Assembly: GCA_964627255.1 (NCBI GenBank) | Contig: CAZVIN010000007.1 | Coordinates: 3,051 to 67,050 of the forward strand | Reading direction: 5' to 3' | Origin: an uncultured Eubacteriales bacterium | Lineage (GTDB): Bacteria; Acidobacteriota; Aminicenantia; Aminicenantales; CALLJL01 | DNA: 64,000 nucleotides | Made by a program: the position numbers and the translations under genes | The notes under the pieces: model-generated | Database searches by the model: none | What the model was told of the DNA's origin: nothing | The model's input: only the letters and a program-made list of their open reading frames with translations | Shown here: positions 1-64,000 of the stretch, one piece after another | How the letters are laid out: each line of letters begins with the position of its first letter | Position numbering within the stretch: the stretch's first letter is position 1

Positions 1-74
1 TCATTCAAGAATAAAACCGAATAGGTCTAACTGTCTAAGTTCTTCTGTTCAACTGAAGGCTATGCCTACGAAGC

Positions 75-629
75 CTATTCTTTTCGGTATTGCTTTTTGC
101 CTTCTTCGTAAAGGTCGCCACCATACATGTCGTTGATGACAATACAAGGAAAATCCTTAACCTTGAGACGAATGATGGCTTCCGGACCGAGCTCGGGATA
201 GGCGACAACTTCCGAGGCTTCGATGCTCTTGGAAATGAGCGCGCCGGCACCGCCTACCGCCGCCAGATAAACAGCTTTATATTTTTTCAGAGCCTCTTTG
301 ACCTCAGCGCTGCGGGAACCTTTGCCGATAGTTCCCTTCAAGCCCAAGGCATGAAGCTGAGGAGCATAGGAATCCATTCGATAACTTGTGGTTGGTCCAG
401 CCGAACCGATTGGTTTTCCGGGTCGAGCTGGAGTTGGCCCGACGTAATAAATAAATTGTCCCCGGACATCAATGGGTAAGTCTTTACCCTCTTTGATGAG
501 GTCAACCAACTTTTTGTGGGCGGCATCGCGGCCGGTGAGTAGATAACCCGTTATAAAAACCCGGTCACCAGCCTTCATCTGCTCGATCGTCTCGTCGGAA
601 ACAGGCGTTGTAATTCGATGCTCAGCCAT
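75..629 (-). CDS. Fumarate hydratase class I (Fe-S hydro-lyase, tartrate/fumarate subfamily) beta subunit
   Basis: 184 aa, full-length similarity to FumB/TtdB beta-type subunits (GKPIGSAGPTT, KAVYLAAVGGAGAL motifs). AAGAGG RBS before the ATG. No alpha subunit adjacent within the window. Confidence 0.8.
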   Translation of the reverse strand: MAEHRITTPVSDETIEQMKAGDRVFITGYLLTGRDAAHKKLVDLIKEGKDLPIDVRGQFIYYVGPTPARPGKPIGSAGPTTSYRMDSYAPQLHALGLKGTIGKGSRSAEVKEALKKYKAVYLAAVGGAGALISKSIEASEVVAYPELGPEAIIRLKVKDFPCIVINDMYGGDLYEEGKKQYRKE

Positions 630-661
630 CTTTGCCTCTTGCTCTTTTTCTAATCCTTAGG

Positions 662-1603
662 TCAATAGCCTAAGGCCTTGCACTCGTTGACAGTTTTGGT
701 TACGGAGGCAATGGTTTTTTCAAACATAGCTCTTTCTTCAGCGGTCAGCTGAATCTCAAAAATCTTTTCCACCCCTTTAGCGCTGATCAAAGCTGGTACA
801 CCGATAAATAATCCATTGACACCGTACTCACCTTCACACAGAGCGGCACACGGTAGAATTCGGCGTTTATCCTTGAGATAGGCTTCAGCCATAACAATGG
901 CACTCCAGGCCGGGCTGAAGAAAGCGGACCCTTTCCCGAAAAGCTTAACAATTTCCGTGCCGGCTTCTCTTGTCCGGTGGACTAAACGCTCGATTTGTTC
1001 GGGGGTGGCGATTTCCGCCAGAGGAATTCCGCCAACTGTCGTTAGCCGAGGAAGCGGCACCATATCTGGCCCATGGCCGCCTAAAACCACGCCGGCGATG
1101 TCAGCCACCGAAACATTTAGCTCCATGGAAATGAAAGCTCGCCATCGCGCCGTATCCAGAGTACCGGCCATCCCGCAGACTTGATTCTTGGGAAAACCGG
1201 TAATTTTATGGAAGACATAAACCATGGCGTCAAGCGGGTTAGTAACGACAATGCAGAAAGCGTTGGGGGCATGCTGGATGATACCCTCAGCGACCTGTTT
1301 GATAATCTGAATATTAACGTTGAGCAAATCTTCCCGGGTCATACCCGCTTCCCGAGGTTTGCCAGCCGTAATAATAGCGATATCAGCGCCGGCAATGTCC
1401 GCATAATCAGAGGTGGCGACGATATTGGCGTCATAGTTTCCGTGGGGAGCCATTTCCATCAGGTCCAGCGCTTTGCCTTTAACCACGTTCACATAGGAGG
1501 AAACATCAAGAATGACGATATCGCCGAGTTCTTTCTGGCCCGCCAACATCGCCAGGATCTGGCCGATTTGGCCACCGCCTATGAGGGCTATTTTCTTTCT
1601 CAT
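662..1603 (-). CDS. mdh: Malate dehydrogenase (LDH-like family)
   Basis: 313 aa. N-terminal Rossmann motif KIALIGGGQIG, catalytic region typical of the LDH/MDH family. AAGGAGG RBS. Confidence 0.88.
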   Translation of the reverse strand: MRKKIALIGGGQIGQILAMLAGQKELGDIVILDVSSYVNVVKGKALDLMEMAPHGNYDANIVATSDYADIAGADIAIITAGKPREAGMTREDLLNVNIQIIKQVAEGIIQHAPNAFCIVVTNPLDAMVYVFHKITGFPKNQVCGMAGTLDTARWRAFISMELNVSVADIAGVVLGGHGPDMVPLPRLTTVGGIPLAEIATPEQIERLVHRTREAGTEIVKLFGKGSAFFSPAWSAIVMAEAYLKDKRRILPCAALCEGEYGVNGLFIGVPALISAKGVEKIFEIQLTAEERAMFEKTIASVTKTVNECKALGY

Positions 1604-1771
1604 AAAAACCTCCTTTTTAAAACTGATTAAATGATTATCGCTGTTCCTCAGACTTTTCTGAGTTTGAATAAGCCGAGGAAAAGCAAGAGAAACCTGCCCA
1701 CTTCTTCTTGCGGAAGCGCCTAATATAAGTTAATTTTTCAGAAAGAGTCAAGTTGGTCAAAAGAGTCTGGT

Positions 1772-2977
1772 TCATCCTTTTATGTAGGCTTGCCAACGAG
1801 CTTCTAAGTCTGGTGCCTGAACCGTTTCCAGTAAGTAGTCGGCAAATTGCGCTCCCGTCGCCCCTGTTGACCTCCCTGTGATGACCAATTTTTTTTCGTA
1901 CTGGCCACAAATGTCGAGAGCCATTTCTAATTTTTCCCCTTTTTCGGGAAAACCAATATGGTTGAGAAGCATGGCTGCCGCTCGAATCATGCTGGAGGGG
2001 TCGGCGTAAATCGCCCGTCCTTCCTGGACCATCCGAGGGGCCGAACCGTGAATTGCCTCGAACATGGCATATTGTTTGCCGATATTGGCTGAGCCGGCAG
2101 TGCCGACGCCTCCCTGAAACTCCGCCGCTTCGTCTGTAAGGATGTCGCCATAGAGGTTAGGCAAGACGAAAACCTGGAATTCGCGGCGTCGCTTCTCGTC
2201 GATGAGCTTGGCCGTCATGATATCGATATACCAGTCGTCAACCTGGATTTCTGGATATTCTTTAGCAATCCGATAAAAATTCTCAAGAAAACGGCCGTCA
2301 GTGGTTTTAACGACGTTGGCTTTGGTCACACAGGTCACTCGGTTTTTGCCCGTTTTTCGGGCGTGCTCAAAAGCCAAACGGCAAATTCTCTCAGCCCCGG
2401 GAGCGCTGATTAACCGGAAATCAATCGCGATGTCGGCGTCGACTTCAATCCCGAAGGGGCCAAGTGCGTAGACATCTTCGGTGTTTTCTCGAAAGAAGAT
2501 CCAGTCAATCCCCTGTTGGGGGACTCTTACTGGCCGGACGTTGGCAAACAGGTCAAGCTCTTTACGCATCGCGACGTTACAGGATTCAATGTTTGGCCAG
2601 GGGTCCCCTTTTCGAGGAGTGGTGGTCGGTCCCTTCAAGGTGACATGGCATTTCTTGATTTCTCCTAGCACATCATCGGGGATTGGTTTAAGACAAGCCG
2701 CCCGGTTCTCAATCGTTAAACCCTCGATTGTGCGGAATTCGACCTTGCCTTTTTCAATTTCTTCTTGGAGCATGAATTGGAGAACGCGCTCCGACTCTTT
2801 GGCGATGTAAGGGCCGATTCCGTCGCCGCCAATGATACCGATAATAATTGGTTTAAGCTGGGAATAATCAATCCAGTCGGGCTGAGCCTTGATTCTTTCC
2901 ATTCGTTTCATTTGAGCTTCAAGAAGCCGGCCAAAATGCTCTTTGGCCTTTTCGATGGCTGCATAATCCATAATCAT
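1772..2977 (-). CDS. icd: Isocitrate dehydrogenase (NADP-type, isocitrate/isopropylmalate dehydrogenase family)
   Basis: 401 aa with IIGGDGIGPY, IFRENTEDVY and NLYGDILTD motifs that align to prokaryotic Icd. GGGAGG RBS. Confidence 0.82.
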   Translation of the reverse strand: MIMDYAAIEKAKEHFGRLLEAQMKRMERIKAQPDWIDYSQLKPIIIGIIGGDGIGPYIAKESERVLQFMLQEEIEKGKVEFRTIEGLTIENRAACLKPIPDDVLGEIKKCHVTLKGPTTTPRKGDPWPNIESCNVAMRKELDLFANVRPVRVPQQGIDWIFFRENTEDVYALGPFGIEVDADIAIDFRLISAPGAERICRLAFEHARKTGKNRVTCVTKANVVKTTDGRFLENFYRIAKEYPEIQVDDWYIDIMTAKLIDEKRRREFQVFVLPNLYGDILTDEAAEFQGGVGTAGSANIGKQYAMFEAIHGSAPRMVQEGRAIYADPSSMIRAAAMLLNHIGFPEKGEKLEMALDICGQYEKKLVITGRSTGATGAQFADYLLETVQAPDLEARWQAYIKG

Positions 2978-3251
2978 TCCTCCCTAAATGTAGAAATATG
3001 ACGGAAAAAGATTTTATCTATTTAGCTTCATAAAATCAATCAATACTTTTTCCTCGAGGCGCCCGTTTTTAGGGAATCAAGAGTTTATTGGCTTATCCGA
3101 ATTTAGTTGGATAAAAATGAGAGATTTTCAAACGGCGGGAAAAACTCGGCCGGGGCGATTTGGTTTTCAATTTTGCCGTCTTTTTTGACAAATTGTTGGG
3201 GAGATAATAAAAAATAATTCTTGCGCCTAATTAAAGAAAGGAGAAACTTTT

Positions 3252-5801
3252 ATGTTAGAAGCTTACTGGCAAAAAGAAAAAGAACGTCAAGCTTTAGGTA
3301 TACCCGCTCCGCCCTTAACCCCGGAAGAGACGGCAGAGGTTTGCGCGGCGCTGGAGAATCCACCCCCTGGTCTGGAGGAGAAGCTTTTAGACCTGCTCAG
3401 AAAAAGAGTAGCTCCTGGTGTTGACCCGGCGGCTAAGGTTAAAGCTGACTGGCTGGCCAAAATAGCCCGTGGACAAAAAAAGTCGCCGTTAATTTCACCG
3501 GTGGAAGCAGTTGAGCTCTTAGGGACGATGCTGGGGGGCTATAATGTGGAGCCACTGGTTAGTTTCTTAGACGAACCTTCCCTGGCCGCAGCTGCGGCGG
3601 CCGCCTTAAAGCGCCTTATCCTCGTTTATGGAGCCTTTCAGACTGTGGTCGAGAAGGCCAAGACAAATTCCTATGCTAAAGATGTTCTCGAGGCTTGGGC
3701 TAAAGGCGAATGGTTTTTATCGCGACCAGAAATACCAGAAAAGATAGAGCTTAAAGTTTTTAAGGTCGACGGCGAAATAAACACCGATGATTTTTCTCCG
3801 GCTAAGCATGCCTGGAGCCGGCCTGATATTCCGCTCCATGCCCTTTCCATGGGCGAGACCCGTTTTCCTGGCGGAATTCAAACCATCCGGCAATTTCGCC
3901 AGGAAGGATTCAAGGTAGCCTTTGTTGGTGACGTAGTCGGCACCGGCTCGAGTCGCAAATCAGCTTGCAATTCTCTGATGTGGCACATCGGCGAGGATAT
4001 ACCCTATGTTCCCAACAAAAGAAAAGGAGGAGTGGTCCTGGCTGGGCTCATCGCGCCGATTTTCTTTAACACCACCCAGGATTCAGGCGGACTACCGATT
4101 ATGACAGATGTCAGCGCTCTTAAAACCGGCGATATTATTATCTTGGACACTCGTCAGGGAACCATCGCTAATGATAAAGGCGAGGTTATGGCCAAGTTTG
4201 AATTTAAACCTCCGACCTTAAAGGACGAATTCCGGGCTGGCGGTCGTCTTAACCTGATTATTGGCCGCGATTTGACTAACCGAGCTCGCCGGGCCTTAAA
4301 CTGGGGAGAAGCCGACTTTTTCGTCAAGCTGGAGAACCCAAGACCAAAGGAAGGACAAGGGTTTACCTTAGCCCAAAAGATCGTTGGCCGGGCTTGCAGT
4401 CTGGAAGGAGTCCTGCCTGGGTCAGCTTGCGAGCCGAAGATGACCACTGTGGGTTCTCAGGACACTACTGGTCCGATGACGGCAGATGAGCTTAAGGAGT
4501 TAGCCTGTCTCGAATTTCAAACTGAATTTTTTATGCAGTCCTTTTGCCACACAGCAGCTTATCCTAAAGCCGCTGATGTTAAAATGCATCGTAGCCTACC
4601 GCAATTTATCATTTCTCGCGGCGGGGTGGCCTTAAAGCCAGGTGACGGGGTAATTCATTCCTGGTTGAATCGTTTCCTCCTTCCGGACACGGTGGGAACA
4701 GGTGGTGATTCGCATACCCGGTTTCCCTTGGGACTTAGTTTTCCCGCTGGCTCCGGCTTAGTTGCCTTTGCAGGAGCGCTTGGGTTCATGCCTCTTGATA
4801 TGCCGGAATCAGTTCTGGTCAAATTCAGCGGTCGGCTCCAACCAGGGATTACCTTGCGGGACATAGTTAATGCCATTCCTTATTTTGCTATCAACCAAGG
4901 TTTGCTGACTGTGGCCAAAAAGGGGAAAAAGAACATTTTTAATGGCCGAATAATCGAGATGGAGGGACTGGAAGAGTTAACCGTGGAGCAGGCTTACGAG
5001 TTGACCAATGCCACGGCCGAGAGGTCGGCAGCGGGCGGAGTGATCGCTCTTAAAGAAGAAAATGTTGCCCGCTACCTTAGGAGTAATATTGCTTTGATGG
5101 AGAAGATGATTGAAGAAGGCTATCAATCAGCGGACACCCTGCGCCGCCGCCTCGAAGCCTGCCAAGCGTGGCTCGAAAACCCTTCTTTGTTGCGCCGTGA
5201 TGAGACCGCAGAATATGCGGCCGTAATCGAAATAAATCTTGAGGAAATCGTCGAACCGATTCTGGCTTGCCCTAACGACCCTGACGACGTCCGCCTATTA
5301 AGCGAAGTCTCTGGTGATAAAATTGATGAGGTTTTTATCGGCTCTTGCATGACTAACATCGGACATTTTCGGGCTGTAGCCAGAATTTTCGAAGGTGCCC
5401 CCTATTTAGCTACCCGAGTCTGGCTAACCCCACCAACCAAAATGGATGCGGCCCAGTTGATGCGGGAAGGTTTGTATTCTGTGTTTGCTTCGGTCGGCGC
5501 TCGAACGGAGGTCCCCGGCTGTTCTTTGTGCATGGGAAACCAGGCTCGGGTTAGGCCACAGGCCACTGTTTTTTCTACCTCCACCCGAAATTTTGATGAC
5601 CGGATGGGTTACGGAGCCAGAGTTTATCTTGGTTCAGCGGAGCTCGCCGCGGTCTGTGCTCTGAAAGGAGCCATCCCGACAACTGAAGAATACCTGGCAA
5701 TAATGAAGGAAAAAGTTTTGCCCCAAGCTGACAAGATTTATCGCTATCTTCAGTTTGATGAGATAAAGGAAGGGACGCTTCATTATTCTGGTCAATATTG
5801 A
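3252..5801 (+). CDS. acnB: Aconitate hydratase B (bifunctional aconitase 2 / 2-methylisocitrate dehydratase)
   Basis: 849 aa. The N-terminus (MLEAYWQ...NPPPGLEEKLLDLL...GVDPAAKVKA...SPLISPVEAVELLGTMLGGYN) is nearly collinear with E. coli AcnB. The C-terminal aconitase domain has Cys ligands. AAAGGAG RBS. Confidence 0.92.
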   Translation: MLEAYWQKEKERQALGIPAPPLTPEETAEVCAALENPPPGLEEKLLDLLRKRVAPGVDPAAKVKADWLAKIARGQKKSPLISPVEAVELLGTMLGGYNVEPLVSFLDEPSLAAAAAAALKRLILVYGAFQTVVEKAKTNSYAKDVLEAWAKGEWFLSRPEIPEKIELKVFKVDGEINTDDFSPAKHAWSRPDIPLHALSMGETRFPGGIQTIRQFRQEGFKVAFVGDVVGTGSSRKSACNSLMWHIGEDIPYVPNKRKGGVVLAGLIAPIFFNTTQDSGGLPIMTDVSALKTGDIIILDTRQGTIANDKGEVMAKFEFKPPTLKDEFRAGGRLNLIIGRDLTNRARRALNWGEADFFVKLENPRPKEGQGFTLAQKIVGRACSLEGVLPGSACEPKMTTVGSQDTTGPMTADELKELACLEFQTEFFMQSFCHTAAYPKAADVKMHRSLPQFIISRGGVALKPGDGVIHSWLNRFLLPDTVGTGGDSHTRFPLGLSFPAGSGLVAFAGALGFMPLDMPESVLVKFSGRLQPGITLRDIVNAIPYFAINQGLLTVAKKGKKNIFNGRIIEMEGLEELTVEQAYELTNATAERSAAGGVIALKEENVARYLRSNIALMEKMIEEGYQSADTLRRRLEACQAWLENPSLLRRDETAEYAAVIEINLEEIVEPILACPNDPDDVRLLSEVSGDKIDEVFIGSCMTNIGHFRAVARIFEGAPYLATRVWLTPPTKMDAAQLMREGLYSVFASVGARTEVPGCSLCMGNQARVRPQATVFSTSTRNFDDRMGYGARVYLGSAELAAVCALKGAIPTTEEYLAIMKEKVLPQADKIYRYLQFDEIKEGTLHYSGQY

Positions 5802-5849
5802 AAGATATTTATTGCCATAGGGCGCAAATTTCGTTAGGAGAATAGTCTA

Positions 5850-6611
5850 ATGTTTGAACTATCGGGAAAGAAGGCGTTAATCACGGGAGGAAGCCGCGGG
5901 ATTGGTCGGGCCACGGCGATTCTTCTGGCCCAAGCCGGCGTGGATGTGGCGATTAATTATGTTCGCAACGACGCCGCGGCTGCAGAAGTTAAAAAAATGA
6001 TAGAAGAATTTGGCCGCCGGGCGTTGACAATTAAAGCTGATATTTCGCATGAAGAAGAGACAAGAGAACTGGTCGAAAAGGTGGTGGCGGAGTGGGGCAG
6101 ACTTGATTATGTCGTCAATAATGCTGGTATCTGGACATATGGAGAGATGGGTCAGATGAGTCGCCAAGTTTGGGAAGAAACGATGCGCCTGAACCTCGAT
6201 GCGGTTTTTTACGTGATCAATGCGGTGGTTCCGTTGATGCGAAAGCAAGGAGGAGGAGTAATTGTCAACGTTTCTTCGACCGCCGCCGTCAGGGGCGAAG
6301 CCTATCATTCCCACTATGCCGCCAGTAAAGGAGCGCTCCATTCCTTGACAAAATCCTTGGCCGTGGAATTAGCTCCCTACGGGATTCGGGTCAATTGTGT
6401 TGCTCCTGGTTGGGTCGATACTGACATGTGTGCGGAGGTTTTTGCTGACCCTGAATTTCGGCGGACGGTCCAGAATTCCATCCCTCTGAAGAGAATCCCC
6501 CCTCCGGAAGACATTGCGGGGCCAATTCTCTTTCTCCTGTCTGATTTAGCCCGTCATATCACCGGTACCGTCATTCATGTCAACGGCGGGTCAGTCCTCT
6601 GCGGAAGTTAG
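5850..6611 (+). CDS. Short-chain dehydrogenase/reductase (FabG-like 3-oxoacyl reductase family)
   Basis: 253 aa. TGGSRGIGRA cofactor motif, NNAG, and the YAASKGAL catalytic YxxxK. Confidence 0.8.
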   Translation: MFELSGKKALITGGSRGIGRATAILLAQAGVDVAINYVRNDAAAAEVKKMIEEFGRRALTIKADISHEEETRELVEKVVAEWGRLDYVVNNAGIWTYGEMGQMSRQVWEETMRLNLDAVFYVINAVVPLMRKQGGGVIVNVSSTAAVRGEAYHSHYAASKGALHSLTKSLAVELAPYGIRVNCVAPGWVDTDMCAEVFADPEFRRTVQNSIPLKRIPPPEDIAGPILFLLSDLARHITGTVIHVNGGSVLCGS

Positions 6612-6667
6612 CTTGCCAAGTTGCTTATTTTTTGATAAGAAGAAAGCATTCCGAAAGGAGGCTTAAA

Positions 6668-6925
6668 ATGGAGGAAGAGATTGGTCGGATAACTCATTAC
6701 TTTTCGCGGCTTGGTGTCGGGGTAGTGGAACTCGTGGCAGGCGAACTTCGGGTGGGGGATACGATTCACATCAAAGGTCATACTACGGATTTCTACCAAA
6801 AGGTGGAGTCGATGCAAGTTGAACACCAGCAAGTGACAGTGGCAAAAAAAGGCGATTCTATCGGTCTCAAAGTAATTGACCAGGTGCGGGAGCATGATAA
6901 AGTCTTCCGCGTCAGCGAAGATTGA
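6668..6925 (+). CDS. Small hypothetical protein resembling the EF-Tu domain-2 / translation-factor beta-barrel fold
   Basis: 85 aa counted from the ATG at 6668, which follows an AAAGGAGG RBS. The ORF track start at 6632 has no RBS. Lies immediately upstream of the acyl-CoA mutase genes. Confidence 0.5.
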   Translation: MEEEIGRITHYFSRLGVGVVELVAGELRVGDTIHIKGHTTDFYQKVESMQVEHQQVTVAKKGDSIGLKVIDQVREHDKVFRVSED

Positions 6926-6981
6926 TTGGGCGTTAATTAATCCTTAGTCTAAAAATCAGGTTTTGGCCTCGAGGAGGAGCC

Positions 6982-8682
6982 ATGAATCGAAGTCAAAGCC
7001 AGCTCAAGAGAAAGCTGAGCGAAGATACCGCCTCACTCCGGTGTGGCCTCCGACGCTGGGAACGGGCCTTTAAAGAAGAGTTTAAGCTCGGCGGCGGCGA
7101 GACAAGTAAGGCTACCTCAATTTCTGGGCGGCCGATTAAAGCTCTTTATACCCCGCTTGATTTGAAAGATTTTGATTTTTGGCGCGAATTAGGGTTTCCG
7201 GGAGAATATCCCTTTACTCGAGGGATTCACCCTACTATGTACCGAGGCCGACTGTGGACGATGCGGCAGTTTTCTGGTTTCGGGTCAGCGGAAGACACCA
7301 ATCGCCGGTTTAAATACCTGTTGTCGTTGGGACAAACCGGGTTGAGTGTGGCCTTTCATTTGCCTACTTTAATGGGGATTGATTCTGACCATCCTCTGGC
7401 TCAGGGCGAGATTGGCAAGTGTGGCGTCGCCATTGATAGCTTGGCGGATATGGAGATTCTCTTTGACGGCATTCCCTTAGACAAAATAACTACTTCCATG
7501 ACCATTAACCCGCCGGCAGCCGTTCTCTGGGCAATGTACATTGCCGTTGCAGAGAAGCAAGGCGTGTCACCGCAGATAATTTCGGGGACGATTCAAAACG
7601 ATATTCTCAAGGAATATATTGCTCAGAAAACCTATGTCTTTCCGCCTCGGCCTTCGATGAAATTGGTCGTCGATACGTTTGAGTACGGAGCCAAAGAGGT
7701 TCCCCGCTGGAATACTATTTCCATCTCTGGATATCACATCAGAGAAGCGGGCGCCACGGCCGTTCAAGAGCTGGCTTTTACCCTTCGGGATGGAATTGAA
7801 TACGTTGAGTGGGCTTTGGAGAGAGGGCTAAAGATAGACGAATTTGCCCCTCGGCTGTCATTTTTTTTCAACGCCCACAATGATTTTTTCGAGGAAATTG
7901 CTAAGTTCAGGGCAGCCAGAAAAATCTGGGCAGAAGTTATGCGCGAAAGGTTCGGTGCCAAAAAAGAGCGTTCGTGGTGGTTGCGCTTTCACACCCAGAC
8001 CTCAGGAGTTTCTCTTATGGCTCAGCAGCCATACAACAATATTATCCGGGTAGCTATCCAGGCCCTCGCCGCTGTGCTTGGTGGTACCCAATCTCTTCAC
8101 ACTAACTCCTTAGATGAGACCTATGCTTTACCCTCAGAACAAGCGGTAACCATTGCTCTTCGAACCCAACAGATAATTGCTTACGAGAGCGGTGTCGCCA
8201 ACACTATTGACCCTCTCGGCGGAAGTTATTATGTCGAAAAATTAACCCAGGAGATGGAAGAGGAGGCCAAGGCATATATAAGGAAAATTGATAATCTCGG
8301 CGGCATGGTCAAGGCCATTGAGCTGGGTTTTCCCCAGAAGGAAATTGCGGACAGCGCTTATTTCTATCAGCAAGCAGTGGAGAAAAAGGAAAAAATTATT
8401 GTGGGAGTCAATGCCTTCGAGATGGAACACGAGCCCATTCCTATCCTGGAGGTTGACCCGGCAGTGGCGGAGCATCAGTTGGGCCGGCTCCGGGAGGTCA
8501 AGAAAACTAGGAACAAGCTTCTGGTCAAGCAATCCTTAGCTGACCTAAAAAAGGCGGCCCAGGACGAGATAAACCTTATGCCCTTTATTCTTAACTGTGT
8601 CCGAGCTTACGCTACGGTTGGCGAGGTCATGGACGCCTTAAAAGAGGTCTACGGGGTTTATGAAGAGCCAACTACCTATTGA
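6982..8682 (+). CDS. Acyl-CoA mutase large (catalytic) subunit, methylmalonyl-CoA mutase family; isobutyryl-CoA mutase-like signature
   Basis: 566 aa, MCM N-terminal TIM-barrel domain. Contains RQFSGF (Phe where MCM has Tyr89) and YIAQKTY (Gln where MCM has Arg207), the IcmA-type pattern. GAGGAGG RBS. Confidence 0.85.
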
Positions 8683-8706
8683 TAAATGAAAGCTCAGGAG
8701 GCCAAG

Positions 8707-9204
8707 ATGAAGGAGAAAAAACGGCCAGGAAGACAAGCCCCGGCAAACCTTGAACCCGGCCGAAGAGCCTGGCCTCCGCATCATCAGCCGAGGCTGAGAG
8801 TCCTTATCGCTAAGCCTGGACTTGACGGCCATGACCGGGGAGCCAAGGTCATTTGTCGGGCGCTGAGGGATGCCGGCATGGAAGTAATATATACTGGACT
8901 CAGACGGACTCCAGAGGAAATCGTTAACGCCGCGATTCAGGAGGATGTGGACCTTATTGGTTTAAGTATTCTCAGCGGCGCCCATAACGTGCTTTTTCCT
9001 CGGATTATGAACTTACTGCGGAAAAGAGGAGCCAGCGATATCCCCGTCATCGCGGGCGGCATTATTCCGGAAAAGGATATCCCCCGGCTGAAAAAAATTG
9101 GGCTGGCTGAAATTTTCCTTCCTGGTACCCCGACTCAGGAGATCATCCAGTGGGTCAGAGAGCATATCCCAGAAAGAAGCAAGAAGAAAGTAATTAGCTC
9201 TTGA
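8707..9204 (+). CDS. Acyl-CoA mutase small subunit (cobalamin-binding domain)
   Basis: B12-binding DxHxxG motif (LDGHDRG) and a Rossmann-like fold. The start is placed at the ATG that follows AGGAGG; the ORF track start at 8686 lacks an RBS. Confidence 0.82.
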
Positions 9205-9242
9205 CAGGGAAGTATTATTTTGATAATCAAGGGAAAGGTTTT

Positions 9243-10142
9243 ATGAGCCAAAAGAAATTCTTATCGTTGGTAATTATTCCTCATAGACGGGGAACTACCA
9301 GGACGATAACTATCTCGCGGCGAGCCAGCCGCGTGTTTTTCTCGGCACTGGCCACAGCAACGATAATTCTAATTGGCTTCTTAGTAGATTATTTCAGCAT
9401 GAACGTCACCCGCGCCAAATACCGCCTTCTTTTGAGTGAAAATCAGGAACAAAAAAAGGTTATCACCTCCTATGAGAATTCCGTCCAGCAATTAACGGCC
9501 AAAATTCGGGCCTTCGAAAATTATGCCCGCAAACTTAATGTTATGGCCGGGCTCCGTTCGCCGGAAGCGCTCAAAGAAGTTGGTGTTGGCTCTGGACCTG
9601 AAAGTGGTAACGGAGTGAACTCTGGGCCAAGCGATAATTCGGCGGTTGCTAATGTGCCGCTCGGTCAAGTTCAGATGAAGGCTGAACAATTAGAACAAAA
9701 CCTTAGTACCCTTTTAGATTATTTTGAACATCAGACTGTTCGCTTAGCCCAGACACCAACCATCTGGCCAACAGCCGGGTTTATTACCTCCGGTTTTGGC
9801 TGGCGTATCGACCCCTTTACCGGCAAACAGACGTTCCACAAAGGAATTGATATTGCCACTAATTTAGGCAATCCAATCGTGGCTACGGCTGACGGGGTTG
9901 TCGTCGAGACAAAGAATGACCGCATTGGAGGCAAAACAATTTTGATTAGCCACGGAGGGGGGCTGAGCACTCTTTTTTATCATCTGGATAAGATTTTGGT
10001 TCGGCCCGGTCAGAAGATAAGACGAGGCGATATAATAGGCTTGGTGGGCAAAACGGGAAAGGCTTTGGGGCCGCACTTGCATTATGAAGTGCAGGTTAAT
10101 GGCAAATCAGTTAATCCGCTTCAATATATATTAGAAGAATAA
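9243..10142 (+). CDS. M23 family metallopeptidase (peptidoglycan DD-endopeptidase-like), membrane-anchored
   Basis: C-terminal LytM domain (HKGIDIA ... HLHYEV), an N-terminal TM segment and a coiled coil. The ATG at 9243 is preferred over the TTG at 9201. Confidence 0.75.
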   Translation: MSQKKFLSLVIIPHRRGTTRTITISRRASRVFFSALATATIILIGFLVDYFSMNVTRAKYRLLLSENQEQKKVITSYENSVQQLTAKIRAFENYARKLNVMAGLRSPEALKEVGVGSGPESGNGVNSGPSDNSAVANVPLGQVQMKAEQLEQNLSTLLDYFEHQTVRLAQTPTIWPTAGFITSGFGWRIDPFTGKQTFHKGIDIATNLGNPIVATADGVVVETKNDRIGGKTILISHGGGLSTLFYHLDKILVRPGQKIRRGDIIGLVGKTGKALGPHLHYEVQVNGKSVNPLQYILEE

Positions 10143-10195
10143 CCCTTAGCCTCTCGGTAATTTTTATCTCGGCCTGAATTTATTGATTGGTTCGA

Positions 10196-11128
10196 TTATC
10201 CGAGTAGCTCGCCTGGCTTAAGTCTCATTCCTAAGGAAAATTCATAGGCACCCATCTGGCGGCGGTTTTCGCGTTGGAGCTTTTCGAGGCGATAAACCTG
10301 GTGGTCGCCGCAGGCGACATCAACACCTTCGTGGTTGATGCGGATAATCTCACCTGGTTTGGCGATTAAATTCGAGGTTGGTTGCAGCGCGCCGCGGTGA
10401 ACCTTAACTAACTCTCCCCGGCAATAGGTAAATGCGCCTGGCCAGGGATAAAGAGCTCTGACCCGACGGTCTATTTTGGCCGCTGGACTGGTCCAATCAA
10501 GGCGACCTTGGTCTTTTTCGATCTTAGGGGCATAGGTAGCCAGGGAATGATTCTGGGGCTGCGGGGTTATTTGGTGGATTTCATCTAAAGTTTTCAAAAG
10601 GAGGTCGGCGCCAAGGACGGCCAATCGTTGCTCTAATTCTTCGGCATTTTCTCCCGGCAAAATCGGGACTTCAATTTGACTGAGGATATCCCCCTCATCC
10701 ATTTTTTCATTAAGCTGGAAAATGGTTACGCCTGTTTTTTCCTCACCATTCAGGAGAGCCCAAGCCACAGGGCAGGCCCCGCGATATTTGGGTAAAAGAG
10801 AAAAATGGACGTTGACGGCTTTAAACGGCGGGAAATAGATAAGTTCAGCGGGCAGGAGCTGGCCAAAGGCGACCACGATGATTATGTCGGGCGAAAGAGA
10901 GTAAATTAAATCCAATGCCTGTTTATCCCGTCTAATTTTGTCCGGTTGAATTACTGGGAGCTGGTAACGCCAGGCCAAGGATTTTACTGGGGGCGGCTTT
11001 ACTTTTTGGCCTCGGCCCGCCGGCCGGTCAGGCTGGGTGACAACTAGTTTAATGGAATGTCCGGCGGCGATTAGTTTCTCTAGGGAAGGAAGGGCAGGCT
11101 CAGGCGTGCCAAAAAAAACGATGTTCAT
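10196..11128 (-). CDS. fmt: Methionyl-tRNA formyltransferase
   Basis: 310 aa with the formyltransferase N-domain (IVFFGTPEPALPSL). Overlaps def by 4 nt, the conserved def-fmt pair. Confidence 0.9.
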   Translation of the reverse strand: MNIVFFGTPEPALPSLEKLIAAGHSIKLVVTQPDRPAGRGQKVKPPPVKSLAWRYQLPVIQPDKIRRDKQALDLIYSLSPDIIIVVAFGQLLPAELIYFPPFKAVNVHFSLLPKYRGACPVAWALLNGEEKTGVTIFQLNEKMDEGDILSQIEVPILPGENAEELEQRLAVLGADLLLKTLDEIHQITPQPQNHSLATYAPKIEKDQGRLDWTSPAAKIDRRVRALYPWPGAFTYCRGELVKVHRGALQPTSNLIAKPGEIIRINHEGVDVACGDHQVYRLEKLQRENRRQMGAYEFSLGMRLKPGELLG

Positions 11129-11640
11129 TCTTTGGAAGACAAACCTAATTGGCGTTGTAATCTGCGGCGCAAGAGCTGGCGCTTAAGAGGCGAGAGACGG
11201 TCCAAAAACAGTCGGCCTTCTAAATGGTCCAGTTCATGACAAAAAACACGAGCCAGAAGGTCAGAGGCTTCTATTTTTATCTCCTGGCCCTCCAGGCTAA
11301 GACCTCGGACCAGGATGCGAGCCGGCCGCCTTACCTTTTCTCTTATTTCGGGAACAGAAAGGCAGCCTTCCTCTTCGATGGACTCGCCTTCTGCTTCTAA
11401 AATTTCTGGGTTTACCATGATAATTAACTCATCGGCTTTTTCTCCGACAGACAAGTCGACCGTAATCAGCCTTTGGCTCATGCCAAGCTGGGGCGCGGCT
11501 AAACCAATCCCCGGCGCCGCATGCATTGTCTCCACCATATCTTGAGCTAAAGATAAAATTTCTTCATTAATATCTTGAATGGGCTCGGCGGCGCGATGAA
11601 GCACAGGGTGGCCATACTGGACTATTTTTCTCAGAGCCAT
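11125..11640 (-). CDS. def: Peptide deformylase
   Basis: 171 aa with the GIGLAAPQLG, EGCLS and HELDHL motifs. Confidence 0.92.
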   Translation of the reverse strand: MALRKIVQYGHPVLHRAAEPIQDINEEILSLAQDMVETMHAAPGIGLAAPQLGMSQRLITVDLSVGEKADELIIMVNPEILEAEGESIEEEGCLSVPEIREKVRRPARILVRGLSLEGQEIKIEASDLLARVFCHELDHLEGRLFLDRLSPLKRQLLRRRLQRQLGLSSKE

Positions 11641-11826
11641 GTTTTTATTTTACCAGATAGAATTTATTGGTTCAAAGTGGGGTTTCTCAGGCGAAGTAGC
11701 CAACCTCTTGCTGAAATAGTCTGGCGTGGAGCCGCCTCTAAACTCGAGAAGAAATAAAGAAGAAACAAGATATTAACAAGCACCTAATTTTTTAGAACCT
11801 TCCTCATCAGCTTTAAGGCGAATTTC

Positions 11827-13233
11827 TTAGGGTGAATTTATTTTAGGAAGGATAACCAGGCCGATATTTTCTTTTTCATTATATTCAATGCTAACGCCAA
11901 AAGGCTCTGATAGCCTCTTCAGGTCGCTAATAATTTTTTGGCCCAAGATGGGCTCAGCCAAAAGAGGTCTTCCCCTCACCCAACGTGGCTGGCCAAAACC
12001 AAGGGAGACGGGAATTAACTTTATTTCTCTTAGTTCTTTTTCTCGCCATTTCAAACAGGCGACAACTGATTCCCAGTATTCAGGCTGGCTGGGAAAACCC
12101 CGCCGGTCCGAATCATAGCGAGCTTCATTAAAATCAGCAACATGTTTATCTTCACCCAAACGATAGGGCTCATAATTCTCCTGGGGCAAACGAAGCGGCG
12201 TTTCATTCTGAAAAATAAAATTTCCTAAACTATAAAAAATTGGCTTACCTTGGTAAATTTCTATCCCTTTTAAAATGTGGGGACCATGATTGACAACCAG
12301 GGAAGCGCCAGCGTCAATAGCCGCGTGCGCAAAATCAACGAGGAAGGAGGGGGAAGAAAATCTATCCTTTCCCTGTTCATGGCTATGGACAGAAACGATG
12401 ACCAGGTCAGCCAAAGCGCTGGCGTTGCGAATGATCGCGGTTATCTCTGCCAGGTCGCCAGGGTTAAGAGATGTTCTTATTTCCGCTGAATCGCCTTTCA
12501 CGATTCGCTGACGGAGAAAACTCAACTGGGAACTTTCCAAAGGCGGATTCAGCCCCCATTGCTGCAAGATAGTTCGCAGCCCTTCCAATTGCTCCGCCGT
12601 AACCACATAGGTTGAGGTAAAGCGAAGGGGGTTGAGGCCGGGTCGAGGCGGGATATCGTCCCGGGATTTACTGGCCCGAGCATGGTCGGGAAAAGTCGAG
12701 GCACAGGAAATCAAAGCCACCCGCGCTTTGGCTGTTTCCAGAAAACGCGCCTCCCTGGCTTCAGTTAGACTGCGGCCAACACCAGCCTGAACGAGACCTG
12801 CCGCCTCAACATACTTGGTAGTTAGCTCCATGCCTATAACGCCAAAATCGCCGGCATGATTATTGGCCCGGGAAACAAGGTCAAAGCCCGCCCAAACTAA
12901 TTCCTTAGCGAGGCCCGGTTCAGCCCGCAGGTAGGTTCCGCCGCTTTCATGCATAGGATAGGCCTCGTAATCATGGAAGAGAATTTCCAGGTTAGTAAAG
13001 GCAATATCAGCCGAGCGAATGATTTCAATCAATTTAAGAAAATCAGGTTCAGAATAGACAGAAAGGCGACGGGTGATAATGGAATCGCCGGTAAGAGCCA
13101 CGGTGAAAGAGACGTCGGCTGGCTTCAGGCTGGGTTTCTCCGAAGCATTCGTTTTGGCCACAAGCAAAAGATTAAAGCTAATAAAAAGCAAAAACAGAAA
13201 CTTAAGGATGGCCAAAAAAATTCTTCTCCTCAA
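11827..13233 (-). CDS. CapA-family metallophosphoesterase (poly-gamma-glutamate synthesis protein family), secreted
   Basis: 468 aa with an N-terminal signal peptide and the CapA/PGA_cap domain pattern (VALTGDSI, NHAGDFG). Confidence 0.7.
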   Translation of the reverse strand: MRRRIFLAILKFLFLLFISFNLLLVAKTNASEKPSLKPADVSFTVALTGDSIITRRLSVYSEPDFLKLIEIIRSADIAFTNLEILFHDYEAYPMHESGGTYLRAEPGLAKELVWAGFDLVSRANNHAGDFGVIGMELTTKYVEAAGLVQAGVGRSLTEAREARFLETAKARVALISCASTFPDHARASKSRDDIPPRPGLNPLRFTSTYVVTAEQLEGLRTILQQWGLNPPLESSQLSFLRQRIVKGDSAEIRTSLNPGDLAEITAIIRNASALADLVIVSVHSHEQGKDRFSSPSFLVDFAHAAIDAGASLVVNHGPHILKGIEIYQGKPIFYSLGNFIFQNETPLRLPQENYEPYRLGEDKHVADFNEARYDSDRRGFPSQPEYWESVVACLKWREKELREIKLIPVSLGFGQPRWVRGRPLLAEPILGQKIISDLKRLSEPFGVSIEYNEKENIGLVILPKINSP

Positions 13234-13634
13234 GGCTACCTCCTTTTTAGGGGTTTTCTTGTTTATTTTATCTTAATTTTATTCTGACCCATTCTGGGCA
13301 TTTTAGCTTAATGCTCTCCAGGATACGATCATTTCTTTCTTTAATAAAGACCTGATAGTGTGCCCCCTTTTTTGCTGTTGCTGACCTAAATATAATCGGT
13401 TATGATGCCGTCGACGGGGCTTATCGGATAAGACTGAAATTAGAGGCAATTGAAAGGCACAGAGATTCATTAAGCAAGATAATTCATGAGGTATAGGAAT
13501 CACTTGCCACCTAACAGCCTTAAGTATTTAAAGCCATGCCATTAGGAAGGTGAAAAAGTTAAGTAATGAAAATTTATGTTGGCGTTACTGATAACGCTTG
13601 GTATAGCTTTTTGGCCGCAAGGATAAACTCGCTC

Positions 13635-13643
13635 GGGGGGGGG
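13635..13643. repeat. Homopolymeric G9 tract in a 500-bp intergenic region
   Basis: Read directly: gctcGGGGGGGGGaag. Confidence 0.9.
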
Positions 13644-13732
13644 AAGTAAACTTCTATGTTGAGGGCGATGATTAATTCGGGTGTTTAGACCGCAATCACA
13701 AATTAGACCTATAGAATCAATCCCGTTCTAGT

Positions 13733-15739
13733 TCAAATTATGGCCGTCGGAGGTGCGGGTTCTTCGGCCCGGCCAGCATTGCGCAGCGGGACAGCCACGA
13801 GATAAAGGCCGATTATCCCGATAAAGACAAGGCCAAAAAGATAGCTGGGGGCCGCAAAAATCCCCGGAATTTTAACGTTGAAAAAGGTTAAGGCGGCTCG
13901 AAGGAGGCCAGTCAGGGCTTCGCCGGCGATTAAACCTGAGGCCAGAAGAATTCCTGTGTTTTCCACTCGCGCCTTCTGAGCTTCGTTAAAACTTTTCTTC
14001 GCGGCCAATTTCTCGACAACCGCCTTAATTATCCCGCCGCAAAAAATCGCAAAGGTGGTCTCAAGCGGCAAGTACATGCCAACGGCCACTAACATGGGTG
14101 AGCGGACCTGAACTAAAATTAAGGCAAAGCCCATAAACATGCCGACAACTACCAGTGGCCAGGCCATCTCTCCACCCACAATTCCCTGTGAGAGAGCGGC
14201 CATTAAGCCGGCTTGAGGGGCCGGAAGCTCCTTGCTGCCGAAAGTAAAGGCGCCGTGCAAGATCATTAAGGGGAAAAAAAGAATGAGCGAAGAAGCCAGC
14301 ACACCCACGAGGTCGCCAACCTGCATCTTCCAGGGGGTGCCGCCTAAAATATGCCCAACTTTGAGGTCTTGAAGCATTTCCCCAGCCACGGCCGAAGAAA
14401 CACACACCACAGCAGCTACTCCCAAGACTGCAGCCACGCCGCTTATGCCGGTTGCGCCGATCAACACCATCAGAATAGCGGCAATAATCAGCGTTGAAAG
14501 GGTGAGGCCGGAGATCGGGTTGTTGGACGAGCCGATTGTCCCAACCAGGTTGCCAGAAACAGCGGCAAAGAAAAATCCAGCCAAAGCCATAACCAAGGCC
14601 GCCACAATCGCTGCCCCAAAGGTTCCGGCAAAAACCCGGTAGACAAAGACCATCAAGATAACCGAAATAGCCAGGCCACTGAAAACATATCGGAAATCTA
14701 AATCGCGTTCTAAACGGGAGACTTGTTCAACTTGGCCGGCCGCTTTTTTTACATCACTGATAGAGCGCTTCAGGCCTGCTCCCAAATTTTTCCTCATCCG
14801 ATACAGGGTAAAGCCGGCGCCAACCAGCATGCCGCCCACCGCAATCGGCCGAATTATGAATCGCCACACATTGGCAACCATTGCCTCCCAGCCGACTTCA
14901 GATAGGCTGGCCTGAGGGCCGTAAAACGAGGTCACCAGTTGGGGACCAAGAAAATAGACAAGAAGGGGAGCGAAGAGACCCCAAGCGAGCACTCCTCCAG
15001 CAAAGTTAAGGGAAGCGAGACGCGGGCCAATTATGTAGCCGACTCCGATATAGGCGGGATAAATTCCAGGCCCAGCCACAGCCACGGTCCCGCCTGTGCC
15101 CAAGGCAGGCGAAGTTTTGCTTGTACCTAATCGAACAAAGCTGGCACCAATCGAGCCTACTTTGATGATAAAATCCTTGGAGGCAGCAAAAAGACGGACT
15201 ACACCCAGGGCATAAATTAACGCGCCAACTCCCATTGCCTGAAACAAAAATTTGGCTCCGGCGCTTCCCTTCTGACCGGCTTTGTGAATTTCGGAGGCGG
15301 CAACTGATTCGGGAAAAGGAAGTTCCGGGTCAGTTACCATCACCCGACGAAGAAAAGTAACAAAAAGAATGCCGAGGAGGCCGCCAACGAACATCAAGGC
15401 TGAAGATTTAATATAGGCATCAACGGTATTGAAATTAGTCCAGGCACCCACAATAAGAAATGCAGGAATGGTAAAGATAGCCCCAGCAGCCACGGACTCG
15501 CCGATGGAGCCCACTGTTCGGGCAAAATTTTCTTCTAAGATAGACCCCTTCAAGAGCTTTAGGACAGCCATCCCGATTACCGCTGCCGGATAAGTAGCTG
15601 CGATAGTCATGCCCGCGCGCAGGCCAAGATAGGCATTGGCAGCGCCTAAAACGACTGTCATTAAGAGGCCAAGAATAAGGGCCCTAACCGTAAACTCTCT
15701 GAGGTCAGTTTTTTCAGGCACAAAAGGTTCGTGTTTCAT
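13733..15739 (-). CDS. Oligopeptide transporter, OPT family
   Basis: 668 aa polytopic membrane protein whose N-terminus matches bacterial OPT family transporters. Confidence 0.8.
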   Translation of the reverse strand: MKHEPFVPEKTDLREFTVRALILGLLMTVVLGAANAYLGLRAGMTIAATYPAAVIGMAVLKLLKGSILEENFARTVGSIGESVAAGAIFTIPAFLIVGAWTNFNTVDAYIKSSALMFVGGLLGILFVTFLRRVMVTDPELPFPESVAASEIHKAGQKGSAGAKFLFQAMGVGALIYALGVVRLFAASKDFIIKVGSIGASFVRLGTSKTSPALGTGGTVAVAGPGIYPAYIGVGYIIGPRLASLNFAGGVLAWGLFAPLLVYFLGPQLVTSFYGPQASLSEVGWEAMVANVWRFIIRPIAVGGMLVGAGFTLYRMRKNLGAGLKRSISDVKKAAGQVEQVSRLERDLDFRYVFSGLAISVILMVFVYRVFAGTFGAAIVAALVMALAGFFFAAVSGNLVGTIGSSNNPISGLTLSTLIIAAILMVLIGATGISGVAAVLGVAAVVCVSSAVAGEMLQDLKVGHILGGTPWKMQVGDLVGVLASSLILFFPLMILHGAFTFGSKELPAPQAGLMAALSQGIVGGEMAWPLVVVGMFMGFALILVQVRSPMLVAVGMYLPLETTFAIFCGGIIKAVVEKLAAKKSFNEAQKARVENTGILLASGLIAGEALTGLLRAALTFFNVKIPGIFAAPSYLFGLVFIGIIGLYLVAVPLRNAGRAEEPAPPTAII

Positions 15740-15943
15740 AGAACGGCTCCTTTCTTGATTATGCCTTATGTATATTCAAACTGCTGAGCCCAAGTCAAGC
15801 TAAAATGGTTACCTCATAAAAGCGGCCATGCCCGCTTTGAGCCCCTTTGGCGGAGAGGATTAGCCAAAAACATATAGGCAGAAATAGCAAATCTATTGGA
15901 ATTATTTAAAAAAATAGATAGAATATGCTTTCGGAAGAAGACA

Positions 15944-16975
15944 ATGGGTTTAATAAGCTGGATAAAAGAGCGGGTTCTATGTGACCTGGCTGTTGACTTA
16001 GGGACAGCCAATACGCTGGTTTATCTTAAGGGTAGGGGCATAGTAGTCAACGAGCCTTCGATTGTGGTCATTAATAAAAATACGGGAAAGGTAGAGGCAG
16101 TCGGCGCCAGGGCTAAAGAAATGCTGGGAAAAACGCCGGCCAACGTTGTCGCCATCAAACCCCTGCGGGATGGAGTTATCGCCGATTTTGAAATCGCCGA
16201 AAAAATGCTCGATTTTTTTATCCGCAAGGCAACAAATAACCGAGGATTCTTACTTCGGCCAAGGATCGCTATCGGTATTCCCACCGGGATCACTCAGGTC
16301 GAAAGGCGAGCTGTAAAGGATGTTGCTTTACGGGCTAAGGCTTCAGAAGTTTATCTTATTGAGCAACCTATGTCGGCGGCAATAGGGGCTGATTTACCGA
16401 TTTCTGAGCCTACTGGCAACATGGTCGTTGATATTGGCGGGGGGACGACGGACATCGCCGTGATTTCGCTAAACGGGATTGTTTTTAACCATTCGATTCG
16501 GGTTGCCGGTAACGAGATGGATGAACAAATTATCCAGTATTTAAAAAAGAAATACAATCTTCTCATCGGGGAAAAAACGGCCGAAACAGTGAAGATGCAG
16601 ATAGGGTCAGCTTATCCTTTGGATGAACCGTTGACCATGGAAATCAAGGGCCGGGATTTAAGAGAAGGTATTCCGAAGACAATTGTCGTCGACGACCAAG
16701 AAATCCGCGAAGCGCTGGAAGATGTAGTGGCGGCGATAGTCAACGCCGTTCGCATTGCCTTGGAGCGAACTCCACCCGAGCTTTCGGCCGATATCATCGA
16801 CCGGGGAATTGTCCTTACTGGCGGCGGGGCCCTGCTTAAAAATTTGGATAAAAGGTTGAAAGAAGAAACTCAGTTGCCAGTTTTTATAACCGAGGACCCT
16901 CTCTCTACGGTGGTCATGGGAGCGGGCAAAATGCTCGATGATATCGAGCTGCTCAAGAAAGTCGCGGTTAATTGA
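15944..16975 (+). CDS. mreB: Rod shape-determining protein MreB
   Basis: Actin-like ATPase (DLGTANTLVY). The start is set at the internal ATG at 15944 by alignment with MreB N-termini. Confidence 0.92.
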   Translation: MGLISWIKERVLCDLAVDLGTANTLVYLKGRGIVVNEPSIVVINKNTGKVEAVGARAKEMLGKTPANVVAIKPLRDGVIADFEIAEKMLDFFIRKATNNRGFLLRPRIAIGIPTGITQVERRAVKDVALRAKASEVYLIEQPMSAAIGADLPISEPTGNMVVDIGGGTTDIAVISLNGIVFNHSIRVAGNEMDEQIIQYLKKKYNLLIGEKTAETVKMQIGSAYPLDEPLTMEIKGRDLREGIPKTIVVDDQEIREALEDVVAAIVNAVRIALERTPPELSADIIDRGIVLTGGGALLKNLDKRLKEETQLPVFITEDPLSTVVMGAGKMLDDIELLKKVAVN

Positions 16976-16997
16976 GCTTTACAAATCAGGGAGGTTT

Positions 16998-17831
16998 ATG
17001 GCCCTTCCCTTGAAGGAAAGAAAAGCCTTGCGGCTCTTTTCCCTTCTGATTCTTGGCCATCTTGTCCTTATCTCGCTTCAGGTGCCTCGTTCTGAGGACG
17101 GGACTTTATTCAAGCAGGCTTTTTTGGCGGTTCTAACGCCCACTCAGGCGGCTATTAGCGGGATGAGCCGAGAAATCAGTCGTTTCTGCAACAACTATTT
17201 GCTCTGGCGTGATATTAGAGAACAAAACCAGAAGTTAAGAGATGAAGTTTTTTTCCTTCGTCAGGAAAATATCCTCTTAAAGAATGTGCTTCAGAGGCTG
17301 GGGGAGGAGGTGCAGATAAGAGAACGTCTAAAAAATCTTTCTTCGTCGCTCATCGTAGCAGCGGTAGTAGGGAGTGATGCGGCCAACATTTATAAATCCA
17401 TAGTAATCAATCGGGGGGAAAAACATAAAATTAAAGCCGATATGGTGGTTCTCGACCCTCAGGGGAACCTGGTTGGTCGCGTGATCAATCCTGTGTTAGC
17501 CTGGACCAGTCGCGTTCAGTTAATAACTGATGATACCAGCGGCGTCGGCGCGGTTGCGGCCGGCAAGGAAGTTTCTGGGGTACTGCGCGGTGATGGCCAT
17601 GGACGCTGTTATTTGGATTATGTCCTCGTTTCTTCGCCTGAAATAAATATTGGGGAGGAGGTTGTTACTTCGGGGTTTGACGGGATTTATCCCGCCGGAA
17701 TCCCTGTTGGTCGAGTTGTGGCCGTTTCTCGGGAGGGGACGCTCTTCAGGAAAATAATAATCGAGCCGTTCTTTAAACTGAATGGATTAGTCCAGGTAGG
17801 GGTCCTGGCTTTTGACCTCAAAAATTTTTAA
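16998..17831 (+). CDS. mreC: Rod shape-determining protein MreC
   Basis: N-terminal TM segment plus coiled coil, C-terminal beta domain, positioned after mreB. The start at 16998 follows a GGGAGG RBS. Confidence 0.85.
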   Translation: MALPLKERKALRLFSLLILGHLVLISLQVPRSEDGTLFKQAFLAVLTPTQAAISGMSREISRFCNNYLLWRDIREQNQKLRDEVFFLRQENILLKNVLQRLGEEVQIRERLKNLSSSLIVAAVVGSDAANIYKSIVINRGEKHKIKADMVVLDPQGNLVGRVINPVLAWTSRVQLITDDTSGVGAVAAGKEVSGVLRGDGHGRCYLDYVLVSSPEINIGEEVVTSGFDGIYPAGIPVGRVVAVSREGTLFRKIIIEPFFKLNGLVQVGVLAFDLKNF

Positions 17832-17840
17832 CAGGTTTAG

Positions 17841-18302
17841 ATGCGTCATTGGTCAAAGTCGTCGTTAATTATCCTGCTGGCGCTCTTACTCCAGTTCCTC
17901 TGGGGGTCAACTCCGCGAGCGATTAATGACCTTTTTAATTTTTTTTCAATCATCGTCGTTTATTTAGCTTTGCGCCACGGAGAAATAGCGGGGACCTTGA
18001 GTGGCACTGTCGCCGGCTTGGCCCAAGATGCCTTATCTCTCCATGTTTTTGGACTGGCCGGATTAACTAAAACTGGGCTTGGCTTTGGTGTTGGCCTGGC
18101 TTTTCGCAAATTAAATCTTCAACCCTTAGGCCGACAACTCTTGATTTTATTTTTTGCCTGTTGGTTTGAACTGCTGGTTTGGACCGGCCTGGCTTATTTA
18201 ATCTTTGGCTTGAAGGCTTCGGTCTGGTCCGGGACATTCTGGCTTCAGCCGTTGACTACCGCGCTGGTGGCCGGACTTCTTTTTCGTCTTAATGACCGCT
18301 GA
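17841..18302 (+). CDS. mreD: Rod shape-determining protein MreD
   Basis: 153 aa polytopic membrane protein in the mreBCD position. Confidence 0.75.
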   Translation: MRHWSKSSLIILLALLLQFLWGSTPRAINDLFNFFSIIVVYLALRHGEIAGTLSGTVAGLAQDALSLHVFGLAGLTKTGLGFGVGLAFRKLNLQPLGRQLLILFFACWFELLVWTGLAYLIFGLKASVWSGTFWLQPLTTALVAGLLFRLNDR

Positions 18303-18345
18303 ACAAAAGAATGATGGCTAAGATAACAAAATATTTATAATTTCG

Positions 18346-20148
18346 ATGGGAAAAGAGAAAATTTATGAAGATTTCACTTTCCTCCACCGTCGGGTGAGAA
18401 GCAGTTTTTATCTTTTAGCCATTTCTTTTATTTTTCTGGTCTTTGGGTATTGGAAAGTTCAGATCCTTGACCACCGCCACTATTGGTCCTTAGCTGAAGC
18501 CAATCGTTTGCGAGAGGTTACGATTCCTGCCCCACGGGGTTGCTTTTACGACCGGAACGGCCTCGTTCTGGCCGACAATATTGCCTCTTATAAGGCTTGC
18601 CTTATTCGGGAAAATAATCTTGACTGGAAAAAATCTCTGGTAAAAATCGCTGAACTTCTTAAGCTCGAGGAGACAGTGCTTCAGAACCGCATTGAAAAGT
18701 ATGCGAACCAACCCTATTTTTTTCCTATTGTCATCAAGGATAACCTGAGTTTAGAAGAAGTAACCCAAGTAGAGGCGCGGCGGTTAGAGTTTCCTGAACT
18801 CTCTATTGAGCGTGAGCCACGAAGATTTTATCCTTTTGGGCCTCTTACTGCCCATATCATAGGCTATTTACAAGAAATTTCTTCCGAAGAGCTCAATTCT
18901 GGTCAATTCAAGGGAAAGGTAATGGGAGATTTAATCGGCAAGATTGGCTTGGAAAAAATCTATGAATCCTGGTTAACGGGTGAGGACGGGAAAAAATTGG
19001 AGATAGTTGACAGCTTGGGGAGAACCCATGGGGAGTATGACCGAGTGGAACCAAAACCTGGTCGTGACCTTCATTTAGCGCTCGATTTTGACCTACAAGC
19101 CAAAGCCCAGAGCCTTCTGGAGGGAAGGGAAGGGGCAATTGTGGCTCTCGAACCGCGTTCGGGAGAAGTGCTGGCTATGGTCAGTTCTCCCACCTTTGAC
19201 CCCAATAAATTTGTTTCCCGCTTTTCCTCTAAGGAATGGGAGGAGCTTTTTTCCCGTCCTGACCATCCCTTGGAGAACCGGGCCATTCGGGGGCTTTATC
19301 CTCCTGGCTCGGTGTTTAAACTTACCGTAGCTCTGGCTGGCTTACAGAAAAGAATTATTTCCCCCGGGACCACTTTTTTCTGTTCCGGAGAAGCTGAATT
19401 CTATGGCCGGGTTTTTGCCTGCTGGCAACGAGGCGGTCATGGCTGGGTTAATTTGCCTGAGGCTATCAAAGATTCCTGTAATATCTATTTTTATAATGTT
19501 GGTCGGCGCCTGGGTATCGAAGATTTGGCTGATTTTGGTCGCTATTTAGGTTTTGGGGCCAAAACCGGGATTGATTTGCCTGGAGAAAAAGAAGGCCTGG
19601 TTCCTGACCCCAAGTGGAAGAAACAGACCCAAGGAACGGAGTGGTTTGCGGGTGAGACTATTTCGGTTTCCATTGGACAGGGGCCGATTCAGGTAACACC
19701 GCTTCAGGTAGCGGCTCATACGGCTCTTCTGGCCAATCGAGGCCAAAGAATAAGGCCGCACTTAGTCTTGGATAAAATGGCCAGGGTTAATGGAGAAGCA
19801 GAGGAGACAGGTCTGAGCGAACCGAAAATAGAGGCGAATTATTTTGAAAAAGTGATAGAAGGGATGTGGCGTTCGGTCAACGACTCAGGAACAGGCCATT
19901 TGGCTCTGGTTGAGGGTTTTGACGTTTGCGGTAAGACAGGGTCCACTCAGGTGATTAGCCGAGAAAAAGCGGCAAAGCTTGGTTTGGTTATTAAACCTCA
20001 TTCCTGGTTTACCGGGTTTGCTCCCCGAAATAACCCCAGAATTGTGGTGACAGTGGTTATGGAATTCGGAGGATTGGGTGGGGCCTCAGCTGCTCCTTTA
20101 GCTCGAGAAATGTTTGCTTTGTATAAAGAAAAATTAGACCATGATTGA
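18346..20148 (+). CDS. mrdA: Penicillin-binding protein 2 (peptidoglycan D,D-transpeptidase)
   Basis: 600 aa with the PBP dimerisation and transpeptidase domains (SVFK active-site Ser motif, KTGS). Lies in the mre-mrd-rodA block. Confidence 0.9.
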   Translation: MGKEKIYEDFTFLHRRVRSSFYLLAISFIFLVFGYWKVQILDHRHYWSLAEANRLREVTIPAPRGCFYDRNGLVLADNIASYKACLIRENNLDWKKSLVKIAELLKLEETVLQNRIEKYANQPYFFPIVIKDNLSLEEVTQVEARRLEFPELSIEREPRRFYPFGPLTAHIIGYLQEISSEELNSGQFKGKVMGDLIGKIGLEKIYESWLTGEDGKKLEIVDSLGRTHGEYDRVEPKPGRDLHLALDFDLQAKAQSLLEGREGAIVALEPRSGEVLAMVSSPTFDPNKFVSRFSSKEWEELFSRPDHPLENRAIRGLYPPGSVFKLTVALAGLQKRIISPGTTFFCSGEAEFYGRVFACWQRGGHGWVNLPEAIKDSCNIYFYNVGRRLGIEDLADFGRYLGFGAKTGIDLPGEKEGLVPDPKWKKQTQGTEWFAGETISVSIGQGPIQVTPLQVAAHTALLANRGQRIRPHLVLDKMARVNGEAEETGLSEPKIEANYFEKVIEGMWRSVNDSGTGHLALVEGFDVCGKTGSTQVISREKAAKLGLVIKPHSWFTGFAPRNNPRIVVTVVMEFGGLGGASAAPLAREMFALYKEKLDHD

Positions 20149-21232
20149 CCGGCGTCTCTTACGAGAAATTGACGGCTTGACTATCGGACTTATCCTCATT
20201 CTGTCGCTTATCGGCGTTCTTTTTATCTACAGCTCTTCTTACTATTTGTCCAGCCAGTACTATGCCAAGCAAATTCTGTTCCTGTTAATAAGCGTGGGGG
20301 GCCTAATTTTGGCCCTGGCGATTGACTATCAGCACCTGCTGATTTTTTCCTTACCAATTTATATTGTGACAAACCTAATATTGCTCGTCACCTTGTTTTT
20401 GAGTCGCCAGATTGCCGGGATGCGAGGCTGGCTGGTTTTCCCCCTTTTCCGCCTTCAGCCCGCTGAAATAGCTAAGGTTGCTCTTATTTTAATCTTAGCC
20501 TCTTTTTTCTCCCAGTATCGACGTGAAAGGCTCACCCTTCAGAGCATTTTGGGCAGTGTTGGTTTGACGGCAGTGCCTTTTTTGTTAGTTCTCTTACAAC
20601 CCGACTTGGGGACCGCGGCCTGCTACCTTCCGTTGCTTCTTGCCTCTCTCTTTTTAGCCGGCTTAAGTCGACGGGCCATGGCTTTATTGTTTATTTTGGT
20701 TTTAATTTTCGGCGCTTTCAGCTGGCATTTTTATCTCAAAGATTATCAAAAAAAAAGATTAATCACAGTCATTGCTCCTTATCAGGACAAGCGGGGCGCC
20801 GGCTACCATCTTCTTCAGTCGAAGATTGCCATTGGCTCTGGCGGCTTCTCAGGTAAAGGTTTCAAGAAAGGAACGCAGAGCCAGCTGCGTTTTCTCCCCG
20901 CCCGACATACCGACTTCATTTTTTCCGTAATTTCTGAGGAGTTTGGTTTTCTCGGAAGCGTGAGTGTTCTTCTCCTGTTTTTCTGGCTAATATGGCGCCT
21001 GCTGCGCGCGGTCGAATTGGCCAGAGATAGAGCCGGCAAGTACATTATTTTTATGGTGGCTTGTCTCATATCCTATGAAACATTGATTAACATCGCCATG
21101 GTTATCGGCTTTTTTCCCGTTGTCGGCATCCCCTTACCTTTTTTAAGCTATGGCGGCTCCTCGCTCTTAACTCATTTTTTGGCTGTGGGTCTGGTGCTTA
21201 ACGTGAGAATGAGGCGGTTGGTTAATGTTTAA
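20141..21232 (+). CDS. rodA: Rod shape-determining protein RodA (SEDS family peptidoglycan polymerase)
   Basis: 363 aa FtsW/RodA/SpoVE family protein. Overlaps mrdA by 8 nt. Confidence 0.9.
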   Translation: MIDRRLLREIDGLTIGLILILSLIGVLFIYSSSYYLSSQYYAKQILFLLISVGGLILALAIDYQHLLIFSLPIYIVTNLILLVTLFLSRQIAGMRGWLVFPLFRLQPAEIAKVALILILASFFSQYRRERLTLQSILGSVGLTAVPFLLVLLQPDLGTAACYLPLLLASLFLAGLSRRAMALLFILVLIFGAFSWHFYLKDYQKKRLITVIAPYQDKRGAGYHLLQSKIAIGSGGFSGKGFKKGTQSQLRFLPARHTDFIFSVISEEFGFLGSVSVLLLFFWLIWRLLRAVELARDRAGKYIIFMVACLISYETLINIAMVIGFFPVVGIPLPFLSYGGSSLLTHFLAVGLVLNVRMRRLVNV

Positions 21233-23780
21233 AAATTACCCTTGGCAGGAGGAGAGAGCCTTCTTTGAATTGCTTCGTTTAGTCCAAAAACCCGGTAGGT
21301 ATACGGGCGGAGAATGGAATAGCTGGCGAAAGGACCCACAACAAGTTAAGACCAAGATAGCCCTGGCTTTTCCCGATGCTTACGAGGTTGGAATGTCCTA
21401 TTTAGGGCAAAAAATTCTTTATGAAATTATCAATTCTCAACCTGACCTTTTAGCCGAAAGAGTTTTTGCCCCTTGGCCGGATATGGAAGCTGAGCTGAGG
21501 CGGCGGGGTTGGCCTCTTTTTACTCTTGAAAACCGTCTCCCCCTCCGCTCGTTTGATATAGTTGGTTTTTCGCTCCTTTACGAGCTAAATTACACTAATA
21601 TTTTAACCATTCTTGACCTCGGCCAGATTCCTTTTCGAACTGAAGCCAGAGATGAAGCCGCGGCCTTAGTCATAGCGGGAGGGCCGGGCGCCTTTAATCC
21701 TGAGCCTTTGGCGCCCTTTTTTGACCTTTTTCTGTTGGGTGATGGAGAAGAGGCGATTTTAGAGATCATTCGGACATATCAAGAGCTACGCGCGGCAGGA
21801 ATGAATCGCCGCTCGCTTCTGAAACATTTAGCCTCGGTGGAAGGAGTTTATGTGCCTTTTTTTTATGAAGCTCGGCGGGGGGCCAATTCTTCTTTGCTGA
21901 CAGTAAAGCCCAAGGAAGACGTCCCCAAGGTCATTCGCAAAAGAATCTTAAGGCAATTTGACCAGGCGCCCTTTCCCATTTCGATCATTGTTCCCCATAT
22001 TGAAATTATTCACGACCGGGTGGCAGTTGAAGTAGCGCGGGGTTGCCCGCAAAAATGCCGTTTTTGTCAGGCCACGAGCCTTTATTTTCCCTTCCGTTTT
22101 CGCGACCCACAAAGAGTTTTAACGACAACTCTTTCCAGCCTGAAAGCAACAGGCTATGAAGATGCTTCCTTAATGGCTCTTTCTATCGGCGATTATCCTT
22201 ATTTTGACGAGCTTATCCAGGCTTTGATGGTGGAATTAGAGAAACGTTACATTTCCCTCTCGCTTTCTTCCCTCAGGCCATCTGGGTTGACCGCAGAGGC
22301 GGTTAAAAATATTGGCCGCGTCCGGAAAACCGGTTTTACCATTGTGCCTGAAGCCGGCAGCGAGCGTTTACGCCGGGTAATCAACAAAAATTTAAGCGAA
22401 GCGGAAGTGCTTCGCGCTGCGGAATTAGCTTTTAGGCATGGCTGGCGAATTTTGAAACTTTATTTCATGTTTGGCCTGCCTACGGAGACTAAGGAGGATT
22501 TAGATGGCATCGTCAAGCTGACGGAAGACGTTCTCGGGTTGGGCCGCAAGATTCTGTGCCGTCCGCCCTTAATTAATTTGAGTCTTTCGCCTTTTATCCC
22601 CAAACCGCATACTCCTTTTCAATGGTTAGCCATGGCGAGTTGTCAAGAATTAGAAGAAAAGTTGGCTTATCTTAAATCCCAGTTGCGCCGCCTTCCTTCG
22701 GTTAAGGTTAAAGACAGGTCAGTCGAAATGGCCCAGTTAGAAGCTATTTTTTCCCGAGGCGACCGTCGCTTGGCCGACGTGTTAGAAAGAGGCTGGAGGA
22801 AAGGGGCGCGGTTTGATAGTTGGGGAGACCGTCTTCAATGGCCTTTGTGGGAAGAGTCTTTTAATTTTCTTGGCTTATCAATCCAGGATTATCTCGGTTC
22901 TTTTGGCCTGGAAGCGGAATTGCCTTGGGATCACTGTCATCTGGGAATTGAAAAGGAATATCTTAAAGAAGAATTGGCTAAAGCCCAAAGGGGGGAAACA
23001 ACTCCTTCTTGTCTCGATAACAAGTGCCGGGAATGTCAGGGTTGTTCTGCTCCTGAACTCTTCAAGCCAAAATTGCCTGAAGCTTCGGCTTGGAAAATAC
23101 CATGGCCAAGCAATAGCATAAAAAGAGCCAAGCCCATTCAGCCGACTTTTCGTTATCTTGTTTTCTATGAGAAAGCTGAAGAAGCCCGCTTCTTAGGGCA
23201 TCTGGATTTTATGAGAACCATATCCCGGGTTCTGCGCCGGGGCGGCATACCGGTAGCCTTTTCTGAGGGCTTTCATCCCAAGATTAAACTTAGCTTTCCG
23301 CCACCTTTGCCTTTAGGCATGGAAGGTTATCGAGAGTGCTTTGAGTTTAAATCCCTTGAACCTTTAGAATCTGGGGCCTTTTTAAACACCACCAACGACC
23401 ACCTTCCCAAAGGGGTCAGGTTCATTGAATTGCGAGTCATCCCAGGGAAAGCTCCAGCTCTTGCGGAGAGACTGGAGGCGGCGATATATTCCCTGTCTCT
23501 GACTTATTTAAGAGCCAATAAAGAATTAAAAGAAAACTCTATCTCCGATGATTCGATTTTTCTCTGGCTTCAGGAAAAGGTCAAAGAAGTCGCTCCTTCC
23601 CTTGACCCGAGGATAAAAGTCTGGTTATCAGCTCCTTTGGATAAGCTTTTTCTTCGTTTTCCCGTGCCTGGAGGCGGCCTCAGACCGCAGGATTTTCTCC
23701 AACAGCACCTTGGTCTGGAGGGAATGGCGTTCTATTTGGCCCGAGAGGGATTCATTTTTAAAGAAGAAAAAGAAAATTGA
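21225..23780 (+). CDS. Radical SAM protein, fusion of TIGR03960-type B12-binding-domain radical SAM and TIGR03936 (DUF2344)-type domains
   Basis: 851 aa with a CxxxCxxC cluster (CPQKCRFC). N-terminus is typical of TIGR03960. The C-terminal approximately 230 aa match the family that is usually a separate adjacent gene. Overlaps the rodA stop. Confidence 0.75.
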   Translation: MFKNYPWQEERAFFELLRLVQKPGRYTGGEWNSWRKDPQQVKTKIALAFPDAYEVGMSYLGQKILYEIINSQPDLLAERVFAPWPDMEAELRRRGWPLFTLENRLPLRSFDIVGFSLLYELNYTNILTILDLGQIPFRTEARDEAAALVIAGGPGAFNPEPLAPFFDLFLLGDGEEAILEIIRTYQELRAAGMNRRSLLKHLASVEGVYVPFFYEARRGANSSLLTVKPKEDVPKVIRKRILRQFDQAPFPISIIVPHIEIIHDRVAVEVARGCPQKCRFCQATSLYFPFRFRDPQRVLTTTLSSLKATGYEDASLMALSIGDYPYFDELIQALMVELEKRYISLSLSSLRPSGLTAEAVKNIGRVRKTGFTIVPEAGSERLRRVINKNLSEAEVLRAAELAFRHGWRILKLYFMFGLPTETKEDLDGIVKLTEDVLGLGRKILCRPPLINLSLSPFIPKPHTPFQWLAMASCQELEEKLAYLKSQLRRLPSVKVKDRSVEMAQLEAIFSRGDRRLADVLERGWRKGARFDSWGDRLQWPLWEESFNFLGLSIQDYLGSFGLEAELPWDHCHLGIEKEYLKEELAKAQRGETTPSCLDNKCRECQGCSAPELFKPKLPEASAWKIPWPSNSIKRAKPIQPTFRYLVFYEKAEEARFLGHLDFMRTISRVLRRGGIPVAFSEGFHPKIKLSFPPPLPLGMEGYRECFEFKSLEPLESGAFLNTTNDHLPKGVRFIELRVIPGKAPALAERLEAAIYSLSLTYLRANKELKENSISDDSIFLWLQEKVKEVAPSLDPRIKVWLSAPLDKLFLRFPVPGGGLRPQDFLQQHLGLEGMAFYLAREGFIFKEEKEN

Positions 23781-23851
23781 CATCCTTTGCAAATTAAAAT
23801 ATAAGCGAAAACTATGATTATCTAAGCTTAGACTGGTGAAAGGAGGTTAAA

Positions 23852-25000
23852 GTGATTGATTTTAGTCTAACAGAAGAACAACAGGCTCTCCAAGCGATGG
23901 CCAAAGAATTTGCCCTTAAAGAAATGAGGCCGAACGCCGCCCGTTACGACCGGGGCGATGCCTTTCCTCAGGAGATAATGGAAAAGGCCTTTGCCGCTGG
24001 GTTTTTGACTTGTAACATCCCTGAAGAATACGGTGGCGGAGGGTTGGGTGACGTTGACACCGTCGTGGTGAGCGAGGAATTAGCCGCCGGTTGTGCAGGC
24101 ATGTTTACCACCATCATGGCTAACGCGCTGGCTTTTACGCCCATTATTCTTTTCGGAACAGACGAACAGAAGAAGAAATTTCTCGCGCCCTTTACTAAAG
24201 AGATGGGCTTTGCTTCTTTTTGCTTAACAGAAAGGGAGGCTGGTTCAGATGCCGGGTCTTTAAAAACCAAGGCCGAGAAAAAAGGCTCGGAATATATAAT
24301 TAACGGGTCTAAGTGTTTTATCACCAACGGCGGAATAGCTCGGCTTTATGTCGTTTTTGCTCTCACCGACCCTGAAAAAGGAGCCCGGGGGATAAGTGCC
24401 TTTATTGTGCCTCGAGATACGCCGGGAATAGTTATCGGCAAAGAAGAGGATAAGTTGGGCCACAGAGCGTCGAACACAGTTGAGATGTTTTTTGAGGATG
24501 TGCGCGTCCCGCAGGAAAATCTTTTAGGCAAAGAAGGCCTCGGTTTTATAGTGGCGATGAGAACTTTGGATAAAACCAGAGTTTCGGTGGGTGCGGCGGG
24601 AGTAGGGGTGGCTAAGGCGGCACTCGAATATGCTATCGACTATGCTAAAACCAGAGCTCAATTCGGTAAACCCATAGCTACCTTTCAGCATATTGCCTTC
24701 AAGATTGCCCAAATGGCCATGGAGGTCAACGCTGCCCGCCAGCTGGTTTATTATGCCGCCTGGTTAGCTGACCAGGGAAAACCCTGTGGAAAAGAATCCG
24801 CGATGGCTAAGTGCTTTGGTTCTGATGTGGCCATGAATACAACGATTGATTGCCTGCAGATTTTTGGCGGCTATGGCTATATGAAAGATTATCCGATGGA
24901 AAAGTTAATGCGCGATGCTAAACTTCTCCAGATTTATGAAGGCACTAACGAGATCCAGCGTTTAATTATTTCTCGAGAAGTTATCGGGCCGATTAAATAA
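23852..25000 (+). CDS. Acyl-CoA dehydrogenase (short/branched-chain type)
   Basis: 382 aa. GTG start after an AAAGGAGG RBS. ACAD N/M/C domains with a catalytic Glu near the C-terminus (YEGTNEIQ). Confidence 0.88.
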   Translation: MIDFSLTEEQQALQAMAKEFALKEMRPNAARYDRGDAFPQEIMEKAFAAGFLTCNIPEEYGGGGLGDVDTVVVSEELAAGCAGMFTTIMANALAFTPIILFGTDEQKKKFLAPFTKEMGFASFCLTEREAGSDAGSLKTKAEKKGSEYIINGSKCFITNGGIARLYVVFALTDPEKGARGISAFIVPRDTPGIVIGKEEDKLGHRASNTVEMFFEDVRVPQENLLGKEGLGFIVAMRTLDKTRVSVGAAGVGVAKAALEYAIDYAKTRAQFGKPIATFQHIAFKIAQMAMEVNAARQLVYYAAWLADQGKPCGKESAMAKCFGSDVAMNTTIDCLQIFGGYGYMKDYPMEKLMRDAKLLQIYEGTNEIQRLIISREVIGPIK

Positions 25001-25114
25001 CCCAAAGATTCGAAATTCAGTATTTATAAGCTGATTTTCAGAATTAAAAATAAGAAGAGGATTAACCGCCAAGTTAATGACTTCTCCCTAAGGAAAGGGG
25101 AGCTAATTTGGTCT

Positions 25115-25513
25115 TTAGTTGGTTGTCTCTTCTGTAAAATACTCAGGAATAAGACCCAGGGTTTCGACGCCCGCCCCTTTAGCAATATCAATTAGCTCCA
25201 TAATGCGGACAAAGGGGAGTTTAGCATCAGCCCGGATGAAGATCGTCTTGTCTTGTCGCGTCGAATAAATTGTCCTTAGCCTATCCTGGAGCATATTTAA
25301 GTCGATCTGCTCCTGGTTAATCATTACCGAGAGGTCCTTTTTCAGCGTCAGAACAATCAGACCAGAGGGAACTCCACCCCCTGTATCCTGGGCAGTTTCG
25401 GGCAACTTGACGTCAATTCCTTTTTGGACCATGGGAGTAATAACCATGAAGATGATGAGCAGAACGAGAAGAACATCGCACAGGGGAACGACGTTAGGTT
25501 CGGCCTTAGCCAT
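25115..25513 (-). CDS. exbD: Biopolymer transport protein ExbD/TolR
   Basis: 132 aa with one N-terminal TM segment (VVPLCDVLLVLLIIFMV) and an ExbD/TolR periplasmic domain. No exbB/tolQ is adjacent. Confidence 0.8.
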   Translation of the reverse strand: MAKAEPNVVPLCDVLLVLLIIFMVITPMVQKGIDVKLPETAQDTGGGVPSGLIVLTLKKDLSVMINQEQIDLNMLQDRLRTIYSTRQDKTIFIRADAKLPFVRIMELIDIAKGAGVETLGLIPEYFTEETTN

Positions 25514-25661
25514 TCTTGCCTCCTTATTTTCGGGCTTGGTCTTTAATTTTAAGCCAAATCACGACGCTTTGTCAACTAATCCGCGGCTCATCCGCTGATA
25601 ATTGCCTTTTTTTCGCTGACACGTTATAGTGAAAAGATAAATCAGGAGATAAGGAGGAGGG

Positions 25662-25934
25662 ATGAGAGAGCTTAAAGTCGAAGTGGCTGAAATTAAGGAG
25701 CGTTGCGGCGCCAAGCATAAAGTTGGGGACCATTTTTATATTCGCGGCGAAGGAACAATCGAGATTCCCAAGGGAAAACGCGTTTGCCTTTTTGCTCTGA
25801 ATAGCCTTTTTCCCTTCCTGACGGCTAAGCAAAGGGAGGACGAGCTGCCCGATGATGATTGGATTGCGGAGACAGAGTACCTAACTTGTCCTGACCCGAA
25901 AGGAGTGGTTTTTAGGGTAACCTGCCTCGGTTGA
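25662..25934 (+). CDS. TIGR04076 family small protein
   Basis: 90 aa with a Cys pattern and a C-terminal TCPDPKGVVFRV motif matching TIGR04076. AAGGAGGAGGG RBS. Confidence 0.6.
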   Translation: MRELKVEVAEIKERCGAKHKVGDHFYIRGEGTIEIPKGKRVCLFALNSLFPFLTAKQREDELPDDDWIAETEYLTCPDPKGVVFRVTCLG

Positions 25935-25956
25935 AGCCGAAATATCTGTCAAAAAC

Positions 25957-27000
25957 TCAACCAGCCAGAGTCAGGCGCTTTATCGTCTCTTCCCAATTTA
26001 TTTTAGCGGTATAGGCTATAGCTTGCTGACCCATTTTCTCGGCCAAGGAGGCATCGCTCATAATTTTTTCTAAGGAGAGGGCGATGGAATCTGGGTCGGG
26101 TGGCACTACTAACCCCGCTCCCGAAGCTGAAACCAGCTCCACTGGGCCGCCGCTATCAGTACAGGTAATAACTGGCTTGCCCGAGGCAAAAGCTTCGATA
26201 GTCACCAAGCCATAATCTTCCTGGTAGGGGCCAAAAAAGACTGCTCGGCATTCAGCATAAGCTTGAAGCAAAGAGGCCTCGTCAGCCCAGCCAGAGAAAA
26301 AGACTCTTTCTTCCAGGCTCAGCTCCCTAACTAAGCGCTCGAGGGTGGTTCTTTCTGGGCCGTCACCGATAATTTTTAATTGGTACCCCGAAGCGCCGCC
26401 TCGGGCCAGAGCGTAGATAAGCTGGTCAAGCCGTTTGAGCTTATCAAGCCGGGAAACGGTTAGGATAAAATCTCCGTATTTTTCAGTTCGGTAAGGCCGC
26501 TGGGGGGGCGGTGGATAGAGAACTTCTGAAACGAGTTGACCCCATTTTTGAAGCCTATCTTGGATGGTTCTGGATTGAGCAAATATTTTGGTTACTCGGT
26601 GCTTCAGCAGATAATTATCGATACGATGGATGACCCAGCGTTTTATCTTTTCCTTTACTCTCTTTGCAACCGAAAGAGTCGCTGACCAATTAGTCCATAA
26701 ATCGTAATATTCTCGGAAACGATGATTGAGCCAGTTGATGTGAACAGGATGGTACACAGCATAGCTTGGATAGCGGAAAGAGATAACTTGCTCAATCGGC
26801 CGGCCCAAACCATCCTCTCTCAAGTCAGTTAGCCAATTGGCCGCATAAGCCTGGAAAACTCGGCTGAACCGGTTTTGAGGAGTCAAAATTAGCTCTGCCT
26901 CGTGACCATATTCGCGGAGAGCCCTGACCGTAGAGCGAGCGATAATTAAATGACCGCCTTCGACAAAAGGAACATGAGAGGTGACAACGGCAATTTTCAT
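25957..27000 (-). CDS. Glycosyltransferase family 4 (GT-B fold)
   Basis: 347 aa. N-terminal KIAVVTS...GG and C-terminal EAFASGKPVI motifs. Confidence 0.8.
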   Translation of the reverse strand: MKIAVVTSHVPFVEGGHLIIARSTVRALREYGHEAELILTPQNRFSRVFQAYAANWLTDLREDGLGRPIEQVISFRYPSYAVYHPVHINWLNHRFREYYDLWTNWSATLSVAKRVKEKIKRWVIHRIDNYLLKHRVTKIFAQSRTIQDRLQKWGQLVSEVLYPPPPQRPYRTEKYGDFILTVSRLDKLKRLDQLIYALARGGASGYQLKIIGDGPERTTLERLVRELSLEERVFFSGWADEASLLQAYAECRAVFFGPYQEDYGLVTIEAFASGKPVITCTDSGGPVELVSASGAGLVVPPDPDSIALSLEKIMSDASLAEKMGQQAIAYTAKINWEETIKRLTLAG

Positions 27001-27137
27001 GGCGAAAATTAAAGATGGCGAGGGGTAAAAAAGAAAGGGGTTAGAACAAAAACTAATTGAGGCGAGAAGGAGACATAAAGAGCGCCGAATCGTAACTTAA
27101 CAAAGAACTGAGTAAAAAATGAAAGCCAGACTAACAT

Positions 27138-27533
27138 CTATTGCAGAGTCTGGAGAGCTTTTTTATGGCGGTTAGTTTTAAAAACGAGCAAGGCTTTGCC
27201 CAGACCAGCTGAAGTTCCGTAGCAATAATGGATATCAATGGCCGCATTGCCGAGGAGAGCGCCGATTTCGGCCCCGGCTCCTACCCGGTCGCCGATTTCG
27301 CAGGTAATAACTTTTTGGAGTCGGACTTTATAGCCCAGAGATTTAAGGCACTTTTGGGCCAGAGGATTGTTGGAGGTGATGAGATGAAAGATGCCCTTGT
27401 CTCCGTCCGCATAAGCCCAGAGAGCAATGAGGTTAACTCCGGCGTTGGCAAGTGTGCTTAACACCCGGCCTAAAATACCTGGTTCGTTGGGAGTTATAAC
27501 ATAAAGCTCAGATTCTTCCTTAACCTGATACAC
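27138..27533 (-). CDS. ACT domain-containing protein (tandem ACT, COG4747-like)
   Basis: 131 aa with two ACT-like beta-alpha-beta-beta-alpha-beta units. Confidence 0.6.
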   Translation of the reverse strand: MYQVKEESELYVITPNEPGILGRVLSTLANAGVNLIALWAYADGDKGIFHLITSNNPLAQKCLKSLGYKVRLQKVITCEIGDRVGAGAEIGALLGNAAIDIHYCYGTSAGLGKALLVFKTNRHKKALQTLQ

Positions 27534-27680
27534 CTTCGGGCCTCCTGAAAACTTGCCCCATTATATCAAAAACAACCAATTGAACTCAAAAGATTTTATA
27601 GCTATTATAGAAAACCGTACTTACTTCAGGTTAGACAAATAAAATAAAAACTAATATGACCCAAGTCAAGGAGAAAGAGA

Positions 27681-28367
27681 ATGGTAAAGGAGCCTAAGGT
27701 AGCCATTATTGACAACTCCCTCTATCCCGACCTCTATAATCCAGTTGACCACTGGAAAAAATTCCTGCCGGTGCCTTTTAAAGCCTTTCGGGCTCCAGAG
27801 AGCGAACTCCCTGACCTGGAGGCAGGGTTTACTCATTTCATATTAACTGGTTCAGAGGCCTCGATTGTCGAGAGAGAAAATTGGGTAACCCGAGAGGTGG
27901 CCTTCGTCCAGGAAGTTTACAAGCGAAACTTAGCGCTTCTTGGCAGCTGTTATGGACATCAGCTCTTGGCCTTAGCCTTGGGGGGTGAAGAATACGTGCG
28001 ACGTTGTCCTCATCCTGAGGTAGGCTGGATTAGTATTAAGACCTTAGTTAAACATCCCCTTTTTAACGGGCAGGAAGAGTTTTTTGCCTTTTCCATCCAT
28101 TTTGATGAGGTCGTAAACCTGCGGCCGCCGTTTCGGCCTCTGGCCTCGACTGAAGCTTGCCCAGTTCAGGCTATGGAGGTTGAAGGAAGAAGAGTCTGGG
28201 GAATTCAATCCCATCCAGAGATATCTATCCCCGAAGCCCAAGATTTTTTAAAGAAACTCGTCGACCGCGGCTGGCCCCATCGGCACCTTTATGAGCTCGT
28301 TTTACAGATGACCCCTCAAGATTCGGGGGTAATTGAAGCGATAATCGCCTTCTTTTTAAGCCATTAA
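27681..28367 (+). CDS. Class I glutamine amidotransferase-like protein
   Basis: 228 aa with a GSCYGHQLLA nucleophile elbow and a downstream HPE. GAGAAAGAG RBS. Confidence 0.75.
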   Translation: MVKEPKVAIIDNSLYPDLYNPVDHWKKFLPVPFKAFRAPESELPDLEAGFTHFILTGSEASIVERENWVTREVAFVQEVYKRNLALLGSCYGHQLLALALGGEEYVRRCPHPEVGWISIKTLVKHPLFNGQEEFFAFSIHFDEVVNLRPPFRPLASTEACPVQAMEVEGRRVWGIQSHPEISIPEAQDFLKKLVDRGWPHRHLYELVLQMTPQDSGVIEAIIAFFLSH

Positions 28368-28487
28368 AGGCTATTTAATTTAAAAAATGTGCAGTTTTTC
28401 TTGACAAAGGCGGGCGGTTTTATCTAATCTTAGTAATGAAATAGCTCTTTCCTAAAAACAATTTTATGCAAAGCGAGGAGGTGTTTG

Positions 28488-29945
28488 ATGAAAAGAAGAT
28501 GTTTGGTTTTTGCTGTCATTGTTGCCCTTCTCCTAACCTCGGTCGCCGGATTCGCTCAACCTAAGAAGTTAAAGAGTATTGGCCGTTATACCTTTGTTCG
28601 CATAAGAGGCGCTGTGCCCACTCAGGAAGTGATGAAGCGTCTGGTTGACCTCTACGCTGGTGATATCAAGTATGGTTTTGACTTGGCCGGCTATGGCGAC
28701 CTTTACCTGCCCTTTCTTGAACAGCTTAAAACTTCGACCTTTGAAGAAAAATCTTTGCCCGTAGGCGACAGACTTATGTGGATGCTTTTTCGCTCCCAGG
28801 GCAAAGTGAAACTCGTTACCGACGTGGAATGGGCTGGCCAGAAGCCGCTGGATGTTTTTTCCTTCTACGTGGTTAAGGATTGGAAAAAATACGAATTTGT
28901 TATGCCCAAGCCTTGCGGCAACATTTCTTTAAGAAAAATTGAGGAAGTTCCTCCACCGGAAGCGGTCTGTAGCCTTGTTGTTTCTCCGGCCAAAATCAAT
29001 ATTAAGGATAAAGTGACTATCGATATGAGTGGGACTCGAAACGCGAAAGCGATGACGGTTGATGTCTTTGGTCCTGATGGGGCTAAAATCGCCACCCACA
29101 AATTGACGCCCGAAGCGGCTAAAATTACCCTAACCCTGGATAAGCCTGGCGATTACCGCTTCCAGGGAGGAGCCGTTAATCTAATTGATAAACCGTCCGT
29201 TAACCCCTGCGAAGCTAAGGTCCATGTTAATTTCCCGCCCGTTTGTAAACTCACTATCTCCTGCCAGCCTTGCCTTAACTATGTCGGCCGTCCCATTGCT
29301 TTTGATGCTTCGGAGTCTTATGACCCGGATGGCGAGGTAGTTCGAGCTAATTTTGAGATTACCGACCAGGCCGGTAACCCGGTCGATAAGTTCAGCGACA
29401 GCGATAAACCTTTTACCTGGGAAAAGGTCTTTTTAAAACCCGGAACTTATGCTGTAACTTGCGTAGTTACGGATGATTTCGGCGCTGTTTCTGAGCCTCA
29501 AAGGATCGTCTTTGAGGTAACCCAAAAAAGAAGCTTTGTCCTGGTTGACGGCGGGCCGCTTTTTGCGAAGGGAAGCCATGGGCCATACTTTGATGTTCGA
29601 GCGGGCTTCTTCTATAAAATTATCCCCGACCGACTGTCGATTCTGTTGAGGGGCGGCGGCGCTCTGGCGCTTAAAGGTGACCCCTGGAAATCTTTTGTTC
29701 TGGCTGATGTTCTGCTGAATGTTCACTCTGGTCCTGCCTTCTTTGGGGCCGGTCTTGGTTTCTCCACTAAAGCCAGAGCTGACCAGAAAGGAGCCGCGGA
29801 GCTGGTAGGCGAGGTAGGGGCTGATGTCTTTAATCATTTTAATTCCATGGGCTCACTTTTCTTTGAAGCCAGAGGGGCGTTAGGCGAGGGACGTTCCTTC
29901 TCCAAGAATCATAAATTCTTGCTTGGTTTTCGCCTTCTCTTTTAA
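28488..29945 (+). CDS. PKD domain-containing outer membrane protein
   Basis: Signal peptide, a central PKD domain (FDASESYDPDG ... TYAVTCVVTDDFG), a C-terminal amphipathic beta-strand region ending in LLF. ATG at 28488 after a GAGGAGG RBS. Confidence 0.7.
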   Translation: MKRRCLVFAVIVALLLTSVAGFAQPKKLKSIGRYTFVRIRGAVPTQEVMKRLVDLYAGDIKYGFDLAGYGDLYLPFLEQLKTSTFEEKSLPVGDRLMWMLFRSQGKVKLVTDVEWAGQKPLDVFSFYVVKDWKKYEFVMPKPCGNISLRKIEEVPPPEAVCSLVVSPAKINIKDKVTIDMSGTRNAKAMTVDVFGPDGAKIATHKLTPEAAKITLTLDKPGDYRFQGGAVNLIDKPSVNPCEAKVHVNFPPVCKLTISCQPCLNYVGRPIAFDASESYDPDGEVVRANFEITDQAGNPVDKFSDSDKPFTWEKVFLKPGTYAVTCVVTDDFGAVSEPQRIVFEVTQKRSFVLVDGGPLFAKGSHGPYFDVRAGFFYKIIPDRLSILLRGGGALALKGDPWKSFVLADVLLNVHSGPAFFGAGLGFSTKARADQKGAAELVGEVGADVFNHFNSMGSLFFEARGALGEGRSFSKNHKFLLGFRLLF

Positions 29946-29961
29946 GGGTTAAAGTCAGACC

Positions 29962-29995
29962 AAAAAAGGCCGGCCCAAAAGCCGGCCTTTTTTTA
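29962..29995. terminator. Bidirectional rho-independent terminator between convergent genes
   Basis: A6-GGCCGGC-ccaaaa-GCCGGCC-T8 hairpin read directly from the sequence. Confidence 0.85.
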
Positions 29996-30037
29996 TCTTC
30001 CAGGTTGGCTCTTTTGCCAAAAAAAGAAATTGCGCCG

Positions 30038-33000
30038 TTAAATTATAGTCTTATCCAGCGGGTCAGGCTGGACCAGTAATTTTCTGGTAGCTACTTCTTT
30101 TCCGTTAACACTCAGGATAACAAAGTAAGTTCCTGGGGAAACGGTTGACGGCCGACCGCGCCCCATGAAACCAGGTTGGTCACCCTCTTGTTGAGCCGCT
30201 CTAAGTGATAAATTCCAGAATATTTTTTGAATTCCCGGGGCAGTGGCCCCGTTAAGTTCTTGGACGATTTGGCCGTCAATATCCTTAATGGTTATGTTTA
30301 CCTTTTCTGCCTTATTCTTCAGGAAATAATAAATTGTGGCTCCAACTGGTGGATTTTGGGCCCGCGCTGCTTCGCCCATCGTGCTACCGCGGCGGTCAAA
30401 CAGGTTCCACCTGATTACTTCTTGGGGCTCAAAAAGATAGGCTTCTTGGGAAAAAGTTTCCGATTTGAATTCCTTGAGCGGATAGATGTCAGCGATATAA
30501 ATGCCGCGGCCGTAGGTGCCGATAGCCAAATCGCGGTCTCGTTTCTGGATTGCCAAGTCCATAATTATGACATCCGGGGCCGTCGATGAGAATTTGACCC
30601 AGTTTTTTCCCTGGTCAAAGGTAACAAAAATACTGTAATCGGTGGCCAAGTAAAGGATGTTCGGGTTGGCCGGGTCTTCCTCGATATCGTTAACGGGGTT
30701 ATTCAGCCCACCACTAATATCTTCGAAAGTCTGCCCTGAGTCCCGGGTAACAAAAAGATAAGTCTTATCTTCGTTGTGGGTACGATAACCTGAATAGGCG
30801 ACATAGCAAGTATTGCTGTCAAAAGCCGAGGGAAGAACTCTCACTACCCAGCGGTCATAGGGTATCCGAGCGCCCTTTATGTCTTTCTTTGGTTGACCAT
30901 TTTTATCGTAGAACTTGGCGGTGATGTTAACCCAGGTCACCCCGCCATCAGGACTCATCTGGAGGTTTCCATCATCCGTCCCAGCCCAGAGAACTCCTGG
31001 TTTCTTCGGCGATTCAGCGAAAGTATATATCGTGGCGTACTGGAGGTTAGTTTTTTTGGAAAGTTCAATTTTTTCTTTTTCGTTCTTTGTCAGGTCAGGA
31101 CTAATCGTTTGCCAGGTATCAGGCTCACCTCTGGTTAGGGAACGATGAACATATTGGGAACAGATATAAACAATACCGGGATTATGAGGGGAAAGCACAA
31201 TGGGCGCATTCCATTGGTATCTTTGAGCCGGAGCCCCCGCGGCTGTTTCCTCCGGTGTATTTCGGCGGGCCAGCCGAATTGTGTCGCCATTTTTTAGGTT
31301 CATTCGACTGGAGTTGCCGAATTGGCTTTCGTAATAAATAAATTCGTTATTCCAGTAATCCCGGACAGCATAGAAGCCGTCACCTGTGGGTAAATAAAGC
31401 CAATCAGCGGGATAAACGCCGTTGGGGTTGCGATTGCGGGAGGGGCCTATCCAGCAGCCATTATCCTGGGTTCCACCCATAACATTATAGGGAATAGAAT
31501 TATCCACGGCGATATCATAGAATTGCTGGGCGCTGATAGTTTCCTTTTGGTGCCAATGTTTGCCACCGTCCCAAGTTTCGCTTAATCCACCATCATTAGC
31601 GCTTAAGATGTGATTTGGGTTCTGCGGGTCGACCCAGAGAGCGCGATGGTCGACGTGGGTCTTGAAATTACCGTCCCAACCAGAAACCTTGAAAGTCTTG
31701 CCTCCATCCTCAGAGATAGTAACATTGGTATCCCCACAGAAGAGGCGGTTCTCATTGGTTTGGTCAACATAAATTCGGCCGTAATAGCCTGCTTCAGTCT
31801 GGTTAACCTGGGCGCTCCCGCCGACTATCTTGTACTCTGTCATCCGCCGCCAAGTTTCTCCTTGGTCGTCAGAACGATAAACGACCCCCGACCTTTTGAC
31901 TGGCTGGAGATTGCGAAAAGCATCGGCATAAAGAATTTCCAGAACGTGGCGGTTAATTATCTGATAGCGGCCCTTGGTATTTTCCGATTCTGGTTCTTTG
32001 AGCATCTTCTCGACTTCGGCTATAGCTTCAATTAAATCTTTATTCTTAGCGTGCACTTTCTTGGCCACTTGCTGCAGCTTGGTCAAATCGGCCCCAATTT
32101 TGGTCAAAAATTCTTTATCCCTAACCAGGTCGTTGAGCTGACGGACCAGAGTGGCCTCGTCTGGCGCTTGAAGAGGTGTAAACTTAACTAACTTGGCTAT
32201 CTCAGGGTGGACCTTATAAGTCTTAAGTTTATTGAAATAAAAATCATCACGGAAAAGTTGCCCCTGTCTAAAGTTGGCGCTGTTTTCTCTTTGGTCATAG
32301 CCAAGATTCACCTCTTCATCAAGACGAGCATAAACAATATTGGGATTTTTCTCGAAAATTGTCAGACCAGCCCGGCCTAAATCAATATCTAAAGGTAAAC
32401 CAGCTGTGAGTTTTTTCCAGGTCTGGCCGCCGTCAGTCGTTTTATAAAGATGATTGCCGGGTTGCCGGTCGATATAAGTCCAGGTGCGTCGGTAAGTTTT
32501 ATAAGCCGCCGCAATTACGATATCAGAATTGCGAGGGTCGATGACAAAATCAGCCACACCTCTATCCTTGACGGGGAAAACATTGGTCCAGGTTTTACCG
32601 CCGTCGGTCGTTTTATAGAGGCCTCGCTCGCAATCCATTTCGTTGTCATAGAGCTTTCCTTCACAGGCTACATAGACAATATCAGGGTTTTTAAAGTCTA
32701 TCTCAATCTTAGGAATGAAATAGCTCTTTTCTAATCCCACATTGGTCCAGGTTTTGCCGCCGTCAGTTGATTTCCAGACACCGTTACCGTGGGCGCTGGA
32801 GCGGGCGTGCATCGGTTCTCCTGTACCTAAATAAAGGATATCAGGGTTAGACGGAGCAATGGCTAAATAGCCCATACTCATGTTGCCGTATTTTTCAAAA
32901 ATAGGTTCAAAATGGATACCTCCGTCGACCGTTTTCCAGAGGCCGCCGCTAGCTGTTAGCACATAATAAATAAGAGTCTGACCACGAGGAACAGCCACAT

Positions 33001-33160
33001 TGGTTATGCGACCTGAAAAGGACCAGGGTCCAATATGCCGCCAGCTAAAATTATCGAGGTCTTTTGTCTCTATCGGCGGTTTCTCTTGGGCAATTAGAAA
33101 AGGAAAAGATAATAAAAATAAGAGAGCCCACACCCTAACCTTATGCTTTAAACAAAACAT
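30038..33160 (-). CDS. BNR/Asp-box repeat (sortilin/Vps10-like) secreted protein with a possible T9SS-type C-terminal sorting domain
   Basis: 1040 aa. Signal peptide. At least nine Asp-box motifs (TTDGGKTW, STDGGKTW, TDGGQTW, DDQGETW, EDGGKTF, WDGGKHW, SPDGGVTW, RDSGQTF, FDQGKNW). C-terminal approximately 90 aa contain GTYFVILSVNGKEVATRKLLVQ, which resembles the T9SS CTD. AAGGAGG RBS. Confidence 0.8.
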   Translation of the reverse strand: MFCLKHKVRVWALLFLLSFPFLIAQEKPPIETKDLDNFSWRHIGPWSFSGRITNVAVPRGQTLIYYVLTASGGLWKTVDGGIHFEPIFEKYGNMSMGYLAIAPSNPDILYLGTGEPMHARSSAHGNGVWKSTDGGKTWTNVGLEKSYFIPKIEIDFKNPDIVYVACEGKLYDNEMDCERGLYKTTDGGKTWTNVFPVKDRGVADFVIDPRNSDIVIAAAYKTYRRTWTYIDRQPGNHLYKTTDGGQTWKKLTAGLPLDIDLGRAGLTIFEKNPNIVYARLDEEVNLGYDQRENSANFRQGQLFRDDFYFNKLKTYKVHPEIAKLVKFTPLQAPDEATLVRQLNDLVRDKEFLTKIGADLTKLQQVAKKVHAKNKDLIEAIAEVEKMLKEPESENTKGRYQIINRHVLEILYADAFRNLQPVKRSGVVYRSDDQGETWRRMTEYKIVGGSAQVNQTEAGYYGRIYVDQTNENRLFCGDTNVTISEDGGKTFKVSGWDGNFKTHVDHRALWVDPQNPNHILSANDGGLSETWDGGKHWHQKETISAQQFYDIAVDNSIPYNVMGGTQDNGCWIGPSRNRNPNGVYPADWLYLPTGDGFYAVRDYWNNEFIYYESQFGNSSRMNLKNGDTIRLARRNTPEETAAGAPAQRYQWNAPIVLSPHNPGIVYICSQYVHRSLTRGEPDTWQTISPDLTKNEKEKIELSKKTNLQYATIYTFAESPKKPGVLWAGTDDGNLQMSPDGGVTWVNITAKFYDKNGQPKKDIKGARIPYDRWVVRVLPSAFDSNTCYVAYSGYRTHNEDKTYLFVTRDSGQTFEDISGGLNNPVNDIEEDPANPNILYLATDYSIFVTFDQGKNWVKFSSTAPDVIIMDLAIQKRDRDLAIGTYGRGIYIADIYPLKEFKSETFSQEAYLFEPQEVIRWNLFDRRGSTMGEAARAQNPPVGATIYYFLKNKAEKVNITIKDIDGQIVQELNGATAPGIQKIFWNLSLRAAQQEGDQPGFMGRGRPSTVSPGTYFVILSVNGKEVATRKLLVQPDPLDKTII

Positions 33161-33242
33161 AAGTCCTCCTTTTTTAAAAGAATAAGGAGGTTTTATATCA
33201 GAATCAAATAGGAAAAAAAAGAGGTAGGGGTAAGACGGAGAT

Positions 33243-33633
33243 TCAGCTCAGCAAGCGGGATAAAAATTCGTGAGGAAGGGGTGTGACCTCGGCTTGCGAG
33301 TTAACCGGTACATGGACTGTGTAGCCCTCGGCGATAATGGTTGAGCGGTCGGAGCTCAGAAGGCGGTAGTCAAAAACAATTTTCTTCGGTTTAGCCTCAC
33401 GGCAGGCAGTTTGAATGATAAAGCAATCATCGTAGCGGAGGGGTTTGCGGTAACGACAAAAAGCCGCCACCACCACTAAGAAAAAGCCTTTTTTTTCGAT
33501 TTCTTTATAGGGAATTCCTTTTTGACGGCAAAATTCTGTCCGGCCTATCTCAAACCAGTCAAAATAATGCTTATTATGGGCAACTCCAAATTGGTCAACT
33601 TCTGAATACCTGACTCTTTCTTCAATTTCCACC
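33243..33633 (-). CDS. Acyl-CoA thioesterase (hotdog fold, YbgC/4HBT family)
   Basis: Hotdog thioesterase core (YSEVDQFGVAHNKHYFDWFE). The start is placed at a GTG/TTG around 33633-33636, because the longer ORF to 33803 overlaps the DUF507 gene by 140 nt. The start codon is uncertain. Confidence 0.65.
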
Positions 33634-33663
33634 AAAGGTTGTTCTATAACCTCGTCGTGGGCT

Positions 33664-33954
33664 TCAGTCGACGACCTTGCCGAGTTTGGCCAATTCTTCG
33701 TTATAATATTTGCGGTAAAGAATTTCCCACTCACGGCTCCCTTCTTCGATTGGTTTCTTTTGGGTCTGAATCTTCTCAATCGCCTTTTTATCCAGAGATT
33801 CATAAAGTTTTAGCTCTTCCTCGATCGAACGGACAATTATCAGGCGGATTTCGTTGGCCTCGTCCAAGAATTCAACTTGGTCGCTACGGTGGAGGTGATT
33901 AAGGATTAACCGTGCCAAATGATTGATTTTCTCGCGGGACAAGCGATTGCTCAC
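33664..33954 (-). CDS. DUF507 family protein (paralog 1)
   Basis: 96 aa; LSREKINHLARLIL and GSREWEILYRKYYNEE match PF04368/DUF507. Confidence 0.7.
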   Translation of the reverse strand: MSNRLSREKINHLARLILNHLHRSDQVEFLDEANEIRLIIVRSIEEELKLYESLDKKAIEKIQTQKKPIEEGSREWEILYRKYYNEELAKLGKVVD

Positions 33955-34229
33955 AGGACAATGTTCCTTTCTTTGGCCAGTTTAGTCTTTATCATCCGGA
34001 ACATCGTCTGGTATTCGATATTCTCCCGGCGAATCTTCTCCATGTGTTTGCTGAGGATTTCCCTTACTTCTTGGTCCAGCTGGTCCTCTTTGATAAATTC
34101 TTCCAAGAGAATATTAACCAGTTCGTCGACCAGCTTGGTTTTATCATCCACCACTATTTTGTTCTCGCGAAGGAGATTCCGGACGATGACCGAAGCCATA
34201 TGATCAATTTGATTTTTATTTAGCCTCAT
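33951..34229 (-). CDS. DUF507 family protein (paralog 2)
   Basis: 92 aa homologous to the adjacent DUF507 gene (NKNQIDHMASVIVRNL). Has a 4-nt ATGA overlap with paralog 1. Confidence 0.7.
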   Translation of the reverse strand: MRLNKNQIDHMASVIVRNLLRENKIVVDDKTKLVDELVNILLEEFIKEDQLDQEVREILSKHMEKIRRENIEYQTMFRMIKTKLAKERNIVL

Positions 34230-34380
34230 ATCATATTTTAAAATACACTACCCCTCCCCAAAATTCAAGGACTTGAACCCTTAAAAAATTATAATTTAGT
34301 CGTTCTTTCTACAAAGAGGACTTTTTGGTTTTAAAACAACCAGGCTATGCTTGAGTTCTTTCCCTTTGCATGGTTTAAGC

Positions 34381-35310
34381 TCAAAGGAGAAGGAAGGGGA
34401 CAAGAGAGCCTGGCTCTGTCCCCGGATGGGCCAAACCCAGGAACCGGCCGTCTTGACTAAAAAGGCGAATCATTGATTCTGTTTCTGAAGGCAGTGGGGG
34501 AAGGGAAGGGGGAAGAATAGACAGGAAGGCTTCCTTGGGAAGAATTCGGTTTTTGCCTATCTGGCCGGTGGCCAGCTCAAGCAGGATAGCCTTAGGTCGG
34601 TCTTCCAGGACTTTTTCCAGGGGAATAAGAAGCTCTACGACTCGTTTTTCCCTGGCTAAGTTTTCTACCTCCTCCAGAGTTCGAGCCTGTTCCAACTGAA
34701 AAGGACCAACGGCTAATCTCCTCAGCTCAGCTAAATGGCCGCCACAGCCCAAGATTTGGCCAAGGTCATGAGCTAAGCTCCGAACATAAGTTCCTGAGCT
34801 ACAATTAAGTTCAAAACTTAAATCAGGAGGGGTGTAGCTTATTAGCCGGAGGCCATAAATAATAACTTTTACCGGCTTCACTGGCGGCAACTGACCCCGC
34901 CGGGCTAACCGATAAAAAGGCTGACCCTTATATTTTTTGGCCGAAAATAAGGGTGGCTTTTGGGTAATTTCGCCCTCAAAAGCTTTCAGGCCCCGGACCA
35001 ATTGCTCTTGAGAGGGGAAATCTGAAGAGGGCGGGGCCAACGGCTGTCCTTCAGCATCGTAGGTATCAGTAGCTACTCCTAACCGGATTGAGCCAACATA
35101 CGTCTTCGGTAGCCGGGAAAGAACCGGAAAGAGTCGAGTTGCACGTCCGAAACCGATAACCAGCAGCCCGGAAGCGAGAGGGTCAAGAGAACCAAAATGA
35201 CCAGCTCTTTTCCAGCCCGTCAGGCGGCGCAGGCGGTCTACGGCGTCGTGGGAGGTGTATCCTGGTGGTTTGTCGATAAGAAGAATTCCGTCGGGGTTGA
35301 CTAAATTCAT
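34381..35310 (-). CDS. truB: tRNA pseudouridine(55) synthase
   Basis: 309 aa with GILLIDKPPGYTSHD and the GHFGSLDPLASG catalytic Asp motif, plus a PUA-like C-terminus. Confidence 0.92.
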   Translation of the reverse strand: MNLVNPDGILLIDKPPGYTSHDAVDRLRRLTGWKRAGHFGSLDPLASGLLVIGFGRATRLFPVLSRLPKTYVGSIRLGVATDTYDAEGQPLAPPSSDFPSQEQLVRGLKAFEGEITQKPPLFSAKKYKGQPFYRLARRGQLPPVKPVKVIIYGLRLISYTPPDLSFELNCSSGTYVRSLAHDLGQILGCGGHLAELRRLAVGPFQLEQARTLEEVENLAREKRVVELLIPLEKVLEDRPKAILLELATGQIGKNRILPKEAFLSILPPSLPPLPSETESMIRLFSQDGRFLGLAHPGTEPGSLVPFLLL

Positions 35311-35340
35311 CCCTGGTTTGATTTTAATAGAAATAGGCTT

Positions 35341-36318
35341 TTAGGAGCTAACGAAATTATTAATTAATTTCTCGACAGTTCGCGGCACTTCCTGGATTAA
35401 GCATTCATACGAGCCATGAACCGTAAAGCCAGCGGCATGAACATGCCCGCCCCCGCCAAAGTATTCGGCGATAGCTGCCGCGTTCACCCCCCCTTTTGAC
35501 CGAAGGGAGACGCGATAAGTGTTATGGTCGACTTCCTTGAAGAAAAGAACGAGGTCGACACCTCGGATGGAACGTGCCAGGGTGGTAATATCTTCAGTGT
35601 CGACTTCGCGCAGACCTAATCTTTCCAGAAAAGAACGAAACATCGTAATTATGGCAATGTTGCCTCGAGGATTCATTTTCAAGGTGGAAAGGACAAGACC
35701 TAAGAGTTTGATTTTTTCTGGCAAATAATTGTTAAAAAGAAGTTCAGAAACCCGGGATGGCTCGGCCCCGGCCCTGACCAGATAGTGACAGACCTCGAAG
35801 GTCTGAGCGTTGGTGTTAGAAAATTGAAATCCCCCAGTATCAGAGGCAATGGCACAATAAAGGTGATTAGCCATCGCTGGGGTTAACTTTATTTTAAGCT
35901 CCCGGGCTAGCCAGAAAGCCATTTCTCCGACCGCCGCTGCCCCTGCCTCTACCCAGTTTATCGGAGCATAATGAAAGTTTGAGTAATGGTGGTCGATGTT
36001 GATTAAAAAATAGCCGTCAAGATGTTCCTGACCAGAACGTTCGACGCTGGCACACTCGAGGAGAATAATACAATCACCAGTTTCGGGGTAGATTTGGCCA
36101 TGACGAATCCTGTCGGCATCCGGAACATGGGAAAAAGGAAAGGGGGTTTGGTCATGATTAATTATCAAAGCTTGCTTGCCCAAGGCTTCGGCCATATGGG
36201 CCAGGGCTAAACTCGTACAAATAGAATCACCGTCAGGACGGAGATGAGAAGTGATAATGATTTTTTGGCTGGATAAAAACTTAGCGGCCACCTGTTTGAT
36301 GGCAGATTCATTCATGCC
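35341..36318 (-). CDS. nrnA: Bifunctional oligoribonuclease / pAp phosphatase NrnA (DHH-DHHA1)
   Basis: DHH motifs (HLRPDGDS, DHHYSN) and a DHHA1 C-terminal domain with a GGGH motif. The start is taken at the internal Met (MNESAIKQ) to avoid a 50-nt overlap with rbfA. Confidence 0.85.
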   Translation of the reverse strand, partial: GMNESAIKQVAAKFLSSQKIIITSHLRPDGDSICTSLALAHMAEALGKQALIINHDQTPFPFSHVPDADRIRHGQIYPETGDCIILLECASVERSGQEHLDGYFLINIDHHYSNFHYAPINWVEAGAAAVGEMAFWLARELKIKLTPAMANHLYCAIASDTGGFQFSNTNAQTFEVCHYLVRAGAEPSRVSELLFNNYLPEKIKLLGLVLSTLKMNPRGNIAIITMFRSFLERLGLREVDTEDITTLARSIRGVDLVLFFKEVDHNTYRVSLRSKGGVNAAAIAEYFGGGGHVHAAGFTVHGSYECLIQEVPRTVEKLINNFVSS

Positions 36319-36655
36319 TTTTGATTTTGTCGAGGAGGGTATCGATTTTTTGCTCATGCTCGGCGACCGGGTCCAGGAAAAAAAATAGCTCTGGATTATA
36401 CTTCATGTTTATCTTAGAGGCAAGTATTTTCCGAATATGAGCCTTGCGTCTTTCAAAAAAGCCAAGGATATCATGGCCGGTAGCCTCTCCAAAAACCCTG
36501 AGATAGACTCTGGCCGTCTTTAAATCACCGCTCATCTCGACGCGACTTACGATTATAAAGGCCCTGTCAACCAGATGCAGGTCTCGCTGGATGATTTCAC
36601 TTATAGCTGCCTGAAAAAGGCTGGCGACTCGCTCTTGCCGTCTGGTTATAGTCAA
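36308..36655 (-). CDS. rbfA: Ribosome-binding factor A
   Basis: 115 aa; the N-terminus RRQERVASLFQAAISEII is typical of RbfA. Confidence 0.9.
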   Translation of the reverse strand: MTITRRQERVASLFQAAISEIIQRDLHLVDRAFIIVSRVEMSGDLKTARVYLRVFGEATGHDILGFFERRKAHIRKILASKINMKYNPELFFFLDPVAEHEQKIDTLLDKIKRHE

Positions 36656-36679
36656 TTTTTTAGTCCTAAAGGAGCTTTT

Positions 36680-36961
36680 TCAGAGATGAAGAATCTCGGA
36701 ACGGATAATTTGACCATCGAGACGACTCTCGGCTTCCCTGATTATCTTTTCTAAGGTTTGGTCGACAATGTTCTGTTCGTTATTAACGGTGATTATCGCC
36801 AGAGTGGCCAACTGCCATTTATCATGCTGGGAGACTTCTGCCAGAGAGACGTTGAAAAGTCGCCTAATTCTCTCTTTAAAACCGGTCATGACCGCTCTTT
36901 TGTCTTTGAGCGAAGAGGCGTGCGGCAGATGAACCTCCAATAGAAGTAACCCAATAACCAT
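36680..36961 (-). CDS. DUF503 family protein (YlxP-like)
   Basis: 93 aa in the conserved infB-[DUF503]-rbfA position. Confidence 0.7.
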   Translation of the reverse strand: MVIGLLLLEVHLPHASSLKDKRAVMTGFKERIRRLFNVSLAEVSQHDKWQLATLAIITVNNEQNIVDQTLEKIIREAESRLDGQIIRSEILHL

Positions 36962-36967
36962 CTCTTC

Positions 36968-38770
36968 TTATTCCAGTTTCCTTTTTTCTATTTGAAAAGC
37001 GTAAATAATATCGCCTTCCCGGAAATCCTGAAATCGGTCCAGACTCAGCCCGCATTCCATATCCTTTTTTACTTCCGAGACGTTATCCTTAAGGTGTTTG
37101 AGAGAAGCAATCCGCCCCTGATAAACGACTTCATTCTTGCGCAGAACCCTGGCTTCCGCCTGGCGAGTTATCTTGCCTTCGAGTACATAGCAACCTGCCA
37201 CCTTGCCCACTCGGGCAATTTCAAAGATTTTTCTCACTTCAGCTCGTCCCAGCGGAATTTCGATGACTTCAGGCTCCAATTTACCGCGAATCGCCTTCTT
37301 GAGGTCATCAATGAGCTCATAAATTACCTGGTAGCTCCTGATTTCCACCTTTTCCTTCCGGGCTAATTCCTGGATGGCGGGAGGTAAGCGAAGATTATAG
37401 GACAGGATGACAGCTTTAGAGGCTGAGGCCAGCAAAATGTCCGATTCGGTTACCGGGCCAGTGGCTGCATGAATAATCTTAATAGCCACCTGTTCGGTGG
37501 CAAAAGTGGGTAAGAGGGAGCGAAGGACATCAACTGATCCCTGAACATCGGCCTTGATAATCAGAGCAAATTCCTTAGCCTCGCCTTTTTCAATCTGCTT
37601 AAAGAGTTCATCGAGAGAGAGGACTTGAGGTCGAGTTGGCTCTTCCTTCTTTACCTTCGCCAACCTGCCTGTAACGATTCTTTGAGCCGTTTCCATGTCT
37701 GGAACAACCTGAAAATAGTCCCCAGCCTGAGGAACGTCGCTAAAACCCAGAACTTCTACCGGCATCGACGGTTCAACTCGACGAATAGGACGGCCAAGGT
37801 CGTCAAAAAGCGCTCTAATTTTGCCGTAAGTCAGCCCAGAAATAAAAGCTTGACCAGCCAAAAGCACGCCATGTTGGAGGATAACCGTGGCGCTGGGCCC
37901 TTTTTTGGGGTCGAGCTTAGCCTCAAGGACAATTCCTTGCGCTTCCACCTGCGGGTTAGCCTTGATTTCGATAATATCAGCCAGCAGCAGAATCATCTCC
38001 AGCAGTTCGCCGATATTCTTTTTTTCCTTGGCTGAAACCTCAACGCAGATGATTTCTCCACCCCATTGCTCTATTAGTAGTCCTTCTTGGGCTAATTGTT
38101 GTTTTACTCTTTCCGGGTTGGCTTCGGGTTTATCAATTTTATTGATGGCGACAATGATGGGCACACCGGCCGCTCGCGCATGACTGATAGCTTCTTTAGT
38201 TTGGGGCATAACTCCGTCGTCAGCCGCTACTACTAGAACCACGATATCGGTGATTTGAGCGCCTCGGCGGCGAAGCTGGGTAAAAGCTTCGTGGCCGGGC
38301 GTATCGACAAACGTAATCCAGCGATTCTGCCAGGAAACGCGGTAAGCACCAATGTGCTGCGTGATTCCTCCGAATTCTTTATCGACCAACCGGGAATGGC
38401 GAATAGCGTCAAGCAAAGTGGTTTTGCCGTGGTCGACATGCCCCATGATGGTAACCACAGGAGGCCGGGTTATGAGCTGGTCCTTTTGGGCCAGAGCCCG
38501 GCGCTTGACTTCCTGTTCATACGGAACTAACTCGACCTCACAGTTGAATTCCTGGCCCAGAATAGGGATAAACGACTCATCCACCAAATCGCTCAAATCG
38601 GCGATTTTCCCCCGGCTCTCCAGCTTAACTAACAGGTCACGCGTCTTTATGTTCAGCCGTTCGGCGACTTCCTTGAGAGTCATTCCCTCCCGCAAAACGT
38701 AGTGCGGTCGGGCGGGCGGCGCTTTAACCGCGGCCGCCTTTGCCTTTTTCTTAGGTTTACTTTTTTCCAT
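36968..38770 (-). CDS. infB: Translation initiation factor IF-2 (short form)
   Basis: 600 aa. G-domain GHVDHGKTTLLD, DTPGHEAF and NKID motifs, followed by the C-terminal beta-barrels. Confidence 0.95.
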   Translation of the reverse strand: MEKSKPKKKAKAAAVKAPPARPHYVLREGMTLKEVAERLNIKTRDLLVKLESRGKIADLSDLVDESFIPILGQEFNCEVELVPYEQEVKRRALAQKDQLITRPPVVTIMGHVDHGKTTLLDAIRHSRLVDKEFGGITQHIGAYRVSWQNRWITFVDTPGHEAFTQLRRRGAQITDIVVLVVAADDGVMPQTKEAISHARAAGVPIIVAINKIDKPEANPERVKQQLAQEGLLIEQWGGEIICVEVSAKEKKNIGELLEMILLLADIIEIKANPQVEAQGIVLEAKLDPKKGPSATVILQHGVLLAGQAFISGLTYGKIRALFDDLGRPIRRVEPSMPVEVLGFSDVPQAGDYFQVVPDMETAQRIVTGRLAKVKKEEPTRPQVLSLDELFKQIEKGEAKEFALIIKADVQGSVDVLRSLLPTFATEQVAIKIIHAATGPVTESDILLASASKAVILSYNLRLPPAIQELARKEKVEIRSYQVIYELIDDLKKAIRGKLEPEVIEIPLGRAEVRKIFEIARVGKVAGCYVLEGKITRQAEARVLRKNEVVYQGRIASLKHLKDNVSEVKKDMECGLSLDRFQDFREGDIIYAFQIEKRKLE

Positions 38771-38773
38771 GGT

Positions 38774-39811
38774 TTATGCTTCTTCTTTGATTTCAATCTT
38801 CCAGCCAGTCAAGCGGGAGGCCAACCTAACATTGACCCCTTTTTTACCAATAGCCAGGGAGAGCTGGTCCTTAGGAACGAGAGCCCGCATGATTTTTTCC
38901 TGGCGGTTGACAATAACTATATTCTCAATCTTTGCCGGACTTAAGGCTGACCGGGCATAGCTAACAGGGTCAGATGACCAGATGATAACATCTATTTTTT
39001 CGCCCTGAAGCTCCTTGCTTATGGCCTGAATCCTGTTCCCCTTTACCCCAATGCAAGCGCCGACCGGGTCAACGTCCTCTTCGGAGGCAAAAACGGCCAC
39101 TTTGGCCCTTTCTCCGGGCTGACGGACAATATCTTTTATTTCGATCAAGCCGTTAGCCACCTCGGGGACTTCGACCTCGAGAAGTTTGGCCAAGAAACGG
39201 GGCGAAGTACGGGAAATAAAGACCTGGGAACCCTTGGGACCTCTGATTACCTGAGTGATAATTGCTTTAACCCGGTCACCACGGTTAAACTCCTCGTTTG
39301 GCAACTTCTCCCGCAGCGGGAAAATAACTTCAGCGTTATTGACCTCAACAATGAGATTCTGAGCCTCAAGACGCCGGACGAATCCGGTAACTATTTCCCC
39401 AACCCGGGGAGCGAATTCATCGTAGATTTTCTCCTGCTCCGCGTCGCGAACTTTTTGAAAAATAACCTGTTTGGCTGCTTGGGCGGATATCCGGCCTAAG
39501 GTTTCGGCCGGAAGGTCGAGCTCGAGATAATCGCCGACCTTAGCCTTGCTCCAGACTTGCCGCGCTTCCTCTAAGGAGATCTCGGTTGCTTTGCTGCGTA
39601 TTTTATCGACAACTTTTTTGACGGTGTAAACGCGAAGCTCGCCCTCTTCGGGGTTAAAATTAACGATGATTTTTTCGCCGTGGGAAAAATATTTGCTTGA
39701 AGCAACTCTAAGGGACTCGCTTATGGCGTTGACAATAACCTGGGGGTCGACACCTCTTTCTTGGCTAAGCTGAAGAATAGAAGGCCATACGTCAATTTTC
39801 ATCGAGACCAC
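38774..39811 (-). CDS. nusA: Transcription termination/antitermination factor NusA
   Basis: 345 aa with N-terminal, S1 and tandem KH domains. GTG start at 39811 or ATG at 39802. Confidence 0.92.
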   Translation of the reverse strand: MVSMKIDVWPSILQLSQERGVDPQVIVNAISESLRVASSKYFSHGEKIIVNFNPEEGELRVYTVKKVVDKIRSKATEISLEEARQVWSKAKVGDYLELDLPAETLGRISAQAAKQVIFQKVRDAEQEKIYDEFAPRVGEIVTGFVRRLEAQNLIVEVNNAEVIFPLREKLPNEEFNRGDRVKAIITQVIRGPKGSQVFISRTSPRFLAKLLEVEVPEVANGLIEIKDIVRQPGERAKVAVFASEEDVDPVGACIGVKGNRIQAISKELQGEKIDVIIWSSDPVSYARSALSPAKIENIVIVNRQEKIMRALVPKDQLSLAIGKKGVNVRLASRLTGWKIEIKEEA

Positions 39812-39915
39812 AGACCTCGCGGAGGGTCCTTAAGAATTGGCCATTATAATCGAAAGCGAAGATAATAGCAAACCCGGCCTCTTGGGCTAAAAATATTTTG
39901 TCTTTAAATTTTTTT

Positions 39916-42225
39916 TTAGGCCGAAGGGTCAGAAGACGCGTCCGCTTCTTGCGGTTGGTAAGTATCTTCGCCCAGCTCAAGTTCTTTTTGCCCCGGTCTT
40001 TTCGAATAGAGAATAGCGGCCACTGTAATAGCGAGGAGAACGGCGGCGACTACGACCAGTCCCGGGGTTAATCTTTTATACTGAATGATTATGGGGGCAG
40101 CCAAGACGGAAACTAAGTTGATTACCTTGATCATCGGGTTAAGCGCTGGGCCAGAGGTGTCTTTGAGAGGGTCGCCGACAGTATCGCCGATAATGGCTGC
40201 TTTGTGGCAGGCAGAACCCTTTCCTCCATATAGACCGTCCTCGATAGTTTTTTTGGCGTTATCCCAAGCGCCGCCGGTGTTGGCCATGAACACAGCTAAC
40301 AGCTGGGCTGAAAGAATTGCTCCCGCTAAGAAACCTCCCAGGGCTTCCACTTGGAGAGTTAAACCAACGATAAGTGGCGCCAGGACGGCTAATAGGGCGA
40401 GGCCGATTAATTCTTTTTGAGCCGCTAAGGTGCAAATGGAAACAGCCCGGGCATAATCAGGTTTTACTCTGCCTTCCATCAACCCCGGAATCCGGAACTG
40501 CCGTCTTACTTCCATGACGATAAGGGAGGCCGCTCGGCTGACAGCGTTAATGGTTAAAGAAGAGAAGAGCCAGGGCACAGACCCGCCAATTAGTAAACCG
40601 ATAAGAACAATAGGAATATTGATTCTTATTCCCGTATGCAGTAATTGCTGCGCTTCATTTACGCCCAGTTGGGCCTGAACCTTAGTGACATCAGTTAAAT
40701 AAGAGCCGAAAAGGGCAACGGCGGCGATGACTGCCGAACCAATGGCTATCCCTTTCGTGATTGCTTTCGTCGTGTTGCCCACAGCATCAAGGTCAGCCAT
40801 TATTTTCCTGGCTTGCTTATCCAGACCGGCCATTTCGCCGATGCCGTTAGCATTGTCCACTATCGGACCGTAGGAATCCATGGCGACATTATTTCCAGTC
40901 AGCGTGAGCATGCCGATTCCCGTCATGGCTACTCCATAGAGGACAAAGGCGACGGGTTGACCCCAATAAATAAGTATGGCAGAAAGAATGGTGGCGGCAA
41001 TAACCAAAATGGCCCAGACGGTTGACTCCATGCCATGGGAGAGGCCAGAAAGGAGCAGGGTAGCGGCGCCAGTACGGGACCGCCGAGCAATTTCTTTGAC
41101 GGGGGCATAATGGGTGTGGGTGAAGTACTTGGTTAACTCATCAATGGCGATAGCTAAAATGATGCCGACCCCGACCGAAAGGAAAGCCCGCCATTCATGC
41201 ATGTAGAAATGGGCGAGGAAAGCAAAAAGGACGATACAAAGAACCGCCGAGGTATAGAAACCGCGATTAATCGCGGCCATGGCATTGCCTACCGCCTCAC
41301 CCTTCTTGCCTTTTACCTGATAAGTCCCAACGATCGAGGAGAAGACACCAATAGCTCGCACTAAGAGCGGGAAGATGATCCACTTGATTTCGCCCGTGAT
41401 GCCTACTAAAGCTAAACCTAAAATCAAGGCAGAAACGATAGTTACCTCGTAGCTTTCGAAGATATCAGCCGCCATGCCAGCGCAATCTCCCACATTATCG
41501 CCCACTAAGTCAGCCACAACAGCCGCATTACGCGGGTCGTCCTCGGGAATGTTTGCCTCAACTTTGCCCACAAGGTCGGCGCCAACGTCAGCGGCTTTGG
41601 TGTAGATGCCGCCGCCCACACGCATGAATAGAGCTAAAAGCGTACCGCCGAATCCAAAGCCCAAAAGAGCGTCCGGCGCCGCTTTCTGGAAGAAGATAAA
41701 GATTACTGTTCCTCCCAGGAGGCCAAGGCCGTCAGTCAACATGCCAGTAATCGTTCCCGCACGATAAGCAATCCGCAAGGCTTTATCAAAACTGGTTCGG
41801 GCGGCCGCAGCCACACGGACATTACCCTGAACAGCCATGCGCATTCCCAGCTGGCCGACGAGGAGCGAAAACATGGCTCCCAGAATGAAGGCGCCGGCCC
41901 GGCCCAGGCCCATGATTAACTTAACCCTTTCCGGCGAGAGGTTAGGGAAGCGCTCCAGGGCTTCGGAGGAGGGGGGCACAATATATACGCTAAAGAAAAG
42001 GGCAAAGGTAAGAAAAATGATAAGCGGGAGGATAGTCTTGAGCTGCCGAGTGAGATAGGCTTCCGCTCCCTGCCTGATGGCTTCCCAGATTTCGACCATG
42101 AGCGGGCTTCCCTTTTCTTCCGTCATAACCTCGCGACGGAGGAAAACCGCATAGCCAAGCCCAAGTAGGGCGATGAAGAGTATTGTCCAGAGAGCTATGG
42201 TCTCAAAAGAAGTTGCCGCTAACAT
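39916..42225 (-). CDS. hppA: K+-independent H+-translocating membrane pyrophosphatase
   Basis: 769 aa with GDNVGDCAG and DTVGDPLKDTSGPALNPMIKV motifs. GNTTKA (Lys rather than Ala) predicts K+-independence. Has a low-complexity acidic C-terminal tail. Confidence 0.95.
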   Translation of the reverse strand: MLAATSFETIALWTILFIALLGLGYAVFLRREVMTEEKGSPLMVEIWEAIRQGAEAYLTRQLKTILPLIIFLTFALFFSVYIVPPSSEALERFPNLSPERVKLIMGLGRAGAFILGAMFSLLVGQLGMRMAVQGNVRVAAAARTSFDKALRIAYRAGTITGMLTDGLGLLGGTVIFIFFQKAAPDALLGFGFGGTLLALFMRVGGGIYTKAADVGADLVGKVEANIPEDDPRNAAVVADLVGDNVGDCAGMAADIFESYEVTIVSALILGLALVGITGEIKWIIFPLLVRAIGVFSSIVGTYQVKGKKGEAVGNAMAAINRGFYTSAVLCIVLFAFLAHFYMHEWRAFLSVGVGIILAIAIDELTKYFTHTHYAPVKEIARRSRTGAATLLLSGLSHGMESTVWAILVIAATILSAILIYWGQPVAFVLYGVAMTGIGMLTLTGNNVAMDSYGPIVDNANGIGEMAGLDKQARKIMADLDAVGNTTKAITKGIAIGSAVIAAVALFGSYLTDVTKVQAQLGVNEAQQLLHTGIRINIPIVLIGLLIGGSVPWLFSSLTINAVSRAASLIVMEVRRQFRIPGLMEGRVKPDYARAVSICTLAAQKELIGLALLAVLAPLIVGLTLQVEALGGFLAGAILSAQLLAVFMANTGGAWDNAKKTIEDGLYGGKGSACHKAAIIGDTVGDPLKDTSGPALNPMIKVINLVSVLAAPIIIQYKRLTPGLVVVAAVLLAITVAAILYSKRPGQKELELGEDTYQPQEADASSDPSA

Positions 42226-42366
42226 CGTCTTCTCCTTAGGAAGAAATAAATCCGCCTTTCGTTAAATAGTTAAAATTGCGCATCAATCCCTGAGGCAAAA
42301 ATAGTCGCCATTTATAGCACATTATTCCCAAAAATTCAATTTAGCGTACATAAAATGTATAATTTT

Positions 42367-43686
42367 TTAATGCGAATTAATGATTTCCCCGCGTAGGCTA
42401 TAAGGACCAAAAGAGGTAATCCTGACTTTCACCATTTTGTTCGTGACTTCCTCGGCTGAAGAGAAGTTCACTACCTGATAAGCTTCGTTACGTCCGGAAA
42501 AAAGCTGGGGTGTTTTTGAGCTGCGGCCAAGGCAAAGAACATCCATGACCTGACCGACTAAGCCTGAATTGAGCTCCAGCTGGATTTTTTTCTGGAGATC
42601 TTGCACCTCGATTAAACGGCGGCGTTTGACCTCGAAGGGAACATCATCGGGAAGTCGGGAGGCCGCGGTAAAAGGCCGAGGCGAATAACGAAAAGAAAAG
42701 ATATTAGTAAAACGGACTGCCTCCAAAAGGCTTAGAGTGGCCTCGAAGTCATTTTCTGTCTCCCCGGGAAAGCCGACGATGATGTCGGTGGAAAGGCTAA
42801 TTCCTGGTACCAACTCTCGGAGTAGAGCGATTTTCTCCAGGTATTCCTCGCGGCTGTATCCCCTTTTCATCCTCTGGAGGATTCGATTTGAGCCTGATTG
42901 TACGGGGAGATGAATCTGGCGACAAATATTCTTCTCCTTGGCCATAACGAGACCGACCTCCTTAGTTAGGTCCTTTGGATGGGAGGTGATAAAACGAATC
43001 CAACAGATATTTTTAATCAGGGAAATATTTTGGAGCAATTCCGCCAAAGTCCAGCCTGTTTCTTGGTCATAATAGCTTGTTATGCTTTGTCCCAACAATT
43101 GAATTTCCAGATAGCCTTTTAGAGCCAGCTCTTCCACCTCTTTGAGGATGGCCCGGGCTGGCCGGTATTTTTCTCGGCCACGGGCGAAGGGCACGATGCA
43201 ATAGGAACAGAAATTGTTACAACCTTCCATCGCAGGAACATAAGCACTGACTGTACTTTCTCTGAGAATAAGAGGGGAAGGGTGTTCTCGCCATTGACTG
43301 GTCCAAGCCGTTAAGCTGGCTCTTTCGTCTCGATTAATAAGCTGAAGCAGCTCGGGATAATTATCGGGGCCAAGAATATAATCAATCACTGGGTGACCCT
43401 GAAGGAGCTCTTTAGAGTGAAGCTGGGCGACACAACCGACAACTGCCACCTTGAACGGCCTGTTTTTCTTAGTCTGTTTGAGCCTACCCAAGAGCGAAAA
43501 GAATTTTTCCACTGATTTGGCTCGGACGGCGCAGGTGTTGATAATAACCAGGTCGCTTTCTTCAACTGTCGCCACCTTTTGCCATCCTTGGCTCGCTAAT
43601 AATCCAGCAAGATGTTCAGAGTCGCTTTCGTTCATTTGACAACCGAAGGTATGGACAAAAAAGCGACGGGGAAGAGAAGTGACCAT
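42367..43686 (-). CDS. miaB: tRNA (N6-isopentenyl-A37) methylthiotransferase MiaB-family
   Basis: 439 aa. N-terminal MTTase domain FFVHTFGCQMNESDSE, radical SAM CNNFCSYC cluster, and a C-terminal TRAM domain. Confidence 0.88.
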   Translation of the reverse strand: MVTSLPRRFFVHTFGCQMNESDSEHLAGLLASQGWQKVATVEESDLVIINTCAVRAKSVEKFFSLLGRLKQTKKNRPFKVAVVGCVAQLHSKELLQGHPVIDYILGPDNYPELLQLINRDERASLTAWTSQWREHPSPLILRESTVSAYVPAMEGCNNFCSYCIVPFARGREKYRPARAILKEVEELALKGYLEIQLLGQSITSYYDQETGWTLAELLQNISLIKNICWIRFITSHPKDLTKEVGLVMAKEKNICRQIHLPVQSGSNRILQRMKRGYSREEYLEKIALLRELVPGISLSTDIIVGFPGETENDFEATLSLLEAVRFTNIFSFRYSPRPFTAASRLPDDVPFEVKRRRLIEVQDLQKKIQLELNSGLVGQVMDVLCLGRSSKTPQLFSGRNEAYQVVNFSSAEEVTNKMVKVRITSFGPYSLRGEIINSH

Positions 43687-44120
43687 TAGAGAAGCTCTTC
43701 TAAAATGTCTATGGAGGAACGAATGAGCTGCGGACAGACGGTCTGAAAAAGCCCTTTAGAATTTGCCAACTCATGTCCGCCCGGGCTTGATAAGTCAATG
43801 CCCAGGAGCTGCCAGCAAAGGAGGGAACCGTTTTTGGCTTGAAAAAGAGAAAAAAATTCTCGCGTCAGAGCATAAGTTTTTTCCCTTGCCGCGTCGTCTT
43901 CGGGCTTCACTTTGCCGTGTTTAAGACCTAAAACCAGCATAGCTCCCGTTACTGCGCCACAAGTCTGACCTGTCCTGGCCATTCCGCCCCCAAAAGCTTG
44001 AGCCAGACGAGAGGCCGATTCTTCGGAAAGGCCCAATTCGCAGGCAAAAGCCAGCAGAACCGATTGAGCGCAATTAAACCCAGTCTGAAAATGTGTCAAA
44101 GCTCTTTCCTGTCGTGTCAT
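43686..44120 (-). CDS. C_GCAxxG_C_C family (putative redox-active) protein
   Basis: 144 aa with a FNCAQSV ... TCGAVTGA ... CWQL ... VCPQL cysteine pattern matching the family. Confidence 0.6.
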   Translation of the reverse strand: MTRQERALTHFQTGFNCAQSVLLAFACELGLSEESASRLAQAFGGGMARTGQTCGAVTGAMLVLGLKHGKVKPEDDAAREKTYALTREFFSLFQAKNGSLLCWQLLGIDLSSPGGHELANSKGLFQTVCPQLIRSSIDILEELL

Positions 44121-44235
44121 TTCTTCCTCTGGTTAATGCCTAGTATATTTAATTTTTTTAATGTTCACTTTCTCTTAAATCACTTAAAAACGAGCCCAAT
44201 AAATAATCAATCGCCAATCAACGAAATAAACAAAG

Positions 44236-44358
<123 letters not shown>

Positions 44359-44529
44359 GCTTCCCTTGGGGCTCCTTGATTATTATATCAGCATCTCAAT
44401 TTGATTGCCTACTTATCTATTTGTTTGCTAACTTATTACTTTTCTTACTTGCTTACCTGATTTCTTATTAAAATCCTTAGTAGCTTATCTATTCCCCTTT
44501 TTATATTTACGATGATATAGAGCGATCCA

Positions 44530-46221
44530 TTAGCTATTGGCTTCTTCCCCCAAGTTATGGCGAAGCATTTCCCTGGCGTTCTGAAGAGAAGCAGGCGTGA
44601 TATGACTGCCTGAAAGTAGCCGGGCCATCTCTTTAACCCTTTCTTCAAAAGCAAGTTTCTTGACCGAGGTAAAGGTTCTGGCCCCTTCTACCCGCTTATC
44701 AATCCGAAAGTGATGACTGGCAAAAGAAGCTATTTGGGGTAAATGCGTGATGCAAATAACCTGATGCCGACGGGCTAAGGAACGCAATTTTTGGGCAATA
44801 AAATCAGCCGTCTTGCCGCCTATTCCAGAATCAATTTCGTCAAAAATTAGGGTTTTCCCGGCGGAGGCCTCTTTGCCGATGGCCTTAAGCGCCAGCATAA
44901 TTCGCGATAGTTCCCCGCCTGAAGCAATCCTGCGCAGCGGCCTTAATTCTTCTCCTGGGTTAGGACTAATTAAGAACTCAACCTCGTCCCAACCGCTTTC
45001 TTTAACTTGGTCGATACCATCTAACGAGCGGGGATGACTTGACACTTTAACCTCAAGGCGAGCCTGTTTCATCCCCAAGAGGGCGATTTCTTTTTCTAAA
45101 TGACGTTTGAGTTCCTTAGCTCCCTGCTGCCTCCGCTCAGAAAGAATTTGCGCTTTGTGCCGGTATTCTTCAAAAGTAGCCTCAATATCCCGGTTGAGGT
45201 CAATTAGTCTCTCTTCTGAACTGAGCAATTCTTCTCTTTCTTTTTCGCATTTTTGGAGATAATCTAAGATGGCTTGTATATCTCCGCCATATTTACGTTT
45301 AAGCTTCTCGAGTTGACTCAGCCTCTCTTCTATTTTTTCTAAACGGTCTGGGGCCGTTTCTTGTTGTTCGCGAAAGCGAAGCAGCCCCTCCACTGTTTCC
45401 CGGACCAAAATAGTTAAAGGCTCGAGGCTGCGGGCTAATTCTTGAAAATTAGAATCGAACTGACCTAATTCCTCCAGATAAGAGGAAAAACGTTGGAGTG
45501 ATGAGAGCAGAGAATTGTCTCCATAATAAGCCGTTTCCAAAGCTTTTTCACAAAGCAAGGCGATCTTGGTGGCATTTTTGAGTCGATGCCGCTCATTGAG
45601 CAACTCTTCCCACTCTCCAGGCCGCAAGTTAGCTCGCCTAATTTCTTCCACTTGGTAGGCCAAAAAATCAAGCCTTTTTTCTCTTTCTCTTTGCCTCTCT
45701 TCGATGGCCAATTTTTCTTCCCGCAGCGTTCTTAACCGGTGGCTAAGAGCAGCGACTTCCTGGCGAAGGGCCCATGCTTCTATGTAGTCATCGAGATAAT
45801 TTAAATGATTTTCGAGATAAAGAAGAAAGATGTGGTCGTTCTGGCCGTAAATATCCACCAGCTCGTCGGCAATTTCTTTAAGACGGCGGACGGGGACAAG
45901 GATCCCGTTGATGTAAGCCCGGCCAGCTCCGTCGGCCGTAATTGACCGCTGAAGAAAGATAGTCCCATCCTCAAGATAGGGCGCAACTGGCGAATCCGGG
46001 GAAACATTTTTCGCCTGGAAGACAGCCTCGACGGAAGCTTCTTTTTTCCCTGTCCTGATGACTTCGCTGGAAGCTCGCTCTCCCAGAAGAAGTTTAATTC
46101 CGTCAATGATAATCGATTTACCAGCTCCAGTTTCACCGGTAAGAATGGTAAACCCTGGAGATAACGAGAGCTCCAGGTCTTCAATCGTGGCTAAATTGCG
46201 GATGCGAAGCGAAACAATCAT
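44530..46221 (-). CDS. recN: DNA repair protein RecN
   Basis: 563 aa SMC-like protein with the N-terminal Walker A motif GETGAGKS, a central coiled coil and a C-terminal signature/Walker B region. Confidence 0.92.
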   Translation of the reverse strand: MIVSLRIRNLATIEDLELSLSPGFTILTGETGAGKSIIIDGIKLLLGERASSEVIRTGKKEASVEAVFQAKNVSPDSPVAPYLEDGTIFLQRSITADGAGRAYINGILVPVRRLKEIADELVDIYGQNDHIFLLYLENHLNYLDDYIEAWALRQEVAALSHRLRTLREEKLAIEERQREREKRLDFLAYQVEEIRRANLRPGEWEELLNERHRLKNATKIALLCEKALETAYYGDNSLLSSLQRFSSYLEELGQFDSNFQELARSLEPLTILVRETVEGLLRFREQQETAPDRLEKIEERLSQLEKLKRKYGGDIQAILDYLQKCEKEREELLSSEERLIDLNRDIEATFEEYRHKAQILSERRQQGAKELKRHLEKEIALLGMKQARLEVKVSSHPRSLDGIDQVKESGWDEVEFLISPNPGEELRPLRRIASGGELSRIMLALKAIGKEASAGKTLIFDEIDSGIGGKTADFIAQKLRSLARRHQVICITHLPQIASFASHHFRIDKRVEGARTFTSVKKLAFEERVKEMARLLSGSHITPASLQNAREMLRHNLGEEANS

Positions 46222-47594
46222 CCCTTCGCTTTTTTTATCTTGATTGGTACCAGAGCTTTCTCCATATTAACGCGACCGTAGCCAATAAAGTTATCTTTTC
46301 CCGGGTTTTGGGTAGCGTTGACATCATCGCAGGAATAACGAATGATGTCCATAATCTCCTTAGCTTTTAGCCAGGGCTTAAGGCTTTTAAGAAGAGCCGC
46401 TAAACCCGCCACATGAGGCGCGGCCATGGAGGTTCCAGAGCCATATCCATAAGGGAAAGAATCCGGACCAAAATACCACCGGGGAACTAAGCTGACAATC
46501 CTTACTCCCGGGGCGGCAACATCGACTTCAGGGCCATAATTGGACCACTCCGGCCTGGTGTCGTTATAATCAGTGGCGGCCACCGCTAAGCAATAGCCAT
46601 CATAAGCCGCTGGGTAGAGCACCGGGCCGCTGTCATTGCCGGTGGCGGCCACGACCACAACATTTTTTTCGTAGGCGTAGCGGAGCGCCTCCTTTAAAGT
46701 TTCTGAGGGTTCATCTCCGCCGATACTGAGATTAATTACTCCCACCTTGTTATCAGCAGCCCAGACGATGGCCTCGGCCACCCAGCTATAAAGACCTGAG
46801 CCTTCTTTATCGATGACTTTGACCGGTATAACTGGGCAGTTCCAGGCGACGCCAGCAATGCCCTCGTTATTATCGGTAGCGGCCGTAGCTATCCCCGCAA
46901 CATGGGTACCATGGCCGTGGTCATCAGTAGCGTCAAAATCATTATTAACCAGGTCACGGCCGCTGGAGCGTAATTTGTCCTTAATATCAGGATGAAGCAG
47001 GTCAATACCGCTATCAACGACGGCGATGACCACATCCTTAGAGCCCTTGGTTTCACTCCAGGCCTCGGGGGCGTGAATATCAGCTCGCTGTTTGCCCCGA
47101 GGACTCCCGGGTATGCCTATTTCCTGACCAGAATTATAAAGGGCATATTGGTATTTGAAATAAGTATCATTGGGGGTGACGGTTATTCTAACGTAACCAT
47201 TTGGTTCCGCGAATTCAACGTCAGGGTTGAGACGGAGCAATTCGACCATTTCTCTGACGCTCAATGAAGCTGGGACCTCAATTTGATTGACGTCGAGACG
47301 AGGTATTTTTTTCAAACGTCGCGTCCCATAGAGAGCAATAACGGCGTCGACTCCCGCTTCACTCAAGGTAGGTTTAAACTTGACCAGAACCTCGCCTTCT
47401 TTATAGCGTGGGGTAACAGGGTTAAACGGTTTGCCGGAGTTAAGCTCTGGCAAGTTACGGCTGAAAAATTCTCGCGGTGAGTTAAGTTCTGGTCGGCCTC
47501 TTTCTTGAGCTGGCTGGGGGGCTATCCCCGTAAGGAAGATTATGCTGATCGTTCCCGCCAAAAATATTGCTATATAACGATGAATCTTCATCAT
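46218..47594 (-). CDS. S8 family (subtilisin-like) serine peptidase, secreted, with N-terminal propeptide
   Basis: Signal peptide and an I9-like propeptide. Catalytic triad motifs AVVDSGID, HGTHVAG and GTSMAAPHVAG. Confidence 0.88.
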   Translation of the reverse strand: MMKIHRYIAIFLAGTISIIFLTGIAPQPAQERGRPELNSPREFFSRNLPELNSGKPFNPVTPRYKEGEVLVKFKPTLSEAGVDAVIALYGTRRLKKIPRLDVNQIEVPASLSVREMVELLRLNPDVEFAEPNGYVRITVTPNDTYFKYQYALYNSGQEIGIPGSPRGKQRADIHAPEAWSETKGSKDVVIAVVDSGIDLLHPDIKDKLRSSGRDLVNNDFDATDDHGHGTHVAGIATAATDNNEGIAGVAWNCPVIPVKVIDKEGSGLYSWVAEAIVWAADNKVGVINLSIGGDEPSETLKEALRYAYEKNVVVVAATGNDSGPVLYPAAYDGYCLAVAATDYNDTRPEWSNYGPEVDVAAPGVRIVSLVPRWYFGPDSFPYGYGSGTSMAAPHVAGLAALLKSLKPWLKAKEIMDIIRYSCDDVNATQNPGKDNFIGYGRVNMEKALVPIKIKKAKG

Positions 47595-47601
47595 AGCCTC
47601 C

Positions 47602-48378
47602 TTAGAAAGAGAAAATACCTCTGAGGTTTAAACTCCAGTCGCTGCCGCCCTTATGAGGTAAGTAAGCAGCTTGCCCGCGAAAGGAAAGATGCGAGGAAAA
47701 GATGAAGGTGGCGCCGGCGGAGAGCGAGAATTTAGCCTTAGCTTTAATTTCCTTAGTTTCTTCTCCCGTCAGATTCTCTATCAATTCTCTTAAAATGAAT
47801 TTCCCCGAAAGATAATTATATTGGACAGAAAGAAAGGGGATAAAGTTTTCATAACCCAAGTAGGCTAAAACTGGTCCAGCCGAAAGCTCGTGCCAGCTGG
47901 GAGTACTTTTGAGCTCGCCCTCAACCGCCAGGTCAGGGATGAGCCATTTTTTTTCGCTTCCACTGTAGCTCAAGAAACGGACTTGCCCGCCAACTCCAAA
48001 AGAATCAAAAGGGAAAACCTTGCTCACCTCGGCGCCAAACAATGTGCCTCCTAAGCCGCCTCCCTCGAATTCAATCGAAAACGGCAGCTGTCGGAAGATA
48101 AGACTTTTATAATTAGAAGAGGCATAGCCACCGATGAGAGAAAAAACATAACCGTCGGCAACCTCGGCTTCTAAGCGGAGAGCGGTGAAATAAGAATTAA
48201 GCGGTGTGACTGATTGGGCCTCATCCCAGGTAATATCGCGCTTGAAAATTTCTGCCTCCACACCCAAGCGAAATTGGAAACGAAACGGTTCGGTTGGTGT
48301 CGTCTGCTGGGCGGTAACCAAAGACACCGAACTAAAAAGAAAGAGCCAAAAGAAAAGCACGGTAATAATTTTTTTCAT
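47602..48378 (-). CDS. Outer membrane beta-barrel protein (hypothetical)
   Basis: Signal peptide, alternating amphipathic strands, C-terminal ...GIFSF with a terminal Phe. Confidence 0.6.
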   Translation of the reverse strand: MKKIITVLFFWLFLFSSVSLVTAQQTTPTEPFRFQFRLGVEAEIFKRDITWDEAQSVTPLNSYFTALRLEAEVADGYVFSLIGGYASSNYKSLIFRQLPFSIEFEGGGLGGTLFGAEVSKVFPFDSFGVGGQVRFLSYSGSEKKWLIPDLAVEGELKSTPSWHELSAGPVLAYLGYENFIPFLSVQYNYLSGKFILRELIENLTGEETKEIKAKAKFSLSAGATFIFSSHLSFRGQAAYLPHKGGSDWSLNLRGIFSF

Positions 48379-48388
48379 CCTTGCCTCC

Positions 48389-49204
48389 TCAGGATTTTTT
48401 AGTCGGATTGGCCAAGCTGATTTCTCGCAGACGTTCCTGAGCTTTTTTTGCTAAGGGACTCCGGGGATAATCGCTGACTACTTTGGTGAAATAGGGAAGG
48501 CTTTCCTCTTTTTTTCCCCATTTGTAATAGGAATCAGCCAGATAAAAATAAACTTTATCTAAGCGAGAGTAATTGGGGAAAGTGGTTAAAATTTCCTGAA
48601 AGCGAGTGGTCGAGGCTTTAAAAGCCGAGGTTTTATAATAAAAATAAGCAATGGTGAAATTGTGCTCTGCCAATCTTTCTTCGCATTCTTGAATCCTCTT
48701 CTGCGCTTCCTTAGCTTCTTCGCTGGCTGGATAAAGGGCGACTACCTTTTTAAACTCAGCTAAGGCCTGCCAGGTTTTAGTTTGGTCACGGCCTGGTTTG
48801 AGGGCTTTAAGAAAATAGGTCATGGCAATTTTGAACTGGGCGTAAGAAGCTGAAGGGCTGTAAGGATAGAGAGAAATGAATTCTCGGTATTCGGCCGCGG
48901 CCAGAATCATGCTGCCTTCGTCGCCTTTGGTGAAATAAGAATCAGCAATCGCCAGTTTAGCCCTTTGGGCATAAAAGCTCTTAGGAAAGGAATCAATTAC
49001 CTGCCGAAAATAAAGCCTGGCTTTCTCCGGGTCCTTTTTTAAATACTGCTGGCCTAATTTAAAAAGAGCTTCGTCGGAGGAGGCGATGTCAGGGGAAATC
49101 TCCGTGGTTTTTTTCCCGCAGCTGATGAGGAGTAACAGCAAGCTAAGAGCAAGGCCGAAAACAACCATCAATTTCTCTTTTTTCTGACTGGTATCGACTC
49201 TCAT
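48389..49204 (-). CDS. bamD: Outer membrane protein assembly factor BamD-like TPR lipoprotein
   Basis: Lipobox LLISC and TPR repeats across the mature protein (YfiO/BamD architecture). Confidence 0.7.
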   Translation of the reverse strand: MRVDTSQKKEKLMVVFGLALSLLLLLISCGKKTTEISPDIASSDEALFKLGQQYLKKDPEKARLYFRQVIDSFPKSFYAQRAKLAIADSYFTKGDEGSMILAAAEYREFISLYPYSPSASYAQFKIAMTYFLKALKPGRDQTKTWQALAEFKKVVALYPASEEAKEAQKRIQECEERLAEHNFTIAYFYYKTSAFKASTTRFQEILTTFPNYSRLDKVYFYLADSYYKWGKKEESLPYFTKVVSDYPRSPLAKKAQERLREISLANPTKKS

Positions 49205-49229
49205 AGTTTCACTCTCTAAGGCTTTTCTT

Positions 49230-50171
49230 CTATTCGTATAGTTTTTTTATCCAGTCCCATTCTTGGCGTAAGCCTTCTTTCAGGTCGGTTTGGGGGTTAT
49301 AACCCAAAGCCGCGCTCGCTTTGTCGATAGAAGCCAAGGTATGCGGAACATCACCCTTCTGGGGCTCGAACCATTGAAGCCGCGCCTTTTTGCCCGCGAT
49401 TTCCTCCATTAACAGAATAACTTGGGCCAATTCTTTTTGATGGCCACCACCTATATTATAAGTTTCACCAACCCGGCCTCGTTTCAAAGCCAGGAGATTA
49501 GCCTCGACAATATCGGCGATGAAAGTAAAATCGCGGGTTTGATGGCCATCACCATAAATCGTAATAGTTTCGTCTTTCAAGAGAGAGAGAAAAAACTTGT
49601 GGAAGGCCATATCTGGCCTTTGGCGGGGCCCATAAACCGTAAAGAAACGGAGGGAAATAGTCGGGAGACCATAGTTTTTAAAATAAAGAAAACAGAGCTG
49701 TTCCGAAGCTAATTTGGTTACGCCATAAGGAGAAATGGGAAGAACAGCGCTGGTTTCGAACATCGGGAAAGAAGGACTTATACCATAAACTGAAGAGGAA
49801 GAAGCGAAGATAAACCTGGCAAGCGGCTTATTCTTGGTTGCCTCCAGCAGTTTCTGGGTAGCTTGAATATTATTCTTGAGATAATCAGCAAAATTCTTTC
49901 CCCAGCTCGTCCTCACTCCCGCCTGGGCCGCTAAATGGAAGATCACTTCGACCCCAGCCAGCAGCGAATCCAAGTCAACTTGGCTCAAATCTGCTTCTCT
50001 TAATTGAAAGCGCGGATGGTTAAGAAAGGCTTGAAGATTTCTTTCTTTTATCCAGCGGGGATAAAAATCGGTAAAGCAATCAACGCCGACTACCTCATAA
50101 CCTTCTTCGAGAAGGCGTTCGGCGAGGTGAGAACCGATGAAACCAGCAACCCCGGTTACCAAACACTTCAT
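49230..50171 (-). CDS. NAD-dependent epimerase/dehydratase (extended SDR)
   Basis: 313 aa with VTGVAGFIGSHL and the catalytic YGVTK. Confidence 0.8.
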   Translation of the reverse strand: MKCLVTGVAGFIGSHLAERLLEEGYEVVGVDCFTDFYPRWIKERNLQAFLNHPRFQLREADLSQVDLDSLLAGVEVIFHLAAQAGVRTSWGKNFADYLKNNIQATQKLLEATKNKPLARFIFASSSSVYGISPSFPMFETSAVLPISPYGVTKLASEQLCFLYFKNYGLPTISLRFFTVYGPRQRPDMAFHKFFLSLLKDETITIYGDGHQTRDFTFIADIVEANLLALKRGRVGETYNIGGGHQKELAQVILLMEEIAGKKARLQWFEPQKGDVPHTLASIDKASAALGYNPQTDLKEGLRQEWDWIKKLYE

Positions 50172-50839
50172 TTTGCCTGGCTCCTGCGGGTAATTTCTTT
50201 CATTTGGCCGATAACCTGAGCTGGGTTTTCGTGGCTGAAGATAGTGGCTCCGGCCACAAAGATATTAACCCCGTCTTCGATTAAGCCAGCCATATTCTCC
50301 AAAGTTACTCCCCCATCCACGGCAATCGGTACGTTCAATTTTTGCCCCTGAACCCAGTTATGAAGCAACCGGATTTTATGGCGGGTAGCCTCAATCAGGG
50401 ACTGTCCGCCCCAACCAGGGTTAACCGTCATCAACAGGACGAAGTCAAGTTCTTTTAGAATCTCGGTTAAAATATGAATGGGGGTAGCTGGATTTAAAGC
50501 CAAGCCAGCCTTTAACCCCAGCTCTTTCGCCCGACATATCTCTCGATGGATATGAGGGCTGGCTTCGACGTGGATGGAGACCCAGTCTGCTCCAGCCTGG
50601 TGGAATTGCGGGACAAAATTTTCTGGTTTTTCTACCATTAGATGGACCCAGATTGGCAGGTTGATTATTTTTTTTATTGAGGCTACCAGTTGCGGCCCAA
50701 ATGTCAGGCTAGGTACAAAATGACCGTCCATTATATCTACGTGAAGAAGGTCGGCCCCAGCTGCGGCAGCGGTCTGAGCGGCTTCGCCTAAGCGAGCAAA
50801 ATCGGCGGACAGTAGCGAAGGAGCGATAAGAATACTCAT
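50168..50839 (-). CDS. rpe: Ribulose-phosphate 3-epimerase
   Basis: 223 aa. N-terminus IAPSLLSADF ... HVDIMDGHFVP is typical of Rpe. Confidence 0.93.
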   Translation of the reverse strand: MSILIAPSLLSADFARLGEAAQTAAAAGADLLHVDIMDGHFVPSLTFGPQLVASIKKIINLPIWVHLMVEKPENFVPQFHQAGADWVSIHVEASPHIHREICRAKELGLKAGLALNPATPIHILTEILKELDFVLLMTVNPGWGGQSLIEATRHKIRLLHNWVQGQKLNVPIAVDGGVTLENMAGLIEDGVNIFVAGATIFSHENPAQVIGQMKEITRRSQAK

Positions 50840-51555
50840 TTACTAACCTCCAAGCTGATTAAATTCCTTTTTTGTACTGAATAACCATGAGGGGGCGTTT
50901 GTTTGATTATTATTCCTGATTGCAGCCCAGGATAATAGCTGCTGCGGATGTTGGCGACATTGAACCCGAGATTTTTTAGTTGAGGAACCACCAGGGAAGC
51001 TTTTCGGCCTATTAGGTCAGGCATAACGTATTTTTCCTCCCGTTCTCCCTGGCTGATCAAGAGATTGACCCGGGTCAATCTTTTGACTTTGCCCTCCCCT
51101 GGTTTTGGTTGTTGAGAGATAATTCGTCCTGCCGGGTATTGAGAGGTATGAATCTGGGAGACAAGACCGCGCGTTAGACCGACTGCAGCCAAGATTTGGA
51201 CGGCATTTTCCAGGCTCTTATTAGTCAAGTCAGGAACGTCCACCAGCTCACTTCCGGCCGAAACCGTGACCTTGACAACGCGGTTAGCCTTTATCTTAGA
51301 ACCCGCCGAGGGGTCTTGCGAAATAATCCGTCCCTTTTCTATCTCATCGTGAAATTGCACCTCGGCTAAGCTAAAGGATAAAAGCCGCCGATTTAGCTCC
51401 ATTCTTCCTTCTTCGACTGTCTTTCCCCTAAGGTCAGGAACAGTTACAATTTCGCCCTTGAGAATTAGCCTGGTTGTAAGCAAAGCGCTGCCAAAAAAAA
51501 GAATCAAAGCGGTCAAAAATAGCGTCGCCACCGCAAAGTATTTATCCTTTGGCAT
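50836..51555 (-). CDS. PASTA domain-containing membrane protein (three PASTA repeats, no kinase domain)
   Basis: 239 aa with an N-terminal TM anchor and three repeats of approximately 65 aa, each containing the VPDL/MPDL plus G-K/R PASTA signature. Confidence 0.75.
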   Translation of the reverse strand: MPKDKYFAVATLFLTALILFFGSALLTTRLILKGEIVTVPDLRGKTVEEGRMELNRRLLSFSLAEVQFHDEIEKGRIISQDPSAGSKIKANRVVKVTVSAGSELVDVPDLTNKSLENAVQILAAVGLTRGLVSQIHTSQYPAGRIISQQPKPGEGKVKRLTRVNLLISQGEREEKYVMPDLIGRKASLVVPQLKNLGFNVANIRSSYYPGLQSGIIIKQTPPHGYSVQKRNLISLEVSK

Positions 51556-51674
51556 GAGTAACGCTTTCTTATCAGGCCAGGTTTATCTATACCATATTAA
51601 CATTCAGGTGTAAATCGACCGCTAAATTGAATATAATTAGAGTCTGATAATAATTTTTGGTCAAGGAGTGGAGA

Positions 51675-52709
51675 ATGGAAGGATGGTCTGATTTTCGTAG
51701 CGACACGGTTACGAAGCCAACTGAAGCCATGCGCCGGGCCATGGCTGAGGCGGAAGTGGGAGATGATGTCCTCGGAGATGACCCCACGGTTCAGAAATTA
51801 GAAGCTTTAGCCGCCAGCATCATGGGTAAAGAAGCCGCTCTTTATGTTCCATCGGGGACGATGGGTAATGCCATTGCCGTTAAAGTTTGGACTAAAGAGT
51901 TAGAGGAAGTGATCCTTGAGGCCCGCTGTCATATTTATAACATGGAATCGACTCATTTGACATTTATTTCTCGGGTCAATCCCAGACCTTTGCCCTCATG
52001 GCGAGGGGCTATGGACCCAGAGGAGGTGGCACGCAACATCCGGCAGGCCTCAGTGCATACGCCCCGGACTTCCCTCATCTGCTTAGAAAATACTCATAAT
52101 AACTGGTCAGGAGCAGTTATTCCCCTGGACAACATGAAGGCGATTAGAGAAGTGGCGGACCGCCATGGAGTTAGAGTACATCTCGACGGTGCGAGGATTT
52201 TTAATGCCAGCATCGCTTCAGGTGTTCCAGTCAAAGAATATGCGGGGCTAACTGATTCTATTATGTTTTGTTTATCCAAGGGGCTCTCAGCTCCGGTGGG
52301 GTCGATGTTAGCTGGACCAAAGGAGTTTATTGACCAGGCCCGTCGGCTGCGCAAGGCTCTCGGTGGTGGGATGAGGCAGGCCGGTGTTTTGGCCGCCTGT
52401 GGTTTAATTGCCTTGACCCAAATGGTTGACCGGTTAAGAGAAGACCACGACCGGGCGAAGCGCCTTGCCCGCTCCCTTTCGGCTTTGCCCGGCGTCAGGT
52501 TAAACCCTGAAGAAATAGAGACCAATATTATCATCTTCGGTCTTAATCATCCTCGCTGGACTGTCCCTGCTTTTTTAGCGGAGCTAAAGGCGCGGCGCAT
52601 TTTGGCTCTTCCTGTTTCCAACGGGATTCGTTTCGTTACGCATAAAGATGTCAATGACGCCGATGTCGACCGAGCTCTAGAAGCTTTTAGCGACCTCCTC
52701 AGCCACTAG
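51675..52709 (+). CDS. ltaE: Low-specificity L-threonine aldolase
   Basis: PLP fold-I protein. N-terminus DFRSDTVTKPT is typical of LtaE, and the PLP Lys lies in the SKGL motif. ATG at 51675 after an AAGGAG RBS. Confidence 0.85.
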   Translation: MEGWSDFRSDTVTKPTEAMRRAMAEAEVGDDVLGDDPTVQKLEALAASIMGKEAALYVPSGTMGNAIAVKVWTKELEEVILEARCHIYNMESTHLTFISRVNPRPLPSWRGAMDPEEVARNIRQASVHTPRTSLICLENTHNNWSGAVIPLDNMKAIREVADRHGVRVHLDGARIFNASIASGVPVKEYAGLTDSIMFCLSKGLSAPVGSMLAGPKEFIDQARRLRKALGGGMRQAGVLAACGLIALTQMVDRLREDHDRAKRLARSLSALPGVRLNPEEIETNIIIFGLNHPRWTVPAFLAELKARRILALPVSNGIRFVTHKDVNDADVDRALEAFSDLLSH

Positions 52710-53000
52710 CTGGCGCCAGTTTTTGTCTGGTTGCCTTAGTAGGCTGTCTCTTAATCCTTCGTCCACTAAAAGCGCGGTCCTGATGCCAAACCAATTTAAT
52801 TTTAGGTTGTGTCCCAAGACTACGCGATAGCCGCCGACGTTGGGATAAGTTTTGACGTAACGCAAAGATTATTTAATTAAGTTGAGTTTTTTAAAATATT
52901 AAACTCCCTTTATAGCCACGCCTCAGGACGTTGGCCTACCGAAATCATAGGGAGCGAGCTCTAATAAAAGCTGAATAAGGAGAATAAAATCGAGACAAAA

Positions 53001-55022
53001 TTATTCGGGTAAAGAAGAAGCTAAGAACTGGGTGAGCTCAAGAGCCGCTAACCCTTCCTTTCCCAGGTCTTTGAGACCATCACGCACCATGGTTAGGCAG
53101 AAAGGACAGGTGGTGATTACCGCCTCAGCTTGAGTGGTGGCTATTTCGTCAGCCCGGATACGGTTAATCCGTTGGCCTAATTTTTCTTCAGTCCACATCA
53201 AACCGCCGCCCGCGCCGCAGCAGAAGCCGTGCTCTTGTCGCCGCGGCAACTCTTTTAGCTTCACTCCTGGGATAGAGCGAAGTAAGTAACGAGGTTCAGC
53301 AATCAAGTGGTGGTGGCGAGCATAATAACAGGAGTCATGTAACGTTATCGGCGTTTCCCTCGTTGTTCCCTTAAAAGAGATTTTGCCTTCGTCGACCAAA
53401 AAAGTTAAAAGTTCTAAATGCGAAACTACCTGAATTCGGCTCAGAAATTCTCTATCGCTGGCGGACATATCGGTAAAAATCGAGAGCAGACGAGGGTACT
53501 CATATTTGAGCGTGTGGTAGCCATGGGGACAGAAGACGAGAATTTTTTTAACTCGATATTGACTGAAAAGCTCGAGATTCTGACGGGCCAGAGCCTGAAA
53601 AAGATATTCGTTGCCTAAGCGACGGGCGGCGTCGCCACAACATTTTTCTTCTTCGCCCAAGATGGCAAAATTCACCCCCGCTTGTCGGAGCAGACGAACC
53701 ATGGCTCTTGAAATTGCCTGACCCAGTTCATCAAAAGAACCAGCGCAGCCAACAAAAAATAGCCACTCCGCCTCAGGATTTTCAGCCAGGCGAGGGACTT
53801 TTTCTTTTTCGGCCCATTCCCCGCGGCGGGAAAAACCAATGCCCCAGGGATTAGCGTTCGTTTCGAGGTGGCGAAAGAAACTGTTGAGTTCAGTCGGGAA
53901 CCGGCTTTCCATCAGAACCTGAGCCTGTCTTAAACCAAAAATCTTGGTCAAATGTTCAATTTCTACCGGGCAAACATGCATGCAAGCCCCACAAGTTGTG
54001 CAGGTCCAAAGCTCGTCGGGCTTTATGACTTCCGGGACTATGGCGGGCAATTTTTCTCGATTTTTCTTATGAATCGGAAAATAAGAGCTGAGCAAATGAC
54101 GTTCGAGGTTATAAATAATCATTTTGGGCGAGAGAGGCTTGCCAGAGAGGAAAGCAGGACAGACATCCTGACATCGGCCGCATTCGATGCAAGCAAAAGC
54201 ATCGAGACAATCTTTCCATGTCAAGTCGAGAGCCTTTTCTATCCCATAGACCTCAGTCTTTTCTAAGTTTATAGGTTCTATTTCACCCGGGCTTGTTTCG
54301 CGGTGAAAAAGCAAGTTAAAGGGACCAGCAAACATGTGAAAATACTTGGAGTGGGGGACATAGGCGATAAAAGCGTAGACAATGACAAGATGAAGCCACC
54401 AGGAAAGATGCAGAAGGGAAGAAGGTTGGTTGGCTGTCGCTCCAGCTCCCAAAAAGAAGCGACTGAGAAAAGGGCCGAGGAAGGAAAAACGAAGTTGTTC
54501 AGGCTGGTGGAGATATTTGCAGGCCTCAAAAAAAAGATAGCTCAGGGTTGTGGCCAGAAGAAAAAAATAGATAATGGCCGAGTCCAGAGCAGAAGTCCTC
54601 AGGGCCCGAGGTCGAAAAAGAAAGCGGCGAAGAGCTAAATAAATTGCTGCCGTAAGAACCACCAGGGCCATAAAATCGATCAGGCCGGAGACGATATCTT
54701 CTGCTAAGCCGTGACCGAAGAGGGAAAAACCGCTGAGAAAACCTTCCAGAGTATGGTTAACCGTCATGGTATCAAAGGTCAGTGCGGCATAAAAGAGGCC
54801 GGCGTGAATTATCCCTGTTCCTAAGCGTTCATTTTTCAAAGTACAGCGCTGGAGAAAAACCAGGCTGAGCACGCGCCAAAAACGACGGCCAAGATTATTT
54901 GTTCTCTCCACCGTTTTGGCGCTGCGGATAATTTGATAGCGGCGATAAACAGGATGGAAGAAGGCGCCGACGGTGATTATAACTAGGAGAGATAGAATAA
55001 TTTTTTCGATAATTGAAAGCAT
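53001..55022 (-). CDS. HdrE/HdrD-like (DsrMK-like) membrane-bound Fe-S oxidoreductase
   Basis: 673 aa. N-terminal approximately 250 aa form a polytopic membrane domain with conserved His (NarI/HdrE-like). Two 4Fe-4S ferredoxin motifs (CIECGRCQDVCP, CTTCGACMHVCP) and two CCG domains (CCGDAARR, CCGAGGG). Confidence 0.8.
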   Translation of the reverse strand: MLSIIEKIILSLLVIITVGAFFHPVYRRYQIIRSAKTVERTNNLGRRFWRVLSLVFLQRCTLKNERLGTGIIHAGLFYAALTFDTMTVNHTLEGFLSGFSLFGHGLAEDIVSGLIDFMALVVLTAAIYLALRRFLFRPRALRTSALDSAIIYFFLLATTLSYLFFEACKYLHQPEQLRFSFLGPFLSRFFLGAGATANQPSSLLHLSWWLHLVIVYAFIAYVPHSKYFHMFAGPFNLLFHRETSPGEIEPINLEKTEVYGIEKALDLTWKDCLDAFACIECGRCQDVCPAFLSGKPLSPKMIIYNLERHLLSSYFPIHKKNREKLPAIVPEVIKPDELWTCTTCGACMHVCPVEIEHLTKIFGLRQAQVLMESRFPTELNSFFRHLETNANPWGIGFSRRGEWAEKEKVPRLAENPEAEWLFFVGCAGSFDELGQAISRAMVRLLRQAGVNFAILGEEEKCCGDAARRLGNEYLFQALARQNLELFSQYRVKKILVFCPHGYHTLKYEYPRLLSIFTDMSASDREFLSRIQVVSHLELLTFLVDEGKISFKGTTRETPITLHDSCYYARHHHLIAEPRYLLRSIPGVKLKELPRRQEHGFCCGAGGGLMWTEEKLGQRINRIRADEIATTQAEAVITTCPFCLTMVRDGLKDLGKEGLAALELTQFLASSLPE

Positions 55023-55033
55023 CCGCCCTCCTC

Positions 55034-55897
55034 TCAGAAGGGGACAGCAATTCCCCAGATAATTTTATGGAATGATTGTTGGTTACCGAGCTGACTCATA
55101 GCTATGTCTTTCCAGAAACCACCTCCTAAGGAAAGCTCTAACCAGCGAGCCACCTTGAGCCGCAAGATCAAGTCGAGGAGAAGGCTCTGGCCCCGGGCCA
55201 AAAGAACAGCGCTCTGGAAAATAGCCTGGAAACTCACGATAGCTTCAGGGGTTAAAGCTACACCCAACCGGGCTCCATACTCTTGTTTGAGCTTTTCTCC
55301 CGAAAAGTCGAGATAGGCTCGCTGGTTGGTGTGGTGAAAAAACCAGATAAAGGGCTCAAATAAAATGCGGTCAGAGGAAAAGCTCAAGCCAAACCCAAAG
55401 TAGTTGCGGTTTAAATAATAAGGTTTTCCATGCTGATAACTTACATGGTCGGAGTCATGGTTGCTGTCGTGGCCGATGATCAGAAGAAAATTCCGGCCGA
55501 TAAATTGCCGAAGCGAAAAATGCCAGTCAAACTTAGTGCGATTATGGCCGTCATCATGGGTAATAAGCTGAGCTAAAAGGGAGGTGCTTCTTGTCAAGTC
55601 CAGATAATTTTGGAAGCCAAAGTTCCAGCGGTCCTCGGGGCCGCTGAGGTCGTTAAAGCTCGGAAAATTGGCCGGCAAAAGAAGCGAGGCAAAAAATTCG
55701 CCTCTGGGGTCAAGCCGGCCGGTTTCAAGTAAGGATATCTTTTCCTGCTGCGGTCGATAAATAAAAATGGGCTGGGCCAGAATATGGGCAGGGATAAAAA
55801 ATAACATAAGCAATAGCCATGTGAGAGGGATAGTGAAGTTAATTTTGAAATTATTGCAATCTAACCTGGAGCCTATTTTTATCATCTTTTCATTCAT
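55034..55897 (-). CDS. His-rich outer membrane beta-barrel protein (hypothetical)
   Basis: Signal peptide and His clusters (HDDGHNRTKFDWHF, GHDSNHDSDHVSYQHG, FFHHTN). C-terminal ...GIAVPF. The 5' end lies within the (AATG)n tract, so the true start may be the downstream Met (MIKIGS). Confidence 0.6.
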   Translation of the reverse strand: MNEKMIKIGSRLDCNNFKINFTIPLTWLLLMLFFIPAHILAQPIFIYRPQQEKISLLETGRLDPRGEFFASLLLPANFPSFNDLSGPEDRWNFGFQNYLDLTRSTSLLAQLITHDDGHNRTKFDWHFSLRQFIGRNFLLIIGHDSNHDSDHVSYQHGKPYYLNRNYFGFGLSFSSDRILFEPFIWFFHHTNQRAYLDFSGEKLKQEYGARLGVALTPEAIVSFQAIFQSAVLLARGQSLLLDLILRLKVARWLELSLGGGFWKDIAMSQLGNQQSFHKIIWGIAVPF

Positions 55898-55946
55898 TCA
55901 TTCATTCATTCATTCATTCATTCATTCCACCCACCCACCAACCAAC
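55891..55946. repeat. Compound tetranucleotide microsatellite: (CATT)9-(CCAC)3-(CAAC)2 (plus strand)
   Basis: Read directly. On the minus strand it reads (AATG)9 and contains the annotated ATG of the His-rich OMP gene. Lies between the TonB-dependent receptor stop and the OMP start. Confidence 0.95.
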
Positions 55947-56161
55947 CGTTAATTCATTCAACTATCCATCCACCTACCTACGAACCTAATTAATTTCCCA
56001 ACTAGCTACTAATTTTTTTCTTTCCTCTCTTAACTTAATGCTATTACTACCACCACTTCTACTTTTGCTAATGCTACCATTACACCCATTAATGCTACCA
56101 TAACTAATACTTCTTGCTTTTAGTTATTTCATCCCACCTCGCTCATTTAGTTTCGCTTATA

Positions 56162-58981
56162 CTAAAATTCAATCTTTAATCCAAGGCGGAAAACCCGCGG
56201 CGACTGGATTTCTGTGGCGAAACGCAAGGGAAATTGCGGCGACGTCCATTCGTTTTCTTCTGTTGCCAAGTGTTGGTTAAAAATATTATATCCTTCGATA
56301 AAAAGCGAGCTTCTTGTGCCTAAAAGGGACCAAGTCTTTTCCAGCCGGAAATCAACGGTCAGGTTGAATTCATAGCGGGCAATGCCCCGTGGGAAAGCTT
56401 GAATGATCACCGGACCCTGTCTTAGGCCGGTGACAATTATTTTCCGGCTAAAGGGCTGGCCGTCGTAGTATTTGAAAATAAAACCAGCCCTAAAATCGGC
56501 TGGAAGAAAAAGGCTAAAACCTAACCGGGCAGTATAGGCTCGGTCAAACCTCAGTCTCCCTCGGGCGTTAACGAGAGAATTGGGGTCATCATAGAGCCAG
56601 CCTATTACGGCCTCGTCATTTTCCCATTCGGTGTTACCTGGACTCGTAGTGCCGAAAGCTTCAGTCGCGGTAAAAGAAAAAAAGAAAATGTGCTTGGTGA
56701 ATCGGCGCAAGACAGTAAGGTCGAGACCACGATAGCGGGAGCTGCGCTCGGTCAAGTTGGGATTGCTCAGCTCAAAAAAATCCCGGCCCAATGCCTGCGG
56801 AAGTCGGTTATAAATGATAAAGCTCAGGTCATCGTGAGTTCCCCAGATGCGGTCATCGCCGCTATCATTGAGCGTGAACGTTTCAAAGGCCGATTCCGGC
56901 ACGCCGATATTTTCCGTTTCCACCAAGTTACGGGTTGTCCGGTGAAAGCCACTTAGCGAAAGATAGAATTCTCGGCTCAGCCTGTAGATAAAACTAACGG
57001 CATATTCGGTCATGACCGGACGGCGAAGGTTAGAATCCAGCCGAGAAAAAAAAGGTCCTTCTCGCCTTAGTAAAGGACCGAGTTCTCCTTCGTCAAATTT
57101 ATAATTTAAATTGCGGTCAAGCCAAGCATAAATCAAGGCTCCTTCGGCTGCGGCGTTTCCCCATCGCAGATAATTAAGAGGAAGACAAAAAGCTGACTGG
57201 CCGAAAAAGAACTTCAGCGAGCCCTTTTTCCCGTCGCTGAAGGGAACAGTTAGGCTGGCCCGAGGCAAAAGGCTGAGCCAGTCAAGGCGCGCCGCCGAGG
57301 TGCTGGTAAACCCGCCCCAACTCCTCTTTGGAGAAGGCGGTTGACTCCAACCTCGAGTCAGAATCAACTTGGCGCCCATGCCAAGAAGAAAGTGGCGCGA
57401 AATTTTCCAACTATCTTCTATATAAAGGCTGATATCAAGGGAGTTGTCTAATTCCCTGGAAACAGGCGCAAAGAACGCTACCAGGGCCGGCTGGCCTTCG
57501 AGAAACAGCAGATGGGTTGAGCCTGGAATCTGAAGCTCTGAGGAATAAAAGCGTCGAGAAACTTCAAGCCCGAAGCTGGCCAAATGGATTGAACCTGACG
57601 GGAAGTTTATCAGCCAATTACCGTTGACTTGAAAATTCAGATGGCCTTGCGTCTCGTCTCCATATCTTAGCGGCGCTTGCCAGACAACTGGGCGAAAGAG
57701 CTCTCGGCAGGGAATTAAAGAAGGACTGACGTAGGGGTCAGATGATATTTTTTGATAGGCTAAACTTAAGCCAGAATGAAAGGAGAGTTGAGCTGAAGGG
57801 AGGGATTGCCAGAATAATTGCGCGACATGAAAATTACGTTGGGCTCTGGTTGTGGCTTCTGGGGCCATTTTTCGTCGCGCCCCCGCTTCTGCCTCGCTGG
57901 CTTGCTGACCTGTCCAAAAAAAACTCAGCTCCCCCCGGGAAGTAGCTTGGTCAAGCCTGATTAGCCCAGAAAGAAGGCGACTTTGATTATGGCCAATATA
58001 ATCAGCTATGTGGCGGCTTAAATCCTGAGAAAAAAAACTGAGATAGAAGCGACGATTTTCAGAAGCCAGAGGACCGGAGAGCCAGAGTCTAAGCTTTCGG
58101 TCGTGAAGAAAAGTATGGGCATCAGTCAGCCCCTCTTTTTCTAAGGCCGGGGTGATGTTGGAGGTTGTCAACCCTGGTTCAATTAGCGTATAGCTTGTCC
58201 CACCCTGAAAGCGGCTGGCACCTCTTTTTGTGGCCATCTCGATCCTTCCTCCAGGGGAAGCGGCTGAAGCCGGATGAAGACTGTTTCGATGACGAATTGC
58301 CTCCACCGTCTGGAGGTCCGGAAGAAAAAGAGGCGTTCCGCCAAAATAGGGCTCGGTAACATTAAACCCGTTAAGGCGAAATTCATTCTGCGTCCAGGAG
58401 GTGGCGCCACGGGCGCTAAATAATGCTGGAGAATCAGCCCAGAGACCTCCAGAGTCAATGCGGTTAGTGGTAGCCGATAAATCCTGGTTTTCGATTATCG
58501 ACCAAAGATTATCGGCTGAGGGAAGGAGCGAAAGCTGGAAGCCGTTAACAACGGTTTGGGCCCCAATATCAGCAAAGTCGTATTTTTCCACTAAGGGTGG
58601 GCGAGTGGAATCAGAAAATTTGAATTCAAGCTGCAGAAACTGAGCTGGTTCAAGCTTTATTTCCTCTTTCCATTCTCTTTTGTTTGCCAGCTTTAGTGTG
58701 AGATTGTAATTCCCTGGGCTTAATCCAAGCCATATTAAATGACCAGCAGAATCAGGACAGCCAACCAACGGCGAGGTCAAGAAAGAAGCTTCGAGCCAGA
58801 CCGTTACTTCCGAGGAGGGCAAGGTTAAGCCCAAAAATTTAAGGTGAAGTGACGAGTTATTCTGAGCCGCCGCTGAAGAGATTAAGCAGAGAACCGATAA
58901 ATGGACGCAAAACCACGCTTGACGAAAAGGCTTTTTCGGACGGGAAAGGCGTCCGTTTGAATTTTTCTTCATATTAAGCAC
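56162..58981 (-). CDS. TonB-dependent receptor with N-terminal carboxypeptidase-regulatory-like domain
   Basis: 939 aa with a signal peptide, a CarbopepD_reg-like N-terminal domain, a plug domain, and a long beta-barrel ending in ...GLKIEF (terminal Phe). Confidence 0.8.
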   Translation of the reverse strand: MLNMKKNSNGRLSRPKKPFRQAWFCVHLSVLCLISSAAAQNNSSLHLKFLGLTLPSSEVTVWLEASFLTSPLVGCPDSAGHLIWLGLSPGNYNLTLKLANKREWKEEIKLEPAQFLQLEFKFSDSTRPPLVEKYDFADIGAQTVVNGFQLSLLPSADNLWSIIENQDLSATTNRIDSGGLWADSPALFSARGATSWTQNEFRLNGFNVTEPYFGGTPLFLPDLQTVEAIRHRNSLHPASAASPGGRIEMATKRGASRFQGGTSYTLIEPGLTTSNITPALEKEGLTDAHTFLHDRKLRLWLSGPLASENRRFYLSFFSQDLSRHIADYIGHNQSRLLSGLIRLDQATSRGELSFFWTGQQASEAEAGARRKMAPEATTRAQRNFHVAQLFWQSLPSAQLSFHSGLSLAYQKISSDPYVSPSLIPCRELFRPVVWQAPLRYGDETQGHLNFQVNGNWLINFPSGSIHLASFGLEVSRRFYSSELQIPGSTHLLFLEGQPALVAFFAPVSRELDNSLDISLYIEDSWKISRHFLLGMGAKLILTRGWSQPPSPKRSWGGFTSTSAARLDWLSLLPRASLTVPFSDGKKGSLKFFFGQSAFCLPLNYLRWGNAAAEGALIYAWLDRNLNYKFDEGELGPLLRREGPFFSRLDSNLRRPVMTEYAVSFIYRLSREFYLSLSGFHRTTRNLVETENIGVPESAFETFTLNDSGDDRIWGTHDDLSFIIYNRLPQALGRDFFELSNPNLTERSSRYRGLDLTVLRRFTKHIFFFSFTATEAFGTTSPGNTEWENDEAVIGWLYDDPNSLVNARGRLRFDRAYTARLGFSLFLPADFRAGFIFKYYDGQPFSRKIIVTGLRQGPVIIQAFPRGIARYEFNLTVDFRLEKTWSLLGTRSSLFIEGYNIFNQHLATEENEWTSPQFPLRFATEIQSPRVFRLGLKIEF

Positions 58982-59174
58982 ACCAAAAGTCGCTCTATTT
59001 TTTCTACTTTAAGCCTGTCCTGTCAAGAAAAGGTTTATTGTTTTGGGCTAATTTTTGGCCGCTCTGGATATATTTCTTTATGAGGACCGCCTGGTGATTC
59101 TCGATATCAATTTGACTCGCTGGCCGAAATGATAAATTATGATTGCCGTTGATTTAAAACGGAGGCCAGAAAAC

Positions 59175-60578
59175 ATGGAGAAGAGAGAAAAAGTTGATAT
59201 AGTCATAATCGGGGCTGGTCCGGGTGGCTATGTGGCCGCTTTGCGCGGGTCTCAGCTAAAAAAGAAAGTGGCGTTAATAGAAGAGGATAAAGTAGGTGGA
59301 ACCTGTACCAATTATGGTTGTATTCCCACTAAATTTCTTCTTCACGAGACGCAGGTTTTAACCGAAGCCAGGCGGTCACCAAGAATAAAAGGAAAAGAAG
59401 TTCTACAGTTTGACTGGGCCGAAGCCCAGAAAACTCGTCAGAGTGTTATTGACCGGTTAGTCAAAGGAATCGAGTTTCTTCTCGAAAAAAATGGGGTGAA
59501 GCTAATTAAAGGTAAAGCCAGGTTTGGGGATAAGCGTCTGATAAGTGTCATTACCCCGGAGGAGGAAATTCTGATTGAGGCCGAAAAAGTTATCCTGGCT
59601 ACTGGAAGTCGGTCCGCTGACTTAAGCTGTCTCCAAGCCGACGGTCGGAAGATATTGACCAGCCGGGAGGCTTTAGAGTTAAAGGAACCGCCGTCGCGCT
59701 TAATCATTATCGGTGCCGGAGCGATAGGCTTAGAAATGGGGTCTATTTTTTCGCGGGTCGGGACAAAGGTTATTATCCTGGAGATTCTACCCAGACTTCT
59801 TCCTGGTTCAGACCGGCAGTTGACTGAGAGGTTAGGTCGGTTTTTGAAACGCCAGGGAATTGAAATCCAGACAGAGATGAGGGTTGAAAAGGCAGAAGTC
59901 GCATCGGGTGGAGTTAAGTTGAGTGGCACCTGTCTTAAGACTAATTCGCCTTTCAGCCTCGAAGCTGACCTGGTTCTTTTAGCCGCCGGCCGGCGACCAA
60001 ATTCAGAAATTGTCAGGGATGTCGATTCCCGTCTCTGTGGCCCGGGTGGTTTTGTCCAAGTCAACCAATTTCTTGAGACAGCCTGGAAAGATGTCTATGC
60101 GGTTGGCGACCTTATTGGCGGGAAATTATTAGCTCATAAAGCCATGCATGAAGGAATCCTGGCGATGGAAAACGCCTCTGGAGCGCAACAGGTTTTAGAA
60201 CCCCAGACCATTCCCCTTGCCGTTTTCACTGACCCCGAACTGGCTGCGGTTGGCTGGACGGAAGAAGAAGCCCAAGAGATGGGGCTACGGCCAAGGGTAG
60301 GCGTTTTTCCGCTGCAGGCGAGCGGCCGAGCTTTAGCCATGGGAAAAACTGAGGGGCTGGTGAAAGTTGTGGCTGACGAAGCTGGCAAGATAGTTGGTGC
60401 CCACATTCTTTCCCCTTCGGCCTCTGAGATGATTGGCGAAATGACCTTGGCGGTACGGTTTGGGCTAAAACTGGAAGATATTGGCCGGACAATTCATGTC
60501 CATCCGACTTTGTCCGAAGCCCTTTCAGAAGTTAGCCTGAAGGCAATGAACCACGCCCTGCATTTGCTCAATGAATAA
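59175..60578 (+). CDS. lpdA: Dihydrolipoyl dehydrogenase
   Basis: FAD motif GAGPGGY, redox disulfide GGTCTNYGCIPTK, NAD motif GAGAIGLE, and C-terminal dimerisation His. ATG at 59175 after GGAGG. Confidence 0.9.
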   Translation: MEKREKVDIVIIGAGPGGYVAALRGSQLKKKVALIEEDKVGGTCTNYGCIPTKFLLHETQVLTEARRSPRIKGKEVLQFDWAEAQKTRQSVIDRLVKGIEFLLEKNGVKLIKGKARFGDKRLISVITPEEEILIEAEKVILATGSRSADLSCLQADGRKILTSREALELKEPPSRLIIIGAGAIGLEMGSIFSRVGTKVIILEILPRLLPGSDRQLTERLGRFLKRQGIEIQTEMRVEKAEVASGGVKLSGTCLKTNSPFSLEADLVLLAAGRRPNSEIVRDVDSRLCGPGGFVQVNQFLETAWKDVYAVGDLIGGKLLAHKAMHEGILAMENASGAQQVLEPQTIPLAVFTDPELAAVGWTEEEAQEMGLRPRVGVFPLQASGRALAMGKTEGLVKVVADEAGKIVGAHILSPSASEMIGEMTLAVRFGLKLEDIGRTIHVHPTLSEALSEVSLKAMNHALHLLNE

Positions 60579-60651
60579 ATTAGGAAACTAATATTTCTCT
60601 TACCTCTGCTGCGGATAAAGCAAGGACTTGGTCGGGATGGCCTCGCTCCCG

Positions 60652-62190
60652 TTAAAGTTTTTCGCGGCGCTTCGTTTTTATTAAATTGTGCACACTTTTC
60701 TCTCTCATTAGCCTTTGGATATCAGCAATTTCTTTCGGCGCGCGGGCGGACAGAATCTCATTTCCGTTTTCAGTGATTAGAATATCATCTTCTATGCGAA
60801 CTCCAAAGCCGGCATAGCGAGCATAGACTGGGGCTACTTTTTTCTGGAAAGCCTCAATTTCAGCTTCCGGCACTTTCCCTTTGAGGGATTCAAGATAGGT
60901 CTCAACCCTTTTTTCAGGGAAGTAGAGGCCTGGTTCCATAGTCATGACCATGCCCGGCTTCATGACAACTTTATCTAAACGCGGTCCGTGCCAACTCCAG
61001 GCATCATGGACATCAAGGCCAATGCCGTGACCAAAGCCGTGTTGAATATAAAGACGTCTCTGCCAGGGACTATTAACATCCGTTACCAGACCCAGCTTTT
61101 CCAGGCCAGCCAGCAGAATTTTTTCCACCTCATCCTGGACGGCTTTAAAGGTGACGCCGGCGACAAGGCGGCGGCAACCTTCTTTTTGGGCTTGCAGCAC
61201 AAGTTCATAAATTTCTCGCTGCTCCTTGGTGAACCGGCCGCTGGCGGGAATGGTGCGGCTGACATCTGACGTGTATCCCCTGATATAAGCCCCAACATCA
61301 AAGACAATCATGTCACGGCCCATTAATTCCCGAGAAGTGGCTCCAAAGTGAATGTTGGTTGAATTGGGACCTGAGGCTACTTGAAGGAAGGATTCCTTAG
61401 TTTCTTGTCGATTAAAAATATATTTGATGATGGCGGCCAGGTCTATTTCCCGCATTCCAGCTTCAGCCGCTCGGTAGGCCTCGTTAAGAGCTTCGGTCGT
61501 TAAATCAACGGCCTTACGCAAAGCTTGAATTTCATCATCGTCCTTGGTCAGACGCATCTCCAGTAAAAGGGGGTCTAAATTAAAAAGGGCTTCGGCTTGG
61601 GCCAAAGGTTGGACTAAACCGAAGGTTCTGGAGAGGAAATCTAAATCGGAAAAGGGGAGGAAAAGCCGGCAGGGCTGATTAGCTGAGGACCGCAGAAAGG
61701 GTGAGAACTCTTCCATAGGCTTGATTATTATCGGCGGGCCTTCTTTGGTTTGAGTTTGACCGGAGGCTTTTTCAAGTAACCTTGATTCTCTGTCTTCTTC
61801 TAAAATTTCTGATGGTCCCGCCAGAGCTGAAGCCGCTCTTGGTCTTGGGGGTTGGGGCCGAAAAAGAATGGCTCTCGGAACTTCTGCTCCTTCTATAACC
61901 AGCACCGCTTCGGGTTCGTGTAGTCCTGTAAGGTAAAAGAAGTTGAGGTTTTCCCTTAGACCCTGGCGGCTCATAAACTGCGAGGGAATTATGACCAGGC
62001 TATTGGGGTGTCTCTCTATTAGTCTGGCCCGGCGGGAAGCATAAAGAGGTGAATCACCTATTTCCCGCGATGGGGTGAGCTGTTCCAGTTGTCGTTTTTC
62101 TCCAAGTTCCTCTGACGATGAAGAGTTTAAAATGCTAAGCGTAAGGATAGAAAATATTATTAATAAAATTGTCTTTTTATATGGAAGCAT
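60652..62190 (-). CDS. M24 family Xaa-Pro aminopeptidase, secreted
   Basis: 512 aa with a signal peptide, an AMP_N-like N-domain carrying an insertion, and a C-terminal pita-bread metal-ligand pattern (D..D..HGFGHGIGLDVHD..E..E). AGGAGG RBS. Confidence 0.82.
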   Translation of the reverse strand: MLPYKKTILLIIFSILTLSILNSSSSEELGEKRQLEQLTPSREIGDSPLYASRRARLIERHPNSLVIIPSQFMSRQGLRENLNFFYLTGLHEPEAVLVIEGAEVPRAILFRPQPPRPRAASALAGPSEILEEDRESRLLEKASGQTQTKEGPPIIIKPMEEFSPFLRSSANQPCRLFLPFSDLDFLSRTFGLVQPLAQAEALFNLDPLLLEMRLTKDDDEIQALRKAVDLTTEALNEAYRAAEAGMREIDLAAIIKYIFNRQETKESFLQVASGPNSTNIHFGATSRELMGRDMIVFDVGAYIRGYTSDVSRTIPASGRFTKEQREIYELVLQAQKEGCRRLVAGVTFKAVQDEVEKILLAGLEKLGLVTDVNSPWQRRLYIQHGFGHGIGLDVHDAWSWHGPRLDKVVMKPGMVMTMEPGLYFPEKRVETYLESLKGKVPEAEIEAFQKKVAPVYARYAGFGVRIEDDILITENGNEILSARAPKEIADIQRLMREKSVHNLIKTKRREKL

Positions 62191-62440
62191 CTTAACAACC
62201 TCCTTTTCCTCTAAATTTATAACCGCGAAGTTTCGATTGACGGAAATATTTTAACTTCATCACTATATTTTTACTTTTCTCCATTATTATCTCAAAAATA
62301 ATTTTTTTCTATTATTTTTTCCTCTTTTCGGGCCAAGCTGTGGGATAAGCTGGCGGTAGCGGAAGTTATTATTAAAGGTTTCAGCTTTTGGCTTCTCGCA
62401 TCAGCCTCCGAGCGAACCTTCAAAGGCCGAGGATGTCTCA

Positions 62441-62466
62441 ATAATAGGTGACAATAATAGGTGACA
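62441..62466. repeat. Tandem direct repeat, 2 copies of 13 bp (ATAATAGGTGACA)
   Basis: Read directly in the 590-bp intergenic region. Candidate operator or regulatory element. Confidence 0.8.
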
Positions 62467-62742
62467 GTTTACATATTTACCTAATTTCATAAAGCGGCGC
62501 AATGGAACAATGAAAAAGGCCCAAAAGGAGGTAGACGGCATCAAGATTGCCTCGATGAACAGGGGGCGAGTTTGCCCGGCTCGGCGAAGGGAGAAGACGA
62601 AACGGCGTGGAAAGCCTTAGTGGGAGCGAGGCGATGCCGGACGTCTCTGGGCCTAACCCGCGGAACAGGGTAGACAAGCAGTTTCCTTTAATAGCGGGTA
62701 AGATAATAGTATGAATAGATTAAGCCGGAAAAAAATCTGGCG

Positions 62743-62772
62743 TTGACGGAGGGATTGACCAGCCTATACAAT
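62743..62772 (+). promoter_or_regulatory. Sigma70-like promoter (TTGACG, 18-bp spacer, TACAAT) abutting the ATG at 62782
   Basis: -35 at 62743-62748 and -10 at 62767-62772. The predicted TSS is about 0-3 nt before the ATG, implying a leaderless mRNA. Confidence 0.45.
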
Positions 62773-62781
62773 GAAAAGCTG

Positions 62782-64000
62782 ATGAAAAAGTTTGAGGTAA
62801 TCTATGAAGCGGGATGGTATAGCCAAGAGCATGACGGCCTTTATCCTTTTCGCTGGATGAGCCGCGAAGCCAGCCTGCGGATAAGTTTACCCGCTGAACC
62901 GGGAAAGAAATTGCTCGTCATCGTCGCCGGCCATTCTTTTGAGGCTGAGGAGCCAGAGCTAAGGGTTTTAATCGCTAATAGAGAAATCGGAAAAAGAAAG
63001 ATTCGAGCTGCCTTCTCTCCTTATTTTTTTCTCTTAGAAGAACAAGGCGAATTCTCCGTGAAATTTATTCTGGACCGGGTTTTCCTGGCCCCTGATGATA
63101 GCCGCCAGCTCGGGGTTATGGTGCGCTCGATTGAGATCATCTGGCTGAGCGAATTGTCAGCGCCATTTTATGCTGAGGGATGGCACGAGTGGGAAAAAGG
63201 TGAATTATTTCCCTTTAGATGGATGGGCCAAGAAGCCAAAATTTATTTGCCTCCTTCCTGGAGAGGAGGCTATTTAGTCCTGCCAATTTCCAGTGAGTAT
63301 TTTAATCAGAAGCAAGTCCTGACGGTTTTTTCAGGAAACAAAGAGTTGGCTAACTGGCCTCTTCTTTATCAGTGGAATACCTATAGTGTGGAGCTTCCTA
63401 GTTACGAACCAGAAAATTGGCTCGAAAATTCCGTTAGAGACGGCAAAAAATTAGTTTCTTCCGTGAGAATAAAAGAATCAGGCGTCGACGAGGCGATCGA
63501 GCTCACTCTTAAATTGAACCGCCTTTTTCCTGAGAGCTATCATCCTGAAGACCGCCGCGAGCTGGGGATAAGGGTGGGCCCGTTAACTTGGCATCAAGAT
63601 AAAGAGAGACATCAAGATATTACCTTTTTCCATCAAAATGCCGTCAAGAATTACCAGGAAATGATGGCGGGGGAGACGATTCTCGCCTCCTTTCCTGTCA
63701 ACCTGGGCATCGACCTTTACGCCCGATGTAATATTTCTCCTCCGTGTGTTTATTGCCTTTATGACCGAATGAAAGACCTCGAAGGCGAAGACAAAGAGAT
63801 CATCGTTGATGACCGAACCTTGGCCAGCTATGGGCCATTCTTTAAGGCCGCTCGCAGTGTGGTTAATTGTTCCTTTGGTGAACCTTTGCTTCATCCCCGT
63901 CTTGAAGAAATTCTGCAGTTTTGTGCTTCGCGCGGGAAAATCGTGGAGCTTTCCACCAACGGTCAGGCTTTTACTCCGCGAACAATTCGGGCTCTCTTGG
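62782..64000 (+). CDS. Radical SAM protein with a novel internally repeated N-terminal domain (partial, runs off the window)
   Basis: Open frame from the ATG at 62782 to the window end (more than 406 codons), not in the supplied ORF track. C-terminal radical SAM core: CNISPPCVYC (CX5CX2C), FGEPLLHP (GGE motif) and ELSTNG (ribose motif). The N-terminal approximately 330 aa carry repeated W-x3-E ... PFRWM ... A modules. Confidence 0.65.
   Translation, partial: MKKFEVIYEAGWYSQEHDGLYPFRWMSREASLRISLPAEPGKKLLVIVAGHSFEAEEPELRVLIANREIGKRKIRAAFSPYFFLLEEQGEFSVKFILDRVFLAPDDSRQLGVMVRSIEIIWLSELSAPFYAEGWHEWEKGELFPFRWMGQEAKIYLPPSWRGGYLVLPISSEYFNQKQVLTVFSGNKELANWPLLYQWNTYSVELPSYEPENWLENSVRDGKKLVSSVRIKESGVDEAIELTLKLNRLFPESYHPEDRRELGIRVGPLTWHQDKERHQDITFFHQNAVKNYQEMMAGETILASFPVNLGIDLYARCNISPPCVYCLYDRMKDLEGEDKEIIVDDRTLASYGPFFKAARSVVNCSFGEPLLHPRLEEILQFCASRGKIVELSTNGQAFTPRTIRALL

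Follow-up and report, generated by a model that had tools for sequence, protein, structure and literature searches.

The window, the 64,000-nt stretch of DNA analysed here, belongs to a Candidatus Aminicenantes chromosome and carries three genes in a row, gene 1 (BIG), gene 2 (OMP) and gene 3 (ETFD), all on the minus strand as the sequence-only reading had described (Table 1). The gene 2 stop codon is separated from the gene 3 ATG by 11 nt (55023–55033), one fewer than the 12 nt given in that reading, and a strong Shine-Dalgarno sequence, GAGGAGGG, lies directly before the ATG. Genes 1 and 2 stand 264 nt apart, a distance absent from the earlier description. This spacer is C-poor (C makes up 4.5% of its coding strand). 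Its tetranucleotide microsatellite, TTCA on the plus strand and ATGA on the coding strand, runs into the annotated ATG of gene 2. Two close relatives (L079 and L094) have other, longer tetranucleotide arrays at the same position. In most relatives genes 1 and 2 overlap by 11 nt instead, and the distance between genes 2 and 3 is 14–22 nt. The operon-like spacing of the trio is kept across genomes that are merely 50–55% identical.

Table 1. Positions of the genes, domains and sequence features in window coordinates.
Feature	Position	Strand	Remarks
Gene 3 (ETFD)	53001-55022	-	673 aa; EtfD-family (HdrE/HdrD fusion) membrane oxidoreductase
Two CCG domains, gene 3 residues 421-646	53085-53762	-	Pfam, 9ojn alignment, family conservation
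Two cubane [4Fe-4S] motifs, gene 3 residues 270-355	53958-54215	-	9ojn alignment and ligand list of PMC13083937
Haem-b/menaquinone domain, gene 3 residues 1-250	54273-55022	-	about five hydrophobic helices
Shine-Dalgarno sequence GAGGAGGG	55026-55033	-	in gap between genes 2 and 3; read off the sequence
Gene 2 (OMP)	55034-55897	-	287 aa
Gene 2 codons 143-166	55400-55471	-	H143-D-S145-(N/D)-H147-D-S-D … S153 … N163-R-N-Y166; hhalign; invariant in 121 sequences
Perfect tetranucleotide microsatellite	55889-55927	-	9.8 units; TRF and sequence
Spacer between genes 1 and 2	55898-56161	-	264 nt; GGTT/GGTG repeats, then (ATGA)n array
Gene 1 (BIG)	56162-58981	-	939 aa; GTG start, ATG 3 codons further in
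σ70-like promoter candidate	58997-59026	-	TTGACA-18-AAAAAT, 10/12; consensus scan; just upstream of gene 1
lpd, dihydrolipoyl dehydrogenase	59139-60578	+	divergent; Pfam, GGTCxNxGCIP and HPTLSE motifs, synteny
Acyl-CoA dehydrogenase gene	23852-25000		

Searches for terminators and promoters between the genes predicted no terminator-like and no σ70-like site in either gap. The promoter candidate upstream of gene 1 is weak evidence, because the region as a whole has no more such sites than expected from shuffling. Genes 1–3 are probably co-transcribed in the window, which contains no RNA family match, riboswitches included. Among the upstream neighbours of the slot that gene 3 occupies in related genomes, the divergent lpd gene beyond gene 1 is the most constant.

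The closest characterised relative of gene 3 is mycobacterial EtfD (PDB 9ojn_A, E=8.4e-102), which aligns in two stretches, query residues 109–312 and 332–670. Across 323 aligned residues in the soluble part the two proteins are 45% identical. EtfD is the ETF:menaquinone oxidoreductase solved from M. smegmatis (PDB 9OJN); it corresponds to Rv0338c in M. tuberculosis, and its homologues include FadF of B. subtilis and DgcB of P. aeruginosa (PMC13083937). Gene 3 has about 7,900 homologues, and its Pfam matches comprise two CCG domains (E=1.3e-33) and Fer4 or 4Fe-4S dicluster domains. The earlier account of the domains was essentially right for genes 1 to 3; gene 3 had been described as a 673-aa fusion of a NarI-like haem-b domain with an HdrD-type module, and its NarI match falls below threshold (E=6.7e-4).

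M. smegmatis EtfD has a bis-His haem b (H78/H241), an Arg at the haem propionate and a Phe at the menaquinone site (PMC13083937). H229, R283 and F218 of gene 3 align with H241, R306 and F230 of that protein, and H73 probably corresponds to H78, which lies outside the region aligned by HMMER. No variation was seen among 71 sequences at H73, at H229 or at the cysteines of the two cubane motifs (C278, C281, C284 and C288; C341, C344, C347 and C351). The second CCG site is also complete, with C565, C601, C602, C639 and C642 invariant, and matches the non-cubane [4Fe-4S] cluster D2. Thus gene 3 shares with mycobacterial EtfD a single polypeptide in which a multi-helix haem-b domain at the N-terminus is followed by two cubane clusters and two CCG domains, together with the haem His, the propionate Arg, the menaquinone-site Phe and all cubane and CCG2 cysteines. 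Unlike mycobacterial EtfD, it has no disordered C-terminal tail of roughly 30 kDa and is encoded behind genes for outer-membrane proteins.

The first CCG site differs. It consists of C426, C461, C462 and C498 followed by G501, a C…CCG…CxxG variant whose motif ends in CPHG. G501 is invariant in 61 group-A sequences, at a position where Hdr and EtfD have Cys, as does the paralogue found in group-B loci. In M. smegmatis the corresponding C…CTG…CxxC motif binds a linear [3Fe-4S] cluster, D1, through Cys503, 538, 581 and 584 (PMC13083937). The equivalent of Cys584 in gene 3 is the invariant G501, and Cys462 is additional, so that the D1 ligand set is incomplete; with CxxG in place of the CxxC of EtfD, another cluster type or ligation is expected. 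FadF and DgcB likewise lack the D1 ligands (PMC13083937), and the D1 site therefore does not define the wider EtfD family.

Gene 3 resembles methanogen HdrDE/HdrB and DsrMK-type proteins in the order of its modules (haem-b membrane, ferredoxin-like, CCG) and in having both CCG doublets. It differs from them in that the parts are fused in one chain and the first CCG site has no fifth Cys (G501). Of the two complete CX(31-39)CCX(35-36)CXXC motifs of Hdr, the first is incomplete in gene 3, and all NCBIfam Hdr, DsrK and TfrB models scored far below their cut-offs (best TfrB, 159 bits against 385; HdrB, 25 against 345). Because the closest relative is EtfD and the first CCG motif lacks the Hdr Cys, gene 3, a clear homologue of EtfD, is better read from its sequence as an EtfD-family enzyme than as the quinone-linked disulfide/thiol reductase originally proposed.

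The electron donor of gene 3 is most likely ETF, and the acyl-CoA dehydrogenase gene in the window is circumstantial in this respect. Queries with E. coli FixA and FixB found no etfAB genes in the window or within 10 kb at any related locus. A molybdoenzyme/cytochrome operon contains a paralogue that resembles gene 3 just as closely (45% in the CCG part), so that membership of the EtfD family does not fix the electron partner.

Gene 1 is probably a divergent barrel of the outer membrane, similar to TonB-dependent transporters of the Oar type. Its N-terminus carries a signal peptide and a degenerate CarboxypepD_reg-like region, followed by a plug-like motif (…SARGATSWTQNEFRLNGFNVTEP…) and a C-terminal barrel whose last residue is Phe. 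In HMM classification CarboxypepD_reg (PF13620) was matched in 24 of 27 orthologues. The window copy has no CarboxypepD_reg or Plug match and passes no Pfam threshold; its score against OMP_b-brl_4 (PF25183) was 20.6 bits, with a cut-off of 30. Among the 27 orthologues PF25183 was matched in 17, PF00593 in two and Plug (PF07715) weakly in four (best E=0.021), and the orthologue consensus contains the plug-like RG…N…NG…D…P motif. When the family was compared with PDB sequences no TonB-dependent transporter was matched, the N-terminal transthyretin-like domain alone giving a match. Gene 1 orthologues thus share PF13620 and PF25183 with Oar-type transporters, and gene 1 resembles these in its plug-like motif, C-terminal Phe and length of about 930 aa; it differs in that the plug and barrel of the window copy are too diverged for Pfam thresholds.

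Gene 2 encodes a signal peptide and a 12-stranded antiparallel outer-membrane β-barrel with a C-terminal Phe, in agreement with the sequence-only reading. The unusual richness in His noted there held in part. His makes up 11 of 287 residues (3.8%; 4.1% of the mature part), above the mean of 1.85% for the long open reading frames of the window but below their 95th percentile of 4.2%, so that the enrichment is moderate, not extreme. Conservation is high at several of these positions: in 121 family members H114, H126, H143 and H147 are invariant and H188/H189 are about 94% conserved, among about 46 invariant residues in the family. The family was found in Aminicenantes only. Gene 2 had no match in Pfam or NCBIfam even at E≤10, the family profile gave no real match to PDB sequences, and a profile search across 1.84 billion representatives recovered the family alone.

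Codons 143–166 of gene 2 were aligned by hhalign with the catalytic segment of OMPLA (H142-D-S144-N-G … S152 … N156-R-x-Y). The invariant H143, S145 and N163 coincide with OMPLA H142, S144 and N156, and the segment is predicted, from the amphipathic pattern alone, to face the lipid where strands 5 and 6 reach the extracellular side. The alignment is weak (E 0.013–0.026; hhalign probability 2–3%; shuffle p about 0.02; best of six barrels). A 12-column block shuffle leaves the catalytic block intact and hence is not a clean null. A profile of 20 enterobacterial OMPLA sequences, which differ too little from one another, performed no better than one sequence. PF02253 (OMPLA) had no match at E≤10 in any of 41 family members. 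Gene 2 shares with OMPLA/PldA the 12-stranded antiparallel outer-membrane barrel. It differs in having no HMMER or Pfam similarity, an invariant His147 at the place of the oxyanion-hole Gly146, a loop before the Asn that is 6 residues longer, five further conserved His and no N-terminal extension. An OMPLA-like outer-membrane lipid hydrolase is the most likely identity of gene 2, and the hydrolase activity is to be taken as putative. The further conserved His (H114, H126, H147 and H188/H189) are unaccounted for by an OMPLA-type mechanism.

A metal-binding barrel is the main alternative. In the structure comparison Foldseek ranked the copper channel PcoB first (E=5.7e-7, TM 0.64 on the target) and placed OMPLA no higher than rank 12, and together with the conserved His/Asp cluster this makes a metal-binding role for gene 2 alone conceivable. 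PcoB/CopB and gene 2 are both 12-stranded barrels; they differ in that identity is 10%, no CopB Pfam match was found in the gene 2 family, the mature N-terminus (QPIFIYRPQQEK…) contains no Met/His tract of the kind found in the disordered N-terminus of PcoB/CopB, and no pco or cop genes lie nearby. In some genomes gene 2 has modABC or a molybdoenzyme operon as its neighbour. A functional link to molybdenum was rejected because the window gave no RNA family match and because the Moco riboswitch of three loci (L020, L025 and L040) lies on the modA strand instead of upstream of gene 2. Multihaem cytochromes in group-B loci also raised the possibility of a porin-cytochrome conduit; the charged, filled lumen of a 12-stranded barrel is too small for this, and cytochrome genes are missing from the window.

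To see how the three genes are distributed in relatives, loci were sampled around each gene. The trio recurs in many Aminicenantes, but among 67 evaluable loci around EtfD homologues it was complete in 26; gene 1 and EtfD were present in 21, EtfD alone in 15, and gene 2 and EtfD in five. Gene 2 was missing from more than half of the EtfD orthologue loci and gene 1 from 30%, and all of these combinations occurred in the same chromosomal slot. Around gene 2 (60 loci), EtfD was adjacent in 43, displaced by a 7-kb molybdoenzyme operon in 11 and absent from six, and gene 1 was present in 37 of 51; gene 2 also occurs alone, beside modABC or other genes. On a tree of 124 EtfD proteins, parsimony required no fewer than seven changes to explain gene 2 and no fewer than 11 to explain gene 1. 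The slot lies in a syntenic backbone, nuo … lpd on one side of EtfD and threonine-aldolase-like, PASTA, rpe, epimerase and bamD genes on the other, with complex I genes near the slot in relatives. Since synteny extends to unrelated flanking genes, adjacency within the trio by itself says little, and since the genes come and go independently the trio is not an obligate functional unit. The proposal of a new operon type coupling an uptake pair to a reductase is thus not upheld: two optional outer-membrane genes happen to lie ahead of an EtfD-type respiratory gene.

Taken together, the locus is probably best explained as three separable genes, likely to be co-transcribed, that encode an EtfD enzyme, an accessory Oar-type barrel and a likely OMPLA-like hydrolase. 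By homology, a soluble donor would pass electrons into the cytoplasmic CCG/Fe-S module of gene 3. This donor would most likely be an electron-transfer flavoprotein reduced by acyl-CoA dehydrogenases such as the one encoded in the window, and electrons would then pass through the two cubane [4Fe-4S] clusters and the single haem b to reduce menaquinone. Gene 2 would have a closed, salt-bridged lumen and carry its invariant His-Ser-Asn constellation on the outer surface, at the outer-leaflet end. EtfD would form part of the conserved chromosomal backbone, and genes 1 and 2 would be accessory insertions between lpd and EtfD, gained and lost independently by Aminicenantes lineages. Against such modularity, the 14–22 nt spacing with a Shine-Dalgarno sequence and the 11-nt overlap would also fit a real functional link.

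If that link exists, the complete trio could be a true functional operon for lipid scavenging, in which gene 2, as a phospholipase or lipase, frees fatty acids or lyso-lipids for import through the outer membrane by gene 1, and β-oxidation feeds ETF, EtfD and menaquinone in turn. The OMPLA-like motif and fold of gene 2, the spacing kept between distant genomes and the acyl-CoA dehydrogenase gene all speak for this. TonB-dependent transporters are not known as fatty-acid importers, FadL being the usual route, and this counts against it, as do the many EtfD loci without gene 2 or gene 1, the occurrence of gene 2 away from EtfD near modABC or other genes, the lack of β-oxidation or etfAB genes nearby and the unproven OMPLA homology. 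EtfD is needed for fatty-acid-driven respiration in mycobacteria (PMC13083937), a further point in favour. We consider this explanation unlikely, and quite unlikely in its fuller form, a lineage-specific lipid-scavenging respiration module with a highly diverged, hitherto unrecognised OMPLA-like lipase, an Oar-type transporter, a co-transcribed EtfD bearing a new type of first CCG cluster, and expression tuned by the hypervariable microsatellite spacer.

Two other explanations turn on gene 3. It could be an Hdr-like menaquinone-linked dithiol oxidoreductase, acting for example on protein-bound dihydrolipoamide together with lpd, with the outer-membrane genes as bystanders. Hdr-like complexes that use lipoate-binding proteins do occur in sulfur oxidisers, lpd is directly divergent (140–570 nt) from EtfD where genes 1 and 2 are absent, and the first CCG domain retains the full Hdr 'CCG', which is CTG in M. 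smegmatis EtfD. Set against this, an invariant Gly replaces the final Cys of the first CxxC and leaves the five-Cys Hdr site incomplete, the Hdr-type models match poorly, and the place of lpd in a syntenic backbone tens of kb long gives its adjacency to EtfD little weight; we regard a dithiol oxidoreductase as very unlikely. A role in reductive metal or cofactor uptake, suggested earlier, would couple a TonB-dependent transporter and a His-rich PcoB-like channel to a quinol-linked reductase of the imported metal or cofactor. Nothing links genes 1–3 to such a role. Homology to the solved EtfD (PMC13083937) puts the Fe-S/CCG module in the cytoplasm, from where it could not act at the outer membrane, and with the single haem beside this module gene 3 would have no periplasmic redox site. 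Gene 2 has neither the CopB match nor the Met/His-rich N-terminal tail, the window has no riboswitch and the Moco riboswitch of other loci is on the modA strand, and EtfD can do without genes 1 and 2. This explanation appears highly improbable.

In the favoured account of three separable genes, gene 3 places an EtfD-type entry into the menaquinone pool in Aminicenantes, and fits a respiratory oxidation of acyl-CoA substrates in a phylum described for the most part as fermentative. With its invariant C…CCG…CxxG the first CCG site takes a third form, beside the five-Cys site of Hdr and the linear [3Fe-4S] site of mycobacteria, and this bears on the evolution of such unusual clusters. The 287-aa barrel constitutes a compact family confined to one lineage and is a candidate for a new outer-membrane enzyme or metal-binding barrel. 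Operon-like spacing and conservation in a single lineage can overstate functional coupling; here the modularity was exposed because loci were sampled around each gene in turn.

A Pfam search with gene 3, the 673-aa ORF, detected two CCG domains (E=1.3e-33) and 4Fe-4S dicluster domains, together with a sub-threshold NarI match; the NCBIfam Hdr, DsrK, TfrB and GlpC models all scored far under their cut-offs. Among PDB sequences gene 3 matched 9ojn_A (E=8.4e-102), the structure of M. smegmatis EtfD (PMC13083937), with 45% identity in the soluble part over 323 aligned residues. EtfD is an ETF:menaquinone oxidoreductase that spans the membrane with five helices and carries a single haem b, two cubane [4Fe-4S] clusters, a linear [3Fe-4S] cluster in the first CCG domain (D1) and a non-cubane [4Fe-4S] cluster in the second (D2) (PMC13083937). 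The published ligands were carried onto gene 3 via the alignment and checked over 71 family sequences. Haem ligands H73 and H229, propionate arginine R283, quinone-site phenylalanine F218, all eight cubane cysteines and all five D2 cysteines are present and invariant. This conservation, together with the EtfD homology, indicates that the sequence-only reading had described the domains of gene 3 correctly, as a NarI-like haem b domain plus an HdrD-type module. Its proposal of a disulfide reductase is displaced by the same homology and ligand mapping, from which the best-supported role would be to feed electrons into menaquinone as EtfD does, the catalytic module being predicted to be cytoplasmic.

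The first CCG site of gene 3 departs from all states described so far. It retains the CCG doublet (C461-C462), in contrast to the C-T-G of mycobacterial EtfD, and carries an invariant glycine (G501) at the position of the last cysteine in both Hdr and EtfD. Across the Aminicenantes EtfD orthologues this domain contains an invariant C426…C461-C462-G…C498-P-H-G501 (its P-H-G at codons 499-501, window 53520-53528), a four-cysteine set that matches neither the linear [3Fe-4S] site of mycobacterial EtfD nor the five-cysteine site of Hdr. The cysteine at the G501 position is restored in the HdrDE-like paralogues of loci with a molybdoenzyme insert. Gene 3 is thus a new EtfD-family member with a variant first CCG site. 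An acyl-CoA dehydrogenase encoded at 23852-25000 was the sole candidate ETF-dependent enzyme seen in the window, and etfAB was found neither in the window nor in any fetched locus. The acyl-CoA dehydrogenase gene ends a housekeeping block (15896-25000) of mreB, mreC, mreD, PBP2, rodA and a large radical-SAM/DUF2344 protein.

The three ORFs are co-oriented, exactly at the coordinates first assigned to them. Homologues carry a Candidatus Aminicenantes annotation, and 71 species-level genome loci bear this origin out; Eubacteriales, the name given in the titles of some MAGs, appears to be a mislabel.

Coordinates of the three window genes and of the insert found in related loci
Feature	Location	Strand	Description
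Gene 1	56162-58981	minus	ORF, 939 aa
Gene 2	55034-55897	minus	ORF, 287 aa
Gene 3	53001-55022	minus	ORF, 673 aa
Region of the six-gene block	L009 11039-19772; also L014, L036, L048, L052, L053, L057, L059, L061, L067, L078		Insert in loci of related genomes

Genes 2 and 3 are separated by 11 nt, with GAGGAGGG immediately before the gene 3 ATG. Between genes 1 and 2 lie 264 nt, a spacing that had gone unmentioned; C accounts for only 12 of these on the coding strand, and a perfect (ATGA)x9.8 microsatellite closes the spacer, overlapping the annotated start codon of gene 2. Simple scans predicted neither terminator-like nor promoter-like sites in the two gaps, and a single promoter-like site (10/12) upstream of gene 1. 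The region upstream of gene 2 (55889-56161) is a tetranucleotide-microsatellite hotspot, whose units and lengths vary among strains with approximately 90% identical proteins. In the window, GGTT/GGTG repeats precede the (ATGA)x9.8 array. Related locus L079, whose protein is 91% identical, carries (GTTA)x10 and (GTTG)x7 at 1-90, where its contig stops. In L094, whose EtfD is 90% identical, (TAGG)7, (TAGA/CAGA)~17, (GTTA)7, (GATT)7 and (GTTG)6 take up about 200 nt at 4930-5128. The coding strand is C-poor in all three. The spacer could be an expression-variable (contingency-like) element or an assembly-breaking repeat. A second array, (ATCT)x30 at 44237-44356, lies between minus-strand genes 42367-43686 and 44530-46221, and arrays of this kind may therefore characterise genomes of the lineage as a whole.

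The gene 1 product had been called a CarbopepD_reg-type TBDR. Of 27 orthologues, 24 carry CarboxypepD_reg, 17 OMP_b-brl_4 and four a weak Plug match; the window copy has a sub-threshold OMP_b-brl_4 match only. The family consensus contains a plug-like RG…N…NG.D.T.P motif, and a sequence search of the PDB with gene 1 detected no TBDTs. Gene 1 can reasonably be regarded as a putative Oar-type, TBDT-like transporter, a diverged representative of a class with very many members.

The barrel encoded by gene 2 is lineage-specific and uncharacterised. None of the 340 detectable family members (about 270-275 aa) contains a Pfam domain, and a library of 1.84 billion representatives yielded one cluster plus fragments, indicating that the family is confined to the Aminicenantes lineage. 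An AlphaFold2 model built from 41 sequences is a confident 12-stranded barrel (pLDDT 85.4). Profile-to-sequence and profile-to-profile comparison with E. coli PldA gave a low-probability alignment (2-3%, E=0.013-0.026) of 72-73 columns through the catalytic strand, matching OMPLA H142-D-S144-N-G…S152…N156-R-x-Y with gene 2 H143-D-S145-N-H…S153…N163-R-N-Y. The gene 2 residues of this motif are all invariant in 121 sequences. The score of 23-24 is above the 16.4±2.9 of column shuffles, two of 100 reaching it, and above those of five other barrels: 13 for Tsx, 12 for NanC, 19 for OmpT, 19 for OmpG and 18 for a second outer-membrane protein of the window. From the amphipathic pattern, H143/S145/H147 and N163/N165 are predicted to face the lipid where strands 5 and 6 reach the extracellular side; this predicted position is that of the OMPLA triad, on the outside of the barrel (PMC5043575). 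We treat this likeness as a lead, not proof. A second invariant set of gene 2 residues (H114, H126, H189, D124, D144, D148), with a predicted lumen-facing orientation, has no explanation in an OMPLA mechanism, and gene 2 may instead have a metal-binding role. A 258-aa ORF at 47602-48378 has a signal peptide and a Phe at its C-terminus (…LRGIFSF). In relatives it is conserved beside bamD and gives only a faint Autotransporter-family match; it adds a further small, uncharacterised outer-membrane barrel to the syntenic backbone.

In neighbourhoods of gene 2 homologues the order lpd (divergent), gene 1, gene 2, EtfD recurs with tight spacing, genes 1 and 2 overlapping by 11 nt and gene 2 preceding EtfD by 13-17 nt. 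Among 71 species-level loci centred on gene 2, EtfD was adjacent in 43 of 60 evaluable cases, displaced by an insert in 11 and absent from six, and gene 1 was present in 37 of 51. To remove the ascertainment bias of this sampling, we used 67 evaluable metagenome loci centred on EtfD (50-90% identity). Of these, 26 carry all three genes; in 21, EtfD comes straight after gene 1, at a distance of 14-218 nt; in 15, EtfD is directly divergent from lpd; and five have gene 2 with EtfD. Mapped onto a UPGMA tree built from 124 EtfD proteins, the gene 2 state must change at least seven times and that of gene 1 at least 11 times. These genomes also share synteny in the flanking regions, with nuo, sulfatase and lpd to one side and threonine-aldolase-like, PASTA, rpe, epimerase, bamD, a small OMP, subtilisin and SMC to the other, so the conserved adjacency is partly plain synteny. 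We conclude that EtfD is a gene of the backbone and that genes 1 and 2 are accessory, each varying independently. Where present they are likely co-transcribed with EtfD; obligate functional coupling is not supported, and as an arrangement the trio does not represent a new type of system.

We consider it probable that the trio would comprise three separable functions sharing a transcript. A real lipid-scavenging module of OMPLA-like lipase, TBDT and EtfD would draw on the PldA-like motif, and is unlikely. More doubtful still is that gene 3 is a dithiol (lipoamide)-linked, Hdr-like partner of the neighbouring lpd. Reductive metal or cofactor uptake, as originally proposed, ranks lowest and is very improbable, because homology places the redox module in the cytoplasm and metal-related genes and riboswitches are absent.

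Three of the six EtfD-less loci have a stand-alone gene 2 divergent from a modABC-moeA-moaA operon. Moco (molybdenum/tungsten) riboswitches (RF01055, 65-74 bits) precede such operons at L020 4295-4412, L025 9764-9881 and L040 2194-2311; they lie on the modA strand and so do not control gene 2. A respiratory block of six genes, an insert of 6.6-7.4 kb in 11 loci, separates the small OMP gene, gene 2, from an HdrDE-like paralogue in about 11 species of Aminicenantes. It encodes a multihaem cytochrome c with a weak MtrC-like domain, a PsrB-like 4Fe-4S protein, NrfD, a TAT-signal molybdopterin oxidoreductase, an unknown 427-aa protein and a NapC/NirT cytochrome, and looks like a molybdoenzyme respiratory operon. 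The paralogue behind it is 35-37% identical overall, and both of its CCG motifs, including the first, are complete.

Follow-up and report, generated by a model that had tools for sequence, protein, structure and literature searches.

The window analyzed here, a 64,000-nt stretch of one contig of an uncultured Aminicenantes bacterium, carries on its minus strand a gene for a predicted His/Asp-rich outer-membrane protein (OMP) of 287 aa, which lies between a large outer-membrane-like gene and the gene of a membrane-anchored oxidoreductase and one of whose two candidate start codons is contained in a tetranucleotide microsatellite (Table 1). A preliminary description of this DNA had placed the repeat between a TBDR and an OMP. 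The second assignment agrees with the beta-barrel predicted for the 287-aa product (see below), whereas the TBDR label is unconfirmed: the 939-aa upstream product looks like an outer-membrane protein from its sequence, its sole Pfam match was OMP_b-brl_4 at a sub-threshold score (20.6 bits versus a cut-off of 30), NCBIfam and PDB sequence searches gave no match, and neither a plug domain nor a TonB_dep_Rec barrel was recognised by profile. On the other side is the HdrD-like gene of a 673-aa CCG/4Fe-4S protein whose membrane part is NarI-like; this gene is found 11 nt 3' of the OMP gene, has its own GGAGG site, and is probably co-transcribed with the OMP gene.

Table 1. Features of the two repeat-bearing loci of the window (positions count from the first letter of the window)
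Feature	Coordinates	Strand	Remarks
Downstream gene, 673 aa, membrane-anchored CCG/4Fe-4S (HdrD/DsrK-like) oxidoreductase	53001..55022	-	
OMP gene, 287 aa, His/Asp-rich beta-barrel (predicted)	55034..55897	-	Longest ORF, starts MNEKMIKIGS
Mini-ORF ATG AAA AGA TGA from the last ATG of the tract	55882..55893	-	Stop overlaps ATG#2 (ATGA)
ATG#2, alternative start (MIKIGS...)	55883..55885	-	In frame, 12 nt downstream of ATG#1
ATG#1, penultimate repeat unit	55895..55897	-	Start of the longest ORF (MNEK...) and of the JGI gene call
Compound flank (GGTT)2(GGTG)3 G, sense strand	55927..55947	-	Adjoins (AATG)9
Lineage-specific spacer, 264 nt, sense-strand C 4.5%	55898..56161	-	
Block adjoining the arrays on the upstream side, conserved in the window species and its sister	55948..56013	-	Candidate promoter/regulatory block
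Conserved 23-codon spacer ORF MVALMGVMVALAKVEVVVVIALS	56030..56101	-	
Upstream gene, 939 aa (936 aa in the JGI call), outer-membrane-like, ends ...GLKIEF	56162..58981	-	
Second compound tetranucleotide array	44220..44357	-	(CAGA)8(TAGA)6 CAGA (TAGA)6 ...(TTGA)8, sense strand
Promoter-like site TAGGCA-18-TG.TATAAT, perfect extended -10	44382..44411	-	Conserved in the sister lineage

No family was assigned to the 287-aa product by Pfam, NCBIfam or PDB sequence searches. It has 340 homologs; few carry a source name, and those that do are hypothetical proteins from Candidatus Aminicenantes or Acidobacteriota, and the loci of this family in genome collections come mostly from bins labelled Aminicenantes. 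The product belongs to an unnamed family that occurs in Aminicenantes and in related metagenome bins. Common to 29 aligned members are a signal-peptide-like N-terminus, the invariant His/Asp motifs THDDG, GHDSNHDSDH and FFHHTNQR, and a conserved C-terminus WGIAIPF (the window protein ends ...WGIAVPF). The product was modelled by AlphaFold2 (mean pLDDT of 80.5) as a closed barrel with about 14 strands, for which the best Foldseek match was PcoB (7pge, E-value of 1.5e-7), followed by OMPLA and porins. PcoB is a copper outer-membrane protein. A signal-peptide-like N-terminus, a closed antiparallel barrel in the model and a C-terminal aromatic residue agree with the features of an outer-membrane beta-barrel. 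Considering the modelled barrel and its matches to PcoB, OMPLA and porins, the earlier name of "His-rich OMP" is supported at the level of the fold.

The microsatellite was found as it had been described. A regular-expression search located a perfect (AATG)9 on the minus strand (55891-55926), flanked by ...GGTGGGTGGGTGG and AAAAGATGATAAAAATAGG and followed by AAAAG ATG, and Tandem Repeats Finder called the same tract (55889-55927, period 4, 9.8 copies, 100% matches). The order on the minus strand is ACGG TTGG TTGG TGGG TGGG TGG (AATG)9 AAAAG ATG ATA AAA ATA GGC, with the start of the longest ORF in the penultimate unit. On the plus strand, the adjoining compound flank reads (CCAC)3 at 55927-55938 and then (CAAC)2 at 55939-55946, also in agreement with the preliminary description. 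When the window was simulated 200 times with a first-order Markov model, the longest tetranucleotide run had 4 units, versus 9 in the tract; since the simulated windows never gave more than 4, an origin by chance is excluded. It had further been stated that every other ATG of the tract opens the mini-ORF ATG AAT GAA TGA, which holds for units 1 to 7; from the last one, ATG AAA AGA TGA is read. Each frame of the tract contains TGA. Where the tract ends on its 3' side, the OMP ORF is entered from ATG#1 in one frame, a second frame stops on the ATGA overlap with ATG#2, and the third ends 4 nt before ATG#2. A 61-aa ORF on the plus strand (55767-55952), reading FIHSFIHS... through (CATT)n, lies opposite the start of the OMP gene, with which it overlaps, and is taken to be a shadow ORF.

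Neither of the two candidate starts of the OMP gene is preceded by a Shine-Dalgarno sequence. GGAGG is found at more than half of the starts of this genome and is missing at the OMP gene. One member of the protein cluster of the sister lineage has 283 aa, a length that fits a start at ATG#2; when the 283-aa product beginning with MIKIGS was looked up, no record was found for the window species.

Alleles of the tract were found by exact-protein look-ups of contigs encoding the identical 287-aa product; exact-pattern scans of metagenome and genome contigs with the tract and its 3' flank gave no match. Contig Ga0185342_1000254 of JGI 3300017449 aligns to positions 50501-60972 of the window with 0 mismatches; its single gap, of 8 nt, corresponds to (AATG)11 in place of (AATG)9, in about 10.5 kb of otherwise identical DNA. 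These two (9 and 11 units) are the only full-length alleles recovered. An invariant repeat number, which the preliminary description had named as a refutation, was not what they showed. In JGI 3300010284 the assembly ends inside the tract from both sides, a contig of the Logan assembly of SRR5216256 begins inside it, and a contig of ENA ERZ27245602 (whose name indicates k = 141) stops inside it. Because a tract of 36-44 nt is shorter than the k-mer, these breaks are most simply read as mixed tract lengths in the sample; contig breaks may also arise from causes other than length heterogeneity. On the contig with 11 units, the product called is again the 287-aa protein, without any difference, as expected from the earlier claim that repeat number leaves the reading frame unchanged, so the protein is independent of copy number. 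The coding sequence is unaffected because TGA closes each frame of the tract, and because the two candidate starts have a fixed place at the 3' end of the tract. In the sister lineage, L170 and L008, two different metagenome records of one strain, agree at 100% of 4861 nt including the arrays, showing that the arrays are reproducibly assembled. The tract is a real hypermutable, slippage-prone microsatellite whose copy number varies in nature.

This sister lineage, with about 90% nucleotide identity to the window species, has an array of about 215 nt between the same conserved flanks, (GTAG)8(ACAG)5(ATAG)8...(AGTT)8(GATT)7(GGTT)6, then GGATGAATGAG ATG, beginning at the same boundary as the compound flank of the window. 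A second sister strain, 98.9% identical, has (GTTA)10(GTTG)7 instead. The sister locus has no more than two AATG-type units, its array being built from GTTA, GATT and GGTT, and the ATG-rich "uORF load" put forward in the preliminary description is not conserved. The overlap at ATG#2 is found in the sister lineage likewise, in the form ATG AGA TGA, a 3-nt indel preserving the ATGA. By this comparison, the window species and its sister have in common that a tetranucleotide array is present and where it lies, but they differ in the sequence of its units, its length and its content of ATG. The (AATG)n of the window looks like an expansion of a two-unit seed, ATGAATGA, common to both lineages beside the start. 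The conserved block directly upstream of the arrays reads TAGTAGCT.GTTGG..AATTAATTA...TAGGTAGG...ATGGATA.TTGAAT.AATT.AC.

Among 158 loci (869 kb), perfect repeats of at least 20 nt were found in the window species and the sister lineage only, with no comparable repeat at the other ~150 Aminicenantes loci, and the same two alone have the long repeat-bearing spacer. The corresponding spacers of closer relatives (64-73% protein identity) are roughly 50-150 nt long, and in L014 and L015, two distant Aminicenantes, the large OMP gene overlaps with the small one (...GAATTCTGA / ATGAATTC...). Overlapping genes are the classical arrangement of translationally coupled operon partners. The gene order is unchanged in all relatives whose flanks were read, which makes the chimeric join that had been considered a possible refutation very unlikely.

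The spacer itself has an extreme composition. Sense-strand C amounts to 4.5% here, 9.5% in the spacer of a second array (see below) and 24.7% overall, and nowhere in the 64 kb outside these two spacers is any base rarer than 8% when 200-nt windows are counted. A scan of 55500-56500 found no sigma-70-like promoter (the promoter types of Aminicenantes may differ) and no intrinsic terminator in the spacer, the sole terminator-like site of that region lying inside the OMP gene. The change of promoter-to-start spacing put forward in the preliminary description is thus unsupported. Since an Rfam scan of 43900-56400 at E <= 1 returned zero matches, no riboswitch or known leader RNA was found. The 302-nt leader is predicted to be almost unstructured (minimum free energy [MFE] of -35.2 kcal/mol, z-score of 0.10), with the tract unpaired in both the MFE and the centroid structures.

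The second array of the window is located between recN and a C_GCAxxG_C_C redox gene that is followed by a MiaB-like gene. Because it precedes this cytoplasmic redox/tRNA-modification pair, the arrays are not specific to surface-protein genes, and the class specificity suggested in the preliminary description does not stand. This array is also polymorphic between samples of the window species. Nine contigs of the sister lineage with an identical 144-aa protein have nine different arrays at this locus, the whole recN spacer measures 485, 592 and 712 nt in the three sister contigs that span it, and some scaffolds bridge the longer arrays with runs of N. The conserved promoter-like site lies about 25 nt upstream, directly before the array, and it is for this reason that the second array is probably a 5' UTR repeat. 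No further array was found in the 10 kb beyond each end of the window, which makes two loci in about 84 kb. A mobile element shared by both loci was rejected, since the spacers resemble each other only in repeat units (array of the first locus in the sister versus second array of the window).

The tract could have a regulatory role, with a graded change of expression as a possible outcome. The reading that we prefer, at even odds, is a hypermutable microsatellite that changes by slipped-strand mispairing and has a graded effect on the expression of the OMP and the HdrD-like protein. The C-depleted lineage-specific spacer, with the tract at its 3' end, would have replaced the ancestral overlap of two co-oriented outer-membrane genes, and units would be gained or lost by slipped-strand mispairing. 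The tract is probably transcribed, considering that no terminator follows the upstream gene and that the orthologs in L014 and L015 overlap like operon partners. It also seems to be the initiation region itself, because the OMP gene has no Shine-Dalgarno sequence and the predicted fold shows hardly any structure in the leader and no pairing of the tract. Whichever frame is considered, its RNA would consist of AUG AAU GAA UGA cistrons arranged head to tail, a chain that in two of the three frames would lead to a candidate start, either into ATG#1 or to the ATGA at ATG#2. Copy number would then act through the length of the leader and the number of tract AUGs, each opening a three-codon cistron. 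If the tract is a transcribed initiation region, a graded rather than an on/off change of OMP and HdrD-like expression would be expected. The leader repeats of uspA2 and hmw1A (see below) are precedents for such an effect. The 30 nt upstream of the start are identical with 9 and with 11 units, and hence small steps in copy number may have small effects. Some points count against graded control: as judged from the two alleles, a small gain or loss of units leaves the immediate surroundings of the start as they are; the AUG content of the tract is under no visible selection, neither units nor length being conserved; and the second array lies upstream of cytoplasmic housekeeping-type genes. A wider proposal, which we regard as rather unlikely, is that this lineage may use compound tetranucleotide arrays in several operon leaders to diversify expression heritably and reversibly, and that the tract of AUG and UGA only, having replaced an ATGA coupling, could be a tunable landing or termination-reinitiation track for ribosomes.

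Nearly as likely as graded control is a neutral microsatellite, in which a slippage-prone lineage would let arrays turn over in an unconstrained spacer without any selected effect, the contact with the start codon being incidental. The differences between sisters in unit type and length (60-68 nt versus ~215 nt), the position of the second array before the C_GCAxxG_C_C / MiaB-like pair, the array diversity at the recN locus and the freedom of ~150 other Aminicenantes loci from such a repeat all agree with neutrality, as do adjacent blocks that are one substitution apart, the pattern expected from mutation followed by slippage. However, long tetranucleotide runs are very rare among bacteria, and here the arrays persist at the same boundaries in two lineages about 10% apart in nucleotide sequence, no array-free allele having been recovered at either locus. 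Neutral turnover also sits poorly with the conserved blocks that flank the spacers (including the extended -10 site at the second locus), with a strand-specific C depletion that is extreme in both spacers and found nowhere else in the window, and with a tract that is the sole sequence available for the initiation of a gene without a Shine-Dalgarno site.

A length-polymorphic tetranucleotide repeat adjoining an outer-membrane gene also recalls classical on/off phase variation of the Haemophilus/Neisseria type, by which a change in units would shift the OMP frame or the -35/-10 spacing. We consider such a switch very improbable, since the tract lies upstream of or at the start codon, outside the ORF, TGA in three frames prevents any read-through, and the frameshift route is contradicted by the same 287-aa product being predicted with 9 and 11 units. 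A role as promoter spacer is unlikely from the sequence: 36-44 nt plus the compound flank are too long for it, and no sigma-70-like hexamer pair was found flanking the tract. Least credible of all is that the tract, or the difference between 9 and 11 units, comes from an assembly artefact or a chimeric join. Several assemblies do break at the tract, and N runs bridge the longer arrays of the second locus in some scaffolds, but the tract is shorter than a read and than the k = 141 given in ENA contig names, both flanks are collinear with those read in the sister lineage and in distant Aminicenantes, the tract is present in JGI, ENA and Logan assemblies, and two metagenome records of one sister strain gave identical arrays.

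Long tetranucleotide repeats with a high rate of length change are textbook features of Haemophilus, Neisseria, Moraxella and other host-adapted pathogens, where they diversify the cell surface. In Haemophilus influenzae the intragenic loci include licA and lic2A (CAAT) and hgp (CCAA) (PMC2651432; in part general knowledge), and the present tract shares with them the tetranucleotide unit, slipped-strand mutation, an envelope gene and nearby alternative starts. Those tracts, however, are located within the ORF, 3' of the start codon, and act by frame switching, whereas the present one is upstream of or at the start codon and closed in all frames, so that the Haemophilus-type geometry proposed in the preliminary description does not apply. 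A closer parallel is the (AGAT)n repeat of uspA2 in Moraxella catarrhalis, a 5' UTR repeat of 6-23 copies, depending on the strain, located 132 bp upstream of the ORF and with a graded effect rather than an on/off one (Attia and Hansen 2006, as cited in PMC4679880; PMC7302503). Both systems have a tetranucleotide repeat upstream of an outer-membrane ORF, a variable copy number and an unaffected protein, and the AGAT/GATA unit is also found in the array of the sister lineage and in the second array of the window. The present tract differs in touching and including a start codon, instead of lying 132 bp upstream, and the present arrays are compound and far more variable. The transcript start and the expression effects of uspA2 were measured, in a human pathogen, whereas the present tract is known from sequence alone and its host is an uncultured Aminicenantes bacterium represented by metagenome assemblies only.

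The (ATCTTTC)n repeat of hmw1A in H. influenzae is intergenic and transcribed in the 5' UTR, expression scales with its copies, and the mechanism requires a long RNA hairpin cut by RNase III (PMC12721329). The present repeat is intergenic as well, with a leader that is probably transcribed; unlike the hmw1A heptamer, its unit is a tetranucleotide, and the fold predicted for its leader is nearly devoid of structure, with an unpaired tract. A hairpin of the hmw1A type was rejected, since neither the MFE nor the centroid fold of the leader shows one involving the repeats. In marine Beggiatoaceae, intergenic arrays of the heptamer TAACTGA occur at about 169 loci, and a post-transcriptional role has been proposed for them (PMC4679880). 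They resemble the present arrays in being short tandem repeats upstream of starts, at several loci of an environmental, non-pathogenic bacterium, but they consist of one conserved heptamer, whereas the units here are heterogeneous, fast-evolving tetranucleotides at two loci in about 84 kb.

Slippage mutation and repeats upstream of ORFs are already known. The geometry seen here is unusual because the tract includes a start codon and replaces an ancestral gene overlap, and our literature searches found no paper pairing Aminicenantes with phase variation or with simple sequence repeats. A mutational device of the type known from pathogens varies in public metagenomes of an uncultured candidate-phylum bacterium, at no fewer than two loci and between conserved flanks. 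A practical warning follows, that assemblies of this lineage break at the repeat sites. If the length of the tracts has no effect on expression, they would be a clear case of eukaryote-like microsatellite dynamics in a bacterial genome. If this lineage does use arrays in operon leaders to diversify expression, contingency-like loci would occur outside host-adapted bacteria. If length does affect expression, repeat slippage would be a means of bet-hedging in uncultured bacteria of the environment as well, and the tracts would offer themselves as natural markers of strains and for studies of expression at the population level.

Two stretches, one around the spacer between the genes for the large and small outer membrane proteins (OMPs; 55824-56198) and the other around a second repeat array (44094-44367), are the only ones in the 64 kb in which one base falls below 8% (200-nt windows). 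The depleted base in both is G on the plus strand, that is, C on the sense strand, and the depletion reaches past the repeat arrays; selection for an unstructured leader or transcription-linked deamination could be its cause. The second array, of compound tetranucleotides, varies from sample to sample within the species of the window, and all nine sister-lineage contigs (9/9) with an identical encoded protein carry different arrays. The features of both regions are listed in the table.

Coordinates of the features discussed (window positions unless a locus is named)
Feature	Position	Strand	Context
C_GCAxxG_C_C gene	43686-44120		borders the spacer with the second array
Compound tetranucleotide array (second array)	44220-44357		spacer separating recN from the C_GCAxxG_C_C gene
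Promoter-like site, TG.TATAAT, conserved	44382-44411		~25 nt upstream of the second array
CCG/4Fe-4S (HdrD/DsrK/TfrB-like) protein with NarI-like membrane domain	53001-55022	-	11 nt downstream of the small OMP gene
61-aa ORF, (CATT)n read as FIHSFIHSFIHS	55767-55952	+	overlaps the small OMP gene start, opposite strand
23-codon ORF, MVALMGVMVALAKVEVVVVIALS	56030-56101	-	inside the OMP spacer
Large/small OMP gene overlap	L014 ~3090-3110; L015 ~2995-3010		stop of ...YEF* over ATGAAT/ATGAGT

These arrays are the end point of many contigs in both lineages, and in two scaffolds (L162, JGI 3300010938; L167, JGI 3300003891) runs of N span the arrays in the spacer upstream of the 144-aa C_GCAxxG_C_C protein gene; the assemblies of this lineage are systematically fragmented at array sites. 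In a sister-lineage allele (L164, ENA ERZ27296003, ~1400-1850), a cytochrome c assembly gene, not recN, lies upstream of the second array, and the spacer additionally contains the unit GAA repeated about ten times, which together suggest a rearrangement at the repeat-carrying spacer.

Two small ORFs lie at or near the AATG tract of the small OMP gene. The one inside the OMP spacer lacks a Shine-Dalgarno site; in the sister lineage it keeps its length and stop (MVAVIWVMVALVKVEVLVAIALI), with five synonymous and seven conservative changes as counted here, and it may encode a small peptide, either a hydrophobic one or a leader. The ORF on the opposite strand is most likely a shadow ORF.

Downstream, the order of the small OMP gene followed by the CCG/4Fe-4S protein gene is common to the species of the window and the sister lineage; it places a membrane redox protein next to a His-rich PcoB-like barrel, which is an unusual pairing. 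Upstream, the large and small OMP genes overlap in two distant Aminicenantes relatives (L014 and L015), hence the N-termini MNS, MNF and MSS common in the small-OMP family. This overlap indicates that the two OMP genes ancestrally formed an operon with translational coupling.

Follow-up and report, generated by a model that had tools for sequence, protein, structure and literature searches.

Why should a short intergenic tract be almost devoid of one base, and why should such a tract recur within one stretch of genome? The question was raised by a stretch of 64,000 nt (the window) of an uncultured environmental bacterium, affiliated to Candidatus Aminicenantes by the source names of its homologues. 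A sequence-only reading had described positions 55947-56161 as a spacer with about 13 G in about 215 nt, which was borne out: 12 G were counted on the plus strand (5.6 %; A 26 %, C 29 %, T 40 %). The complete spacer from the stop codon to the start given by the ORF finder at 55897 (55898-56161) holds 12 G in 264 nt (4.5 %), and measures 276 nt when counted to the conserved ATG at 55885. The binomial probability of at most 12 G in 215 nt was 1.7e-9 for p = 0.20, the G share of the intergenic DNA of the window, and 9e-14 for the 24.7 % G of the whole window; intergenic gaps of at least 50 nt (n = 27) had mostly 12-27 % G. A 200-nt sliding scan over the 64 kb found less than 8 % of any base at two places only, 44094-44367 and 55824-56198, where in each case G is the scarce base of the plus strand; the polarity claimed for the two loci was correct. 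The tract first named for comparison, 44358-44529, shares this polarity, but a strong depletion could not be confirmed for it: with 20 G in 172 nt (11.6 %, p = 0.003) it is mildly G-poor, and the strongest depletion at that locus is in the simple sequence repeat (SSR) array and leader, 44094-44367. Other leaders within the window have an ordinary composition. A general rule of C-poor leaders in Aminicenantes, checked on about 235 kb of this organism and relatives, was rejected; most other stretches with at most 5 % of one base were ordinary AT-rich promoter or leader regions.

Table 1 Features of the two loci, in window coordinates
Feature	Coordinates	Strand	Basis or remark
Upstream gene, 939-aa outer-membrane-like protein (OMP)	56162..58981	minus	TAG stop at 56164-56162
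OMP-proximal spacer part, 132 nt	56030..56161	minus	C-poor; period-3/9/27; three degenerate copies of TAATGCTAYYA.. unit
23-codon hydrophobic ORF MVALMGVMVALAKVEVVVVIALS	56101..56030	minus	Probably by-product of period-3 repeat
Purine-rich segment GAGAGGAAAGAAAAAAATTAGTAGCTAGTTGGGAAATTAATTAGG	55987..56029	minus	38-nt length difference from L018
Decayed compound period-4 tract, (GTAG)2 GTGG ATGG ATAG TTGA ATGA ATTA .. (GGTT)2(GGTG)3	55928..55986	minus	Direct reading
Live microsatellite (GAAT)9-10; (TTCA) on plus strand	55889..55927	minus	TRF: 9.8 copies, 100 % matches
Downstream gene, 283 aa, signal peptide and predicted 12-stranded outer-membrane beta-barrel	55034..55885	minus	AlphaFold2
409-nt spacer between recN (44530-46221) and C_GCAxxG_C_C gene (43686-44120)	44121..44529	minus	

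Both genes flanking the tract are on the minus strand, as had been stated, the downstream one starting at 55885 or 55897 (Table 1). For the upstream 939-aa protein Pfam gave a sub-threshold match to OMP_b-brl_4 (20.6 bits, cutoff 30) and no match to Plug or TonB_dep_Rec, NCBIfam gave nothing, and the label TBDR previously attached to this gene is thus unsupported. The downstream protein was modelled by AlphaFold2 with 12 strands at a pLDDT of 88, the best PDB folds being PcoB, OmpG, OMPLA and NanC; it would comprise 287 aa if translation started at the in-frame ATG at 55897, which is located inside the SSR. This barrel family is conserved in Aminicenantes. The gene order of large OMP, small barrel, DsrK/HdrD-like iron-sulfur membrane protein and onward is kept in relatives, and orthologues of the 939-aa protein were found upstream of the barrel gene in L003, L016, L017, L018, L022 and L029. 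Of these, L018 belongs together with L015/L030 to a sister lineage, with an OMP that is 88.6 % identical on the amino acid level and about 89 % on the nucleotide level.

In the sense direction, that is on the minus strand, the spacer is C-poor, being the reverse complement of a G-poor plus strand. The 100 nt proximal to the start codon are a compound tetranucleotide microsatellite, (GTAG)2..(GGTT)2(GGTG)3(GAAT)9-10, which ends 3 nt before the ATG; the order at the 3' end is (GAAT)9-10, GAAAAG and the ATG at 55885. Since TGA occurs in every frame of the (GAAT)n array, and since the array meets the start codon at a fixed junction, a change in copy number cannot shift the downstream reading frame. 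Autocorrelation at lag 4 was observed for 55947-56161 (z = 3.1). From 55990 to 56161 the period is 3/9/27 and not 4, with peaks at lags 3, 9 and 27 for the OMP-proximal part, which also holds two direct-repeat families (D3 and D4) at a spacing of 54 and 33 nt. The description of the tract as strongly depleted in a single base and built from degenerate short motifs was right. The polypurine segment in between is an insertion or deletion in the alignment with L018; its short likeness to the leader GAGAGGTTAAAGAAAAG of L016 was not significant. Inverted repeats were absent from the tract. No Rfam family reached its gathering score in the window, and 55700-56400, searched to E 10, gave only chance-level matches (E above 1). 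The sense strand folded no better than shuffled sequences (z = -1.0; MFE -32 kcal/mol for 276 nt, the centroid almost unpaired), and the plus strand, although at z = -2.4, reached only -12.6 kcal/mol for 276 nt and is essentially unstructured. No sigma-70-like promoter hexamers and no terminator were detected in or around the spacer; the sigma-70 consensus may not suit this phylum. Pattern matching on the sense strand yielded two-tetrad G2-run motifs, GGTTGGTTGGTGGG at 55934-55947 and GGTAGGTGGATGG at 55966-55978, while G3-run quadruplex motifs are present nowhere in the window.

The same organism was recovered at 99.9-100 % identity in ENA ERZ27245602, in JGI 3300017449, 3300010284 and 3300022548, and in a Logan assembly. 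In short-read assemblies of five metagenomes, contigs terminate within the arrays of the spacer described above (locus 2) and of the spacer at 44121-44529 (locus 1), those of ERZ27245602 breaking within (GAAT)n. A contig from another metagenome (L008) spans locus 2 and differs from the window only in its copies of GAAT, 11 versus 9. At locus 1, 8 versus 15-16 copies of (GACA) were counted, and the copy numbers of (GATA) and (GATT) vary as well (five assemblies). The spacer tract is therefore genuine, with a repetitive end whose length is actively changing. An assembly artefact was ruled out, as the tract is bridged in independent assemblies, by L008 and by L018 in a contig of 284 kb, with a unique part that is identical or homologous. 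For practical work on this organism, the arrays break short-read assemblies (five fetched), and they vary between samples and are thus usable as strain markers.

The history of the spacer was traced in the relatives. In those with 61-75 % protein identity (L003, L016, L017, L020-L022, L029) only 40-90 nt of ordinary sequence separate the OMP gene from the barrel gene, and these short spacers consist of 66-82 % purine and 5-19 % C on the sense strand. Since the ancestral gaps are short and a terminator is missing, the tract is probably transcribed within an OMP/beta-barrel operon. Among the lineages compared, the expansion at locus 2 is confined to the window organism and the sister lineage. 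L018 has a spacer of 466 nt, (GGTA)8(GACA)4(GATA)8 .. (GTTA)8(GATT)7(GGTT)6, ending GGATGAATGAG-ATG, with six live tetranucleotide blocks whose units differ from those of the window. In L015, obtained from another sample, (GTTA)10(GTTG)7 precedes the same ATG and the contig breaks there. The region of L018 orthologous to 55928..55986, decayed in the window, is a live (GGTA)8(GACA)4(GATA)8, and the (GAAT)n of the window is represented in the sister lineage by the two-unit seed ATGAATGA only. Thus the position of the array is conserved between the two lineages and its units are almost entirely replaced. Looser simple sequence was seen in two further relatives: in L019 a purine-rich stretch with (GATT)3 follows the OMP stop, and in L022 a purine-rich, C-poor tract of ~430 nt with (AAGGA)4 and (TGAA)7 lies between nuoA and a sulfatase gene.

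The OMP-proximal 132 nt aligned to L018 without gaps at 84 % identity and a second block of 62 nt at 79 %, compared with 74-81 % at the four-fold degenerate sites of three flanking genes. The non-repetitive part of the spacer accordingly evolves at about the neutral rate, its identity being at or slightly above this benchmark, and strong constraint is not indicated; as the estimate comes from two diverged lineages and 34 differences, weak constraint is compatible with it. Eleven of the 34 differences involve C, where a uniform model predicts about 37 % and a model fitted to four-fold sites 48 % (one-sided p = 0.048), these sites having 36 % C and being probably shaped by codon bias. Avoidance of C appears to be at most weak, and in the simplest reading the tract arose almost free of C and has since been slowly randomising. 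For the origin of the distal part, local alignments that would point to a duplicated gene 5' end or to the ancestral leader were no better than those of shuffled sequences (z up to 1.3); two short matches to the ancestral leader were positionally plausible and not significant by shuffling.

These substitutions bear on the idea that a C-poor composition is itself selected, either as an unstructured, purine-rich leader that aids ribosome loading or for two-tetrad G-quadruplexes formed by (GGTT)/(GGTG)/(GGTA). The marginal under-representation of changes to C in one of the models agrees with such selection, whereas under the uniform model C was gained at the expected rate. A sense RNA that lacks a stable fold suits an open leader, yet leaders of 40-90 nt suffice in the relatives and the other leaders of the window are of ordinary composition. 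The motifs GGTTGGTTGGTGGG and GGTAGGTGGATGG and the recurrence of GG-containing units at both loci of the sister lineage are in line with quadruplexes; against these stand the missing G3-run motifs and the locus-1 array (GACA)(GATA)(GATT) of the window, which is free of GG runs and does contain C. We consider selection for this composition very improbable.

The OMP-proximal part encodes a 23-codon hydrophobic ORF on the minus strand, for which the sequence-only reading had given exact coordinates (56030-56101) and a chance origin. The ORF could instead be a real hydrophobic membrane micro-protein of 23 residues, translated between two outer-membrane genes. In L018 it is intact as MVAVIWVMVALVKVEVLVAIALI, with 13 substitutions (18 % nucleotide divergence) and with start, stop, length and frame kept. 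Five of the 12 changed codons are synonymous and every replacement leaves the peptide hydrophobic, the hydropathy being matched by 0.7 % of neutral simulations only (p = 0.007), in a test that was chosen after seeing the data; the period-3 signal of the tract would also fit coding. On the other hand, the ORF remained intact in 33 % of the neutral simulations, which broadly upholds an origin by chance, and the synonymous excess was not significant (p = 0.12). By reading the sequence, no Shine-Dalgarno motif was found upstream of the ORF in either lineage, and the ORF is missing from all relatives outside these two. It is assembled from one DNA repeat, present in three degenerate copies, and an ORF with hydrophobic codons that carry T at position 2 follows automatically from a period-3 repeat without stops. 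We consider a translated micro-protein very unlikely.

At locus 1, a live array of (GACA)8(GATA)~13(GATT)8 at 44236-44357 (TRF: period 4, 30 copies, at 44237-44356) is followed by a decayed tract of the (GTAA/GCAA) type at 44358-44529, which showed autocorrelation at lags 4-24 (z = 2-4.5). The locus precedes the genes for a C_GCAxxG_C_C protein and a MiaB-like methylthiotransferase. Just upstream of the array, TAGGCA-18-TATAAT with an upstream TG was found, within chance expectation. In the sister lineage (L030, RecN 94 %) the spacer has 485 nt, with a live (GCAA)3(GTAA)~10 where the window is degenerate, and further along (GGAA)3(GGAT)5(GGTT)4(GGCA)3(GGTA)3, a scaffold gap, and (GACA)4(GATA)5(GTTT)4(GGTT)3. 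A 76 % relative (L031) has an ordinary spacer of 126 nt with 19 % C that holds only GGTAAGTAAC, plausibly the seed for (GTAA)n. In ERZ27245602 an island with AbiEi/AbiEii and an ADP-ribosylglycohydrolase gene is located inside the locus-1 array, with GCA(CAGA)n(TAGA)n on both sides.

A single element copied to both places does not account for the two spacers: BLAST (word size 7) found nothing beyond words of 7-9 nt, and shared k-mers did not exceed those of shuffled sequence. The recurrence reflects a common process and a common unit repertoire. Its emphasis in the sequence-only reading, which had named coincidence as the explanation left if the spacers were unrelated and further instances lacking, is upheld: each spacer is a compound tetranucleotide microsatellite flanked by decayed sequence, and each is expanded in the sister lineage too. 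A sequence relationship was indeed not found, but further instances exist, namely the sister-lineage orthologues and the looser tracts of L022 and L019. Relatives at 61-76 % protein identity have neither expansion. The flanks of the window, covered for another 10 kb on the left and 5 kb on the right, contain no further array, which leaves two loci in about 79 kb. The order of motif blocks, (GACA)(GATA)(GATT)/(GGTT), agrees between unrelated loci, an arrangement not obviously predicted by purely independent slippage.

A copy or remnant of a dispersed element (MITE- or REP-like, or the scar of a mobile element), or else an artefact of assembly, could come to mind as the two loci are alike in style, an AbiE toxin-antitoxin island sits inside the locus-1 array of one metagenome and short-read contigs break at both loci. 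The likeness is one of composition only and does not extend to the sequence, inverted repeats are absent, and further copies of the tract were found neither in the about 79 kb of this genome nor in about 170 kb from relatives, while the contigs mentioned above (L008, and L018 in its 284-kb contig) argue against an artefact. An origin of this kind is scarcely credible.

With good confidence we regard the tract as lineage-specific simple sequence generated by slippage, a compound tetranucleotide microsatellite whose gene-proximal end is still slipping, together with its mutated debris. In the scenario that we propose, an intercistronic leader of 40-90 nt was inflated to 264 nt here and to 466 nt in the sister lineage. 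The ancestral ribosome-binding leader would already have been rich in purines and poor in C in the sense direction. Its proto-repeats would then have been amplified by replication slippage, ATGAATGA to (GAAT)n and GGTAAGTAAC to (GTAA)n, and point mutations would have spread as new units, one base apart. The base depletion would be inherited from C-poor units and not selected. A nearly three-letter product with the polarity of the downstream gene would make both loci G-poor on the plus strand, as their genes are on the minus strand. Both loci follow the same course from proto-repeat to expansion, unit mutation and decay. Several observations fit a slippage origin less well. The 84 % identity is slightly above the four-fold benchmark, albeit on 34 differences between two lineages, and changes to C fall marginally short of the number predicted by one of the substitution models. 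In the sister lineage the 23-codon ORF has remained both intact and hydrophobic. The block order is common to arrays at unrelated loci, and the matches to the ancestral leader are short and not significant by shuffling.

Compound microsatellites are an established class of simple sequence (classification in PMC4700210). The tract resembles them in its different 4-nt blocks that stand in one register, neighbours often being one base apart, in live perfect runs with degenerate periodic flanks, in rapid motif turnover and copy-number polymorphism, and in a composition skew inherited from the repeat unit. It differs in its dimensions, 100-230 nt with up to six blocks, which for free-living bacteria are unusual. 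The concept of cryptic simplicity, introduced by Tautz and colleagues in 1986, reportedly centres on slippage with subsequent point mutation. In a passage of PMC4700210 that cites Mrazek et al. 2007, long SSRs are described as mainly reported from host-adapted species. The literature search found no paper linking Aminicenantes with simple sequence or tandem repeats. The sequence is thus of a known kind, a compound microsatellite whose flanks have decayed and possibly a contingency-like tract, that had no previous description from this group, and multi-block arrays in an environmental candidate phylum are mildly surprising.

The tract might in addition act as a contingency locus, in which slippage changes the leader length or the promoter spacing and thereby switches or tunes the predicted barrel protein; such a role is compatible with an origin by slippage. 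The tetranucleotide contingency loci of Haemophilus influenzae and Neisseria likewise have ~8-16 units at the 5' end of an outer-membrane or surface gene and are polymorphic in length. The classical Haemophilus repeat units are of the CAAT, GACA and CCAA types, and rotations or complements of these occur here: (GATT) = CAAT, (GACA), and (GGTT) = CCAA. In the window, at least nine tetranucleotide units end 3 nt before the start of the predicted 12-stranded barrel, their copy number is polymorphic between populations, and the sister lineage has kept an array at the same position despite full motif turnover. In contrast to the classical loci, the tract is neither in frame nor between recognisable promoter elements: it lies outside the ORF, upstream of the ATG, and with TGA in all three frames a frame-shift switch is impossible. 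The fixed junction makes the start context independent of copy number, and promoter hexamers do not flank the array. Housekeeping genes, those for C_GCAxxG_C_C and the MiaB-like methylthiotransferase, follow one of the two loci, and an on/off logic is not derivable from the sequence. The host is an uncultured environmental bacterium, and length polymorphism is to be expected in any microsatellite, functional or not.

Control by repeats upstream of a gene or in its 5'-UTR has been published. The (TAAA)n tract of nadA in Neisseria is a tetranucleotide tract upstream of the promoter (PMC2791445), the (ATCTTTC)n repeat in the 5'-UTR of H. influenzae hmw1A is a rheostat processed by RNase III (PMC12721329), and the poly-T tract of H. 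pylori sabA is a further rheostat (PMC4081817). As in hmw1A and sabA, the length of an upstream or transcribed repeat could grade, not switch, the expression of an outer-membrane protein. The hmw leader differs by its long stable hairpin, in which the repeats pair with a G-rich arm, whereas the sense RNA here has neither inverted repeats nor a fold better than shuffled sequences. By analogy, length variation may grade the expression of the downstream barrel gene, and a distal promoter-spacing effect may be exerted by the tract. Overall, a contingency function appears unlikely.

A bolder version takes the arrays as hypermutable leader tracts that grade or switch barrel expression and, at the same time, as patches of homology for ectopic recombination and the integration of islands, a role proposed because arrays at different loci share unit blocks in the same order. 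In this homology-patch reading, the AbiE and ADP-ribosylglycohydrolase insert flanked by GCA(CAGA)n(TAGA)n would be an example of array-mediated integration. We hold this combination to be doubtful; if true, hypermutable leaders of this kind would extend the biology of contingency loci beyond host-adapted pathogens.

With slippage as the preferred origin, an eye-catching anomaly of composition is explained without a new element. Where a short stretch between genes is extremely depleted in one base, this can be the trace of a microsatellite that expanded from an already skewed leader. Long multi-block tetranucleotide arrays are described mostly from host-adapted pathogens, and their occurrence beside an outer-membrane protein gene in an environmental candidate phylum raises two possibilities: slippage may tune expression more widely, or repeat stability may be altered in this lineage.

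In the short-read metagenome ERZ27245602, which holds the same organism as the window, the tetranucleotide array of locus 1, the spacer between recN and the C_GCAxxG_C_C gene, was broken by foreign DNA with a length of 3.8 kb or more. Genes for an AbiEi-like protein, an AbiEii toxin and an ADP-ribosylglycohydrolase lie on the insert, together with a 109-aa ORF, and the array to its left and right is in both cases GCA(CAGA)n(TAGA)n. Because the crossing from the array into sequence foreign to the window is present in each of two independent contigs (L007 and L011), a chimera is less likely than a real insertion or an event of recombination between arrays. An integrase was not seen within the available part of the insert.

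The arrays at unrelated loci in two lineages, that of the window and a sister lineage of about 89 % identity (L018, L030), have the order of their unit blocks in common: (GGTA) .. (GACA)(GATA) .. (GATT)/(GTTT) .. (GGTT). This order could result from parallel one-step mutational paths or from gene conversion, the arrays concerned being separated by 11.6 kb.

Positions of the features in the window and in contigs of related organisms
Feature	Sequence	Position	Description
Promoter-like match	window	44382-44411 (minus strand)	TAGGCA-18-TATAAT with upstream TG, 10/12 matches
Insert-bearing contigs	L007; L011 (ENA ERZ27245602)	11558-15474; 1-154	correspond to window 44236-44365
Arrays with common block order	window; L018; L030	44236-44357; 13075-13268; 11592-11844
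Three-gene set	window	53001-58981 (minus strand)
Member 1			~930-aa outer-membrane-like protein, without Pfam or NCBIfam family
Member 2			12-stranded outer-membrane barrel, invariant His/Asp/Ser-rich motifs (GHDSNHDSD)
Member 3			670-aa membrane iron-sulfur protein; NarI-like, 4Fe-4S and CCG (DsrK/HdrD-like) domains
C-poor tract	L022	2769-3205	~430 nt, purine-rich, with (AAGGA)4 and (TGAA)7
Similar tract	L020	2894-3043	resembles the L022 tract
Simple sequence after OMP stop	L019	3323-3480	purine-rich, with (GATT)3
Barrel-gene orthologue	L003	12779-13662	open from 13087 only (191 aa)
Ribulose-phosphate 3-epimerase gene	L030	5172-5847	broken into two ORFs (126 aa, 87 aa)
Tandem duplication	window	62439-62466	perfect, 13 nt, CAATAATAGGTGA x 2.2
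M24 peptidase gene leader	window	62151-62339	AT-rich, G-poor (6.7%)

Around locus 2, the second microsatellite spacer, a set of three genes is kept across Aminicenantes (L016, L017, L018, L022, L029). In the relative L003, the N-terminal part of the barrel protein is readable upstream of the open frame in another frame; this orthologue and the epimerase gene of L030 are possibly frameshifted, and the broken genes represent either pseudogenes or assembly errors. In L019, a relative of 61% identity, the usual short spacer after the OMP stop is replaced by simple sequence, perhaps the result of a small expansion that arose independently at this site. The tract of L022, likewise of 61% identity, contains almost no C on the sense strand of a sulfatase gene and occupies the interval between nuoA and this gene.

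Elsewhere in the window, the M24 peptidase gene and a radical SAM gene diverge from a long intergenic region that contains the tandem duplication, adjoined by the M24 peptidase gene leader.

Directly upstream of the locus-1 array lies a promoter-like match, the region containing no more matches of this kind than chance would produce. If it is active, transcripts of the C_GCAxxG_C_C and miaB-like genes would include the entire array as their 5' leader.

What the first reader, a model, noticed from the sequence alone, without database searches (positions are those of the whole stretch)
62743..64000. Leaderless radical SAM gene with CX5CX2C cluster and a novel repeated N-terminal domain
The ORF (absent from the supplied track because it runs off the window) has a canonical rSAM core (GGE-like FGEPLL and TNG ribose motif), but its Cys triad is CNISPPCVYC rather than CX3CX2C. 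The core is preceded by about 330 aa containing at least two copies of a module W-x3-E(H)-x5-PFRWM-x-[RQ]EA-x-I-x-LP that I cannot assign to a known family. A near-consensus promoter ends 9 nt before the ATG, implying a leaderless transcript. The substrate and the role of the repeat domain are unknown.
Basis: partly seen in the sequence, partly recalled or inferred. Interest (0 to 1): 0.55.

Follow-up and report, generated by a model that had tools for sequence, protein, structure and literature searches.

The report
Two-part radical SAM enzyme, sugar-binding-like repeats
The window ends inside a real gene for an uncharacterised radical SAM enzyme found almost only in Acidobacteriota; it has an unusual iron-sulfur motif, two sugar-binding-like domains in front, and an auxiliary iron-sulfur domain encoded by a separate small gene just beyond the window, and its substrate is unknown.

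Summary
An open frame runs from 62782 (ATG) off the window end. It encodes two related beta-sandwich modules, a linker helix and the first ~100 residues of a radical SAM (rSAM) core with CNISPPCVYC, FGEPLL and STNG. The CX5CX2C spacing is a family trait, seen in 120/120 homologues.

It is a separate, often overlapping downstream ORF in 50/80 related loci, including this clade, and is fused to the rSAM in 30/80.

The TTGACG-18-TACAAT promoter is conserved in orthologous Aminicenantes loci. Its -10 ends 6-22 nt before the start codon, 9 nt here. That implies a very short leader without a Shine-Dalgarno site, not a proven leaderless mRNA.

No curated family reaches its cut-off and no close structural relative exists. 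I read it as a new architectural variant of the SPASM/twitch rSAM lineage. The substrate is unknown; my tentative guess is an envelope glycoconjugate. Interest is moderate.

The parts
62743..62748 (+). -35 hexamer TTGACG of the gene's own sigma-70-type promoter (also the TTG miscalled as start codon in the orthologue L001)
   Evidence: Consensus scan 10/12. TTGAC[AGT]-N17/18-TAnAAT recurs upstream of the orthologous gene in 36/76 loci at >=10/12, against 1.4% of random 160-nt windows.
62767..62772 (+). -10 hexamer TACAAT, ending 9 nt before the ATG
   Evidence: No Shine-Dalgarno-like sequence lies in the 9 nt (gaaaagctg).
62782..64000 (+). Partial CDS (406 codons; about 170 codons missing) of the radical SAM protein
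   Evidence: Open frame. 92% identical to the 576-aa P0001 and 233 homologues in total. The start is placed by family N-termini.
62794..63144 (+). Beta-sandwich module 1 (aa 5-121), GWYSQEHDGLYPFRWMSREA ... DDSRQLGVMV
63181..63594 (+). Beta-sandwich module 2 (aa 134-271), GWHEWEKGELFPFRWMGQEA ... EDRRELGIRV. Contains a low-confidence inserted loop at about 63394-63495.
   Evidence: This module holds the N-domain's invariant residues and is the one retained in single-module homologues.
63601..63666 (+). Linker helix joining module 2 to the rSAM barrel (aa 274-295)
   Evidence: AF2 secondary structure: H287-308 in P0001 numbering.
63700..64000 (+). First part of the (beta/alpha)6 radical SAM core, cut by the window end
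63727..63756 (+). Cluster-binding loop CNISPPCVYC (CX5CX2C)
   Evidence: Read from the sequence. Invariant C329/C335/C338 and P333 in alignment A1. Present in 120/120 homologues.
63865..63891 (+). NCSFGEPLL: GGE-type SAM-binding motif with an extra invariant Cys
   Evidence: Invariant N375 C376 S377 G379 E380 P381 L382.
63952..63966 (+). STNGQ ribose-motif strand
   Evidence: N406 G407 Q408 invariant, S404 nearly invariant.

Best explanation
The window holds the 5' 70% of a gene for an uncharacterised radical SAM enzyme. It belongs to the SPASM/twitch branch and is almost confined to Acidobacteriota.

Shown:
- The protein is [CBM6/35-like beta-sandwich]x2, a helix, then a (beta/alpha)6 rSAM core.
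- The cluster loop is the usual CN(L/I)xCxYC with a two-residue insertion that includes an invariant Pro, giving CX5CX2C.
- In related loci the core is always followed by a twitch-like Cys domain (C-x16-CC-x36-C-x5-C) with a strongly basic tail.
- In this clade that domain is a separate ORF of about 130-146 aa, often overlapping the rSAM stop by 4 nt. In other classes it is fused through a low-complexity linker.
- The gene has its own conserved near-consensus sigma-70 promoter.

Inferred:
- Transcription starts 0-4 nt before the ATG, so translation is leaderless or nearly so, without a Shine-Dalgarno site.
- The CX5CX2C cluster cleaves SAM to a 5'-deoxyadenosyl radical, which abstracts hydrogen from a substrate held by module 2.
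- The small subunit docks on the barrel and supplies one auxiliary [4Fe-4S] cluster for electron transfer, as in BtrN or anSME.
- The substrate is probably a sugar-containing envelope precursor. This last step is the weakest, at about 0.3.
For: Family and architecture:
- 233 homologues and 101 species-level genome hits, nearly all Aminicenantes, Vicinamibacterales, Thermoanaerobaculia or Holophagales.
- AF2 model of the orthologue: pLDDT 89.7, pTM 0.87.
- CX5CX2C in 120/120 homologues.

Twitch partner:
- Twitch-like coding sequence lies directly downstream in 85/86 loci; the one exception ends at a contig edge.
- It is separate in 50 and fused in 30 of 80 non-redundant loci. Fused examples are P0261, P0312, P0270, P0243 and P0275.
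- Four Cys columns are 100% conserved and a fifth is 95% conserved.
- It gives a weak SPASM hit and matches the N-terminal twitch of NF033640.

Promoter: conserved in orthologues.

Glycan lean:
- CBM-like fold.
- The same module sits C-terminal to PMT_2 GT-C glycosyltransferases and in a sulfatase-family protein and lipoproteins.
- Sulfatase-family (alkaline-phosphatase superfamily) genes directly follow the pair in 28 Aminicenantes loci (convergent) and in 3 Vicinamibacterales loci (co-directional). In L088 they sit in an overlapping operon.
Against: - No biochemical data exist, and no curated family reaches its cut-off. The best is TIGR04317 at 68 bits against a cut-off of 380.
- Only the rSAM/twitch pair is conserved across all clades. 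Other neighbours differ by lineage and may reflect synteny alone.
- CBM-like jelly rolls also serve protein binding, and rSAM enzymes are cytoplasmic, whereas most proteins carrying this module look extracytoplasmic.
- The twitch gene and the last ~170 codons are not in the window, so their presence here is extrapolated from L001 (90% DNA identity).
- No complex model and no transcription start data were obtainable.
Confidence: 0.6

Rival explanations
1. It is a protein maturase, analogous to anaerobic sulfatase-maturating enzyme. The rSAM/twitch pair would modify the adjacent sulfatase-family (alkaline-phosphatase superfamily) proteins before export, and the beta-sandwich modules would grip the substrate polypeptide.
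Against: The neighbouring proteins lack the C/S-x-P-x-R formylglycine motif. The Aminicenantes ones have T-L-P-S-H at that position. About 60% of loci have no such neighbour. In Aminicenantes the genes are convergent, not co-transcribed. Similarity to anSME is no greater than to many other rSAMs.
Confidence: 0.12
2. It is a peptide (RiPP) maturase. The N-terminal modules would replace the usual RRE leader-binding domain, and the rSAM/twitch pair would cross-link or epimerise a small precursor peptide.
Against: No conserved short ORF other than the twitch gene lies next to the pair in 80 loci. The upstream spacer in close orthologues is only about 180-220 nt and is taken up by the promoter. There is no RRE and there are no transporter or protease neighbours. 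The gene looks single-copy and vertically inherited across four classes.
Confidence: 0.08
3. It acts in lipoyl/glycine-cleavage metabolism or on another housekeeping cofactor or RNA. The basic tail of the small subunit would bind an acidic partner or nucleic acid.
For: - Dihydrolipoyl dehydrogenase (TIGR01350, 470 bits) lies directly upstream on the same strand in 25 Aminicenantes loci.
- gcvT-gcvH-gcvPA lies directly downstream in 7 Thermoanaerobaculia-like loci.
- The only PDB sequence-level hit is TYW1, at E about 4e-5.
- The tail has a net charge of about +10.
Against: In this window a 1955-bp insertion carrying an M24 peptidase gene separates lpd from the rSAM gene. The rSAM gene has its own promoter. 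The two associations could be lineage-specific synteny. There is no similarity to LipA or LipS beyond the generic fold. The TYW1 match covers only about 80 generic core residues.
Confidence: 0.1
4. The non-canonical triad marks a catalytically dead 'pseudo-SAM' protein that keeps only a structural or binding role.
For: The spacing departs from CX3CX2C. NCBIfam gives weak hits to a pseudo-SAM/SPASM family.
Against: All three Cys, the GGE-type motif and the TNG ribose motif are invariant over sequences as little as 35-40% identical. CX4-CX11 spacings, including CX5CX2C in HcgA, occur in active rSAM groups (PMC9477430, PMC10100467).
Confidence: 0.05

Closest known systems
SPASM/twitch-domain radical SAM enzymes (SFLD subgroup 17; e.g. 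BtrN, anSME, SuiB, MoaA-like cores)
   Same: Same (beta/alpha)6 core, CN(L/I)x..CxYC-type loop, GGEPLL-type and TNG motifs, and a Cys-rich hairpin domain after the barrel that starts C-x12-G-x3-C.
   Different: - The triad is CX5CX2C, with an invariant Pro in the insertion.
- The auxiliary domain has only 4-5 conserved Cys and scores below the SPASM gathering score.
- That domain is a separate polypeptide in this clade and is joined by a long linker elsewhere.
- One to four CBM-like modules precede the core.
- No curated model reaches its cut-off.
NF033640 N_Twi_rSAM (radical SAM proteins with an N-terminal twitch domain)
   Same: The small downstream protein aligns to the twitch part (profile positions 2-66, E 2e-5 to 8e-4). 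The core gives weak hits to the rSAM part.
   Different: Scores of 16-43 bits fall far below the cut-off of 170. The domain order is the reverse (twitch after the core, or on its own), and N_Twi_rSAM has no CBM-like modules.
HcgA/HmdB and RadicalSAM.org Megacluster-4-10 (CX5CX2C radical SAM enzymes)
   Same: Same Cys spacing in the SAM cluster motif (PMC10100467, PMC9477430).
   Different: No HcgA/HmdB model appears among the fully listed NCBIfam hits of the window fragment or of P0048. The architecture and taxonomic range also differ. The shared spacing looks convergent.
CBM6/CBM35 carbohydrate-binding modules and the BcsB jelly-roll domains
   Different: Only 7-18% identity and no sequence-level match to any Pfam, NCBIfam or PDB entry. 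The module sits in a cytoplasmic enzyme. Sugar binding is untested.

Membership tests
Radical SAM superfamily (PF04055) | Three Cys in one loop that ligate the SAM-binding [4Fe-4S] cluster (canonically CX3CX2C) | tested here: met
   Three invariant Cys in one loop, with CX5CX2C spacing rather than CX3CX2C. Variant spacings are accepted within the superfamily (PMC9477430). Cluster binding itself was not tested.
Radical SAM superfamily (PF04055) | Profile score above the Pfam gathering score | tested here: met
   The truncated window fragment scores 24.4 against 29.5. The 92%-identical full-length orthologue P0001 scores 44.2.
Radical SAM superfamily (PF04055) | Partial (beta/alpha)6 TIM barrel with GGE and ribose motifs | tested here: met
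SPASM domain rSAM (PF13186 / TIGR04085) | Seven-Cys motif CX9-15GX4C ... CX2CX5CX3C ... C binding two auxiliary clusters, C-terminal in the same chain | tested here: not met
   The partner domain has C-x16-CC-x36-C-x5-C only. PF13186 scores 14-17 bits against a gathering score of 21.5. It is a separate ORF in this clade.
Twitch-domain rSAM | Truncated SPASM-like hairpin domain with 3-4 Cys for one auxiliary cluster | tested here: inconclusive
   The pattern and the NF033640 twitch alignment fit, and fusion forms prove linkage. Cluster binding, and the domain's presence beyond 64000 in this genome, could not be tested.
Anaerobic sulfatase-maturating enzyme (anSME) | Partner sulfatase with the C/S-x-P/A-x-R formylglycine motif | tested here: not met
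   The neighbouring sulfatase-family proteins lack the motif, and the Aminicenantes ones have TLPSH at that position. No anSME model appears among the NCBIfam hits that were listed.
HcgA/HmdB | Sequence membership in the HcgA family, in an hcg/hmd gene context | tested here: not met
   Only the CX5CX2C spacing is shared. There is no family hit and no hcg genes nearby.
RiPP rSAM maturases | RRE/leader-binding domain and an adjacent precursor peptide gene | tested here: not met
   The N-terminus is a beta-sandwich, not a winged-helix RRE. No conserved short ORF besides the twitch gene was found.
CBM6/CBM35 | Beta-jelly-roll fold | tested here: met
CBM6/CBM35 | Sequence-family membership and demonstrated glycan binding | not testable with these tools
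   There is no Pfam or PDB sequence match. Binding needs experiments.
Leaderless mRNA | Transcription start at (or within a few nt of) the A of the start codon; -10 TANNNT beginning about 12 nt upstream of the start | tested here: inconclusive
   The promoter is conserved. The -10 begins at -15 here, with 9 nt between the hexamer and the ATG, and orthologues range from 6 to 22 nt. The criterion comes from PMC3160421. No transcription start data are available.

The most novel reading that the evidence does not exclude
The rSAM/twitch pair is the first radical SAM enzyme that uses built-in carbohydrate-binding-type modules to aim radical chemistry at a glycan or glycolipid, with its auxiliary Fe-S domain supplied in trans. 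Alternatively, it is a new kind of maturase for the formylglycine-less sulfatase-family enzymes encoded next to it. Either would be a new reaction class specific to Acidobacteriota envelopes.
Probability: 0.12. Interest if true: 0.7.

Novelty: new variant of a known kind. Interest (0 to 1): 0.42.

Why it matters
Radical SAM enzymes are a huge, mostly uncharacterised superfamily, and new domain combinations often mean new chemistry. This family is conserved across four classes of Acidobacteriota, an abundant and poorly cultured phylum. It combines three uncommon traits:
- a widened cluster loop;
- tandem CBM-like modules on a cytoplasmic radical enzyme, for which a literature search found no precedent;
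- an auxiliary-cluster domain that has been split off as its own subunit in one clade and is fused in others.

The split and fused forms are a natural test of how twitch domains dock on rSAM barrels. The conserved promoter placed right against the start codon is a useful case for translation initiation in this phylum. If the substrate turns out to be an ordinary one, this is simply one more orphan rSAM family.

Tried and rejected
- anSME-type sulfatase maturase: rejected as a membership claim because the neighbouring sulfatase-family proteins have no C/SxPxR motif. Kept as a low-probability rival.
- HcgA/HmdB relationship through CX5CX2C: only the spacing is shared.
- RiPP maturase: no precursor ORF and no RRE.
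- Antiviral viperin (pVip): only weak partial PADLOC hits to the generic core, 25-37 bits.
- Riboswitch or other RNA element upstream: Rfam finds nothing credible in 62100-64000, only a below-threshold snoRNA hit at E 0.15. The promoter position leaves no room for a leader element.
- Frameshift or two-gene reading of the N-terminal region: rejected.
- TTG 62743 as the start codon: rejected in favour of ATG 62782.
- Sequence search of the N-domain against the PDB: nothing.
- AFDB Foldseek search: the library was unavailable.
- Neighbour clustering in high-GC loci was noisy because of spurious ORFs. Apart from lpd, sulfatase-like genes and gcvTHP in subsets of loci, it showed no neighbour conserved across all clades.
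- NCBIfam scans of the sulfatase-like neighbours, the two unknown L088 operon genes and the module-bearing lipoprotein gave nothing above cut-off.

Full report
**Observation**

The frame that opens at 62743 has no stop codon up to the window end. Homologues begin 8-12 residues before the first GW motif. In most orthologous loci the start codon lies exactly 10 codons before that motif, which matches ATG 62782. The TTG at 62743 is the -35 hexamer of a promoter, although a gene caller used it as the start in the 92%-identical orthologue P0001.

The translated fragment gives a sub-threshold Radical_SAM hit only because it is truncated: 24.4 bits against a gathering score of 29.5. The full-length orthologue scores 44.2.
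- CNISPPCVYC at 63727-63756;
- NCSFGEPLL at 63865-63891;
- STNGQ at 63952-63966.

**The family**

A search of 5.8 billion proteins found 233 homologues of 520-710 aa. Where a source names them, they are mostly from Candidatus Aminicenantes and other Acidobacteriota MAGs. A scan of one genome per species found 101 species with the gene. Nearly all are Aminicenantes, Vicinamibacterales, Thermoanaerobaculia or Holophagales, with a few Opitutaceae and Gemmatimonadota MAGs.

In a 64-sequence alignment the invariant residues include C329, C335, C338 and P333 (P0001 numbering), the NCSxGEPL stretch and NGQ. All of the 120 best homologues have CN[IMVL]xPxC[VS]YC. The CX5CX2C spacing is therefore a fixed family trait. 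It reads as the common CN(L/I)xCxYC loop of SPASM-type enzymes with a two-residue insertion that includes an invariant Pro.

The spacing is not unprecedented. HcgA and RadicalSAM.org Megacluster-4-10 have it, and CX4 to CX11 variants are catalogued (PMC10100467, PMC9477430).

**Structure**

AlphaFold2 on the orthologue with the family alignment gave pLDDT 89.7 and pTM 0.87. The model has:
- two beta-sandwiches (residues 18-134 and 147-284);
- a helix (287-308);
- a complete (beta/alpha)6 core (320-551).

**The N-terminal repeat**

The family is rare. phmmer against 1.84 billion cluster representatives found 92 proteins at E<=1e-3. It is not restricted to this enzyme. The same module occurs in:
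- four PMT_2 (GT-C) glycosyltransferases, C-terminal to the catalytic domain;
- a sulfatase-family protein;
- a WD40 protein;
- a different, canonical CX3CX2C rSAM/SPASM protein with a CapK-like N-terminus;
- lipoproteins of about 288 aa encoded near some loci.

Module 2 carries the invariant residues and is the one kept in single-module homologues. It is therefore probably the functionally essential copy.

**The missing partner**

Directly after every homologue lies a sequence that encodes LCREPWxSYYILRRGILPCC...AWNSP.LQEIR...YCL.SL.CPIVQ followed by a basic tail. It was found in 85 of 86 loci, and the exception stops at a contig end.

It has four Cys columns at 100% conservation and one at 95%, in the pattern C-x16-CC-x36-C-x5-C. 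It gives a sub-threshold SPASM hit of 14-17 bits. It aligns to the N-terminal twitch domain of NF033640 with E from 2e-5 to 8e-4.

In 50 of 80 non-redundant loci it is a separate ORF, commonly overlapping the rSAM stop by 4 nt or starting within about 20 nt. These are the Aminicenantes, which include the window's clade, and some Vicinamibacterales. In the other 30 (Thermoanaerobaculia, Holophagales and others) it is in frame with the rSAM and joined by a low-complexity Pro/Ala/Glu linker. A profile of the small protein finds 412 relatives, and the best 120 are all stand-alone proteins of 120-162 aa.

The fused forms are Rosetta-stone evidence that the two polypeptides work together. In the window this gene would lie roughly 0.5-0.7 kb past the end. 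The closest locus, L001, is 90% identical in DNA over 62564-64000.

The tail has a median net charge of +10.5 and is moderately amphipathic: muH 0.67 against 0.49 for shuffled tails, which is not beyond the 95th percentile of 0.72. It could bind membrane, nucleic acid or an acidic partner.

**Promoter and leader**

TTGACG-18-TACAAT matches 10 of 12 consensus positions. It is the only such site in the window with a start codon within 10 nt.

A match of 10/12 or better sits in the same place in 36 of 76 related loci, essentially the Aminicenantes. Only 1.4% of random 160-nt windows from the same loci score this well. The -10 ends 6-22 nt before the start codon, with a median of about 13. The promoter is therefore real and conserved, and the 5' UTR is very short and lacks a Shine-Dalgarno sequence. 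Another gene in the window has a normal AAGGAGG leader.

Typical bacterial leaderless genes have the TANNNT starting about 12 nt upstream of the start codon (PMC3160421). Here it starts at -15. The transcript probably has a leader of 0-4 nt. 'Leaderless' is plausible but not shown.

**Function**

Only the rSAM/twitch pair is conserved throughout the family. Three lineage-restricted neighbours recur:
- Dihydrolipoyl dehydrogenase lies upstream on the same strand in 25 Aminicenantes loci (TIGR01350, 470 bits).
- gcvT-gcvH-gcvPA lies downstream in 7 Thermoanaerobaculia-like loci.
- Sulfatase-family genes lie directly after the pair in 28 Aminicenantes loci (convergent) and in 3 Vicinamibacterales loci (co-directional). 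In L088 they form an overlapping operon: rSAM, twitch, sulfatase-like, sulfatase-like.

These sulfatase-family proteins lack the formylglycine motif; the Aminicenantes ones have TLPSH at that position. A classical anSME role is therefore excluded. In the window itself a 1955-bp insertion carrying an M24 peptidase gene separates lpd from the rSAM gene, which weakens the lpd link.

My best guess is a sugar-containing envelope precursor as the substrate, at a probability of about 0.3. It rests on the CBM-like fold, on the module's occurrence in GT-C glycosyltransferases and sulfatase-family envelope enzymes, and on the recurring sulfatase-family neighbours. The chemistry is inferred from the superfamily and was not tested here: SAM cleavage at the CX5CX2C cluster, hydrogen abstraction, and electron handling by one auxiliary cluster on the small subunit.

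**Verdict**

It is a new architectural variant within the SPASM/twitch radical SAM lineage and belongs to no characterised family. The new information is:
- the split, trans-encoded twitch subunit;
- the CBM-like nature and wider distribution of the repeat;
- the comparative support for the promoter.

The function remains open.

Noticed in passing
window 60609-62563: Relative to the closest locus L001 (89-90% DNA identity on both sides), and also relative to L005, the window carries an extra ~1955 bp between lpd and the rSAM gene. The extra segment holds a minus-strand M24/aminopeptidase P-like gene (60652-62190).
   Followed up: partly
window 62440-62465: A perfect tandem duplication of the 13-mer AATAATAGGTGAC lies inside the inserted segment. 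It is about 250 nt upstream of the M24 peptidase start and about 280 nt upstream of the rSAM promoter. It may be an operator or an insertion scar.
   Followed up: no
window 59139-60578; L058, L059, L067, L069, L070 about 5800-9150: Glycine-cleavage/lipoamide genes flank the rSAM gene in two different classes: lpd upstream in 25 Aminicenantes loci, and gcvT-gcvH-gcvPA downstream in 7 Thermoanaerobaculia-like loci. This could be chance synteny or a functional link.
   Followed up: partly
L001 7659-9281 (-); L088 12501-16650 (+): Sulfatase-family (alkaline-phosphatase superfamily) genes without a formylglycine motif directly follow the rSAM/twitch pair in 31 non-redundant loci. In L088 two multi-TM paralogues overlap the twitch gene's stop in an apparent operon, followed by a DACNV-domain gene and an unknown 402-aa gene.
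   Followed up: partly
L002 13794-14657 (-); L029 286-1149 (-); L032 300-1163 (-): Lipoproteins of about 288 aa (signal peptide plus lipobox Cys) carry one copy of the same GWY..E...RW module at their C-terminus, a few kb from the rSAM gene. The module therefore also works outside the cytoplasm in these organisms.
   Followed up: partly
P0263 (1365 aa): An unrelated architecture reuses the module: a CapK/PaaK-like adenylating domain, three or four module copies, then a canonical CX3CX2C rSAM with a Cys-rich C-terminus. It is a second, independent rSAM-plus-CBM-like combination.
   Followed up: no
L087 12717-19846: In a Vicinamibacterales genome a phage-type integrase gene sits immediately after the twitch gene. 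It is followed by an island that contains DncV-like nucleotidyltransferase and SAVED genes (CBASS-like defence).
   Followed up: no
window 25575 (-) and downstream: A TTGACA-18-TAAAAT promoter-like site is followed 32 nt later by an ATG preceded by AAGGAGG. This genome does use ordinary Shine-Dalgarno leaders, which makes the leader-poor rSAM gene stand out.
   Followed up: no
window 55034-55897 (-) and 56162-58981 (-): A 287-aa ORF with no Pfam or NCBIfam match and a 939-aa outer-membrane beta-barrel-like ORF form a block with an HdrD/CCG-type Fe-S protein gene (53001-55022). The block is syntenic in L005 and L002. Function unknown.
   Followed up: no
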